A stretch of DNA of 64,000 nt from assembly GCA_002269645.1 (NCBI GenBank), contig NIVC01002886.1, forward strand, positions 18,309 to 82,308. The letters run 5' to 3'. The stretch is from Macrostomum lignano. Lineage: Eukaryota. Below, one piece after another: positions 1 to 64,000 of the stretch (the first letter of the stretch is position 1; each line of letters begins with the position of its first letter). The notes under the pieces are model-generated. The model had not been told where the DNA came from. It made no database searches and was given only the letters and a program-made list of their open reading frames with translations. The position numbers and the translations under genes are program-made.

Positions 1-218
1 ACCCTTATATGGTATCTGATATATTGGTTTAAAACAATTTACTTAATTGCGTAATTTTGTTCTTCATACTGTTAATCAATGTTATGGCTATTAGATTCAA
101 AAAACGAATACATGCATAGTGTACATAGAAGTTACAAATTTAGAGCGGGGAGGATTTTAATAGGCATACATAAGTCATGTCATCGACAGTGTGCCAGCCG
201 TTAATTGACATACCGCAC

Positions 219-518
219 TCAAAAGTGCGTTATTGGCTCGGTCTGCAGGCCCGTCAGCTCTGGCTCCGGCTTTTCGCCCTTCTCAGTTGGCAACGGTTGG
301 AACACGCGCAGGTGAATGAACTCCGAGTCGCCAATGCGCACCTTGGCAAAATAATTGGTGCCAGCAACTACCTGGCTGGCGAGCAGAACCGGTTCGAACT
401 GGTCCACGGATCGGCCAAGGCGGCTCTTGACCTCGGCTTGCATGGCTGTTAGTAGAGTAACTTCCTCCTTTGTAGGCTTCCTTGGTTCGCTAACTCCACC
501 GCTGAGTTGTGTGGCCAT
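219..518 (-). CDS. Type-1 cystatin (stefin / cystatin A/B-like) cysteine protease inhibitor, 99 aa, single coding exon
   Basis: N-terminal GG (LSGG), canonical QVVAG loop (SQVVAGTNYFAKV), HLRVFQPLP second loop and no signal peptide: the stefin pattern. ATTAAA lies downstream on the - strand (~156-161). Confidence 0.93.
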   Translation of the reverse strand: MATQLSGGVSEPRKPTKEEVTLLTAMQAEVKSRLGRSVDQFEPVLLASQVVAGTNYFAKVRIGDSEFIHLRVFQPLPTEKGEKPEPELTGLQTEPITHF

Positions 519-1404
519 TTTTTCAGTGGCTGGGGATCAGGAACTGCATCAAAAGGCAATGGAGTCGATGTATACAGTTTACAATACAAGAATCTGAATC
601 GACACACTGCACACATTTAGAGCCATACAAAATGAGGCTAAAATTTCTCCTGATCACCAGTTTTTTTGGAACATCAGTTGCGTAAACTGATGTCTCATTT
701 GATGGGTCTTAGTTCATCAACATGAAAATTATCTGCTGCTATTGACGCAACTTACCTTAATGCTGGGCGTCAAGAATTCAAATCAGCTGGCCGTTCCGCA
801 GTGACTTCAATTGCTAATCTATTAAGTTGCTTTATATTTATACAGAACTTTCATGTCCGTCAGTGTGGGCGAATGGAGCCAGTTGAAATTTCGATTGAAA
901 TCAGCATGTCTTGACTGAATGCTGCTGCGACTAAGCCTACAAGTAAGAATTCAGCTATTAGCACACAGCTACATTGATCTGTCACAGCATCTCAGTGTCA
1001 ATGCAAGCTGCAGTGCTACTGTAATTTCTCTTTCAAAGCTTCGCGGGGTTAAACGCTGCCTGACCCCAAATTAGGTAAAATTGACGTGTTGATATCAGAG
1101 GTTGCAATTTCCGGTTAGTTGGAAAGGATAGAAAATTGCAAGCTAATAAAGTTAATCAGTGTTTACGGATGCGATTGGGTTTTTTTCTGGCATATTCGAC
1201 TTCCAAGAAATGCTAAAGTCACACTTTCCTGGCTGATGCCTGAATCAGCGAATACCTGAGGCAATTCAGTTAACAGACGCGTTTGATTTGAACTCTTTTT
1301 TTAATGGGTTTTTGATTAAAGGAAAATTCGCCTTTTGGTGATTAACAACTTGAGGATCTTGGACGCACAAATTAGTGGTAAACAGCTTGGGTCAAAGCAA
1401 AGGG

Positions 1405-1928
<524 letters not shown>

Positions 1929-2376
1929 ACTAAAATGCTGTCCTTTTATCCAACATCTTTATTTTCTCATGCTGACTGCAGTGCAGTTTCAGGCAGCATA
2001 ATAATAATATGTAAGCCGGTTTGGCACTTCACACTGCACCGATGGACAGAAAAAATCGCATGCAGCGGAGCCGACTGAAATCGATACTCAGACACATCTA
2101 CAAGACAGAACACGGGCAAGAAAGACAGGCAAGGCGAGAAACGAGCATATCAAGCGTTATTGAAGAAAATTTTGTCATTTCCCTGATTCCCGTTGTGTTT
2201 ATTCGTCAGGGCAGTCGTGAATACAGTATCCTGTAGGATGCTGCAGTGCAGCACCGTGTGAGCCAGACGAAGCCGAATCCGTCTGATTAGGATGTACAGG
2301 AAAGCCTAGCATTGGATAAAAAACTCATGCCCTTTGCTTCGCTGAATTCTACGTAAAACAAAGTGCAACTGGTCCG

Positions 2377-4167
2377 TACACACAATCCCAACCAACTTTA
2401 TTACCCAATGACCCACAATCCCAACCAACTTTATTACCCAATGTACGCACAATCCCAACCAACTTTATTACCCAATGTACGCACAATCCCAACCAACTTT
2501 ATTACCCAATGTACGCACAATCCCAACCAACTTTATTACCCAATGTACCCACAATCCCAAACAATTTTATTACCCAATGTACCCACAATCCCAAACAACT
2601 TTATTACCCAATGTACGCACAATCCCAACCAACTTTATTATCCAATGTACACACAACCCCAACCAACTTTATTACCCAATGACCCACAATCCCAAACAAC
2701 TTTATTACCCAATGTACCCACAATCCCAAACAACTTTATTACCCAATGTACGCACAATCCCAAACAACTTTATTACCCAATGTACGCACAATCCCAACCA
2801 ACTTTATTATCCAATGTACACACAACCCCAACCAACTTTATTACCCAATGACCCACAATCCCAAACAACTTTATTACCCAATGTACCCACAATCCCAAAC
2901 AACTTTATTATCCAATGTACCCACAATCCCAAACAACTTTATTACCCAATGTACGCACAATCCCAACCAACTTTATTATCCAATGTACACACAACCCCAA
3001 CCAACTTTATTACCCAATGACCCACAATCCCAAACAACTTTATTACCCAATGTACCCACAATCCCAAACAACTTTATTTTCCCTATGTACCCACAATCCC
3101 AAACAACTTTATTACCCAATGTACGCACACAATCCCAACGAACTTTATTACCCAATGTACGCACAATCCCAACGAACTTTATTACCCAATGTACGCACAA
3201 TCCCAACGAACTTTATTACCCAATGTACGCACAATCCCAACGAACTTTATTACCCAACGTACGCACAATCCCAACGAACTTTATTACCCAATGTACGCAC
3301 AATCCCAACGAACTTTATTACCCAATGTACGCACACAATCCCAACGAACTTTATTACCCAATGTACGCACACAATCCCAACGAACTTTATTACCCAATGT
3401 ACGCACACAATCCCAACGAACTTTATTACCCAATGTACGCACACAATCCCAACCAACTTTATTACCCAATGTACCCACAATCCCAACGAACTTTATTACC
3501 CAATGTACGCACAATCCCAACGAACTTTATTACCCAATGTACGCACACAATCCCAACCAACTTTATTACCCAATGTACGCACACAATCCCAACGAACTTT
3601 ATTACCCAATGTACGCACACAATCCCAACCAACTTTATTACCCAATGTAAGCACACAATCCCAACCAACTTTATTACCCAATGTACGCACAGAAACCCCA
3701 ACCAACTTTATTACCCAATGTACGCACAGAAACCCCAACCAACTTTATTACCCAATGTACGCACAGAAACCCCAACCAACTTTATTACCCAATGTACGCA
3801 CAGAAACCCCAACCAACTTTATTACCCAATGTACGCACACAAACCCCAACCAACTTTATTACCCAATGTACGCACAGAAACCCCAACCAACTTTATTACC
3901 CAATGTACGCACAGAAACCCCAACCAACTTTATTACCCAATGTACGCACAGAAACCCCAACCAACTTTATTACCCAATGTACGCACAGAAACCCCAACCA
4001 ACTTTATTACCCAATGTACGCACAGAAACCCCAACCAACTTTATTACCCAATGTACGCACAGAAACCCCAACCAACTTTATTACCCAATGTACGCACAGA
4101 AACCCCAACCAACTTTATTACCCAATGTACGCACAGAAACCCCAACCAACTTTATTACCCAATGTAA
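2377..4167. repeat. Minisatellite, ~29-37-bp unit (AATCCCAACCAACTTTATTACCCAATGTACGCAC)
   Basis: Unit variants change in blocks along the array. Confidence 0.97.
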
Positions 4168-4495
4168 GCAAAGATTTTGCCCGCAACCAATCATGTGCTG
4201 CAATGTGCTGCAATGTGCTGCTGTGTGCTGCTGGTATACTTTACGCATTAAAAATCGACCAAACTCCTTACCACTGAAGCACACAAAAAATTGGATGTAC
4301 AATTTACACTCGAACTCTAGACTGCTAACAATGTACTCCAGTCCTTACATTTCACCCCATATCTAATATTCATGCTCATGCATAGATCATGCTACCCTCA
4401 TGATGAAGGTTCTTGGAATCTAGTTCTGCATTTTATTATCTTTGGATTTAATTTTCCGTGACCGCCAGCCAGGACTTGTTTTGAAAAGATTGAAA

Positions 4496-4575
4496 GAGCA
4501 TAGCAACTCAGGAGCATAGCAACTCAGGAGCAGAGCAACTCAGGAGCATAGCAACTCAGGAGCAGAGCAACTCAG
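4496..4575. repeat. 16-bp tandem repeat x5 (GAGCA(T/G)AGCAACTCAG)
   Basis: Direct inspection. Confidence 0.95.
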
Positions 4576-5460
4576 GAAATTAATTCGCTAATGGGTCACG
4601 CTTCAATGTGGGCGTGAGGATTTTCAGTTTTTTATTAATAAAATATACATAATCTTGGAGATCCGCGTCCAATTTGAGCCACTTCTAGGCCCCGTTTTTT
4701 CTCACAACTCCTTCCTTTTATCGCTTCCCAACTTTCTCGGGGAAAAATAATAATTTTAATAGCAGCTGGCGGCCCAAGCTAGTCCTGAACAGATTTATAA
4801 TGAACAGCAGCGGGTGGGGGCAATGAATCTTGATCAGCCCAAACCGAAGGGGATATTTCTTTGCAAGGCAATTTCCAATCTTATGCAGACCTGCTCGTAT
4901 ATTTGATGAAGCGCAGGTGAGCGCCAAGGCTAACAATATGGTGGCATAATCTGTCATTTTGCACCGGGCCACTTGCAGTATATATAGTCTGGCTTTTAAT
5001 TTCTTGCCTGCATGGCTTATTCAAACTTTTTTCTTCTCTTCTCTCTTCTCTTTAATAGACATTCAGCTGTAAACAGAGGAGATTATAGGACCGAAACGAC
5101 CGCCATTGGGCTGTAGTGGTAGGCTCTGCCTGCTTTCTCCTCTAACTCTCATTTATTCTGCAGTGCTTCTGTCGTTGCGCCAGTGATTGATAATCTGCTT
5201 CCTGCTGCTATACTAGGGGGTAGCGTGCTAATTTTACTTCATCATGAGCTAATTTTTTACGACCGGGAATGCCCGGAGAATGGAGTCGAGAAAATTCAAA
5301 AGCAGCTGCTAGCTGTGGAAGCGGGGTTGGTTTCAGTGTTTATTTTTATATGGTTATATAAAAAATGTTTTGATTTAGCAAAGTTTCAGGTAAAAGTTTG
5401 ATTGAACAGTCAGTGTTGCAGGTCAAATCAATGTAATGCATGTTTTAGAATATTAGACAC

Positions 5461-5716
5461 ACGACTTGGAGGTCGGTGGTTCGATTCCCGATCCTACTCG
5501 AAACAATTTGTGTCCTTGAGCAAGACACTTTACTCTGCATTGCTTCAGTTCACCCAGCTGTAAAATGGGTGCCAGCATTAGCTGGGGTAATTGAGGGTGT
5601 GTGTGGCGACCGCCCAGTCCTTGGACTGAACAGCCGTACGCAGCCTTCAGATGCGCCGCGCAAATAGCTGCGGCTGAGCTGTCGGTTGCACATCTGGCCT
5701 AGTTGGAGAAGGTGTA
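5461..5716 (+). mobile_element. tRNA-derived CORE-type SINE, copy 1 (5'-truncated)
   Basis: B box GGTTCGATTCC, CORE-like GTGTCCTTGAGCAAGACAC...CTGTAAAATGGG, conserved GC-rich 3' domain, AT-rich tail. Confidence 0.85.
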
Positions 5717-6120
5717 TTATTATATTATGATTAGAATATGCATATATTCTACATGCTAAATAGAAAATAATGACTACAGCAGCAAGCACAGAGATATTTT
5801 TCCCAAAAATCGTTTTGATGCATTTACAAATAGAGTCAGGCTATCGGATCCGCCAGTTTGATCCGCCCCCCCTCTCCCCTGGTTGTCAGGGAGTCAGACA
5901 ATCGTAGAACGCAGATGGAAGGAGGAATAGAAAAAAGCAGTAGTACTCGTAGTTGTTTCAACAAAAAGAGACAATCCAGACCTTGTTGGCAGCTGCAGCA
6001 GCTGCGAGCCGAGCTGTGTAAGCTGGAGGCACGCGTGGTAGAAAGAGGATTTAAAAGCTATTAGCTAATCACCCTGTTTTTCTGCATGGCTGAACTCCAA
6101 ACTGCCTGTTCCTGTTGCGA

Positions 6121-6365
6121 TTAACCCTCTGTCTTTCCGGGAAATACGTATAATAGGCTTCGTTTCGAATTCAACTGGGTGGCTGGTCCGATGAGAATAA
6201 CTCGAACTATTTATCCACTGCGTTAATTATAGGCACATTATCATCCAATCTGAGGAAGTTGAAACTTTCACCTGTGGAACCTCACTGGCACATTAGGTGT
6301 ATTCACGTGAAACTGCATCGGACCGTGAACTGGGAAATGCGTGAATTTCGGGAAAGACAGGGAGG
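6121..6365. mobile_element. Possible degenerate inverted-repeat element (piggyBac-like left end)
   Basis: Starts TTAA-CCCT. Imperfect ~20-bp inverted repeat (CTGTCTTTCCGGGAAAT / ATTTCGGGAAAGACAG) plus an inner GGTCCGATG/CATCGGACC pair. No right-hand TTAA. Confidence 0.3.
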
Positions 6366-6577
6366 AGTGGACAAGCCAAAGGGCCGAATTTATTTCAGAT
6401 GTGCTATCCATTTTCAGTAATTATACATGCACCTGTTAGGTAAGGGTCACTTAACAGTATCTTCCTCGCTTCTGATATTTCTGATACTCATTTTTAAGCA
6501 CGCATTAGCTGATAGAAAATTCAATTTCGCTCCCTCTGCCTCCTCCCAGGCTCGTCACTCCATCCTCCTTACATCAT

Positions 6578-7337
6578 AGTGTACGTAGGTCGTTTCTTTC
6601 CTTTCCATTGACACACCACCCGCTGGCACCCGCTTTCTCACTGTACAGTGTACATAGGTTCTTTATTTCCTTTCCATTGACACACCACCCCACTCCGCTT
6701 TCTCACTGTACAGTGTACATAGGTTCTTTATTTCCTTTCCATTGACACACCACCCCACTCCGCTTTCTCACTGTACAGTGTACATAGGTTGTTTATTTCC
6801 TTTCCATTGACACACCACCCCACTCCGCTTTCTCACTGTACAGTGTACATAGGCCACTTATTTCTTTTCCATTGACACACCACCCCACTCCGCTTTCTCA
6901 CTGTACAGTGTACATAGGTTGTTTATTTCCTTTCCATTGACACACCACCCCACTCCGCTTTCTCACTGTACAGTGTACATAGGTTGTTTATTTCCTTTCC
7001 ATTGACACACCACCCCACTCCGCTTTCTCACTGTACAGTGTACATAGGCCACTTATTTCTTTTCCATTGACACACCACCCCACTCCGCTTTCTCACTGTA
7101 CAGTGTACATAGGTTCTTTATTTCCTTTCCATTGACACACCACCCGCTGGCACCCGCTTTCTCACTGTACAGTGTACATAGGTTTTTTATTTCCTTTCCA
7201 TTGACACACCACCCCACTCCGCTTTCTCACTGTACAGTGTACATAGGTTGTTTATTTCCTTTCCATTGACACACCACCCCACTCCGCTTTCTCACTGTAC
7301 AGTGTACATAGGCCGCTTATTTCTTTTCCATTGACAC
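6578..7337. repeat. 65-bp minisatellite containing ACTGTACAGTGTACA
   Basis: Period of 65 (e.g. 6640 to 6705); ~11 units. Confidence 0.96.
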
Positions 7338-8522
7338 CATTGTCTACTGTAGGGCGTATGCCGATTATTAACAGATAGTCCAATAGACGTGTCTAAGCTG
7401 ACACCTAAATTTACAAAAATCAGACAAAATGGAAAAAATGTATTCAATAATGAAATTCTAAAAATAAGTGCATTAAATCGTCAATACGAGTAAAACTCAA
7501 ACTCAAAGCATTGTTCGCCAGACATGATTATTATTGGGTGTGAAACTGTACTATGACCCAGTGTATATTCCCACTGTATATTCTCAAAGCGTTAAAAAGG
7601 CTCAACTAAAAGTCCTAGGCAGATGGGATGGCGACAAGTTACTTTTATTAATATTCCAAGACTACTATTCCCCAGCAGACACAGGACACAGGGAGATTAC
7701 GAGTTGAAAGATTAGGGAATAAACTTTGTTTTACTCATAGTCCGCCGTAAAATTGATTGAAGAATAATAATCCGCGCAATCTGCCTGCCGGTTTTGGAAA
7801 ATGAATTTAGTCAAGAGCTCCCCGACCCATCCAAGCGGTTAGGAAGACTTCCGTCTTCAAAGGTCTAAAGGTCTGGGGGGGGAGCTGCGGGAAAGCTAGA
7901 GCAAAGAGATGTTGCGTGTCTCAATGGTCTAGTTAGTTAAAGTCAATTAGCCGCTATTGAGGACCCCTGACGAAAATACTGCACATATCTTTAGTCCTGT
8001 GTGGGAGGTTGGAAGCCGAAACTATGCCAAAAGTTCCATATTTTGAAAATCACTTTGGATCCGATTCTATTCCTCATCAAGCACTGAGGCCGTCTGTTCT
8101 ATCTTGGGGACATGTTGTAAAAAAATCCTTCTAAAGGAGATTAAAGAAGAAGACAAAGAGAAGCCGAGTCAAAGCAAAGAGCGAGGATATTCCGAGACGG
8201 TCGCACTTCCGCTGCCCCAGAGTGTAGGGACAATCTCCATCTACTTATACCCCTGATTAGATCCGCAGTTCTTCTTGGGTTCCTGGAGTTCTCGAATGTG
8301 GCAAGTCCTGGGCGAGTCCGAAATCGAATAATACGCCAATTCCCTGGGCGGCTCCTCAAAGGCTCGAATGGAATGAACGCCTGTCCAGTGCATGCAGAAG
8401 AAATGTATGACAGTTCTTTTAGATAATACTATATACACAGTTGAGCCCTATCAGTGCGTTTCACGAATGATTGTTGCTTGTACATACAAGCTAGTAAAAG
8501 TGCAATTGTACAAGCTGCAAAA

Positions 8523-9119
8523 CAACAACAACAACAACAACAGAATACGTAGTTAGCGTCACAGGGCGCGCTTCAAGGCCGGGTCGCGAATGAACGCCAC
8601 GCCGCCGGCCGAATCCGGGGCGCTGGCGTTAGCCAGCAGGCAGTCGACGAAACGCCGAGTGCGCGCCTGCCCTCGCCGGTAGAGTGCCTGCAGCGTTAGC
8701 AGCAGCACCTCCTGCACCGGCTGTGGGCAGTACGACTTGGCGCGGATGATGTGGCCTGCCAGCTGGAGTCGCCGACGGCGCAACAGGTCGCTTGGACGGA
8801 CCAGGTGATACAAAGCCGGGTTGGTCACTCGCTCGTAGCCGATCTTGAAGGCGGCGCGCAGCAGGCTAGCATGCACCGCATCAACTTTTTGCTCGAGCGA
8901 CTCCGTCAGCGTCCAGGTCTCGGCGTTGTACAGCAGGACGGTCTCGATCACCGCCTGGAACAACGCCGGCGCCGCCCTCTGGCGGTCAGGTAAGGCCTCG
9001 GACTGCAGGACTGCCCTCACAGAACGAAAGGCAGCCCAGGCAAGCCCGCGGCGACGCCGCAAATCCTCGCGGACGCCGGGAACCAGACCGCCGAGGTAGA
9101 CGAACTGCTGACAACGCGG
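8523..9119 (-). mobile_element. 5'-truncated non-LTR retrotransposon (RTE/RTEX group), 3' end of the RT ORF
   Basis: Translation contains FVYLG, LAWAAF, VLLYNAETWTLT and RRRRLQLAGHIIR, the RTE-type thumb/C-terminal region. It ends in a (TTG)n tail. Flanks are AAGCTGCAAAA (8512-8522) and AAGCTGTAAAA (9120-9130), an 11-bp TSD with one mismatch. Confidence 0.9.
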
Positions 9120-9667
9120 AAGCTGTAAAAAGAACGATTGTAACCACGAGGCATGTGGAGCTGTAGGCATGTGGATGATGTGGCGGGCCAGCTGGAGTGC
9201 TACAGCTGGTCGCTTGAACTGATCAGGCGATTGATCAGGACTGAGTATGCGTCACACTACCCAGAAGATAAAATTATTTCTAATACATTCTAGAGCGCGA
9301 AACAAATGTCTGTCCTAGTAAGCACTAGCGCATTTAATTCGGCGAAGAACAATAGTGGAAAATGTGGCGTCTGCTTGCTCACTGTCAATAAGAACAGAGA
9401 GAGACAAGTGCTGGCGTACTTGCTTTGCAAATACTCGAATTAGGAATCTTACTCCGCGCAAGGGAGAAACAGATAGCATCCGACGTGTCGTATTATCAGA
9501 GCTGCAAAAACCTCCATAAGTGCAACTCAATGCACTCATCTAGAACCCTTTGCACGCAGAAACAATGGGTCTACATACTTCCCACAGCCCTTTTTCTCTT
9601 TAAATAACTTAAGAACTCATTTCTTCCTGCTTGCGAAGCTGATGCTGCAATCCTTATCTAACCCTTG

Positions 9668-10480
9668 TCTCCAATTGTGTCGATAGCCTAACAATCTCAC
9701 CACCCTAATCTACTCCTTTCCTCCAGTTGTGTCTATGGCCTGACTCTCACCACCCTAATCTACTCCTTTCCTCCAGTTGTGTCTATGGCCTGACTCTCAC
9801 CACCCTAATCTACTCCTTTCCTCCAGTTGTGTCTATGGCCTGACTCTCACCACCCTGATCTACTCCTTCCCTCCAGTTGTGTCTATGGCCTGACTCTCAT
9901 CACCCTGATCTACTCCTTCCCTCCAGTTGTGTCTATGGCCTGACTCTCACCACCCTAATCTACTCCTTTCCTCCAGTTGTGTCTATGGCCTGACTCTCAC
10001 CACCCTGATCTACTCCTTCCCTCCAGTTGTGTCTATGGCCTGACTCTCATCACCCTGATCTACTCCTTCCCTCCAGTTGTGTCTATGGCCTGACTCTCAC
10101 CATCTCAATCTACTCCTTCCCTCCAGTTGTGTCTATGGCCTGACTCTCACCACCCTGATCTACTCCTTCCCTCCAGTTGTGTCTATGGCCTGACTCTCAC
10201 CACCCTGATCTACTCCTTCCCTCCAGTTGTGTCTATGGCCTGACTCTCACCACCCTGATCTACTCCTTCCCTCCAGTTGTGTCTATGGCCTGACTCTCAC
10301 CACCCTGATCTACTCCTTCCCTCCAGTTGTGTCTATGGCCTGACTCTCACCACCCTGATCTACTCCTTCCCTCCAGTTGTGTCTATGGCCTGACTCTCAC
10401 CACCCTGATCTACTCCTTCCCTCCAGTTGTGTCTATGGCCTGACTCTCACCATCTCAATCTACTCCTTCCCTCCAGTTGT
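9668..10480. repeat. 50-bp minisatellite
   Basis: Unit CTCCAGTTGTGTCTATGGCCTGACTCTCACCACCCT(A/G)ATCTACTCCTT(T/C)C; ~16 units. Confidence 0.96.
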
Positions 10481-11177
10481 GACAAAATTTGCTAGCATTC
10501 GAAAGGTCATTAAGGTCAGCTCGCAGACAAACCAACAAACCAGTTGCTTTTTAGCGCTTGGGGAATGGAACTAAATGTTTACTATGCCTTAATGATCAGA
10601 GTTTAAATCACTACAAAGTGCGTTATTCACGCGACGATATCATTTTTATATTTTTGTACTTATTAAGGTTTAAAAAACCTTGTAATTTCGTGTTTACAAT
10701 AGATTAATCGGGTATTACGTATTTTCAATACTGGTTGGTAATATATGGGAGTTTTTTTATGTTCTCAGCACACTGGTATTTTACAAGCAAAATAGTTTTG
10801 CCGATTCTTTCTACTCAGTAGGCAAATCTTCCGTCTCGAAATCAGTCTCTATGCGCCGCGTGCTGCAGAATACGGACTGGCGGATTAACCCCGCTATCTG
10901 GCAGTCTGCGACCCGCGCACCTGACGTTATTTAATGCCGCTAATCCCACTTGTCAGCCGGTCCGACGCCCTCGCCTACTTCCAAATGAAATTTAGAAATT
11001 GATTTTTTGTCGAGTCAGCGACTGTGAAATCAGACTCGGGTCAGGTTGAGCCAGAAAAGCTTCTTTGAGCGTCAACGGGAGGCCACTCGAATAGGTGCGT
11101 TGTCTCAATTATTCCCCATCCCTGAGAGGCCGCCCAATCCCAAAGCGCTGGCAACCCATCCAGGCTTGACAATCCTT

Positions 11178-11225
11178 ATTGGTTGTGCCTTGAAGCCAGC
11201 CCCTCTCGCCTCTGTGGGTATAAAA
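11178..11225 (+). promoter_or_regulatory. Putative core promoter of the neuropeptide gene (reverse CCAAT plus TATAAAA)
   Basis: ATTGG at ~11178-11182 and TATAAAA at 11219-11225, ~110 nt upstream of the ATG. Motif match only. Confidence 0.4.
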
Positions 11226-11331
11226 CAGATCGACTTGGCTGCAATCCGACCCCCTCTTCGCTAGATCATCAGTCCCCTATATCCCCTAACGCACAGACTC
11301 ATCCCGTAGAGACTCGACCTCGGCAGCAAAA

Positions 11332-12142
11332 ATGCAATGCAGCGTTCTGGCGCCAATGCTGGCGCTTCTGATGGCGGCGCTTATCTGTGCATCGTCCACT
11401 CGAGCTGACGTGAGTCACTTCTGACCTCTCACTTTTGTCTTTAATATTCTTACCAGTGAATGCCAAGTTGCACCGGTTCGATACTGCCTGATCACCTTTG
11501 TAGTCGCTTCATCACCACGGTGCGTCAGACCAGGAGCTTCAAGATCAAACCGAAAAGAGGGCCTACTTTGATCCGATGGGATACGGCAAGAGGGCCTACT
11601 TCGATCCCATGGGATCCGGCAAGAAGAAGAGGGCCTACTTCGATCCCATGGGATACGGCAAGAAGAAGAGGGCCTACTTCGATCCCATGGGATACGGCAA
11701 GAAGAAGAGGGCCTACTTCGATCCCATGGGATACGGCAAGAAGAAGAGGGCCTACTTCGATCCCATGGGATACGGCAAGAAGAAGAGGGCCTACTTCGAT
11801 CCCATGGGATACGGCAAGAAGAAGAGGGCCTACTTCGATCCCATGGGATACGGCAAGAAGAAGAGGGCCTACTTCGATCCCATGGGATACGGCAAGAAGA
11901 AGAGGGCCTACTTCGATCCCATGGGATACGGCAAGAAGAAGAGGGCCTACTTCGATCCCATGGGATACGGCAAGAAGAAGAGGGCCTACTTCGATCCCAT
12001 GGGATACGGCAAGAAGAAGAGGGCCTACTTCGATCCCATGGGATACGGAAAGAAGAAGAGGGCCTACTTCGATCCCATGGGATACGGCAAGAAGAAGAGG
12101 GCCTACTTTGATCCCATGGGATATGGCAAGCGCAGTACTTAG
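11332..12142 (+). CDS. Neuropeptide precursor (238 aa) encoding 14x AYFDPMGY-amide and 1x AYFDPMGS-amide; exons 11332-11409 and 11504-12142
   Basis: Exon 1 is MQCSVLAPMLALLMAALICASSTRAD (hydrophobic signal peptide) and ends gac|GTGAGT. A 94-nt phase-0 intron ends ctttgtAG. Exon 2 reads SLHHHGASDQELQDQTE-KR, then 15 peptides, each ending in Gly (amide donor) and flanked by KR or KKKR convertase sites; stop TAG at 12140-12142. Confidence 0.93.
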
Positions 12143-13074
12143 CAAAATCATCATTTGAGACAGCAAATTTGAATTTATTCAGCTTGTCAACCAACAAATA
12201 CAAAAATGTCCAGATATTGACTTCGTCCTTGAAACTGTTAGAAGCGAGGAGCGACGAGCCGTGAAAGACTCTGACTCGTCTTTGTTTCTGGCTCAACAAA
12301 GACTTCTCTAAGTTGCGCCACAGTTTTCTAGCTCTTTGTTCAGAGTGTATTAAACCAATGAAAGATTTCGAAATATAAAAAACAACAAGGCACTTTTATG
12401 TAGCACAAATAAGCCTTGATGGCTTGGTCCTCAAGTGTGCACTGTAAAAATGCAATTAAGGATTCAGTTAGTTAATCATGGCATTGATGTCGTTTGCATA
12501 TGCCTGACGATTAGAAAGTTAGATTAACATTCTATGCTACTCAAGACCAGTAGTATTTCAACAACTGTGTTAAAAGTATCGACAAGAAGCTTATCTCGTA
12601 TTAATATTTTACTGAGCAGCATCAGAGATTCACAAGTAACCAAATCTTGCACGAAAAAGCAGAAAGTCGTTCCGTTTCGAAGATTTTTTGAAGAAACTTG
12701 ATGAAGCCAAATCTGTAGCAATTTCTTGACTTGAAATCGCTTTCAACTTTTCTTCTTTGGCTTTGTCTTTTCTGTGCGTCTTTCTGCCAGCTGCACGAAG
12801 TGTTTTCGCCTTTGTGTCCTCAGTTGACGTCGCCCTTTCTGGGTACATCTTTAGGCAATCCTGGCATTATGGGTATTAAAGGCTTAGAGTGGGCTGAAAC
12901 ACGCCAGTTTGTCTCTAAGGTGCGGAACAGAGAGGCTAAACAGGATTACCTATTGCCAATCAAAATGATTGACACTTCCCTGCGTGTCTGACAGTAACCT
13001 GGCGGACAACTGCTTGAAGTGCGATGGTTCATTAATCCAGAAATTAATGAATTTCTCTCTAGTTTTAGTTCCTC

Positions 13075-13444
<370 letters not shown>

Positions 13445-13662
13445 ACTTATTTCCTGTTTCTCTAAGATGTCTTCCCATTAGCATAAAGCATACTACTATG
13501 AAGTAGCACAGAGCATGCTCCCCTAACTTATTACAGAGCCAGTTTTAACCACCCAATGGAATCAAGAAACCGCCTACTCTATTGCTAGCAGCTATAAGAC
13601 CCCAATCAACTCAAACCCAGGCACTCCAGCTTCCCGAAGCCCAGCTCACTCCCAGCCCCAAG

Positions 13663-16600
13663 ATGGACAAGCCCGGCATTCGCTACCAGAAGCTGCGCGA
13701 GCGAGCGCAAAAACGCGACAGCGTGGACTCACGACAGTCAAGCGACGCGAGCTCGGGCAGTCAGACCCAACTGCTCGGAGCCGCCACGGGCGTCGGAGCT
13801 TCGGGAACGTCGACAGTGGAGACAGCAGTGACGGAACAACAGCAGCAGCGAATCCAGGTGCCCTCGGTTCAGGTTGAGTCAGCGGGCGCCTCGTCCGCCA
13901 GCCTGAGCTCCCCAGTAGCCGGGGGCGGCGCGGCCTCCCAGTCTCCAGTCGCTTCATCATCTTCATCTCCTTCTGGAGGCTCGAACTCAGGACCTATGCA
14001 GGACCAACAGCCGCCACAGCCGCCGCCGCCGCCGCCGCCACTTCAACAGGAGGACAGCGTCCGCTCGGAGGAGGGCACCGTGGCTACCGAAACTACAACC
14101 GACGAGGCGGGCGGAGGCGGCCGCGTGCTGCAGCACTGCCGCAGGGGCGAGTGGGCCAACGTGGAGGCGCAGCTGAGAAAAGGCGATTTCCATCCGTGGG
14201 AGCTGGCGGAGGCTGAGGAGGTTGGATGGGAATAATTGTTGCTGTTGTCATTATTGATATCATGTCTCATAGATTTTGGCTCATAGGTCCTGGCTCATAG
14301 GTCATAGCTAATTCATCGTAAGTCATAGATCGTGGCTCATAAACCATTGCTCATACGTCATAACTCATAAATCATCGCTTATAGATCATGGCTCATAGAT
14401 CGTGGCTCCTAAATCATCGCTTATAGATCATGGCTCAAAGATCGTGGCTCATAAATCATCGCTCATAGATCATGGCTCATAGATCGTGGCTCATAAATCA
14501 TCGCTCATAGATCATGGCTCATAGATCGTGGCTCATAAATCATCGCTTATAGATCATGGCTCATAGATCGTGGCTCATAAATCATCGCTCATAGATCATG
14601 GCTCATAGATCGTGGCTCATAAATCATCGCTCATAGATCATGGCTCATAGATCGTGGCTCATAAATCATCGCTTATAGATCATGGCTCATAGATCGTGGC
14701 TCATAAATCATCGCTTATAGATCATGGCTCATAGATCGTGGCTCATAAATCATCGCTTATAGATCATGGCTCATAGATCGTGGCTCATAGATCGTGGCTC
14801 ATAAATAATCGCTCATAAATCATTGCTCATAGCTCATAGCTCATAAATCAGAGCTCATCAATGACAGCCCAGATACCATAGCAGCACTCTTAACACAGCG
14901 ACTCCATGAAATGTTCTTTACGGCGAGAAATGAAACAGCCGTTTGTTTTAATGCTTCTCCACCAACAACTCGATGGACTATCAAAAATGAATTTCAGGGC
15001 AGCGGCGAGACGCCCCTCATGATGGCCTGCCGCGACAACAAACTGGTGATTGTCGACAGACTGCTCGAGAGCGGCGCCGGAGTTTTCGAGAAATGCTCGG
15101 TCAGCTCTACTGATTCTGCACTCTCCCTCTCGCACTCTCCCTCTCGCACTCTCCCTCTCGCACTCTCCCTCTCGCACTCTCCCTCTCGCACTCTCCCTCT
15201 CGCACTCTCCCTCTCGCACTCTCCCTCTCGCACTCTCCCTCTCGCACTCTCCCTCTCGCACTCTCCCTCTCGCACTCTCCCTCTCGCACTCTCCCTCTCG
15301 CACTCTCCCTCTCGCACTCTCCCTCTCGCACTCTCCCTCTCGCACTCTCCCTCTCGCACTCTCCCTCTCGCACTCTCCCTCTCGCACTCTCCCTCTCGCA
15401 CTCTCCCTCTCGCACTCTCCCTCTCGCACTCTCCCTCTCGCACTCTCCATCTCGCACTCTCCCTCTCGCACTCTCCCTCTCGCACTCTCCATCTCGCACT
15501 CTCCCTCTCGCACTCTCCATCTCGCACTCTCCCTCTCGCACTCTCCCTCTCGCACTCTCCCTCTCGCACTCTCCCTCTCGCACTCTCCCTCTCGCACTCT
15601 CCCTCTCGCACTCTCCCTCTCGCACTCTCCCTCTCGCACTCTCCCTCTCGCACTCTCCCTCTCGCACTCTCCCTCTCGCACTCTCCATCTCGCACTCTCC
15701 CTCTCGCACTCTCCCTCTCGCACTCTCCATTTCTCACTCTCCATTTCGCACTCTCATTTCACACTCTCATTTCACACTCTCCATTTCGCACTCTCCCTCT
15801 CGCACTCTCCCTCTCGCACTCTCCCTCTCGCACTCTCCCTCTCGCACTCTCCCTCTCGCACTCTCCCTCTCGCACTCTCCATCTCGCACTCTCCCTCTCG
15901 CACTCTCCCTCTCGCACTCTCCCTCTCGCACTCTCCATTTCTCACTCTCCATTTCGCACTCTCATTTCACACTCTCATTTCACACTCTCCATCTCGCACT
16001 CTCCCTCTCGCACTCTCCATCTCGCACTCTCCATCTCGTACTCTCCCTCTCGCACTCTCCCTCTCGCACTCTCCCTCTCGCACTCTCCCTCTCGCACTCT
16101 CCCTCTCGCACTCTCCCTCTCGCACTCTCCCTCTCGCACTCTCCCTCTCGCACTCTCCCTCTCGCACTCTCCCTCTCGCACTCTCCCTCTCGCACTCTCC
16201 CTCTCGCACTCTCCCTCTCGCACTCTCCATTTCTCACTCTCCATTTCGCACTCTCATTTCACACTCTCATTTCACACTCTCCATCTCGCACTCTCCCTCT
16301 CGCACTCTCCCTCTCGCACTCTCCATTTCTCACTCTCCATTTCGCACTCTCATTTCACACTCTCATTTCACACTCTCCATCTCGCACTCTCCCTCTCGCA
16401 CTCTCCATCTCGCACTCTCCATCTCGTACTCTCCATCTCGCACTCTCCATCTCGTACTCTCCATCTCGCACTTTCCATCTGGCACTCCTTGAACTCAGTT
16501 TAAGACAAATTTTAATTGGCCCATGAGGTTGGTTTTCGCTGCTGATACCCTGTCTCACTGGGAACGGAATCTTTACAACAAAAACCAATTTCTTCGATAG

Positions 16601-19600
16601 AAAAAATGTCTACCCTTAGCACAACAAAGGTTCTGGTCCCCATTCAAATTGCAACTCCCCCAGTGTCCCGTTGCCATTGACAACCCAGCGCACACACAAC
16701 AATAATGCATTATAAATCTCTGTAGCACAGTCAAATAAAGTAGAGTGATGAGGTAGGCTAGGCAACATATAAAGCCAGTTCATAAGGTTTCTAGGAATTG
16801 GTCCGCTGGGATTTGAAGCCAAGGGCTTATAGAGAGCAAGGCTCGTGCACCGGATGCTCCGTGAGTTGCTGCCTTGGCACTGAATGGTAAAGGTAACAGA
16901 ATTTATGGGTGCTTTGAGAAAGGCATTGTGTGCGTTTCTCAATAGCTGTATTTCTTTTCAATTTAGTTCTACAAGAGCCGGTTCGCATCCATCACTTTTT
17001 TTAATTCTTTCAGATTCTCAGATTCTAAGCTGGTTTTCACAATAGTAGAAGCTATTTATTTGGACCCATGATGCTTGGGATCTGTACGTGACATCATTGA
17101 TAACTTTAGCACTCATTTAAGCTGTTTTCTTTCAAATAAGGGGTTGTAGTCTAATGGTCGGACTCAGGACTTGAAAGGTCGGGGGTTCGATTCCCGATCC
17201 CACTCGGAACAATTTGAGTCTTTGAGCAAGATATATGACTCTGCATTGCTTCAGTTCACCCAGCTGTAAAATGGGTGCCAGCATTAGCTGGGGTAATTGT
17301 GTGTTGGCGTACTGAAGTCCTTGGACTGAACAGCCGTACGCAGCCTTCAGACGCGCCGCGCAATAGCTGCGGCTGAGCTGTCGGTTGCACATCTGTCTAT
17401 TGGGGCAGGCGTAATCAATTATTACCATTTATTATTAAACATTATTTCTTTAAAAATATAAAATAATAAAAATACCCAAAATTTTCGAAGTACTGCATCA
17501 CGAGCGCAATCTCTCTGTCACTGTATTTCAGGACGGTCGAACGGCCCTGCACTTTGCTGGCCAATACGCCAAGGACGACATCATCAAGCTGCTGCTGGCC
17601 AGGAAAGCCGACCCAAATCAGACTGGAGGGGTGAGAGATCGCAACACATTACCGCCAGGAGCTTTAAAGATTACCGGTTTACATTTGCGGGTCAAATATT
17701 GCTCAAATCAATGTGCAGTTAATTCAGATCCACAGTTGCCACAAATAAGGACCAACCTTAGGGTGTACACTGCCTGACAGAGGGTGTACACTGCCTGACA
17801 GAGGGTGTACACTGCCTGACAGAGGGTGTACACTGCCTGACAGAGGGTGTACACTGCCTGACAGAGGGTGTACACTGCCTGACAGAGGGTGTACACTGCC
17901 TGACAGAGGGTGTACACTGCCTGACAGTGAGAAAGTTAGGCCCGCTGTACACTCTGAGTGAGTACACGCCTGCTTACATATCCTTGTACATGTGCGTTCT
18001 CAGAGGTTAGCGGAATGGATATAAATGATTGCCAGCTGCTACAACTCTTATTGTAGTCTGCTCTGATTGGACGCGGGACAGGCGGATGAGTTGTGACGTC
18101 ATTCTCTAAATTATAGTCCCTCTCTACCCTTCCTTGTCGCCTATTGGCTAGCAAGCATTCCAATCGAAAGGTCATACCCAGCGCCATCCCAATACTGCCC
18201 ACCGCAGCCCCTGGAGCAGACGTCACTGCACTACGCCTGCCAGAGGTCCCAGTCCGCACTGCCGGCCGTATTGACCCTCATAAAGGTGACGAAAAACGGC
18301 CGATTGGTGACAGATAAGGTAAAAAACATATCTAATCTTAAGGTAGAATTGTTGGTAAAAACATGATATAAAAGTGCCCATCCACCCCAGCCTGGCAACA
18401 TCCCACTGTACTACGCGGTGGACAGCGGCAACGCCTTAGTGATGAAGGAGCTGCTGGACCGGGACACGGATGTGCAGGTGCGCTGGCGCCACGGGGCGTC
18501 TGGCAACACCGCCCTGCACGTGGCGGCCGGCAAGCGCGACCTCGAGATGGTGAAGATTCTGTGCGACTCTGGGGCCGACATCAATGCGCAGAATGTGAGG
18601 TTGCTGGGATAGATATGATGGAGTTTTTCAGGCATCTAAGCATTTAAGATGCACTGTACTAGCGACAAAAATTACCGATGTAACAAGTGCAGACTACGCG
18701 CTCCTTTGTAGAATGCCGGTCAGACTCCGCTCCACATTAGCGCCAATGAAGGCGACGAGGCTGTGGTGCGGTTCCTGCACTCCAACAAGGCCGATGCCAG
18801 CATTCTGGACAAGGTGCTGCTGTTTATACGTTTGTTTAGGGCTGGGGAACTAGTTCGAAGGGAAGAGGCGTATAGAGGATCCAGGTCTCTCCGTTGGGCT
18901 TTATCTGGAGTCCGAAATTGACGCTAAGTCCACAAGCTCCATCCCAGCTCCATCCCAGCTCCATGCAAGCTCCATGCAAGCTCCATGCAAGCTCCATGCA
19001 ATCTCCATCCCAGCTCCATCCCAGCTCCATCCCAGCTCCATCCAAGCTCCATTCCAGCTCCATCCCAGCTCCATCCCAGCAACATTCCAGCTCCATTCCA
19101 ACTCCATCTCAGCTCCATCCCAGCTCCATCCAAGCTCCATCCCAGCTCCATCCCAGCACCATCCCAGCTCCATCCCAGCTCCATCCCAGCTCCATCCAAG
19201 ATCCATTCCAGCTCCATCCCAGCTCCATCCCAGCAACATTCCAGCTCCATTCCAACTCCATCCCAGCTCCATCCCAGCTCCATCCAAGCTCCATCCCAGC
19301 TCCATCCCAGCTCCATCCAAGCTCCATCCCAGCTCCATCCCAGCTTCATCCCAGCTCCATCCAAGCTCCATTCCAGCTCCATCCCAGCTCCATCCCAGCA
19401 ACATTCCAGCTCCATTCCAACTCCATCCCAGCTCCATCCCAGCTCCATCCCAGCTCCATTCCAGCTCCATTCCAGCTCCATTCCAACTCCATTCCAACTC
19501 CATTCCAACTCCATCCCAGCTCCATCCCAGCTCCATCCCAGCTTCATCCCAGCTCCATTCCAGCTCCATCCAAGCTCCATTCCAGCTCCATCCCAGGTCC

Positions 19601-22600
19601 ATCCCAGCTCCATCCCAGCAACATTCCAGCTCCATTCCAGCTCCATTCCAGCTCCATCCCAGCTCCATCCCAGCTCCATTCCAGCTCCATTCCAGCTCCA
19701 TCCCAGCTCCATCCCAGCAACATTCCAGCTCAATTTTAGCTCCCACTAAGCTCTGTCCAAGGCTTTTGCTAGAGCCTGAAGTTGACGCTCAGAGGCTCAT
19801 ATTCTAGCGCAAAATTTGGCATATGATTTTGAGTGAGTCAGAGCTTTAGTTTCCAACCGAAAGAATACAGTTAACCCAGTTGGCGGTGTCCTGATTGAAG
19901 AAGTGAAACTTCTAGATAAGATCGATAAATCCTCTTGGACTCTTTTCCAACGCCCCTACAGCAAGACCGCAGCCCTCTGCACATGGCGGCCGAACGTGGC
20001 CAGACAAAAATAGTGGAGCTGCTAATTGACAAGTTCAAATGCAACGTGCTGGCCCGCACCAAGGACGGCAGCACTTTGATGCACGTGACCTCACAGTCGG
20101 GATTCCCCGAGACTACCATGGCCTTTCTTCGACGCGGAGTGCCGCTGCACATGCCGAACAAGAGCGGCGGAGTCTGCCTGCACGCGGCGGCCAAAAGCGG
20201 TCACGCCAGCGTTGTCCGCAGCCTCCTGGAGAAGGGCGCCAACGTGAACGCGGTGACGAAGGACCGGCTGACTGCGCTGCATGAAGCCGTGGCCAGGGGC
20301 CACCCGGCCGTAGTGGAAACCCTACTCGGCTTCGGGGCGCAGGTTCGTGCTGGAGCACTACAATTAGTCCGTGAAGTGCAATTAGCCTGTGGAATGCAAT
20401 TAGTCTGTGGAATGCAATTAGTCTGTGGAATGCAATTAGTCTGTGGAGTGCAATTAGCCTGTGGAGTGCAATTAGCCTATGGAATGCAATTAGTCTGTGG
20501 AATGCAATTAGTCTGTGGAGTGCAATTAGCCAGTGGAGTGCAATTAGCCTGTGGAGTTCAATTAGTCTGTGGAATGCAATTAGTCTGTGGAGTGCAATTA
20601 GCCTGTGGAGTTCAATTAGTCTGTGGAATGCAATTAGTCTGTGGAATGCAATTAGTCTGTGGAATGCAATTAGTCTGTGGAGTGCAATTAGCCTGTGGAG
20701 TTCAATTAGTCTGTGGAATGCAATTAGTCTGTGGAGTGCAATTAGCCTGTGGAGTGCAATTAGCCTATGGAATGCAATTAGTCTGTGGAATGCAATTAGT
20801 CTGTGGAGTGCAATTGGTCTGTGGAATGCAATTAGTCTCTGGAGTGAAATGGGTTTGGACTATGAATAATAATAATAATAAATAATTGATTACACCTGCC
20901 CCAATTGGGCCAGATGCGCAACTGACAGCTCAGCCGCAGCTATTGCGCGGCGCATCTGAAGGCTGCGTACGGCTGTTCAGTCCAAGGACTGGGGGGTCGC
21001 CACACACCCTCAATTACCCCAGCTAATGCTGGCACCCATTTTACAGCTGGGTGAACTGACGTCGAAAATTTAATATAACAAGAACCATACAGTAGTTTGT
21101 GAAACCCCCCACCCCTCAATAACACAAATTGTTCCGAGTGGGATCGGGAATCGAACCCTCGACCTTTAAGTCGGAGTCCGACGCTCTAACCACTAGGTTA
21201 CACCGCCCTATAAAGCACCACAAAAAGTCAGGATTGTCCTTATTAAACAAAGTGTATTTGAGATGGAATTTTCAGTACTAGTTGTCAAGGTTGGAAAACG
21301 GCCTCCGGGGCTTGAATGGTTGCTATCAGTGTCAAACTGTGGTAGGTCTCAAATGTCCGGAGAGCCAACGATAAGGCTTGTTGTACGATCTGCTCCCATG
21401 AATTCTAACTCGCCGAGTGTGTGCATGACTGACAATGACAAGGTCAGGGGTTAATGTACATCTTGTGTGAGCGCGGCCTGAGTACGTATTCCCCAACTAC
21501 CTCATTACTCAACAGGTGGACGTCAAGGGCGGCGAAGACGAAGATACTCCGCTGCATCTGGCGGCTCGGACCAGCGGCGGCGAGCGCTGCGCCGAGATGC
21601 TGCTGAAGAGCGGCGCCAACGTCAACAAGGCCAACCGGCTGGGCCAGACGCCGCTGCACACGGCGGCCAAAGGCGGCAACGTCGACATGCTGCTGGCGCT
21701 GCTGGCCGAGGCCGGCGACCCGACTCGCGTCTGCCAGCAGGTGAGAATTTCCTCCGACTCTGAGACTGATCCTTCGTTTAGTCTTTAGTCTATATGGGGT
21801 TGCAGTCTAGTGGTTAGAGAGTCGGGCTCACGACTTGCAGGTCGTGAGTTCGATTCCCGATCCCATCGGAGCAATCTGAGTCCTTGAGCAAGACACTTAC
21901 GAAGTAACTCTGCATTGCTTCTGTAAAATGGGTGCCAGCATTAGCTGGGGTAATTGAGGGTGTGTGTGGCGACCCCCCAGTCCTTGGACTGAACAGCCGT
22001 ACGCAGCCTTCGGATGCGCCGCGCAAATAGCTGCGGCTGAGCTGTCGGTTGCACATCTGGCCCAATTGGGGCAGGTGCAGTCAATTCCTGTGCAGCTTGC
22101 AGTGGGCACCGGTGGCACAACAGGAACTGCACTCGCATTGCTCCTACAGTGTAGACTTTCTCATCGCTATGGGCCTTAAACCGTCTTCATATTTTGCACT
22201 TTACACTGATTGCATGCTTGACCCGAAAATGAGTCAGACTTTCGTTAACACTGAAATGACCTACTACGCTTGTATTTGGGTGTTTGGTAAGCGTTTGTAG
22301 TTCCACTGGCTATGCGGAGAGATTTGCACCCAGCGAATATTTAAGTATTCAAAGAAATGCCTTCTATTCAATTTGACACCTTGCTAGGGCAACAGTCCGC
22401 TGCACCTGGCCGCCAGACACTGTCGCTATCCGGTTGCTAAGGCAATTATTGAGCACGTTGAGTCAACAAAATCGCATCACGACGCCGTGCACCTGGTTAA
22501 CCTTGGCAACAAGGAGGGCGAAACAGCGCTTCACTACGCTGCGGAACTGTCCAAAGATAAGGCAGGCGGCGACTTCGACGACACGGACCTGGTGAAGCTG

Positions 22601-25600
22601 CTGCTGCGCTACGAGGGCGACATCAGCGTGCCCACGAAATTCGTGAGAAAGCGGCTTCTTTGACGGCATAGAATTGTTGGTGCTGGCTGCGGGCACAAAG
22701 CCAACATGGATCAGACCGCTGATTGAAGCATATCTGAAATTTCTTTTCAGACTGCGGAGACGCCGCTGCACTATTGCGCCAGATCGGGCAATGAGGACAT
22801 CCTGCTGGAGATTGTCAAATTTCTTGACCACAGGGTCCAGCTGGTGGTCAACAGGCAGTCGTCGGTGAGGAAGGCTACTCCTAAGCTCCTAAGCTTCATC
22901 AGAGCTTTATCTCAGCTCCCTCCCAGCTCCATCCCAGCTCCATCCAAGCTCCATCCCAGCTCCATCCAAGCTCTATCCAAGCTCCATCCAAGCTCCATCC
23001 AAGCTCCATCCAAGCTCCATCCAAGCTCCATCCAAGCTCCATCCCAGCTCCATCCAAGCTCCATCCAAGCTCTATCCAAGCTCCATCCAAGCTCCATCCA
23101 AGCTCCATCCAAGCTCCATCCCAGCTCCATCCAAGCTCCATCCAAGCTCTATCCAAGCTCCATCCAAGCTCCATCCAAGCTCCATCCAAGCTCCGTCCCA
23201 GCTCCATCCAAGCTCTATCCAAGCTCCATCCAAGCTCCATCCAAGCTCCATCCCAGCTCCATCCAAGCTCTATCCAAGCTCCATCCAAGCTCCATCCAAG
23301 CTCTATCCAAGCTCCATCCAAGCTCCATCCAAGCTCCATCCAAGCTCCATCCAAGCTCCATCCAAGCTCTATCCAAGCTCCATCCAAGCTCCATCCAAGC
23401 TCCATCCCAGCTCCATCCAAGCTCTATCCAAGCTCCATCCAAGCTCCATCCAAGCTCCATCCAAGCTCCATCCAAGCTCTATCCAAGCTCCATCCAAGCT
23501 CCATCCAAGCTCTATCCAAGCTCCATCCAAGCTCCATCCAAGCTCCATCCCAGCTCCATCCAAGCTCTATCCAAGCTCTATCCAAGCTCCATCCAAGCTC
23601 CATCCAAGCTCCATCCAAGCTCCATCCAAGCTCCATCCAAGCTCCATCCAAGCTCTATCCAAGCTCCATCCAAGCTCCATCCAAGCTCCATCCAAGCTCC
23701 ATCCCAGCTCCATCCAAGCTCTATCCAAGCTCCATCCAAGCTCCATCCAAGCTCCATCCCAGCTCCATCCAAGCTTTATCCAAGCTCCATCCAAGCTCCA
23801 TCCAAGCTCTATCCAAGCTCCATCCAAGCTCCATCCAAGCTCCATCCCAGCTCCATCCAAGCTCTATCCCAGCTCCATCCAAGCTCCATCCAAGGTCTAT
23901 CCAAGCTCCATCCAAGCTCCATCCCAGCTCCATCCCAGCTCCATCCAAGCTCTATCCAAGGTCTATCCAAGCTCCATCCAAGCTCCATCCCAGCTCCATC
24001 CCAGCTCCATCCCAGCTCCATCCCAGCTCCATCCCAGCTCCATCCAAGCTCCATCCAAGCTCTATCCAAGGTCTATCCAAGCTCTATCCAAGGTCTATCC
24101 AAGCTCCATCCCAGCTCCATCCCAGCTCCGTCCCAGCTCCATCCAAGCTCCATCCAAGCTCCATCCCAGCTCCATCCAAGCTCCATCCAAGCTCCATCCA
24201 AGCTCCATCCAAGCTCTGTTTAACTCAATTTCACGCTACGTACACAAAAGCTGCGTTATCTGCTCCAATTTCTCTGCATGCACCCAATTCAGTAGTTTGT
24301 AAACATTCCCTAAAGTTTTCCACATTCTCATGCCCAACTCAGCATAAACAGAACAAACCGACTCACTCCCTCCCAAATCGCTACAGAATGGCTGGTCGCC
24401 TTTGCTCATCGCCAGCGACTGCGGCCGGGAGGGCATCGTGCAGATCCTGTTAAAGAAGCACGCTAGAGTTGATGTGTTCGACACGGTGAGTGGCGCTTTG
24501 GATCCGGGCGCCTTTTAGAAACTTTTTACTACTTTTTATTAGCAGCCTCTTCTGGAGCACTCCAATGACTCTTCTGGAGCACTCCAATGACTCTTCTGGA
24601 AGACTCCAATGACTCTTCTGGAGCACTCCAATGACTCTTCTGGAAGACTCCAATGACTCTTCTGGAAGACTCCAATGACTCTTCTGGAGCACTCCAATGA
24701 CTCTTCTGGAAGACTCCAATGACTCTTCTGGAGCACTCCAATGACTCTTCTGGAAGACTCCAATGACTCTTCTGGAAGACTCCAATGACTCTTCTGGAGC
24801 ACTCCAATGACTCTTCTGGAGCACTCCAATGACTCTTCTGGAAGACTCCAATGACTCTTCTGGAAGACTCCAATGACTCTTCTGGAAGACTCCAATGACT
24901 CTTCTGGAAGACTCCAATGACTCTTCTGGAGCACTCCAATGACTCTTCTGGAGCACTCCAATGACTCTTCTGGAGCACTCCAATGACTCTTCTGGAAGAC
25001 TCCAATGACTCTTCTGGAAGACTCCAATGACTCTTCTGGAAGACTCCAATGACTCTTCTGGAACACTCCAATGACTCTTCTGGAAGACTCCAATGACTCT
25101 TCTGGAACATTCCAATGACTCTTCTGGAACAGTCCAATGACTCTTCTGGAACAGTCCAATGACACTTCTGGAAGAATTCAATGACTCTTCTGGAAGACTT
25201 CAATGACTCTTCTGGAAGACTTCAATGACTCTTCTGGAACGCTCCTATGAGTCTTCTGGCAAATGTGACTTCTCTCATTCCAGAAAGGATTCGCCGCGCT
25301 GCACCTGGCTGCCAAGAACAACCACGCCAATGTGGTCCGCAGCCTGCTCCGCATGAACGCTTTCGTGAACGCCAAGAGCAAGGAGTGCTACACACCGCTG
25401 CACCTGGCCGCCCAGGAGGGCCACAACGAGGTGGTGAAACTGCTTCTCAAACAGGATGGCGTGGAGGTGGACGCCAGGACTCTGGTGAGTGCGTTACTCA
25501 CTTTACTTCAGTCCTAATTTAGTCACTTCAATCCTAATTTAGTCACTTCAGTCCTAATTTAGTCACTTCAGTCCTAATTTAGTCACTTCAGTCCTAATTT

Positions 25601-28600
25601 AGTCACTTCAGTCCTAATTTAGTCACTTCAGTCCTAATTTAGTCACTTCAGTCCTAATTTAGTCACTTCAGTCCTAATTTAGTCACTTCAATCCTAATTT
25701 AGTCACTTCAGTCCTAATTTAGTCACTTCAGTCCTAATTTATTCACTTCAGTCCTAATTTAGTCACTTCAGTCCTAATTTAGTCACTTCAATCCTAATTT
25801 AGTCACTTCAGTCCTAATTTAGTCACTTCAGTCCTAATTTAGTCACTTCAGTCCTAATTTAGTCACTTCAGTCCTAATTTAGTCACTTCAGTCCTAATTT
25901 AGTGTCTTTACAGTTTTTTTCTGTCACTGCAGCATTCAAAGACGCCACTGCACCTGGCTGCTCAGAGGGGCCACAAAGAGGTCTGCGAGACCCTTGTCGA
26001 TCACAATGCCGACACAAAAGCTACCGACAATGTAAGGCGTTAATTTTCAGTGAATATATAGTTATTCAAGCTCTATAATTGTAATTTTTTGTATATTTGC
26101 GTCAACTTCTGCAGAACGGCCAGACTCCCTTACATCTGGCCGCTGAGCACGACAAGTCTCACGTTGTGAAAATGTTCCTGCGAAAGAAAGACATTGTGAC
26201 TCTGGCCAGTGCGGTAAGACTTCTTATTTGCTCTGGATGTGGCAGAGACTCAAATAATTTATAGTTGGCTATGAGCGTTTTACTCTATTCTGATTGGCTC
26301 TGGGTGTGTTCATGAGTTCTGATTGGCTCTCAGTGTGCTCACGAGAATTTACTCGCTTCTGATTGGCTCTGAGTGTGTTCACGAGAATTTACTCGGTTTG
26401 GATTGGCTCTGAGTGTGTTCTCGAGAATTTACTCGGTTCTGATTGGCTCTGAGTGTGTTCACGAGAATTTACTCGGTTCTGATTGGCTCTCAGTGTGTTC
26501 ACGAGAATTTACTCGCTTCTGATTGGCTCTGAGTGTGTTCACGAGAATTTACTCGCTTCTGATTGGCTCTGAGTGTGTTCACGAGAATTTACTCGCTTCT
26601 GATTGGCTCTGAGTGTGTTCACGAGTTCTGATTGGCTCTGGGACTTGTAAAAGATATTTAAATCGATTCTGATATACTCAAGTTTATACGAACTGCAAGT
26701 GAATATTGTCTAAACAATTATAGCTAACAATAAATCCCAAAAAAATCGTTACAACTTTTCAGGATGACGTACGTTTTAATGGCTTAGCTAATTCCTAAGC
26801 TGTTGCTTTTAGTCATGTTAATTTAAGTTAAATCAATCACAAAATTTAAGTTTCTTGATGCACTTCAATCCTTTGCCTTTGCTGCTTTCAGTTATTTTAT
26901 GATTAGTTGCCGTCCTGAGGTTCTCAGGCACACCAGTTGCAGAAGTTGCAAATGCAGAAATTTATGTCCAACTCCATGCTAGAACCCGACTCTCACTCTC
27001 TTCACTGGCAATCTGCCTCGCTCTCTTAATCTTGTAATCTGACTCTCACTCTCTCCCTCGCAATATTACTCTCACCCCGCCTCTCTCTCTCAGTGTCTCG
27101 CAATCTGACTCTCCACCTCTCTCTCCGTCTCGCAATCTTATCTTATCAGACCCTCACTCTCTCCTAAAGATACCTCAGTCTATTGCCAGTAGTGGCACCA
27201 TCTATTTAGTGGCACAGACGGACCCAATAAGTAGCCCTACTGACCTACCCATCATTACTTATTCCCCATCGTCCGTAACCTTTGCAGAAAGGCATGACCT
27301 GCGCCCACATCGCGGCCAGCAAGGGTAGCATCTCTGTGATCAACGAGCTACTCAGATCGAACAGGAGCCTCCTGTGCACGGGGAAGATCAAAACGAATGG
27401 ATGCACCGCCTTGCACCTGGCCGCTCAGGAGGGACACGAGAAGGTCGTTCGGCTTTTGGTCGAGGCCGGGGCGTCGCCGTCCGAGGAGAACTCTGAGGGC
27501 CTGACCCCGCTGCACCTGGCCGCTCAGAGTGGGCACTCCAAGGTGTGGGAGAGTTGGGTGGCTAGAGTGGGTGGGGTAGAGTGGGTTGGGTAGAGTGGGT
27601 TGGATAGAGTGGGTTGGGTAGAGTGGGTTGAGTAGATTGGGTTGGGTAGAGTGAGTTGGGTAGAGTGGGTTGGATAGAGTGGATTGGGTAGAGTGGGTTG
27701 GATAGAGTGGGTTGGGTAGAGTGGGTGGGGTAGAGTGGGTTGGGTAGAGTGGGTTGGGTAGAGTGGGTTGGGTAGAGTGGGTTGGGTAGAGTGGGTTGGG
27801 TAGAGTGGGTTGGGTAGAGTGGGTTGGGTAGAGTGGGTTGGGTAGAGTGGGTTGGGTAGAGTGGGTTGGGTAGAGTGGGTTGAGAAGATTGGGTTGGGTA
27901 GATTGGGTTGGGTAGATTGGGTTGGGTAGAGTGGGTTGGGTAGAGTGGGTTGGGTAGATTGGGTTGGGTAGAGTGGGTTAGGTACCGTTAATTTGGTAGA
28001 GTGGGTGAGATATAGTAGTTTGGTAGAGTGGGTGAGATATAGTACGAGTAGTTTGGTAGAGTGAGTGAGATATAGTAGTTTGGTAGAGTGAGTTTAAGTG
28101 GGCGGGAGCATAAAGTGTTACAGTAGAGAAGGCAAGGGCAGCAATGCATTGATGGTGAAAGACTTATAATATTCGCATCAATTATTCAACCCCTCAATCG
28201 ATCTGTTCCAATCCAGGTGCTGCAAGCCCTGAAGGAGAAGGTGGACCTGCGAATCGCTTCGAAGAAGTCCGGCCTAACGCCGCTGCACATCGCTGCGCAC
28301 GCCGGCAAGCAGGAGTTCGTGCAGGAGATTCTCACCAAGGTGCCCGCAAATTTGGCCTCATTGAAGCCGAAGGACCACAGTCTGGTCAAGGAAATGGTTG
28401 CTGACGTGAGCTCAGTTTTAAATGTTACTGTGGCTATTTCGAACTCTGGGCCTTCTCTGTAGTTTTGGGCCGATACTGTCCCATGACATAATAGTGTTGC
28501 TTCCTACTAACTATTGATTTCCAGTACGGATTCACACCGCTTCACCTGGCCAGCCAGAGCGGCCACGAGAGCCTGGTCAGGTACCTGCTGAATAGCACCG

Positions 28601-31600
28601 GGGTCAAAGTGGACTCGGCCACTATCAAGCACGTAAGTCTAAAATGCAAATCATTAATAATTGGCATGTTGATTCCCGGACTCAAATTCGATCTCGCCTC
28701 TACCTCTGAACCAATCAGGGCATGATTCCCTTGCACCTGGCCGCCCAGAACGGCCAGACTAACGTTGCCAGCTTGCTGCTGAGCCGAGGAACCAATCAGG
28801 TGCGGCTGGCCGACAGCCACGGGCGAACCTCGCTGCACTGGGCGGCCAACAAAGGCCACTACGATATGGCCGCGCTGTTGGTTGGTCAGGGCGGCGACGT
28901 TAACTGCAGGGACCAGGTGATCTCGGGGAAGACTTCCGACCACTGACTGATTGATTACTATTATATGTGCTTACAACCTCACTCCTTAATTGCATCCACC
29001 ACCTCACTCCTTAATTGCACCCAACACCTCACTCCTTTATTTGCATCCACAACCTCACTCCTTAATTGCATCCGCCACCTCACTCCTTAATTGCATCCGC
29101 CACCTCACTCCTTAAATGCACCCACCACCTCACTCCTTAAATGCACCCACCACCTCACTCCTTAAATGCACCCACCACCTCACTCCTTAAATGCACCCAC
29201 CACCTCACTTCTTAAATGCACCCACCACCTCACTCCTTAAATGCACCCACCACCTCACTCCTTAAATGCACCCACCACCTCACTTCTTAAATGCACCCAC
29301 CACCTCACTTCTTAAATGCACCCACCACCTCACTCCTTCATTGCATCCACCACCTCACTCCTGTATTGCATCCACCACCTCACTCCTTAAATGCCCCCCA
29401 CCTCACTCCTGTATTGCATCCATCAACTCACTCCTTCATTGCATCCATCACCTCACTACTTAATTGCACCCCCACCTCACTCCTTAAATGCCCCCACCTC
29501 ACTCCTTAAATGCCCCCACCTCACTCCTTAAATGCACCCACCACCTCACTCTTCAATTGTGTGCATCTACGAATTCACTCATCATGCCAATCCCACATCT
29601 CGAACGTGAAAAACCTTTTTCATTCCATCCGCCGACACATCCATGAGTATCCACCCAATAACCACTAGAAGTAACGATGTTATCTGTGATAAAACGGTAA
29701 CTTCTAGAGGTCCTTGAATCCACCACTTCACCAAAGTCAAACACCAAACCGAACCCGACAGAACAACTGGACACCGTTGCACTACGCGGCTAAGATGGGC
29801 CACCTTCGTGTAGTTCAGCTACTAATAGACTCCAAAGCCAATTGCGAAGCTGAGACCAAGGACGGGAAGCTTCCGGTTGCCTTCGCAGCCGAGAGCAACC
29901 ACGTGGCTGTGGTCAGCTTCCTGTTAAAAGAGCGGCACAACACCGCCCACCTGATGGAGGACTGGAAGTTTCTGTACGACATCATGCAGTGCAGCAAGGT
30001 AACATTCTATAAAATAATATTTTAACAATAAAGATATTATTACACGTGATAGCATGTAGGTGTTAAAATTTTCGCCTTGGTGGCTGGACCCAAACAGAGG
30101 AGTGAGGTGATGGGTGCAAGTGAAGAGTGAGGTGGTGGTGCAATTGAGGAGTAAGGTGGTGGATGCAATTGAGGAGTGGGGTGGTGGGTGCAAGTGAAGA
30201 GTGAGGTGGCGGTGCAATTGAGGAGTGGGGTGGTGGGCGCAAGTGAAGAGTGAGGTGGTGGTGCAATCGAGGAGTGGGGTGGCGGGCGCAAGTGAAGAGT
30301 GAGGTGGTGGTGCAATTAAGTAGTTGGGGTGGTGGGTGCAAGTGAAGAGTGAGGTGGTGGGTGCAATTAAGTAGTTGGGGTGGCGGGTGCAAGTGAAGAG
30401 TGAGGTGGTGGTGCAATTGAGGAGTGGGGGTGGTGGGTGCAAGTGAAGAGTGAGGTGGTGGTGCAATTAATGAGTGGGGGTGGCGGGCGCAAGTGAAGAG
30501 TGAGGTGGTGGTGCAATTGAGGAGTGGGGGTGGTGGGTGCAAGTGAAGAGTGAGGTAGTGGTGCAATTGAAAAGTGGGGGTGGTGGGTGCAAGTGAAGAG
30601 TGGTTAATGGCGCTAAGCAGCAGTTCAGAGAGACCTGCCTGTCCTTCGGTGAGGAGGATTGAGACGAGGTTCCTCCTCGGGTCAGTGCCATTACGAAGCC
30701 AATAAAAAGCAATAAAATTTGATTCACTCGCAGGCAAGCGGCAACAAGACTGTGGAGGAGTTCATTCTGGCATCGCCGGCTCCAGCCGAGACTGCCGCTA
30801 AGCTGTCGCGCAAATTCCAGATACTCTCCGAACGAGAGAAGGAGCGCGCCAAGGAGCTGATGCTGATCGGCAAGCACTGCGAGCTGATGTGCGCCGAGCT
30901 GGTCGCTGTGGCGTCAACAGAGAACGGCAGCGAAGGCGCCGCCAGCCTATTAAAAGCGGTGGACAGCCGCGGCGTGCAGTTTCTGGACATCCTACTAGAG
31001 ACGGAGCAGAAGGAGGTGATCGCTCATCCGGCTGTTCAGCGGTACCTCACCGACCTGTGGAAAGGCAACCTGGATTGGCCCACCTGGAAATTCCTGTTGC
31101 TATTTACCGTATTCCTCCTCCTGCCTCCAGTCATGATGGTGTTCAGCCTGCCTTGGCGGCGGTACCGGTACCAGCGCAAGCCGGTGATCAAGTTCATCGC
31201 CTACCTGATCGCGCACTTCCACCTGATTGCCCTATTCATGCTGGTAGCTATTGAGCCCGGCTGGCTGGGCTATCCGTATTGGACTCGACACGACCTCATA
31301 CCCACCTGGGTGGAGTGCCTCCTGCTGCTGTGGCTCAGCGGCCAGCTCGTCTCCGAGCTCACTAATCCGGCCGATCGATCGGGACTGGGCATTTTCAAGG
31401 TATGCAGACTTTGGCATTAGTAAGAGATTAGTAAGATATGCAGTGAGCAGGATTAGTGGTAAATGCCCATCGGCATCGCAGATTTAAGCCATCGATAAAA
31501 GGCAAAGTGAAGAGAAAGTGCGCTCGTAGATTAATTTGCCAAGCCAAGTCCTGAGCAGATGCATCAGAGAAGAACATTGGGCTTTGATGAGTCTTATTCT

Positions 31601-34085
31601 CGCTTACTGGTGATCTGGTAATCTTAATAGAAAAAGCCCTTCCACATACTCAATAACCAGGCTGACAAAACTGTAAAACCATCATCCAGGTATTCGTAGT
31701 CGGCATCTCGGCAGTCGGTGTGGTCACCCACCTGGTGGCGTTCATCTTCCCGTACGGATCGAACCAGCGGCTCGATACCCTGTTCGCCCGCAATCAGCTC
31801 TTCGCCTTCGCTACTCTCCTGTGCTTCGTGGTATTCCTGGAATTTCTCACCTTTCACCACCAGTTCGGACCGTGGTCCATCATCATCCGGGATATCATGC
31901 GCGACCTGATGCGCTTCCTGGTGATGCTGGCACTATTCGTCTTGGGCTTCACGCTGCAGCTGCGCTCCACATACGTTGCCGTGTACGCGCCGCAGACGTC
32001 ATCCGCTCTGGCCTTGGTGAACAAGGACCTCATAGCATCCTTCGAGGAGCTTTTCTTCGCCCTGTTCGGCTTCATCGAGCCGGACAACCAGCCCAACTTG
32101 GCATTGGCTCCGCCGTGGGCCGCCACGCTGGTGAAAATTCTATTTGGCGGCCACCTGGTTGTGTGCATCATAGTGCTGGTCAACCTGCTCATCGCGATGA
32201 TGACCGACACCTACCAGCGAATACAGACCGAGTCAGACACCGAGTGGAAGTTCGGCCGGGCCAAGCTGATCCGCAACATGAACAAGACCAGCCCGACGCC
32301 CACGCCGCTGATTCTGTTCACCCAAATGTTCACCGTGCTTCGGAACGCCTCTCAGAAGGGCCGCTCGCAGCATCGTTTAGGTGAATCACGGTATCTGAGT
32401 TGACAATAGAGTAGATTAGACACGCTTGCTGTGCCCGAACTGAACAACAGGATTAGGGAACAGAATGGCTGACAAAAAGTGACAGGAAATCTCGGATTCA
32501 TTCCCTAGGTCCCTGTGGCAAACGGTCACTACGATCGTCATTATTTGAAAATCTCCTCGCCTTGAAGGATTCGATGAGGACGAAGAGGCGACAGTGGCGG
32601 ACACGAGCCGACCGGATGTGGCCCAGTCGCAGGCAGCGGTGGCCGGAAGGAATCCTCGCGAGTCCTCCTCAGGTAAGAGCTCAAACTTGGAAACTGCTGG
32701 CTGTCAGAAAGCCTCAGTGTCAGTAAAACGTATTGAATTCCAATTCGAACCGCTCTCCTTTCAGTCGCTCTAAGAATGAGCCAGGCGGCCACTCGTCCAC
32801 CGTTAATTACGACAGGTGACAAATAGACATTAGCCTACTAACCAACTAATCTGCCATTTAAGTGCCGCTTAACTCAACTAAGGGGGCTGTAGCCAAGTGG
32901 TCAGAGCGTCGGACTCAAGACTGAAAGGTCGGAGGTTCGATTCTCGACCCACTCGGAACAATTTGTGTCCTTGAGCAACCACTCAACTCTGCAGTGCTTC
33001 AGTTCACCCAGATGTAAAATGGATATCAGCATTAGCTGGGGTAATTGAGGGTCTTGGACTGAACAGCCGTACGCAGCCTTCAGATGCACCGCGCAATAGC
33101 TGCGGCTGAGCTGTCGGTTGCAAATCTTGCCATTAGGGCAGGTGTACTCGAATATTTATTACTATTATTAATAACTAATACCGATATATTCTGAAATGAG
33201 ATTTACGAGCTAATATTACTTACCATGCATACTAACAAACTTCCTGAACAGTGAGTGCTTGAGGATTTGTGTCTTGACAGCAGTATTACCGGTCGAATTT
33301 CGCTTTTAACAGGTCACAATGCCCAGCCAGGTCACCTCCTAGCTGGGCAGTTCTTGAATACCTGCTGGAATTTTGTCCCCTACAGTACATTATACGAGTG
33401 CTTCCTGAATCATGCTACTAGTAATCATATGAAATGCATCTGCTAAATGCGCCTCCATTTCAGAGTTTATTTACGACGACGGCGGAACTCGCCAGTTGTC
33501 GCAGAGCCACGGTATAAGAATTTGTGCTTACTCGATCTCACACTGTTTTAGCCTTATACCTATCTGTGCATTCTGTTTGATTAAAACCTGTCTAGACTTT
33601 TCTTCGATTCCAGTTGACTCTTAGCTGACCATATTCTGTTTGACTAACCGATATGGTTCGCGCCGTAGCTGACTGTCCATCATGTGCAGTCCACTAATAG
33701 CTAGTGAAATTACGCGAACGTCTTCTAGGAAAACTAAGAAGCCGATCAGAAAAGTACAGAGACCTCAGTAGATGCATTGTGTTGTTTTAACTTATTTACA
33801 TCTATGGCGATAGCCATTACATTAGCAGCAGTGTGAGCAATGCACTTCCAAAATCCGATTCCAGGCCTGAGCACCGGCAGGGAGCATCGAGGCCCGGTGA
33901 AACTCGAAGACGTCGTGGACTGGAAGGTGGTGATTGTCAAGTTCACCCGGATGCAGGGCGGCAGCGGCAAAGCCAACAGCGGCCCCAGCTTCGCTAGGGC
34001 TGGCAGCAGCAAAGGCAGCCGCAGGCACGGCTCCCAGATGTTGAACTCGAGCTCTCGGTTCGGTTCCCGCATCATGGACGACTAA
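13663..34085 (+). CDS. nompC: TRPN / NOMPC mechanosensitive TRP channel (long ankyrin-repeat array plus 6-TM pore), ~1788 aa, 24 coding exons
   Basis: Exons, all GT-AG with consistent phase: 13663-14220, 14998-15099, 17532-17630, 18208-18318, 18391-18594, 18712-18813, 19962-20342, 21516-21740, 22388-22642, 22751-22864, 24387-24485, 25284-25484, 25933-26031, 26115-26213, 27288-27542, 28217-28405, 28525-28632, 28719-28916, 29762-29998, 30734-31399, 31690-32380, 32568-32672, 33464-33511 (least certain), 33865-34085; total 5367 nt. The translation is collinear with Drosophila NOMPC as I recall it: ARTKDGSTLMH, LHMPNKSG, EFILASPAPAETAAKLS, EQKEVIAHPAVQRYL, ELTNPADRSGLG, FHHQFGPW, NLLIAMMTDTYQRIQ, TRP box EWKFGRAKLIRNM, C-terminal LEDVVDW. 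Confidence 0.97.
14268..14850. repeat. 14-bp minisatellite with 42-bp higher-order period (TRPN intron 1)
   Basis: Cycling TCATAGATCGTGGC / TCATAAATCATCGC / T(T/C)ATAGATCATGGC. Confidence 0.94.
15117..16490. repeat. 14-bp minisatellite CTCTCCCTCTCGCA (TRPN intron 2)
   Basis: Direct inspection. Confidence 0.97.
17139..17425 (+). mobile_element. tRNA-derived CORE-type SINE, copy 2 (TRPN intron 2)
   Basis: A box TAGTCTAATGG, B box GGTTCGATTCC, CORE-like block, shared 3' domain, ATT-rich tail. Confidence 0.87.
17760..17926. repeat. 21-bp tandem repeat x8 AGAGGGTGTACACTGCCTGAC (TRPN intron 3)
   Basis: Direct inspection. Confidence 0.96.
18935..19735. repeat. 11-bp minisatellite CCAGCTCCATC (TRPN intron 6)
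   Basis: Direct inspection. Confidence 0.96.
20363..20845. repeat. 18-bp minisatellite TGCAATTAGTCTGTGGA(A/G) (TRPN intron 7)
   Basis: Direct inspection. Confidence 0.96.
20863..21208 (-). mobile_element. tRNA-derived CORE-type SINE, copy 3 (TRPN intron 7); part of CORE replaced by ~60 bp of unrelated sequence
   Basis: Reverse complement of the same family with an (ATT)n tail. 21060-21120 does not align with the other copies. Confidence 0.85.
21796..22085 (+). mobile_element. tRNA-derived CORE-type SINE, copy 4 (TRPN intron 8)
   Basis: A and B boxes, CORE-like block and 3' domain shared with the other copies. Confidence 0.87.
22910..24215. repeat. 11-bp minisatellite CCAAGCTCCAT (TRPN intron 10)
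   Basis: Same unit family as the intron 6 array. Confidence 0.96.
24548..25245. repeat. 22-bp minisatellite CTCCAATGACTCTTCTGGA(GCA/AGA) (TRPN intron 11)
   Basis: Direct inspection. Confidence 0.96.
25505..25902. repeat. 20-bp minisatellite AGTCACTTCAGTCCTAATTT (TRPN intron 12)
   Basis: Direct inspection. Confidence 0.97.
26282..26640. repeat. 40-bp minisatellite containing GATTGGCT (TRPN intron 14)
   Basis: Ten GATTGGCT occurrences, mostly at 40-bp period. Confidence 0.95.
27555..28095. repeat. 15-bp G-rich minisatellite GGGTAGAGTGGGTT(G) (TRPN intron 15)
   Basis: Direct inspection; decays into a longer variant. Confidence 0.95.
28975..29556. repeat. ~25-bp minisatellite CCACCACCTCACTCCTTAA(A/T)TGCAC (TRPN intron 18)
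   Basis: Direct inspection. Confidence 0.95.
30098..30602. repeat. ~49-bp dimeric minisatellite, reverse complement of the intron 18 unit (TRPN intron 19)
   Basis: The reverse complement reads CCACCACCTCACTCTTCACTTGCAC + CCACCACCCCACTCCTCAATTGCAC. Confidence 0.93.
32881..33160 (+). mobile_element. tRNA-derived CORE-type SINE, copy 5 (TRPN intron 22)
   Basis: TAGCCAAGTGG A box, GGTTCGATTCT B box, CORE-like block, 3' domain, AT tail. Confidence 0.87.
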
Positions 34086-34395
34086 ACTGGACTGGTCACG
34101 CCCTGTCCAGACACTCGGCTCCACGAAAGTTTAAATTTGCACTTACCAGAACTTAATAATAATGTCTTTGTAGATTGTATCCTTTGTAATAGAAGTGACA
34201 CCTGAATAGCAGCAAATAGTTTTACATTCGATGCTTTATTACCGTAGTCTATTACATGTCTATTACAAGCATATACACGGCGTTACTACAGAGTATGAAA
34301 GTATAAGCATAAAACTTAATTCACTAAAAATATTTCAACCCAGCTTTTCCATCCGAACCTGTACAGCCCAACCCCAATCCCAGCTGACTGACACC

Positions 34396-34401
34396 AATAA
34401 A
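34396..34401 (+). terminator. Putative polyadenylation signal of the TRPN gene
   Basis: AATAAA ~310 nt after the TRPN stop codon. Confidence 0.45.
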
Positions 34402-34559
34402 ATACCTTAGACTTGCATCCTGCGCTTATTCCGTTCTAACAGCATGCAGAACTTTTTATTATTGTTATTTATATGCGTCAAATATATTTTGATAACTCCG
34501 AATGCTGCAGAACGGTTTTAGCTCCCACTTATTCTCACCTCTCTGACACTACCCCTTAT

Positions 34560-35695
34560 TTTCTCCTCTCCTCTCCTCTGCTCTGCTCTGCTCTCCTCTC
34601 CTCTCCTCTCCTCTCCTATCCTCTCCTCTCCTCTCCTCTCCTCTCCTCTCCTCTTCTCTTCTCTTCTCTCCTCTTCTCTTCTCTCCTCTCCTCTTCTCTT
34701 CTCTCCTATCCTCTCCTCTGCTCTGCTCTGCTCTCCTCTCCTCTCCTCTCCTCTCCTCTCCTCTCCACTCCTCTCCTCTCCTATCCTCTCCTATCCTCTC
34801 CTCTCCTCTCCTCTCCTCTCCTCTCCTCTCCTCTCCTTTCCTCTCATCTCGTCTCCTCTTCTCTCCTCTTCTCTCCTCTTCTCTCCTCTTCTCTCCTCTT
34901 CTCTCCTCTGCTCTCCTCTCCTCTCCTCTCCTCTCCTCTCCTCTCCTCTCCTCTCCTCCTCTCCTCTCCTCTCCTCTCCTCTCCTCTCCTCTCCTCTCCT
35001 CTCCTCTCCTCTTCTCTTCTCTTCTCTTCTCTCCTCTTCTCTTCTCTCCTCTCCTCTTCTCTTCTCTCCTATCCTCTCCTCTCCTCTCCTCTCCTCTCCT
35101 CTCCTCTCCTCTCCTCTCCTCCTCTCCTCTCCTCTTCTCTCCTCTTCTCTCCTCTCCTCCTCTCCTCTCCTCTCATCTCCTCTCCTATCCTCTCCTCTCC
35201 TCTCATCTCCTCTCCTATCCTCTTCTCTCCTCTCCTCCTCTCATCTCCTCTCCTCTCATCTCCTCTCCTCCTCTCCTCTATTCTCCTCTTCTCTCCTCTC
35301 CTCTCCTCTCCTCTCATCTCCTCTCCTATCCTCTCCTCTCCTCTCCTCCTCTCATCTCATCTCCTCTCCTCTTCTCTCCTCTCCTCTCCTCTCCTCTCTC
35401 TCTCTCTCCTCTCCTCTCCTCTCCTTTCCTCTTCTCTCCTCTCCTCTCCTCTCCTCTCCTTTCCTCTTCTCTCCTCTCCTCTCCTCTCCTCTCCTTTCCT
35501 CTTCTCTCCTCTCCTCTCCTCTCCTCCTCTCCTCTCCTCTCCTCTTCTCTTCTCTCCTCTCCTCTCCTCTCCTCTCCTCTCCTCTCCTCCTCTCCTCTTC
35601 TCTCCTCTCCTCTCCTCTCCTCCTCTCCTCTCCTCTCCTCTTCTTTCTTCTCCTCTCCTCTTCTCTCCTCTCCTCTTCTCTCCTCTCCTCCCCAC
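34560..35695. repeat. (CTCCT/CTCTC)n polypyrimidine tract between the convergent TRPN and SPATA1 3' ends
   Basis: ~1.1 kb of almost pure C/T. Confidence 0.97.
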
Positions 35696-35788
35696 TCAGT
35701 ACTCGGCAGGCTGAGCACAAAAAGATACGAAGTCAAAGTGGCGAATTCCGTTAATAGCTCGTAAAAAATCTGGATTCAGCAGCAGTTG

Positions 35789-35794
35789 TTTATT
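35789..35794 (-). terminator. Putative polyadenylation signal of the SPATA1-like gene
   Basis: TTTATT on + (AATAAA on -) ~425 nt past the stop codon. Confidence 0.4.
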
Positions 35795-36218
35795 GTACAC
35801 TCAGCAATCACGTGACTTCATTCTCCAGCCCAAACCCTAATCGTCATGAATAAATTCGAAGAAAGTTGGGGAGACAGATAGGCAAATATATTTCCATAGG
35901 GAGGCTAATAGATACATAAATATTCGGAAGCTCATTAAAAACATTCAGTACATGTATTGTAGTCGAATTGTGTCATTGATTTTATATACTTCTTCAAATG
36001 TCAATTCAAAATAAATTGAAGAAGCTACACTTACTAAATACGCAAAAAAGCTTTTAGAAATACAAGGTGTATTACTAATTCGAGAATTATGTTTGCAAGT
36101 TGCGTTATAAGTACGTGAAAATCAGGATACCTGTAGTCAAAAGTTCAGATTTCAGATTTTAGTTCGCTGCTTAAAATTCGAGTCCTTCTCAAAATCAAAA
36201 TTGCCTTTTGTCCGACTT

Positions 36219-39200
36219 TTAAGAAACCATCTGGTGACCCATCTGCTGGGTGCGGGTCATTGACAAGTTGAGCTTTCGCTGAGTCAACTCAGCCTTCATC
36301 GCGCGCAGCTCAGCCTCCGCTTGTGTCCGCAGCTGAAATAGATTTTTAATATTGCCTGGTTTATTGAGATTCTGTAGTTTCAGCTTCTAAAGTTCATATA
36401 TTTTATATGTTTTAGTAAATGGACAGTTTACATTGACAGTGTACATAGACAGCTCACTTTGACTGTGTACATTGACAGTGTAAAGTAAGAGACAGGAGGG
36501 ATGTGGGACTCTCAGTGTGACTTTTTGAGGGTGTGACTTTTTGAGGGTGTGACGTTTTGAGGGTGTGACTTTTTGAGGGTGTGACTTTTTGAGGGTGTGA
36601 CTTTTTGAGGGTGTGACTTTTTGAGGGTGTGACGTTTTGAGGGTGTATTTTTGAGGGTGTGACTTTTTGAGGGTGTGACTTTTTGAGGGTGACTTTTTGA
36701 GGGTGACTTTTTGAGGGTGTGACTTTTTGAGGGTGAATTTTTGAGGGTGTGACTTTTTGAGGGTGTGACTTTTTGAGGGTGTGACGTTTTGAGGGTGTGA
36801 CTTTTTGAGGGTGTGACTTTTTGAGGGTGTGACTTTTTGAGGGTGACTTTTTGAGGGTGTGACTTTTTAAGGGTGTGAATTTTCGAGGGTGTGACTTTTT
36901 GAGGGTGTGACTTTTTGAGGGTGACTTTTTGAGGGTGTGACTTTTTGAGGGTGTGACTTTTTGAGGGTGTGACGTTTTGAGGGTGTGACTTTTTGAGGGT
37001 GTGACTTTTTGAGGGTGTGACTTTTTGAGGGTGTGACTTTTTGAGGGTGTGACTTTTTGAGGGTGACTTTTTGAGGGTGTGACTTTTTAAGGGTGTGAAT
37101 TTTCGAGGGTGTGACTTTTTGAGGGTGTGACTTTTTGAGGGTGACTTTTTGAGGGTGTGACTTTTTGAGGGTGTGACTTTTTGAGGGTGTGACGTTTTGA
37201 GGGTGTATTTTTGAGGGTGTGACTTTTTGAGGGTGTGACTTTTTGAGGGTGACTTTTTGAGGGTGTGACTTTTTGAGGGTGTGACTTTTTGAGGGTGAAT
37301 TTTTGAGGGTGTGACTTTTTGAGGGTGTGACTTTTTGAGGGTGTGACTTTTTGAGGGTGTGACTTTTTGAGGGTGTGACTTTTTGAGGGTGTGACTTTTT
37401 GAGGGTGACTTTTTGAGGGTGTGACTTTTTAAGGGTGTGAATTTTCGAGGGTGTGACTTTTTGAGGGTGTGACTTTTTGAGGGTGACTTTTTGAGGGTGT
37501 GACTTTTTGAGGGTGTGACTTTTTGAGGGTGTGACGTTTTGAGGGTGTGACTTTTTGAGGGTGAATTTTTGAGGGTGTGACTTTTTGAGGGTGTGACTTT
37601 TTGAGGGTGTGACTTTTTGAGGGTGTGACTTTTTGAGGGTGACTTTTTGAGGGTGTGACTTTTTAAGGGTGTGAATTTTCGAGGGTGTGACTTTTTGAGG
37701 GTGTGACTTTTTGAGGGTGACTTTTTGAGGGTGTGACTTTTTGAGGGTGTGACTTTTTGAGGGTGTGACGTTTTGAGGGTGTATTTTTGAGGGTGTGACT
37801 TTCTGAGGGTGTGACTTTTTGAGGGTGACTTTTTGAGGGTGTGACTTTTTGAGGGTGTGAATTTTTGAGGGTGAATTTTTGAGGGTGTGACTTTTTGAGG
37901 GTGTGACTTTTTGAGGGTGTGACTTTTTGAGGGTGTGACTTTTTGAGGGTGTGACTTTTTGAGGGTGTGACTTTTTGAGGGTGACTTTTTGAGGGTGTGA
38001 CTTTTTAAGGGTGTGAATTTTCGAGGGTGTGACTTTTTGAGGGTGTGACTTTTTGAGGGTGACTTTTTGAGGGTGTGACTTTTTGAGGGTGTGACTTTTT
38101 GAGGTCCATGGCCTAGAGACGCGCTCTATGACTTCTCCCCCCCCCCCTTTCTGGCCACTGCGTGGCTGGCGGGAGGAGTATTTTGTTGTTTTTGTTGTTG
38201 TTATAGACAGTGTACATTGACAGTTCCAATCACATTATCGAATGACAATAACAATGTACACTAAAATTATTTTATCTAAAATTTCTAACAGACTAGAATA
38301 ACGTTTTCAGGGTTGATGCTGTCAACTTTGGCATAGAAAAGTGAGCACTGCCAGCATCCTCTCCCCAACGAATCAGCTCCTCACTTTCACTTCGGCCGTA
38401 AGCTTCATCTTGGAGTCGTCGACTCGACGCTGAAGCTCCTCGATTTCGTGCTGCATCCGCGTGGCCTGGATGCGCAGGTTCAGCTGTGGGCCAGGGGGAT
38501 GGGGCGGTTTCTTAGAAATCCAGTTTAATTACGTACCAAGGACCACTAATAATGATGATTTCAGGAGATTGTAAGCACCCTGGCGCTTCAGGAGACTCCT
38601 GAGCACTCGCACACCCGCTGGCCCTCATGAGTGTATAACTGATAATACTATTAACTAATGTTGCAGAGAACACGCCCAAGGCTTTTGACTGCTTCCTGTC
38701 TTTAATAACATGTTCTCTCAAGGTATTAATCGACCAAGTGAACTGAACTCCGTTTGAGAAATTCCTATCTAGCTAAAAGCCTTCATTTAAGTTACACGGA
38801 TCTCCAGTCTCTTGCAGCAGTAAACTCACCTGCTGGGTAGCATCCGGTGTGTCAATATTCTTGCCTTCCTTGACTCGGGACGTCATGGTGCTGACCATCC
38901 GCTTATGATAGGACTCAAGCTCGTCCCGGAGTCGGTTGGCCTGGTCCTCGAGTGGCGTGGTCAGCTTCTTCTCTTCGAAGTAGCGCTTCTTCCACATGTC
39001 TCGGGCTGCGAGATTTTTGGACAACTTCAATAGTAATGTTTATTATCTGCATTCTTGATAATTTTATGTTTTCCTTAACTTTCTAAAGCTTCTGCATACT
39101 CCTCCGCAAACTCGATCGCGAAGCCGATCGCGAAGCTCCCTACCTACAGACCCCAACCCAGCCACACCCCACTCCCTACCCCTACAGACCGCAACCCAGC

Positions 39201-42200
39201 CACACCCCACTCCCTACCCTACAGACCGCAACCCAGCCACACCCCACTCCCTACCCCTACAGACCGCAACCCAGCCACATCCCACTCCCTACCCTACAGA
39301 CCGCAACCCAGCCACACCCCACTCCCTACCCCTACAGACCGCAACCCAGCCACACCCCACTCCCTACCCTACAGACCGCAACCCAGCCACACCCCACTCC
39401 CTACCCCTACAGACCGCAACCCAGCCACACCCCACTCCCTACCCCTACAGACCGCAACCCAGCCACACCCACTCCCTACCCTACAGACCGCAACCCAGTC
39501 CCATCTCACTCCCTACCTCTACAGACCGCAACCCAGCCCCATCTCACTCCCTACCCCTACAGACCGCAACCCAGCCCCATCTCACTCCCTACCTCTACAG
39601 ACCGCAACCCAGCCCCATCTCACTCCCTACCCCTACAGACCACAACCCAGCTCCACCTTATTCCCAATCCTCAGCTACGGACCCTCAACTTTGCCTCCCC
39701 TATTCGTCCTGGGTCTACGACGTTTGCCTGCGGGACGTTTGCCAGCCGACGCTTGCCTGCGGGACGTTTGCCAGCCGACGTTTGCCTGCGGGACGTTTGC
39801 CAGCGGGACGTTTGCCAGCCGACGTAGCCGACGTTTGCCAGCCGACGTTTGCCAGCGAGACGTTTGCCAGCCGGACGTTTGCCTGCTGGAAGTTTGCTAG
39901 CAAAAATTTGCTAGCCAATATAAAGCCAGTCAGTGAAAAATTTGATACTGAAATATTCGCAGTTTAACGGTTTGACAAAAACCGTTTTTACTCAAACTTT
40001 TTGACGGTTATTTGCATATATACAAGTTCGAAAGCAAAATCTATATAAATTATGCAATTTATTAGTCTAACATCTAATATCTAGTTTAATAACAATTTTC
40101 TTTGAATTTGAAAATATAGTTTACTTAATTTTTGACAATTGTGTATCGTTTTTTCCAGTTTGAGATGTTTGATTTTTGATGTGCGAAAGAAGACGCGCAG
40201 ATTACAACGGGAATCTCCAGCGATTAAGTTATGAGGCAAACAAAAAGAGCTGCTGAGCGGTAATTCTGGCTCATATATTTCTCAGTTCATTGGGAGATCC
40301 AAAAGTAAGCAAATTGATTCCAATTCTGTTGTATTACTACTCAAGTAAGCCAGGAAACCGCGATCTCAACGTACATGTGTAGACGAGTCGAATGCGGTAC
40401 GTTTGTATAGTAAGCTAGCTGAATAGCCAGACAAGCCGCCAGTAGCAAGCTAGTAGGACAGCAAGCGCTAGACACTTCGTATACAAAGCTTAGTCACGCC
40501 AAGGACTACTAAAGTAGAAGGACGCGCAGCACTTGAAATCTATGGAAAATGTTTTGAAGGCCATAGGGAGATAGGAAGTTTTCATCTTTTCAGCACAACA
40601 ATTGTTATTGCTTTCATACGAGGCAAACCCATTGTTCATCTTTTGATATGTTGTGCCAAAATCGTTGTTAAACTAGATATTAGACGTTAGACTAATGAAC
40701 TGCATAATTTATATAGATTTTGCTTTCGAACTTATATACATGCGAATAAGCGTCAAAAAGTTTGAGTAAAAAAACGGTTTTTGTCAAACCGCTAAACTGC
40801 GAATATTTCAGTATCAAATTTTTCACTGACTGGCTTTATATTGGCTAGCAAATTTTTGCTGGCAAACTTCCAGCAGGCAAACGTCGGCTGGCAAACGTCG
40901 GCTGGCATACGTCGGCTGGCAAATGTCGGCTGGCAAATATCGGCTGGCAAATGTCGGCTGGCAAATATCGGCTGGCAAATGTCGGCTGGCAAACGTCCGG
41001 CAGGCAAACTTCGGCTGGCAAACGTCCTGCAGGCAAACGTCGGCTGGCAAACGTCGGCTGGCAAACGTCCCGCAGGCAAACGTCGGCTGGCAAACGTCCC
41101 GCAGGCAAACGTCGGCTGGCAAACGTCCCGCAGGCAAACGTCGGCTGGCAAACGTCCCGCAGGCAAACGTCGGCTGGCAAACGTCCCGCAGGCAAACGTC
41201 GGCTGGCAAACGTCCCGCAGGCAAACGTCGGCTGGCAAACGTCCCGCAGGCAAACGTCGCTATCCCATTCGTCCTACATCCTTCCTAACTCCCACAATAC
41301 TTCTTAATCACTACGCTGTTGTCCTTGCACCATTTTTCCGCCAGTAATTGCTCATATAGTTTTTGTGTTTCTACGCAGTAAAACAATTGAAACTGCTAGA
41401 AGTATTTTTTGCAATTTTTTTGTAAAATCCGAATCGAAAGTAAACATTATGATATAAATAGGGTAAAATAGTAACATATTTTTAGTTTGAGGTTGGAATT
41501 ACATTGATTTTGTTCATCAATATTTCTCAAGGTTTTATAAGGAACAATCTGGTTCATAATTAGTAGAATTTCGCAGATCACCCGACACGCAACAAGTAAA
41601 TAGAAGGAACTAAGCAATCAGCAATTCAAGCCGTACCAGTAAGACTTTGAAATCCTGAAAGTCAATTATTAATTTGATACTTTTTCTCTTATTTTTGTGC
41701 CAAGGCAAACTTCGGTGAAAAAAAATTATAAACATTACTGAGAGTAGAGCTAGAAGGAAAAATAGATTTACCTTGATTTCGCATGTTCTGCGTCCGCGCC
41801 TGCAGCTGCCGGGCCCGCCTGATCAGGTCGTCCCGGCGTCGCTCAATCTCGGTGCGATCGTCGCGAATCCGCTGCAGCTCGGACAGCAGCTGCTCGCCTG
41901 TTGCCGAGAGCGGTTAAAAGTACAGAGTGTAGTATAATGTTCATACACTAAAACAACTAGAATAATAAGGTCTGTTAGCACCCCTGTCGCAACGCCTTAA
42001 ACAAAATCGTCCTATAGACAGTGCTGACGGAAATTGTGCCCGTTCCGCTGACTCCTGAGAGCACACAAGCACGCCAATACTGTACTCATGCACTCATGCA
42101 CACGCTCACACAGCGTGGGTTGTTGCGACTTTCTTAGTCACTTCTTTAGTTCACCTGCACTTGTCTCTGTTTAGTTTCTCTCTCTCCCTCGCTGCCTTCT

Positions 42201-45200
42201 GATTGGCTGGCTCTCCATTCTCGCCTCTTTCCTCAGTCGCACACTCCAGCCCCTCCTTGTCTTATCTTGCACTGAATCCCCCCCCCCTAATTTTCAATGC
42301 CTAAATCACAATGTACTGATTTCGGCCCAGCGCTGCCCAATCTCTGACTCATTGTTGTTTTTTTGTGTTTTTCAATTTGGAATTTAACAAAAATGACTTT
42401 GAATCTGGCATGCATAAGCAAAGTAAGCTTCAAAACTGGTTGAAAAAAAATCCGTCAATGGTCAACAGCTCACATTTCTTTTTCGAATTCTATCGTTATC
42501 CTAGAATAATTATCGCCATTTTCTACACTGCACTACTGACAGTAACCAGAAACGAGTAGCTTGTTAGTAAAAAATCTATTCAAAACGTTCACTGCACGCT
42601 GTGCGTTGCCATGGTGCCCATCAGCATCATAGAAAGGAATTTACCTACAGCTCAGAATTGCCTTGACTTGAAGGTTTAATACAAGCGGCCTATTCGGGTG
42701 CGTACTAACCGCAACCATATCTGCTGGCATCAGTGGCAGAATTCAAAGAGGAAAATTCTCAACAGCAAATTAGTGGACCGCAAGCGAAGGCACGCTGCAG
42801 TCACTTACACCTGCCAGCGCGGTGGGTGGTCAACATTGGCAGAGGATACATTTCGCTGAAATTTTATAGTATCCAGAGTATTATACTTTACTTTCAGCCC
42901 TCTTTCATATTGATAGCCAATGAGCCTATGCTTTGACAGCGATATTTGGCAACCCTAGCCCTTTAGTCCTAGCCTTAACCCTAACCCTAAACCAAGGGGT
43001 CCGCGAAGCCTCTCTATCCGGCCCTCGGGTCCTTTGAAACTTCACAATAGCAATCCGGCTCGCTTAAGGTTTGTGTCTTTTCTCAGCTCTCTTCTCTCTC
43101 ATCTCCTCTCCTCTCTCCTCTTCCTCTGAGGTCTCCTCTCACTTCATCTCTCATCTCACCTCTTTCCTCTCTTCCCAGCTCTCCCCTCTCCTCTTCCTTC
43201 TCTCCTTTCTCGCCTCATCTGCCCCCTCTCCTCTCTACCCATGCCATCCTTCTCTTCTCTTTCCTCTCCTCTCCACTCTCTTCTCTTATCTCTCCTCTCT
43301 ATATCCTCTATTCTTCCCTTTTCTCCTCTATACCCTCTCTTCTCTTCTCTCCTCTCTCTGGCCCTCTCTCTGCTTTGAAGAAAATTTCCAACCCCAATCC
43401 TAAACTCTAACCACAACCGTAGCTTCTGCCGACCCCAATCCTAAACCCTAACCACAACCGTAGCTTCTGCCGACCCCAATCCTAAACCCTAACCACAACC
43501 GTAGCTTCTGCCGACACCAATCCCAAACCCTAACCACAACCGTAGCTTCTGCCGACCCCAATCCCAAACCCTAACCACAACCGTAGCTTCTGCCGACACC
43601 AATCCTAAACCCTAACCACAACCGTAGCTTCTGCCGACACCAATCCCAAACCCTAACCACAACCGTAGCTTCTGCCGACACCAATCCTAAACCCTAACCA
43701 CAACCGTAGCTTCTGCCGACACCAATCCTAAACCCTAACCACAACCGTAGCTTCTGCCGACACCAATCCCAAACCCTAACCACAACCGTAGCTTCTGCCG
43801 ACACCAATCCTAAACCCTAACCACAACCGTAGCTTCTGCCGACACCAATCCTAAACCCTAACCACAACCGTAGCTTCTGCCGACACCAATCCCAAACCCT
43901 AACCACAACCGTAGCTTCTGCCGACACCAATCCTAAACCCTAACCACAACCGTAGCTTCTGCCGACACCAATCCCAAACCCTAACCACAACCGTAGCTTC
44001 TGCCGACACCAATCCTAAACCCTAACCACAACCGTAGCTTCTGCCGACCCCAATCCTAAACCCTAACCACAACCGTAGCTTCTGCCGACACCAATCCTAA
44101 ACCCAAACCACAACCGTAGCTTCTGCCGACCACAATCCTAAACCCTAACCACAACCGTAGCTTCTGCCGACACCAATCCCAAACCCTAACCACAACCGTA
44201 GCTTCTGCCGACACCAATCCTAAACCCTAACCACAACCGTAGCTTCTGCCGACACCAATCCTAAACCCTAACCACAACCGTAGCTTCTGCCGACACCAAT
44301 CCTAAACCCTAACCACAACCGTAGCTTCTGCCGACACCAATCCTAAACCCTAACCACAACCGTAGCTTCTGCCGACCCTAATCCTAAACCCTAACCACAA
44401 CCGTAGCTTCTGCCGACACCAATCCTAAACCCTAACCACAACCGTAGCTTCTGCCGACACCAATCCTAAACCCTAACCACAACCGTAGCTTCTGCCGACA
44501 CCAATCCCAAACCCTAACCACAACCGTAGCTTCTGCCGACACCAATCCTAAACCCTAACCACAACCGTAGCTTCTGCCGACCCCAATCCTAAACCCTAAC
44601 CACAACCGTAGCTTCTGCCGACGCCAATCCCAAACCCTAACCACAACCGTAGCTTCTGCCGACCCCAATCCCAAACCCTAACCACAACCGTAGCTTCTGC
44701 CGACACCACTTACGATCTCGTCGCATTTCCTCCTGGGGATCAATTGACGTGGCCTCTTCAATCAGTAGATTAGGAACCATCTGAAAGCAGCAAAAGTTCA
44801 ACTTCTTGTCAATAGTAAATAAATATCAACTCGGGCATAAAAGTGATAGACTCTGTTGCCATTGGCAACTGACAATTATCCAAGCAACCAATCTTTCAGG
44901 GGTAGAGGTTGCTCTAGGCAAGTAAACTGAGTTTGCTGAGCACTTATCCCAATCATTTGAGGGCTGCAGCAGCCGCGGACAGCTCCAGCTCAGCGAAGAT
45001 TTTTTATTTCCCATTTAGCGAGGATGAGGATTTTTCCTCTTCCCTGCTGCAGCTCATATATACTTTTTCTAACTCTTATCGGGCGCATTTCTCGCACCTG
45101 GCGAACCGGCATAGCAACCAGAATTCTCGCGGGCCTTGCGGGTGGAAGCTCAATTCAGTTCCGCAGTCAGCTGCTCACTCACTCACTTCCCCTTCTCATT

Positions 45201-48200
45201 CCCTATTATTCCCCAATCCGGAGTTCAACGCCATTTTGAGTCTGTGTGAATTTTTCAGGCTTCAAGTTGACTGTGCAAAAAATGATGAGATACTCAAACT
45301 CTAATGAGGTGATGCTCAAAATAAGTTTAATAGGAAGCTCAAGTCAGCGACAAAGGAACTGGGGATAGATGGGTAGAGGAGTAGAGGGAGAGGGGTAGAG
45401 GGAGAGGGGTAGAGGAGAGGGGTGGAGGGAGAGGGGTAGAGGGAGAGGGGTAGAGGGAGAGGGTAGAGGGAGAGGGGTAGAGGGAGAGGGGTAGAGGAGA
45501 GGGGTAGAGGGAGAGGGGTAGAGGGAGAGGGGTGGAGGGAGAGGGGTGGAGGGAGAGGGGTGGAGGGAGAGGGGTAGAAGGAAATCGATAGGGAGGGGGA
45601 GAAAGATAGGGGTATATGAAGAGGCAGAAAGAGAGGAACAGTGGAGGAATAGGGAGAGGGGAGACGAAGATTAAGAGGTAGAGTGAGAAGTAGAGGTGGG
45701 ATAGCAGGTCAGGCCGGCACAGGGGAGCTCTCACCCCTCCAATTCCGGCCTCTTCCTCTTCTCGCTCTCGCCGTCTCCTCTCGGCCTCCTCCTCATCGGC
45801 GAGTCTGCAAATTCAAAGGCAGATTTTATTATCAAGCATGGAGGCGGGCAACTGATTGTGAAGATTAGTAACTGGGATGCACATTGTAACCATGGGATAG
45901 ATTAGTCATCAAGTATAGGTGAGGTGAGGCTTCAATCAGGCTGTTTTGCAGCCCCAACACAACTATTAATTTAAACTGTGCCATGCAGAATTAGTTGAAA
46001 AAGAAAATAATTAATTTGCCTGGCATGGCAGGCGGTAGGAAGTCAGTCAATAAGATTGCAGCCCGCTGAGCTCTTATTATAAAACCCCTTAATTGCATGC
46101 AGAGTCAGGCTTTGAAACCTGTGTGCGCACATTTGGCCGGCTTGGGTAAACACACTGAACAGGCAGAATCAAGAGTGACTGACTGATGAGGCTGCCTCCA
46201 ACACGCTTGAGGGTGAGACTGGCCGAGGCTGAGGACAGTTAAAAACAGCTTGAGTAAATCAGAGGGGGGCCAGCGACAAGCACAGACAGTTCGGTTGCCA
46301 TGCCAATCGAGTCCGCCGTGTAAAAAGAGTTGAATTATGAAATGCATCGAATTTTAATTTGTTATAATCATCAAATTAATTATTGGGTGAATAAAAACAT
46401 CGGACACTGTGCTAAAAATGTCAATTTAATTAATTTTGATTAGTTTGATTTATTAGTCGGGTCAAAATCCTGCGTATCAGGCTCACTCTCGCTTATTCTC
46501 TTTGTTTGGGGCCTCGGCCCCGGTTGTTGGCTCTGTTGCCATGACAACCGCACGACTTTCGTCGTCGGCACGACTGTCGTTGCTTGCGGCGACTGTTTCC
46601 TTCGATTTTTTATCTTGAATTTTTCGGAAATTAAAATTGCCTTTAATTTGAGCTTCTGTTTTACTTTTATTTTTTATTTACGATTTATTTTTCATTTTTA
46701 CCGGCTTCGACTGGCTCCGATTTGCTCGGGGATTCCTTGGGGTTGGCGCTGAAATCAGCGGGAAGCGAAAATCTTTGACTTCCTGCCCGATCTACTCTGC
46801 CCGATCTACTCTGCCCGATCTACTCTGCCCGATCTACTCTGCCCGATCTACTCTGCCCGATCTACTCTGCCCGATCTACTCTGCCCGATTTACTCTGCCC
46901 GATCTACTTTGCCCGATCTACTCTGCCCGATCTACTCTGCCCGATCTACTCTGCCCGATCTACTCTGCCCGATATACTCTGCCCGATCTACTCTGCCCAA
47001 TCTACTATGCTTGATCTACTCTGCCCGATCTACTCTGCTTGATCTACTCTGCCCAATCTACTCTGCTTGATCTACTCTGCCCAATCTACTCTGCCCGATC
47101 GACTCTGCTTGATCTACTCTGCCCAATCTACTCTGCCCGATCGACTCTGCTCGATCTACTCTTTAAAATCTACTCTGCCCAATCCACTCTGCCCGATCTA
47201 CTCTTTAAAATCTACTCTGCCCAATCCACTCTGCCCGATCTACTCTTTCAAATCTACTCTGCCTGATCTACTCTTCCCGATCTACTCTGCCCGATCTACT
47301 CTGCCCAATCTACTCTGCCCGATCTACTCTGCCCGATCTACTCTTTCAAATCTACTCTGCCCAATACACTTTGCCCGATCTACTCTTTCAAATCTACTCT
47401 GCCTGTTCTACTTTTCCCGATCTACTCTGCCCGATCTACTCTGCCCGATCTACTCTGCCCGATCTACTTTGCCCGATCTACTCTGCCCAATCTACTCTGC
47501 CCGATCTACTCTTTCAAATCTACTCTGCCCAATACACTCTGCCCGATCTACTCTTCCCGATCTACTCTACCCGATCTACTCTACCCGATCTACTCTGCCC
47601 GATCTACTCTTCCCGATCTACTCTGCCCGATCTACTCTGCCCGATCTACTCTGCCCGATCTACTTTGCCCGATCTACTCTGCCCAATCTACTCTGCCCGA
47701 TCTACTCTGCCCAATATACTCTGCCTAATGTACTCTGCCCGATCCACGACTTCCGATCAAAAGTAATCTGCTCTACTCTATCTAGTCTATGAAATCTAAT
47801 CTGCAAAGTCTACAGTCTCCATCCTATACTTCCCATACTCTGTTTAATCTACAATATCCAAAATATCCTGTGAAACCTTTCCATCGCCGTCCACCCACCT
47901 TTGTCTCTCCGCCTCCTCTTCTCTCCAGCGTCGCTCCTCTTCCTCTTCTTCCAGGCGCCGTCGTCGTTCCTCCTCTTCTTGGCGCCGTCGGCGCTCATCT
48001 TCTTCCAGGCGCCTTCGTCGCTCCTCCTCTTCTTGGCGCCGTCGGCGCTCCTCTTCCTCCCGCATCCGTCTTTCTTCATCCTCGCGCCTTCGGCGCTCCT
48101 CCTCCTCCAGACGACGTCTCCGCTCTTCCTCTTCTTCCAGGCGCCGTCGGCGCTCCTCCTCTTCCCATCTTTTGCGATCTTCTTCTTCTCGTCTTCGACG

Positions 48201-51200
48201 CTCTTCTTCTTCCTGACGCCGGCGCTGCTCTTCTTCTTCCGCTTTCCTGCAAAATTTGAAAGCAATTTAGCAATATCAACTAACCCCAGATTGCCAAAGT
48301 CTTGGTAGCAAAGCGCGTGATAGGATGGTTAATTGGGTGGTTATCGACTTAAGCATCCATTTTACGAGTATGTCAGTTTAAAGTGCGCATGCACTTTTCC
48401 ACTCGTACTAATAATAACAGGAAAAATTGACAATAGAACAGCAGTCGGTTGTTCTCCATCTTCTTGTGGTAGGTTGCTGCAGCGGATGGGGGCAGTGGCT
48501 GAGAAGGTATGCAAGGTGAGGCTTTTATGGCCCTGAACCGATAGTGCGGAGAGAGCGAGGGACACAGAGAGAGAGAGAGAGAGAAAAGTTTCCGAAGCCA
48601 GGCGCTGACTGCAGGGAAGAATGGGCTGCGTGAGGATAAACTGCGGATCCCATAAAAAGCCAAGATGGATGAGGAAGGGAGACAGCAGGAGACGACAGCT
48701 CAGGCTCAATACAGAGGGCTGCTGCATATCAATTGCATTCAAGGCTGCCCAAATTCCTCCTCCAGCTACTGAAAGAGAATTTTTTAAACAATAAAAAGAA
48801 AGGAAAAGCTGACAGGCTTTGGCAGGAGCAGAGGAGACGGGGAACAAAGGAATTTCGGGCTTACAGGAAGGATGCTGAAAGTGAGGCTGATGTCGCCTCT
48901 TTGTTTAACAATATCGGTGCTGAGTTCACATATGAGCACACTGCCAAGCCCATGATTCAGCTAGGATCTACGAACAGAGACAAAGACCAGGATCTCTAGA
49001 CAAAGACCAGGATCTCTAGACAAAGACCAGGATCTCTAGACAGAGACCAGAATCTCTAGACAAATATCAAGATTTATAGACAAAGACCAGGATCTCTAGA
49101 CAAAGATCAGGATCTCTAGACAAATATCAGGATCTCTAGACAAAGTCCAGGATCTCTAGACAAATATCAGGATTTCTAGACAAAGACCAGAATCTCTAGA
49201 CAAAGACCAGAATCTCTAGACAAAGATCAGGATCTCTAGACAAAGATCAGGGTCTCTAGACAAAGTCCAGAATCTCTAGACAAAGACCAGAATCTCTAGA
49301 CAAAGATCAGGATCTCTAGACAAAGATCAGGGTCTCTAGACAAAGTCCAGAATCTCTAGACAAAGACCAGAATCTCTAGACAAAGACCAGAATTTCTAGA
49401 CAAAGATCAGGATCTCTAGACAAAGATCAGGGTCTCTAGACAAAGTCCAGGATCTCTAGACAAAGATCAGGATCTCTAGACAAAGTCCAGAATCTCTAGA
49501 CAAAGATCAGGATCTCTAGACAAAGACCAGAATCTCTAGACAAAGACCAGAATTTCTAGACAAAGATCAGGATCTCTAGACAAAGATCAGGGTCTCTAGA
49601 CAAAGTCCAGGATCTCTAGACAAAGATCAGGATCTCTAGACAAAGTCCAGAATCTCTAGACAAAGATCAGGATCTCTAGACAAAGTCCAGGATCTCTAGA
49701 CAAATATCAGGATTTCTAGACAAAGACCAGAATCTCTAGACAAAGACCAGGGTCTCTAGACACAGACCAGGATCTCTAGACAAAGAATAGAATCCCAGGA
49801 CTGGGACGAATGTCTCCCTAAAGTTTATAATCTGCAGATTAAGAACAGAGAATATCTGGTCATTGAAAGTCTCTGCGAGGAACTACAATGGTTTCAGAGA
49901 AAAAACGTTTACTTTTTAGAAGAAAAAAACCGCCTTAGAAACGAATCTCTAACTCGGAAACTGATGCCACACACACAGTTTGAGCGGCAGCCCGAGTGGC
50001 TGCTGCAGAGTCTCTCGCACCCACCCCTTATCATGGCCCGGCAGCCCCCCGAACTGACTAACTGTGAAAGCATCAGCAAGAGGGCTCAGCTGAGTGACAG
50101 TAAGGGGTATTGTAAGAGCCTGTCCTGCAAAAGCATAGAAAAACACTCTAGAGCACTGGAGTTGATAGTGGGGGGGATGTCAGCTAGTTCGTATTGCATA
50201 GCAACTACACAGCTCTTGGCTGTCTGCCTGCTGATTGTGAAATCAACTCACAATGCTGCACTGCAGGACTGGGGAAGCTGGGCTATAAACCAGTGATTAA
50301 ATATCGGCGATAATTTATTAATGAATCGATAATTTTGCGAGCTGCTTGGGCAGAGGTAAAGAAATTTTCATTAGTATGGGAAAATTACGAGCGTACTTGA
50401 GGCTGAAAGCAAAATTTGCTACTTATGAGTACACTGGGATCAAGCAAAAAGTTTTCAAAGACTCATAGATTCTTTAGGGTAAGCCCTAAACTCAAAATCC
50501 TTTACGGGGTACATCTATGCTCATGGTCCTTTCTTGGGTACATCAGCCCCTCAGGTGCTTCAGTGGGTAACATCAACCCCTCAGCTGCTTCAGTGGGTAA
50601 CATCAACCCCTCAGGTGCTTCAGTGGGTAACATCAACCCCTCAGCTGCTTCAGTGGGTAACATCAACCCCTCAGGTGCTTCAGTGGGTAACATCAACCCT
50701 TCAGGGTACATCCAGCTACTGTGTTCTTCCCTTTATCCTTCAATCTTGAACAGCTCAATCAGGAGTCGTTCAACTTCAATATTTGTGTTGTACTTTCAAA
50801 AAAAAGTAATTACTCTCTCAAATACGTGATTTGGTTAGTTAAGGAGAATCTCTGTGACTAAAAATTGTAAAGAAATCAAGCACAGGTGAAGCAAGTGATA
50901 AGCTCTGTTTATTGCCTTCGAGCTTCCAATTCCGCCAGGCGTCTTCTGGCCTCGGCTTCTTCCTTGATGCGGCGCAGTCGATCTCTAAGCTCGGGTGCGA
51001 ATTCGAATCAATGAACGCATTTTTTTGTTTGTCCGGTGGCGAGTTTGTTTAAATGATAAAATGACGTTTTTAAGTTTCACGCATCCAAACTGGCAGCTCA
51101 GGATTGAATTACCCGACTATTTATTAAAACAGCTCAGACGTGTGGACCTGCCACTCACCGCACCCTGTCAGCCAGGGCGAGCTCGGCATCCTTGATCTGA

Positions 51201-54200
51201 CGCCGGAGCTGATTCTCCATCTGTTCCAGCTGCCGCAGCCGCCGGCTTCGCTCCTCTTCCTCGCGCTGCAGCTGCTCGAACTCCAGCAGTTTAGCCTTCA
51301 GCATCCCGTTGGCGGCTTCATCAGACTTCGCCTGCTCCCCAGCCGCGGGCAGCTCGGCCGCCGCTGCCGCCATTCGCGCCTTCTCCGCCTCCCAGAGTCG
51401 CCGTTGACGACGCATCTCGTCCAGCAGCGCCTCGGCTGACATCGCCGTCAGACGGGCGTCGTCATTCTCGTCGCTGTTGTCCTTGACAACGACGCTTCGA
51501 GCTCTCGGCGTTATCGGGATTTGAGAGGTGGAATCGTTGTTGAAGGCGTCGGTGTCGGCGGCAGCGGCGGCGGCGGCGATGGAGGCGTCGGTTTCAGCGC
51601 TGGCGGCTCCTCGGCGCTGGTCCTGCCCGCCCGTCGACAGTCGATAGGTGGCGCCGCTGACTGTCCGCTCCGACGTCGATGACGGCGGCTCCGTCAGCGG
51701 CGACTCGTCAAACGGCGGCGGAGGCGGCGGCGGCGGCGGCAGCGGCATAGGCGAAGATCTCAGTGAATCTTCATCGTCAGCCTCCGCTCCCGTTGCGGAG
51801 GCACCAGCGGCCGCGGCCGCAGCCTGAGCTTTGCTGCAAAATTTGCGTCAAATAGGAGTTTCTATGAGTTTTTCTTGGTTCGCAAATTGAGGCAGCTGCT
51901 GCTATCCTGCTGAGAATCGTTCTGTTTCAATTTTAACTAGCTAGTTGTTTGGTTGCGGGGAGGGGTCGGGATTAGGTGTGCATGTAATCAAACTTCTGAG
52001 AACAGACTAGCCATTGTTCTTTGCAAATAAAGAGCTTAGAGGAGGGCTAACCGAGATTCAATGTACATTGAGAGTTTCGAAGAGGGCTAGTCGGGATTCA
52101 ATGTACATTAAAAGTTTCGAGAAGGGCTAGTCGAGATTCAATGTACATTGAAAGTTTCGAGAAGGGCTAGTCGAGATTCAATGTACATTGAGAGTTTCGA
52201 GAAGGGCTAGTCGAGATTCAATGTACATTGAGAGTTTCGAGAAGGGCTAGATGAAATTCAATGTACATTGAGAGTTTCGAGAAGGGCTAGATGAGATTCA
52301 ATGTACATAATTTAGATTCAATGTGCAATATTACTTCGCAAAGTTAAGTATAAATGCGTTTGTATATAATAAGGACAGAGAGAAACCCAAATAAGAGGTA
52401 TCAAAGAAACGTAAAATTTATTGTGAATTTCTAAATTAAAGAGTGCATTACAGTCTTTTATCAGCTGAGGAAATGCAAAAGAAACACACAGGAAGGGTTT
52501 AAGCAGACTATCAAACTGGCACGTACACTTTGCTCTAGAAGTTTTATTTTGCTGATCGATAAAGTGTACTGAATAAAGATGCTGGCTTCTTACAATATGT
52601 ACCTGCATTGCTTCGGGTGTTTTCTGTCGATTTTTGCTCCATCCGCAGGCTCACACACCCCTATATAAGAAGTATTAAGTCCACGACCAAGCAATTGCAG
52701 GACCAGAAGCCCCAGGCCAAAGTTTCGAGCACAAGCTCCGAAATGAATGCAGCCTTGCACGGAATAGAAGCAGGTGTCGTGGAGCGAGAGTCGGACCGCC
52801 GCTCTTGCCCTCCCACTAAATTCCCTAGACAGTTCTTACCACTGCTCTCAATAAAGTTTCAACAGCAGTTTACAAAGGCACTCACCACCGCGGCATTCAA
52901 TCCTCTGGCCAAGCCAGCTCAGAAGCTTCGAACTCGGGCCAAGTCTACAAACACTCTTCCAGTCTCTGGGCTGAACTTCAAGACAGGTAGGCAGACGACA
53001 GAAGCGAGAAGCAAAGGTAATAAATAACGAGTATTTTTGTGCTTGTTGACAGGTAGGCAATACGTCTGTGCAGTTGGTGCAGCTATCAATGATATTTAAA
53101 AAGGAAAATTCATAATTGCGTGCATAAATAAAATATGCAAAAAATAATAATAGAGTATTGTGTACAGTAAAAATCAACTGAGCTGCCATATTTGGTGCGA
53201 TAGAGAAGAATCCAAGTGCTCAAGATTTCTCACCTCTCCAGCTCTTCGTAGTCCATGTCCAGTCCGGAGTCGAAGGGAACGGGAGATCGGGACTGACCTG
53301 CCAGGTGAACCAAAACAATGCTTCACTCAGTGTTAACTAATGCACAGCGAAAACTAATTACTGTAACTACAGAAGAATCCTGTTTTCTTAGAAAGCAACT
53401 ATTGCGCTTTGCCCAAGCAGTTGATGAAGCTAAGAAGTTTTAAAACAATAGAAAACATTGCGCCAGTCGCTTATTCATCCAGATGTTTCATAAAAATGCA
53501 TAACAATACTTCTGCTTCTCTGACAACAAAATTTGCATTCGATCGCTTGCTTCTTACATACACTCGTACGTAACCCGTCAGTGTGACGACCTCTTTAATT
53601 TCTAACGAACAAATTGCTTTCTAGAAGTATATTAAGTCCATCTTCATCTACCCAGGATTTATTACAGGATACGCCTAAAGTGTATCCTTATCGTAATCGG
53701 TCTCGCTGTATTCATGTGTATATTTAAATTCTGCTAACGGAATAGAAGCAGGTGTCGTGGAGCGTAAAATTACTTCAGGGGCCCGTGCTATCGAATACTC
53801 TTAACTCCTAAATCCTTAAGAGTGTCCTAACTCCTAGCTCCTAGCTGGCTTTTCTGTGCTATAGAATCAAGAGTAAATTTTAAGAGCTAGGAGGCTCCTT
53901 AAGGACGTTAGGATACTCCTTGGTGAATTTAGGAGACCTCATTAAGGTTTGTCGCGTGCTATAGAATAAGGAGCGGAGCGTAGGAGCTAGGAGCTAGGAA
54001 TTGCCGTTTAGGAGTGAGTTTTAGGAGTGCGTGTCCTATAGAAGGAGCGAAACTCATTTCTAGCTCCTAATTCCTAGTTAAGACTTCAAGGGCCAAATTT
54101 CACTCTTAGGTTATAGTAGGATCGTATGATTCGTTTCTTTTTTCATGTTTTCGGACAGTGAGCTAGGCTCGGACGATGAGGGAGCTAATGATCGACGACC

Positions 54201-57200
54201 CAGACAATTTAAGCAGAGCATTAACTTTTTTGAAGAATATAATACTGTGTCAGGATTTCGGCTCAATGAGAATCAACTCTTGGCGACATTCAAGGATGAC
54301 CTCTCTCCACATTTCAATCTTGAGTGCTTTTGTTATTGTTGGCGAAAAGGCACCGAAAAGGTGCACGTCCTTTCGAGCCGCAATCGCTTTAACAAACGCA
54401 ACTTTTTGGTTTGCTTGCATTGTTTGAATTCACGAATTGCTCCTATAATTACTCCTTAAGGTGCGTACATTTAGGAGTTTAATATAGCACGTAGATTGGC
54501 AGACTCCTTAGCCAATCGCCTTACACTCCTTAGAACTCCTCCTCACTCCTATGCTGCACTCCTTAAAACAACTCCTAGCTCCTAACTCTTGATTCTTGAA
54601 CTCTATAGCACACAAAATCGATTCGCTCCTTGCTAGGAGCACTCCTGACTCCTAACTCCTTACTCTTTGCTCTTAAATCTATAGCATGGGCCCCAGATCT
54701 CTCCCCTCTGTCCCTAAAGTACAATGTAATCCACCTCACTTGGTTGATGTGCAACTTTCAATTTTGCCGTCTCCATCCATCTGCCTTTCTTTCCCTTCCG
54801 CCCTAAATAATGTACATTGTGTGTTGTTATCGATCCGTCTCCAACTTCAGTGTGTATTTTAACTTTCGCTACCCCTCTACCCCAACGTGCACGCCCGAGT
54901 CTCTCCCCCTCTGCCCCCTAACTGTGTGTTTTTATCGATCCCTCTCCCTCGGGCGCATTTTAGCTTTCGCTTTACCCCTCTACTCCAATGTGCACACCCA
55001 AGTCTCCCCTCTGCCCAATAGTGTACATTGCCATCGGCCGCAAATAATCTCTGGCTTACTGTCGGCAGTGCCGGGCCGCGAGCCGAGGCCCGGGTAGCTC
55101 TGCATCGGGTAGGGGCCGATGTACACTCCAGTGATGCCCTTGTGCGCCACCTTTGGCGTCCTGCCGTGATATACGGCTAGAAACAAAGAGCGGGATAAAA
55201 CGGAGCCGAAATACAGAATCACTGAGGCTGTTTCATTAATTCGGGATCTAAAAAATGGTCAGGAGCTAAATCTAAAACCAGTTTTGTGTTAAAAATTCGG
55301 AACAACCAAAAATGAAAAAACGGCGGTAAAATGCATAAGCAATTTATGCAAATTTAGTCTCCATAGAGACTGCTACAGTTTCTCCTGTAATTTAGTATCG
55401 ATTTTTTAAAAATCAAAAGTAAGGTAGCTTGTATGTGGTATTCGTTACTACTGTGCGTGATTGAAAACGGAAATTATTAGTAAGCCATCATAGCATAAAA
55501 TCGATAAGCTCGGCTAAAAATTATTTCTTAAAAAAATTTAAAATGGCGCATTTCTGCCTCACTCGTCTCGCTCAGTCGTTGGTGATGCCTCATTCTTTGT
55601 GCTGAAAATTAGAGAGACCAAAAAGGCATTGCAGTCTAACGTTCATCGTCAGGACGGCTAATTGTGAGGTCGACCACTTAGAAGAGTGCCACACTGTTCT
55701 GACTGAAGATTGCTAACATTAACTTGGCCATAAAGAGTGCCGCACCCCATGCCTGATCAGCCTTGACAACTGAGCAGCAAAGCGAGCTAAATACAGTTTT
55801 TTAGGCAAACCGGAGAACCAGTTTCTCTAGGATGACTCACTTTGACGAGGCGAATCGAAGTTTTGCTGCTGCAAAGGTGGCTGCTGCTGCTGCTGCCTCG
55901 ACGACCGTTGCGGCTGCTGCAGGGCTCGGTGATTCGGGTAGCTGCGATTCGAAGCAATGGAGCCATCGGAGCTCGATTGAGATCGGCGAGCGATGTCATA
56001 GTCCAGCACGAATATCTCGGGGCAGTAGGCCTGTTGTGCACGATTCAATTTTCGTATTTGCAGTCTACTCCGATTCGGGAAAATAGTGTTTTACGCTAGT
56101 AATAATATTAATAATAATAATTGATTACACCTGCCCTAATGGCCAGATGTGCAACCGACAGCTCAGCCGCAGCTATTGCGCGGCGCATCTGAAGGCTGCG
56201 TACGGCTGTTCAGTCCAAGGACTGGGGGGTCGCCACACACATCCTCAATTACCCCAGCTTATTCTTGCACCCATTTTACAGCTGGGTGAACTGAAGCAAT
56301 GCAGAGTTAAGTGTCTTGCTTAATGACAAAAATTGTTCTAGTGGGATCGGGAATCGAACCCCCGACCATCAAGTCGTGAGTCCGACGCTCTAACCACTAG
56401 GCTACAACCCCTCCACTAGGCTACAACCCCTCCACTAGGCTACAACCCCTCCACTAGGCTACAACCCCTCCACTAGGCTACAACCCCTCCACTAGGCTAC
56501 AACCCCTCCACTAGGCTACAACCCCTCCACTAGGCTACAACCCCTCCACTAGGCTACAACCCCTCCACTAGGCTACAACCCCTCCACTAGGCTACAACCC
56601 ATAGCCTTCTACCCAGATTTAATGGTGCAAGAGGTCAGAACATGTTAATAGCTACACTGCTCAATAAGTCTTCAGAAAACTCTGCTTGATACAATTACTA
56701 GAGTTATGCCAAACTACTCTCTAGCTACACAGATCTGGCAGACGGCTTACGTGAGGCGGCAGAAAGTGCTTCACTTTTAGCTCCTTTTCCTGTCGGCTGC
56801 GAACCTGAAATTTCCGGTACGACAACGCCAATAGCTTAAATTGCTCGATTATGTTTTGCTGAAGTTATAAAAAACCAACACAACAAGCACTAACTTGAGT
56901 CAAGCAGCGACCGACGCTTTTGCAGAAGACAAAGTTTCTGGGAACAATCTCGTAGCCAAGCTGGCGCTCGATGTCGCTGCGGACCTGCTGCAGCAGGGAC
57001 TCGGGAAGACGCTGAAATCATTGTGTGCCCAGAGTACTGGCTAATCCTTTTTTATCACACCTGCCTAATTTGGGCCAGATGTGCAACCGACAGCTTAGCC
57101 GCAGCTATTGCGCGGCGCATCTGAATGCTGCGTACGGCTGTTCAGTCCAAGGACTGGGGGTGGGGGGATCGCCACACACACCGTCAATGACAATTACCCC

Positions 57201-58682
57201 AGCTAATGCTGGCACCCATTTTACAACTGGGTGAACTGAAGCAATGCAGAGAGTTAAGTGTCTTGCTCAAAGACACAAATTGTTACTGGGTGGTCGAGAA
57301 TCGAACCCCCGACCTTCAAGTGGTGAGTCTACTCAGATCACTATTGGTTCATACGGACATTTCCAACAGTAGTTGCCTCCGTTCTAGCGCAGTTGCACCA
57401 TCCCGACCCCATTAGCTTCGCCTCCAATAGAAATTCCGGCTTCAGTTCACTGGATGAAGGAAGCCAGTCAATCAACCGCATAAAAATTGTCAAACCATCC
57501 ATATTCGCAGGAGGGCTGCGGCCAACCTGGCGCAACGCGATGTGTGACGTCATTCACAACAAGCACTGAGGCAATTCTTAGTCTGACCATTCCGCTGGCT
57601 CCTGAGCACGTACAAGTGCAAGCGCGCCAATACTGTACGCAGGCACGCACTCATACACTCGCTCACACAGGGTGTACAGGGCCCCTGACTTTCTAATCAT
57701 CAAGAATGTACACTCTCTGTGCTTCGAGGATTGGCCCTCATGGCTGTGAATTGCACGACAACCCCCGGCCAATTTTCAAGCACAAACCCCAAATGAATGT
57801 GGCGGAATCGAACGAGGTGCTTAGAGCTGTTTTGCCCCATCAGTCAGCCTTACCGAATGAATCCGGCAGACACGGTCTCGCCGATGATCTGGTTGAACGC
57901 GCTGTGCAGCCGCTCCTGCCACAGTGCTGGCGGGACAACGTAGACATGCAAGTCGACCATCTGGTTAGGTTGGGATTTTAGCAAATCATTTGAATTAGCC
58001 AATTAGAAGTAAAAAAGCAATTTTTGTTTTTTGTTTTCTAAAATATCCTTGAAATTATATTATCAGTGAAAGTGTCACCTTGAAAATTGCTGTTTTCCAA
58101 CTATAAATAATTTAAATATGAAGGTAATACAATCTCTCAAACAACTATATCACCAGAAAAGTTAAAACTTGCATTAAATGTTTAATAAATTAAAGTCAAA
58201 AGTGGGAATACAATTCATCCATTCATTGTTAATTATAAAATAAAAATAAAAGTAACTTTTACAATAATAAAATAAAACAGATTTTAAAAGCTTATGTTCT
58301 CCAACCGAGGCCATAAACAGGGTACCCATATAAAAATTTCTACTAAAATAGTTTTGTGTACTGAAAAAAGTGCAAGAAATACAAAAAATTTTAATTACGA
58401 GTTTACGACCTACAGTCAAGCATACAAAAATCTGCATGATGATTTATCTTCCGTAGTACATGTACATATACGTATACTCGCACGTATATTCCAACTAATG
58501 TTTGTAAAAACAATGAGAATTCAAGCATACTAAATAGTTAACTACAGACTACAGTCTACACTACAGTACACTACATCGTGAAAGATGCAAAAAATAATTA
58601 AGAAGCGCAGGCTGGTAACCTTTTTAAATTACAAATTTACCTGCTCGGATGGCGGTCTATTAGGATGGCTCTCATAATCCAT
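36219..58682 (-). CDS. SPATA1: SPATA1-like (spermatogenesis-associated protein 1) coiled-coil protein, ~811 aa, 16 exons; apparent 1-nt frameshift at the start of exon 3
   Basis: Exons in - strand order: 58682-58641, 57960-57854, 57011-56895, 56804-56751, 56030-55841, 55176-55060, 53297-53234, 51833-51159, 50984-50916 (GC donor), 48246-47899, 45804-45735, 44780-44714, 41897-41772, 39005-38830, 38483-38385, 36332-36219. The N-terminus NRPPSEQMVDLHVYVVP..W..VSAGFIR..FVFCKSVG..QEKELKVKHFLPP..PEIFVL and the C-terminus RNQARDMWKKRYFEEKK..LEDQANRLRDELESYHK..DSKMKLTAEVKLRTQAEAELRAMKAELTQRK match the two conserved SPATA1 blocks as I recall them. The exon sum (2435 nt) is one base short of a multiple of 3. 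Confidence 0.87.
36524..38103. repeat. 16-bp minisatellite GAGGGTGTGACTTTTT with higher-order structure (SPATA1 intron 15)
   Basis: A diagnostic variant recurs at alternating spacings. Confidence 0.97.
39140..39655. repeat. ~37-38-bp minisatellite CCCTACAGACCGCAACCCAGCCACACCCCACTCCCTAC
   Basis: Direct inspection. Confidence 0.95.
39711..41266. mobile_element. Non-autonomous Mutator-like / foldback DNA transposon, 1556 bp
   Basis: Long inverted termini (~39711-40100 vs ~40660-41266) start GGG-N4-CGACGTTTGCC and contain tandem GACGTTTGCC(A/T)GC subrepeats. Perfect 9-bp TSD ATTCGTCCT at 39702-39710 and 41267-41275. Confidence 0.87.
43394..44708. repeat. 41-bp minisatellite CCAATCCTAAACCCTAACCACAACCGTAGCTTCTGCCGACA (~32 units)
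   Basis: Direct inspection; it abuts the SPATA1 exon 12 donor site. Confidence 0.97.
44855..44869. promoter_or_regulatory. RFX-type X-box (GTTGCC-ATT-GGCAAC)
   Basis: Exact fit to GTNRCC-N(0-3)-RGYAAC, 75 bp upstream (- strand) of SPATA1 exon 12. Confidence 0.55.
45365..45575. repeat. G/A-rich ~14-bp repeat GGGAGAGGGGTAGA
   Basis: Direct inspection. Confidence 0.92.
46535..46548. promoter_or_regulatory. RFX-type X-box (GTTGCCATGACAAC)
   Basis: One mismatch from the palindrome GTTGCCATGGCAAC, within a CpG-rich non-repetitive island in SPATA1 intron 10. Confidence 0.5.
46790..47745. repeat. 14-bp minisatellite GATCTACTCTGCCC
   Basis: Direct inspection. Confidence 0.96.
48980..49795. repeat. 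20-bp minisatellite CAAAGACCAGGATCTCTAGA
   Basis: Direct inspection. Confidence 0.97.
50542..50705. repeat. 30-bp tandem repeat x5 TCAG(C/G)TGCTTCAGTGGGTAACATCAACCCC
   Basis: Direct inspection. Confidence 0.94.
52048..52325. repeat. 39-bp minisatellite with palindrome TCAATGTACATTGA
   Basis: Direct inspection; ~7 units. Confidence 0.94.
53779..54693 (+). mobile_element. Non-autonomous PIF/Harbinger-like DNA transposon, 915 bp, with a probable transposase N-terminal remnant
   Basis: TIR GGGCCC(G/A)TGCTAT(C/A)GA and 3-bp TSD CAG (53776-53778, 54694-54696), with many subterminal CTCCTA/TAGGAG motifs. The internal ORF 54145-54459 (RRPRQFKQSINFFEEY..FRLNE..DDLSP) resembles the start of HARBI1-type transposases; that resemblance is from memory, not a search. 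Confidence 0.75.
56100..56413 (-). mobile_element. tRNA-derived CORE-type SINE, copy 6 (SPATA1 intron 4)
   Basis: Full-length reverse-complement copy with an (ATT)n tail; its 5' end runs into a 19-bp tandem array. Confidence 0.88.
56394..56600. repeat. 19-bp tandem repeat x11 CCACTAGGCTACAACCCCT, derived from the SINE 5' end
   Basis: The unit is the reverse complement of the first 19 nt of the SINE (AGGGGTTGTAGCCTAGTGG). Confidence 0.95.
57054..57328 (-). mobile_element. tRNA-derived CORE-type SINE, copy 7 (SPATA1 intron 2), 5'-truncated
   Basis: B box, CORE-like block and 3' domain on the - strand. Confidence 0.85.
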
Positions 58683-60015
58683 GATTGTGTTACTTGCGGT
58701 TCAGTGCTTTACTGCTTCATTTCACTATTTTAAGTTTTGTAACAAGGTGGTAAGACTAAATTGGGACTAGCTTTAGCGAAAAGGGGCGACTGATAACATG
58801 TTGAATTGTTCGCGACTCTAAATTAAACTCGTAGTTATCTCTTTCATAGTAAGATCTTAGTAGACAAAAACAGTTTTTTAAAGTTTATTTTACAAGTTTT
58901 ACAAGTTTTAAAAGTATTATTACGATATTATAAACAGAGATCATTGCTTGTTTGTTAATTCAAGGATTGAAAAAAAATCCGTAAAATATAAAATAAAAAG
59001 CGACTTTGTGTTTTAAAATTTTGGAATTGAAAAGTATCTTTAACATTAGATTAATACTTCTTCAAGCAAAAAAACAAAGAAAAGCTGTTTTAAAGCTTAC
59101 TTGTATACAACTACGAGCCTGAACTACGTCCTTGAACTACGAGCTAAAATCTAGTACTCTCTCCCCCAATTTTTCTTTACGCAACGAACTTCTTAGCAGC
59201 TATCGTCCTTCAATACTTGAACCAAATGTTTCTACCATCGTGATTGAATCTTGATAAATACTATTTGAACTGCATAACTTGATAATTTTTATATAAATTG
59301 AATTTAGGCAACGATTGGACTTTAGCACATTCCGGTCTAAATAGACTCGTGTATGTAAATGCATATATGTACATGTATGCGAAAGCATTCCCTTATAAAT
59401 CATTTAAACAACTAGCTCACGTGTGATTAATTACGTTGATTGATCAAAAGTTACTCGGCTAAGCGAGACAATTTTACCAAATTGGAGCAGATAGGTTGAT
59501 AAATGATAATTTTAACTTCCTGTCGAACATGGGGAAGCATGCTTGGCCATCATGCAAAACTGTGCCATTTCCATTTATACTTTAGTCCATACGAGTATGT
59601 CAATATCATGCTGTCTGTCATGCAAGCAGGCTGTTTTTAATTTCAATCAAATAAAGGACGCAAAGGACCACGCACGTATGTATCCCAGCTACAGCTAGGC
59701 ATGTCCCACCACCTAAAGCTGGTTCTGTGTTGCATAACATGTATACGAGCCAGTATGCAGTACACACCACATTTTAGCTAAATACTGTAATTTAGATAAT
59801 TTATCCATCCTTGCCACTACCAAATTTTCATTACGCATTATTACTCCTTAAAATGTGAATTTCAAAGCATGATACATGTATATGACAGTAGGATCCCTAT
59901 CCCTTTGTTTCACCATATTGAGTTTGAGTGATATTTATACTGTTGGTCCTTGGTGAAATTTTTGACCGTCAATTGAATCAATAAAGTTATAATCCAGTAT
60001 ACTTCAAGTATCAAT

Positions 60016-60712
60016 CAAGGACGACTTAAGTAGAAGGACGGGAAACCTCGTTTCTTAGAAAATTTTTGAAGGCACTTTCTCCCGAAAAAATACACTACGG
60101 AGATAGGAAATTTTCTTTTTTTTCAGCACAAAAATTGCTATTACTTTTGATAGGAGGCAGATCCAGTGCTCATCTTTTGATATGTTTTGCCTTTTTTATT
60201 GCTCTATCGATATTTATAAAGCTTTTCGTTCAGAAAATTAGGATTCTATGTCAATTTTTTATTCTCCGTATATTTTCACGTGTCTTGTGATTAAAATACA
60301 TTAGAATGCCACGGCTCGGCTCTTTGGTTTTAGAAGTCTATTTTATCATTCTTAACTGACTGTTTAGCAAATATTCGTAACAGAGATGATAAAATAGATT
60401 CATAAAAGCAAATATTGGAGCTGTGTCATGCATTTTTGTGATTTTTAAATACAGGAAATGTACGTAGAATAAAAATTTACATAGAATCCTAATTTTCTGA
60501 ACGAAAAGCTTTATAAATATCGATAGAGAAATAAAAAAGGCACAACATATCAAAAAATGAGCACTGGATCTGCCTCCTATCAAAAGTAATAGCAATTTTT
60601 GTGCTAAAAAATGAAAATTTCCTATCTCCGTAGTGTATTTTTTCGGGAAAAAGTGCCTTCAAAAATTTTCTAAGAAACGAGGTTTCCCGTCCTTCTACTT
60701 AAGTCGTCCTTG
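60016..60712. mobile_element. Non-autonomous MITE, probably P-element superfamily, 697 bp
   Basis: ~250-bp near-perfect TIRs starting CAAGGACGACTTAAGTAGAAGGAC, fitting the CANRG terminus of the P superfamily. Perfect 8-bp TSD GTATCAAT at 60008-60015 and 60713-60720. Confidence 0.85.
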
Positions 60713-60994
60713 GTATCAATACGCTCGCATATTCTAAGAAATCAACTCAGCAACGTCTGTTTGAAAGTGAGTCCCGATTCTAGGAAACACGAGCACCACG
60801 CAGATTACGATTTCGATTAAAGCCATGGAGGCTTTGGATTCAATAAAACCATGTACGAGTGCCTCCTGTTCAAGTTGCTATTCATAAATTTTATAGAATA
60901 GCGAAACTTACTTTTGGGATAGCCCTCGTACATGTATGTTATAGTACATGTATGATCTCCAATATTAAATTCAGGAGCCATTCTAAGGTCTCCG

Positions 60995-62078
60995 ATTCCA
61001 AGAAAACCATGGGTACGTGTCCAATTCCAAGAAACCATGGGTCATTGTAAGATCTCCGATTCTAAGAAAACCATTGGTCATTGTAAGATCTCAGATTCCA
61101 AGAAAACCATTGGTCATTGTAAGATCTCCGATTCTAAGAAAACCATGGGTCATTGTAAAATCTCAGATTCAAGAAAACCATGGGTCATTGTAAAATCTCA
61201 GATTCCAAGAAAACCATGGGTCATTGTAAATCTCAGATTCCAAGAAAACCATGGGTACGTGTCCAATTCCAAGAAACCATGGGTCATTGTAAGATCTCCG
61301 ATTCTAAGAAAACCATTGGTCATTGTAAGATCTCAGATTCCAAGAAAACCATTGGTCATTGTAAGATCTCCGATTCTAAGAAAACCATGGGTCATTGTAA
61401 AATCTCAGATTCCAAGAAACCATGGGTCATTGTAAATCTCAGATTCAAGAAAACCATGGGTACGTGTCCAATTCCAAGAAACCATGGGTCATTGTAAGAT
61501 CTCCGATTCTAAGAAAACCATGGGTCATTGTAAAATCTCAGATTCCAAGAAAACCATGGGTCATTGTAAAATCTCAGATTCCAAGAAAACCATGGGTACG
61601 TGTCCAATTCCAAGAAACCATGGGTCATTGTAAGATCTCCGATTCTAAGAAAACCATTGGTCATTGTAAGATCTCAGATTCCAAGAAAACCATTGGTCAT
61701 TGTAAGATCTCTGATTCTAAGAAAACCATGGGTCATTGTAAAATCTCAGATTCCAAGAAAACCATGGGTCATTGTAAGATCTCAGATTCCAAGAAAACCA
61801 TTGGTCATTGTAAGATCTCAGATTCCAAGAAAACCATGGGTCATTGTAAAATCTCAGATTCCAAGAAAACCATTGGTCATTGTAAGATCTCAGATTCCAA
61901 GAAAACCATTGGTCATTGTAAGATCTCTGATTCTAAGAAAACCATGGGTCATTGTAAAATCTCAGATTCCAAGAAAACCATGGGTCATTGTAAGATCTCA
62001 GATTCCAAGAAAACCATGGTCATTGTAAGATCTCAGATTCCAAGAAAACCATGGGTCATTGTAAGATCTCAGATTCCA
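60995..62078. repeat. 36-bp minisatellite CCAAGAAAACCATGGGTCATTGTAAGATCTCAGATT with interspersed shorter variant units
   Basis: Direct inspection. Confidence 0.96.
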
Positions 62079-63664
62079 CGACAAAAACATTGCGATTAGC
62101 ATTAAGAATTGGTAAAAATTTTGCGTTCGCCGGAACCTAAGCCTCATTAATTGGACTAGCCAAGATCAGATATGCTGCTATTAGATGAAGATCTTTCCAG
62201 TTGTAACACCTCTTTTTGCACCTGTTTTGCTGCTTAACTCGCGTTCAACATGGCTAACTCCTCTATAGCTGACGGGACAGCCTCGTTATTGGGAAGCTGT
62301 CGGGAGTTGAGAGGGGAGGAGAACGGAGCTCGTTAATTATGGAATACGCATTGTGCACACTTGGCATTGGAGAGGACGTATAATGATGACGACGCTCACG
62401 CAGAATCCCTCCCATTAAATCTCCCAAGCGTCCCTCCAGGCAACAAAGCAACAGGTGAAGGAGGCGCAGCAGAACTCTTGACTGTCAGGGAGAGCCTCCC
62501 AGCGGCTGATTGACTTGAAGCAGCGGGGGCAATTTGCATGCGACAGGGCTGGGCGGGCATGGCTGACTCCAGGCTTTCCTGGAAAAGGGGTGGGGAAGTT
62601 ATGGCCGCCGTGTTTGGGCTCGGGATCTAGTCAAAAATTTATAGCAAAAACGCTCTTAGATGCAAGCGGTTTGAGGCCAGAGAGAAAAAGTTTTTTTAAA
62701 TGCAAGGCGGCGGAGGCAGGCAGAGAAGCTGGTGCTGCCTTGCTCCTGCCTTCCCTTTCTCGGCATTTCCTGAGTCACAATTTCCCGGGAGCGCGCAGGA
62801 GGACCACCAGGGGGGGGGGGCAGCAGTGCACGACAGAAATGCAAATAGCCTCATCTATTATTTACAGCTCTGCAGCCCCGTCATCTCCCCCTCCCTCTCT
62901 CTATTCCTCCTCTTCTGCCCCATCCACCTCATCATCAGGCTCCCCAGCCTCTCTCCAGTCTCATTTCGAAAGCTCATTTCGAATGAATTTTCAAAACTCG
63001 ACCAAGCAACAGGCCAAGCAACAGCACTTGTATCTGATTCGTGTAAACTGGCTCGGCACATCCGGCAATGCTCTGACCAATCAAAACCTCCGGCTAGATG
63101 GGGCAGCGTAAGAAAGTTTCGAAACTCGAAAACTCGTCGGCTAGGGCCCCGGACAGACCATGGCGAGTATTTTTCGCCGAATTTATTATGAGTAGAATAT
63201 TACGAGCATGAATTATTGAAAGTTGCATGAATTGAAGATCATATCCGGCTAGATTTCAGTCGCGATGCATGCACAATTTAGATGCACGAGAGCAGCAGAC
63301 GGCCTCTAGAAAAGTGCAGCCAGCGATCCGAGCGCGACATGCCTACCGATATGAAAAAGGGTGTATGCATAATTTATACCGCATAGCTAGAAACAGATTT
63401 TATAGTGGGGGCTACTACTGAGGTCCAACTGAGTCTGTTTGACGTAAGTTAAAAAAATTCGAAATATAAGCTATTACAGACACTGAGACGATCGGACAGG
63501 GGGCGTCAGGGTTCAGCAAGAAGCACAAGCATAGCTCTAACTATGGACAAAATGTGATTGGTCAATAAATTTGGTTAAATTGTGCGTGGTATCAGATAGC
63601 TATAAATGTTGACAGGTTTGATTCATTTATGAAATCAAGAGCAATTGGATACTAATGACCGGGG

Positions 63665-64000
63665 GAGGTAGTTGACTGGATAGGGGACTGGGGCATAGAG
63701 GGAGGTGGGTGACTGGATAGGGACTGGGACATAGAGGGAGGTGGGTGACTGAATAGGGGACTAGGGCATAGAGGGAGGTGGGTGACTGATAGTGATCTGG
63801 GGCACAGTGGGGTGGGTGACTTGAAAGTGGTTTGGGGCACAGCGGAGGATGGGTGACTTGATGGGGTCTGGGTGATTGGAGAGGGGTCTGGGCACGGAGG
63901 GAGGTGGGTGATTGGAGAGGGGTCTGGGGCACGGAGGGAGGTGGTGATTGGAGAGGGGTCTGGGCACGGAGGGAGGTGGGTGATTGGAGAGGGGTCTGGG
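63665..64000. repeat. G-rich ~32-36-bp minisatellite running off the window end
   Basis: GGGGACTGGGGCATAGAGGGAGGTGGGTGACTG variants. Confidence 0.9.

Follow-up and report, generated by a model that had tools for sequence, protein, structure and literature searches.

The locus at positions 11332-12142 of the window (the whole stretch of 64,000 nucleotides of Macrostomum lignano DNA that was analysed) encodes a row of near-identical short peptides separated by basic residues. This raises the question of whether a genuine precursor gene is present or whether a tandem repeat happens to be open in one frame and, if the former holds, to which family the peptide belongs and which role it would play in the animal.

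Gene structure within a repeat-rich window

Direct reading of positions 11000-12500 and translation of both proposed exons matched the previous, sequence-only reading of the locus to the base, and every coordinate was confirmed for the claim that a signal-peptide exon is joined in phase 0 to a spacer and 15 Gly-terminated peptides, all on the forward (+) strand. The coding part of exon 1 (11332..11409; 78 nt, 26 codons) starts with the ATG at 11332, lies behind an in-frame stop located 15 codons upstream, and reads MQCSVLAPMLALLMAALICASSTRAD, a signal peptide. It is followed by a phase 0 intron of 94 nt (11410..11503, GTGAGT...TTTGTAG), the donor being GAC|GTGAGT at 11410 and the 3' end ...CACCTTTGTAG at 11503, with a pyrimidine-rich TTTGTAG; without splicing, read-through from exon 1 meets a stop after 4 codons. 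Exon 2 (11504..12142; 639 nt including the TAG stop at 12140-12142) opens with the acidic, His-containing spacer SLHHHGASDQELQDQTE and the first KR cleavage site (11504..11560), the open frame beginning exactly at the acceptor. It continues with the peptide array (11561..12133), composed of 15 units with a 39-nt period, 14 of which read AYFDPMGY-G and one AYFDPMGS-G, and sequence reading and translation place a C-terminal Ser-Thr and the TAG stop at its end (12134..12142). The spliced product is therefore of 238 aa, made up of the signal peptide, the spacer (A)DSLHHHGASDQELQDQTE, KR, 15 x AYFDPMG[Y/S]-G and the C-terminal ST. On the 5' side, a TATAAAA box (11219..11225, + strand), a candidate core promoter, stands 113 nt upstream of the ATG as the single occurrence in 10900-11332, implying a 5' UTR of about 80 nt, and on the 3' side a candidate polyadenylation signal, ATTAAA (12349..12354, + strand), about 210 nt past the stop, is the sole AATAAA/ATTAAA within 650 nt downstream. 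Next to the locus lies a TRP channel whose homologues, from nematodes among others, reach about 55% identity.

The exon 1 leader has a hydrophobic core at residues 5-20 and small residues at the candidate cleavage sites A20, S22 and A25, and in a Kyte-Doolittle profile averaged over 9 residues it reaches a maximum of 3.0 at residues 10-18 and turns negative beyond residue 19; the signal peptide was called from this hydropathy and the -3/-1 rule alone.

Regarding the array itself, TRF reported a period of 39, 14.9 copies and 97% matches. The translation places a Gly ahead of every basic site, these sites being KR after the first and the last unit and KKKR after the other 13, and all units end in Y except unit 2 (starting at 11594), which ends in S (14/15). 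At the DNA level, 10 of the 12 internal units are identical (units 3-14, except 13), unit 13 lying one synonymous base off the consensus and unit 2 showing the Tyr-to-Ser change. Altogether, the copies show six point differences, of which five leave the amino acid unchanged (TTT/TTC twice, CCG/CCC, GGA/GGC and TAT/TAC), with TAC-to-TCC as the sole non-synonymous one, against about 20% synonymous expected (P about 0.0015-0.003). Moreover, in both length variants the change between KR and KKKR amounts to 6 nt and preserves the frame as well as a dibasic site, and the last Arg codon is CGC in place of AGG. The copies departing from the consensus sit at the edges of the array, where they would be expected to lie if unequal exchange had homogenised it. 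That the internal repeats are nearly identical is attributed to recent unequal crossing-over or concerted evolution, and purifying selection on the peptide is visible in the diverged edge copies.

The window is rich in repeats, the 75 TRF rows merging into 41 tandem arrays which cover 36% of the sequence, and all six frames are open across the array at 11561..12133. In addition, repeats of AGKRR can be read in a second array, at 40.8-41.3 kb. These facts agree with a non-coding minisatellite that, by accident, is open in the frame reading G-K-K-K-R, the apparent gene then being a by-product of a repeat-rich genome. Nevertheless, the array at 11561..12133 has a period divisible by 3, and its frame starts right at a canonical acceptor and is in phase with the signal-peptide exon; the copies differ from each other mostly by synonymous changes, and the core of the peptide is found again in a paralogue whose flanks are unrelated, as well as in trematodes, cestodes and planarians. 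The array at 40.8-41.3 kb, however, has a period of 29/14 nt and its frames therefore rotate; these periods are those of the runner-up arrays for G[KR][KR] sites, and no stop-to-stop frame of the window has more than 7 such sites except that of the peptide array, with 15. By itself, the peptide array is no more than chance in such a repeat-rich window, whereas the whole anatomy is more than chance, and the minisatellite reading, with hardly any probability left to it, is close to refuted.

Database models and paralogues in M. lignano

An exact look-up of the 188-aa ORF returned no record. When the spliced precursor was searched with phmmer against 1.84 billion representative proteins, two strong matches were found, both from M. 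lignano: P0113 (UniProt A0A1I8ITX1) and P0112 (A0A1I8IE52). The first of them contains ...AAK-MQCSVLAPMLALLMAALICASSTRAD|SLHHHGASDQELQDQTEKRAYFDPMGYGKR... and is identical to the window product over the first 62 residues, the exon 1 product being residues 336-361 of the database protein, and the splice junction, STRAD|SLHHH, is the same in this independent gene model, which may be partly ab initio. Only 4 copies of the array remain in it before the frame shifts, whereas the window has the full 15, and it carries Tyr where unit 2 of the window has Ser. Since tblastn traced its N-terminal 320 residues to a retroelement at 8.1-9.1 kb of the window, translated in antisense, A0A1I8ITX1 is chimeric and mis-named.

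The name in question is "Allatostatin". Allatostatin-A peptides have a C-terminal Y/F-X-F-G-L-amide, and no FGL motif is present anywhere in the 238-aa product, so that this UniProt label of A0A1I8ITX1 was rejected; a Pfam scan at E<=10 of both the window product and A0A1I8ITX1 gave no allatostatin match either. A Pfam match to Tal-1A_2A proved spurious, as it summed tiny repeated matches to an 11-residue model, and two bacterial copper chaperones of the PCuAC type, with a metal-binding tail that reads GFDPMGYGHGMGH, which were the sole matches of a word-indexed search with the full precursor, were considered chance similarity.

The second match, A0A1I8IE52, is also a chimeric model, and ends in its own signal peptide, MASRNFSTSPLLLLLLLLLGCTAFA, its own spacer and 15 x AYFDPINY-G-KKR. 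It shares with the window gene the number of copies (15), the A-Y-F-D-P start, the Tyr end, the Gly amidation signal and the multi-copy layout, but differs in signal peptide and spacer and in having IN at positions 6-7, where the window has MG. A third paralogue, P0145/P0241 (A0A1I8HWB0/A0A1I8I4A1), carries QVYFDPIDN-RKR repeats and, unlike the window gene, has ID at positions 6-7, no Gly and no aromatic C-terminus; a somatostatin/opioid-like GPCR lies adjacent to this paralogue. M. lignano thus has at least 3 paralogous precursors and, since these differ in signal peptide and spacer, the peptide is conserved and the rest of the precursor divergent. Precursors of bioactive peptides usually show this pattern, in which the peptide is kept while leader and spacer change.

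Many genes are present in several copies in M. lignano, a recent polyploid, and in this context the locus might be an intact-looking but silent or redundant duplicate, the working members being the AYFDPINY and QVYFDPIDN genes. Apart from the polyploidy and the at least three paralogous precursors of the species, the C-terminal Tyr-to-Ser change of one copy, at a position where A0A1I8ITX1 has Tyr, would fit such a loss of function. However, the frame, the start codon and the splice sites are undamaged, 15 out of 15 cleavage sites and 15 out of 15 Gly residues for amidation are kept, the synonymous bias described above holds for the variants, and the TATA and ATTAAA signals are in place, all of which makes a silent copy unlikely and favours a working gene.

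Placement in the NPP-26/SPP-15 family

The locus can be regarded, with a probability of about 0.85, as a M. lignano prepropeptide gene that belongs to the NPP-26/SPP-15(-16) 'FDP' family of flatworm neuropeptides. The likeness to planarian FDPIxF-amide peptides of the SPP-15 type, which had been noted when the DNA was first read, pointed to the correct family, as borne out by the peptides of Collins et al. 2010 and by the phmmer matches to Sja-npp-26 and Opisthorchis. In Table 3 of that study, planarian spp-15 is paired with Schistosoma npp-26 (PMC2953531). The SPP-15 peptides FDPIMFa and FDPIQFa are amidated and confirmed by mass spectrometry, the SPP-16 peptide is QFDPIMY, and those of Schistosoma NPP-26 are SYFDPILF, SYFDPIIY, EHFDPIIY, EYFDPIIY, TYFDPIAF and NFDPILF (PMC2953531), while the Smed-spp-15 precursor comprises a signal peptide, one spacer, 8 x KR-FDPIQF-G-KR and FDPIMF-G-R (PMC2953531 supplement).

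Recognised members were retrieved by sequence search. In fact, phmmer with the window precursor matched Sja-npp-26 (P0197, E 9e-5), the peptides of P0197 coinciding fully with the published Sja-npp-26 set, and the homologue of Opisthorchis felineus (P0182, TGZ67796; E 1.5e-5), with [AS]HFDPIMF and AYFDPIMF, these E-values being inflated, as for any repetitive query, in a search that also drew unrelated multi-copy precursors. A profile search with a family alignment of 4 units (A2) found, in addition, Mesocestoides corti P0244 (A0A0R3U1L9), with AYFDPILF/YFDPIIY, a protein whose cluster mate is named "Neuropeptide-Like Protein"; since it gave 2 matches alone and missed known members, this profile says little on the distribution of the family.

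At the level of the single peptide, F-D-P is invariant in 17 aligned units. On a position-specific scoring matrix (PSSM) built from non-Macrostomum family members only, AYFDPMGY scored 15.9 bits, with 5 of 20160 permutations as good, and the paralogous AYFDPINY 21.7 bits, with 2 of 20160, whereas control peptides from unrelated multi-copy precursors scored negative. The family core, [x]-[YHNQ]-F-D-P-I-x-[FY] with an aromatic last residue, is present in A-Y-F-D-P-M-G-Y except for Met instead of Ile at position 6, where every other member has Ile, the AYFDPINY paralogue included; position 7, which is variable in the family, is Gly in the window and in no other member. The precursor also has the layout of the family, that of a small secreted protein with a signal peptide and copies of 6-8 residues between dibasic sites, and it belongs to a platyhelminth, an origin with which the identity to A0A1I8ITX1, the GC content of 47% and the repeat load agree.

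The likeness to known members is closest in different respects for planarians and for parasites. Smed-SPP-15 has, like the window precursor, a signal peptide, one spacer, KR-flanked tandem copies with a C-terminal Gly, the F-D-P core and an aromatic C-terminus; unlike it, the copies number 9 (15 in the window), end in Phe instead of Tyr and have Ile instead of Met after Pro, and, being hexamers that start at F, the planarian peptides are without the A-Y extension. The NPP-26 peptides of Schistosoma (Smp_071050, Sja-npp-26), other flukes and cestodes are octapeptides of the form x-[YH]-F-D-P-I-x-[FY], in the same register as AYFDPMGY, but come as 5-6 heterogeneous copies compared with 15 near-identical ones, with Ile at position 6 and no Gly before the basic site. 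For want of this Gly, the parasite peptides are free acids, and NPP-26 peptides have been found by mass spectrometry in cercariae in that form (-OH; PMC9495596).

Given that the peptides are short, with five to six matching positions, that the Met and Gly at positions 6-7 are unique, and that unrelated precursors with DP-containing motifs appeared in the same search, the likeness could also have arisen by convergence in a new signalling peptide outside the known families. This is very improbable, as the AYFDPINY paralogue bridges the gap, sharing 6 of its 8 positions with SYFDPIIY besides its score of 21.7 bits and its 2 in 20160 permutations; moreover, the family is matched in the length of the peptide, the aromatic residue at its C-terminus, the multi-copy layout and the taxon, and the control peptides score negative.

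A looser likeness, to FDSIG and pedal-peptide motifs, had been noted as well. Pedal peptides and orcokinins are of some 11-20 residues, with an N-terminal xFDxI/L and a C-terminal half of the Gly/Ser-Gly-Phe type, and are usually not amidated. Their precursors resemble that of the window in being multi-copy, in the x-F-D-[PS]-[IL] start of the units and in the dibasic sites between them, but the units are of 11 aa and more, with a conserved C-terminal half of the GSGF type, and lack amidation, whereas the window peptide stops at 8 residues and is Gly-extended. Since the characteristic C-terminal half is absent and the N-terminal motif alone is shared, AYFDPMGY was not assigned to these peptides, and the likeness is one of resemblance only; in the same sense, the PFDPLGSGFI unit of Elysia crispata KAK3754513 scored -20 bits on the NPP-26/SPP-15 PSSM, in a C-terminally anchored register. 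Collins et al. 2010 reportedly recognised a separate planarian pedal-peptide-like gene, ppl-1.

Neither AYFDPMGY nor AYFDPINY was found in a searchable corpus of 8.3 million papers, and no account of Macrostomum neuropeptide precursors was present among the literature matches examined. The exact peptide, which had not been recognised from the sequence, may have been named before in papers outside this corpus, and the gene adds to a known family of flatworm neuropeptides a member that is new or, at the least, unpublicised and mis-annotated.

Proposed maturation, function and evolution

According to established prohormone biochemistry, the precursor would enter the secretory pathway and lose its signal peptide, a PC2-type prohormone convertase would cut after each KR/KKKR, a carboxypeptidase E-type enzyme would trim the basic residues, and PHM/PAL would turn the exposed C-terminal Gly into an amide, so that each precursor would yield 14 AYFDPMGY-NH2 and 1 AYFDPMGS-NH2. 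The expectation that a complete prepropeptide gives AYFDPMGY-NH2, already put forward for this DNA, is supported by the intact exons, the 15 Gly-extended copies and the basic sites. Amidation is predicted because Gly precedes every basic site and, since the trematode NPP-26 peptides are not amidated, the precedent is that of planarian SPP-15, which shows that Gly-extended members of the NPP-26/SPP-15 family are amidated in vivo. The computed monoisotopic mass of AYFDPMGY-NH2 is 961.400 Da ([M+H]+ 962.408), and the [M+H]+ values for AYFDPMGS-NH2 and for the paralogous AYFDPINY-NH2 are 886.376 and 1001.473, respectively.

As to function, orthologues have been located in three flatworm systems. 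Expression of spp-15 was described in the cephalic ganglia, the ventral nerve cords, sub-epidermal cells and the pharynx (PMC2953531 supplement), in miracidia of S. mansoni a small group of neurons is marked by NPP-26, with a weak signal in apical gland nuclei (PMC11349301), and Smnpp26 is neuronal in adult S. mansoni (PMC13367911). RNAi of Smnpp26 led to curled, constricted and poorly motile worms with gonad and egg defects, and NFDPILF at 1 uM evoked Gq BRET signals on the class-A receptor SmGPCR9 (Smp_244240; PMC13367911); in a yeast two-hybrid screen, SmNPP26 was paired with the platyhelminth-specific orphan receptor SmGPCR20 (Smp_084270; PMC10783048). This receptor evidence was obtained at micromolar concentration, and the authors call the peptides candidate ligands. 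The suggestion of a new ligand-receptor system, made when the peptide was first noticed, found no support, as the family is known and neuronal, with RNAi phenotypes and candidate receptors in S. mansoni (PMC13367911, PMC10783048).

On the basis of these expression, RNAi and receptor findings on the orthologues, the role proposed for M. lignano is that of a neuronal GPCR ligand which most likely would modulate neuromuscular and possibly reproductive physiology. By analogy with the orthologues, the gene would be active in a subset of neurons and its peptide would act on one or more class-A GPCRs, modulating neuromuscular activity and possibly reproduction. A secreted multi-copy precursor could also serve outside the nervous system, as a gland, epidermal or pharyngeal secretion or as a pheromone; cell type is beyond the reach of sequence alone, planarian spp-15 is also present in sub-epidermal cells and the pharynx, and miracidial apical gland nuclei give the weak NPP-26 signal mentioned above. 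Such a use is quite unlikely, however, considering that the orthologues are mainly neuronal in 3 of the 3 flatworm systems studied and that the architecture and the amidation signal are those of neuropeptide precursors, so that the neuronal role is preferred.

The presence of the gene in M. lignano extends the NPP-26/SPP-15 family to Macrostomorpha, and the family is therefore common to macrostomids, triclads, trematodes and cestodes. Macrostomorpha are an early branch within flatworms and, because they branch early and carry the predicted AYFDP[MI]xY-NH2, an amidated, Tyr-ending ancestor would be suggested. In a tentative scenario, to which only low odds can be given, the ancestral NPP-26/SPP-15 peptide was an amidated x-Y-F-D-P-I-x-Y, this flatworm-specific family maybe derived from a wider bilaterian one, and the paralogues maybe came to address different receptors. 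Candidates for the wider family could be the x-F-D-x-[IL] peptides of the pedal-peptide/orcokinin type or environmental precursors with x-L-P-F-[DE]-x-[ML]-N-Y-amide (P0139, P0146, P0173, P0233), and the different C-termini of the three M. lignano paralogues might correspond to different receptors.

The gene opens no new kind of signalling system, and to a specialist it is a useful annotation rather than a surprise. The window supplies the clean full-length structure of a M. lignano neuropeptide gene for which the public model, A0A1I8ITX1, is fused to a retroelement, holds 4 copies and bears the name "Allatostatin". Furthermore, work on schistosomes is following up NPP-26 both for its control of motility and reproduction and as a way towards drug targets among GPCRs, and M. 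lignano, free-living and amenable to transgenesis, with three paralogues of which two are predicted to be amidated and one is not, could help to dissect the pairing of ligands and receptors in this family.

The variant peptide copy and the public gene models

Within the AYFDPMGY-amide precursor, the lone AYFDPMGS copy (unit 2, 11594-11620) has lost the conserved C-terminal aromatic residue through a TAC to TCC change. Since the M. lignano database model carries Tyr at the matching position of this unit, the Ser probably reflects a difference between alleles, homeologues or strains.

A retroelement fragment lies at 8164-9170, with an RT-like ORF on the minus strand (8559-9170), and the N-terminal ~320 residues of UniProt A0A1I8ITX1, the "Allatostatin" model which shares the splice junction of the window gene, are an antisense translation of this fragment. 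Therefore, A0A1I8ITX1 is a chimera of retroelement and neuropeptide. A0A1I8IE52, the model containing the AYFDPINY paralogue, likewise has a relative of this fragment upstream of the paralogue (71% over 28 aa).

The downstream channel gene and the tandem-repeat load

The next gene 3' of the precursor gene (13582-32403, plus strand; ORF pieces 13582-14235, 19935-20885, 30719-31420 and 31720-32403) codes for a TRPN/NompC-type channel, a large ankyrin-repeat TRP protein with Ank repeats, an Ion_trans domain and the TRP box EWKFGRAKL, which shows only ~55% identity to its closest database homologues. The introns of this gene are dense in tandem repeats. The repeat load of the 64-kb window is extreme, with 36% in tandem repeats (TRF, 41 arrays after merging), and many of the arrays are open in all six phases, so that, in the M. 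lignano genome, 'ORFs' and 'GKR' motifs arising from repeats pose a genuine risk of false positives, as exemplified by a 29/14-nt array spelling AGKRRLANV (40858-41259). Moreover, a perfect array of a 19-nt unit (10.9 copies, 56394-56600) adjoins a weak Rfam tRNA match on the minus strand (56342-56411; 33.4 bits, gathering threshold 29), at which no tRNA was called by ARAGORN and which may be a tRNA-derived repeat or pseudogene.

Look-alike and paralogous precursors outside the window

Several environmental or unassigned transcripts retrieved in the database searches, P0139/P0240 (Logan ERR6349618-21; loci L002-L004), P0146, P0173 and P0233, encode multiple copies of peptides of the form x-L-P-F-[DE]-x-[ML]-N-[YF]-Gly-KR, preceded by a Cys-rich N-terminal domain. 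Their likeness to AYFDPINY-amide is superficial, and the peptides scored negatively with the family PSSM, built from non-Macrostomum NPP-26/SPP-15 units.

A further M. lignano model, A0A1I8I4A1 (P0241), joins a class-A GPCR, whose nearest solved receptors are the opioid and somatostatin receptors (E ~1e-29), to the precursor of the QVYFDPIDN paralogue. This fusion implies that, elsewhere in the M. lignano genome, a peptide-type GPCR gene lies directly upstream of a paralogous FDP precursor.
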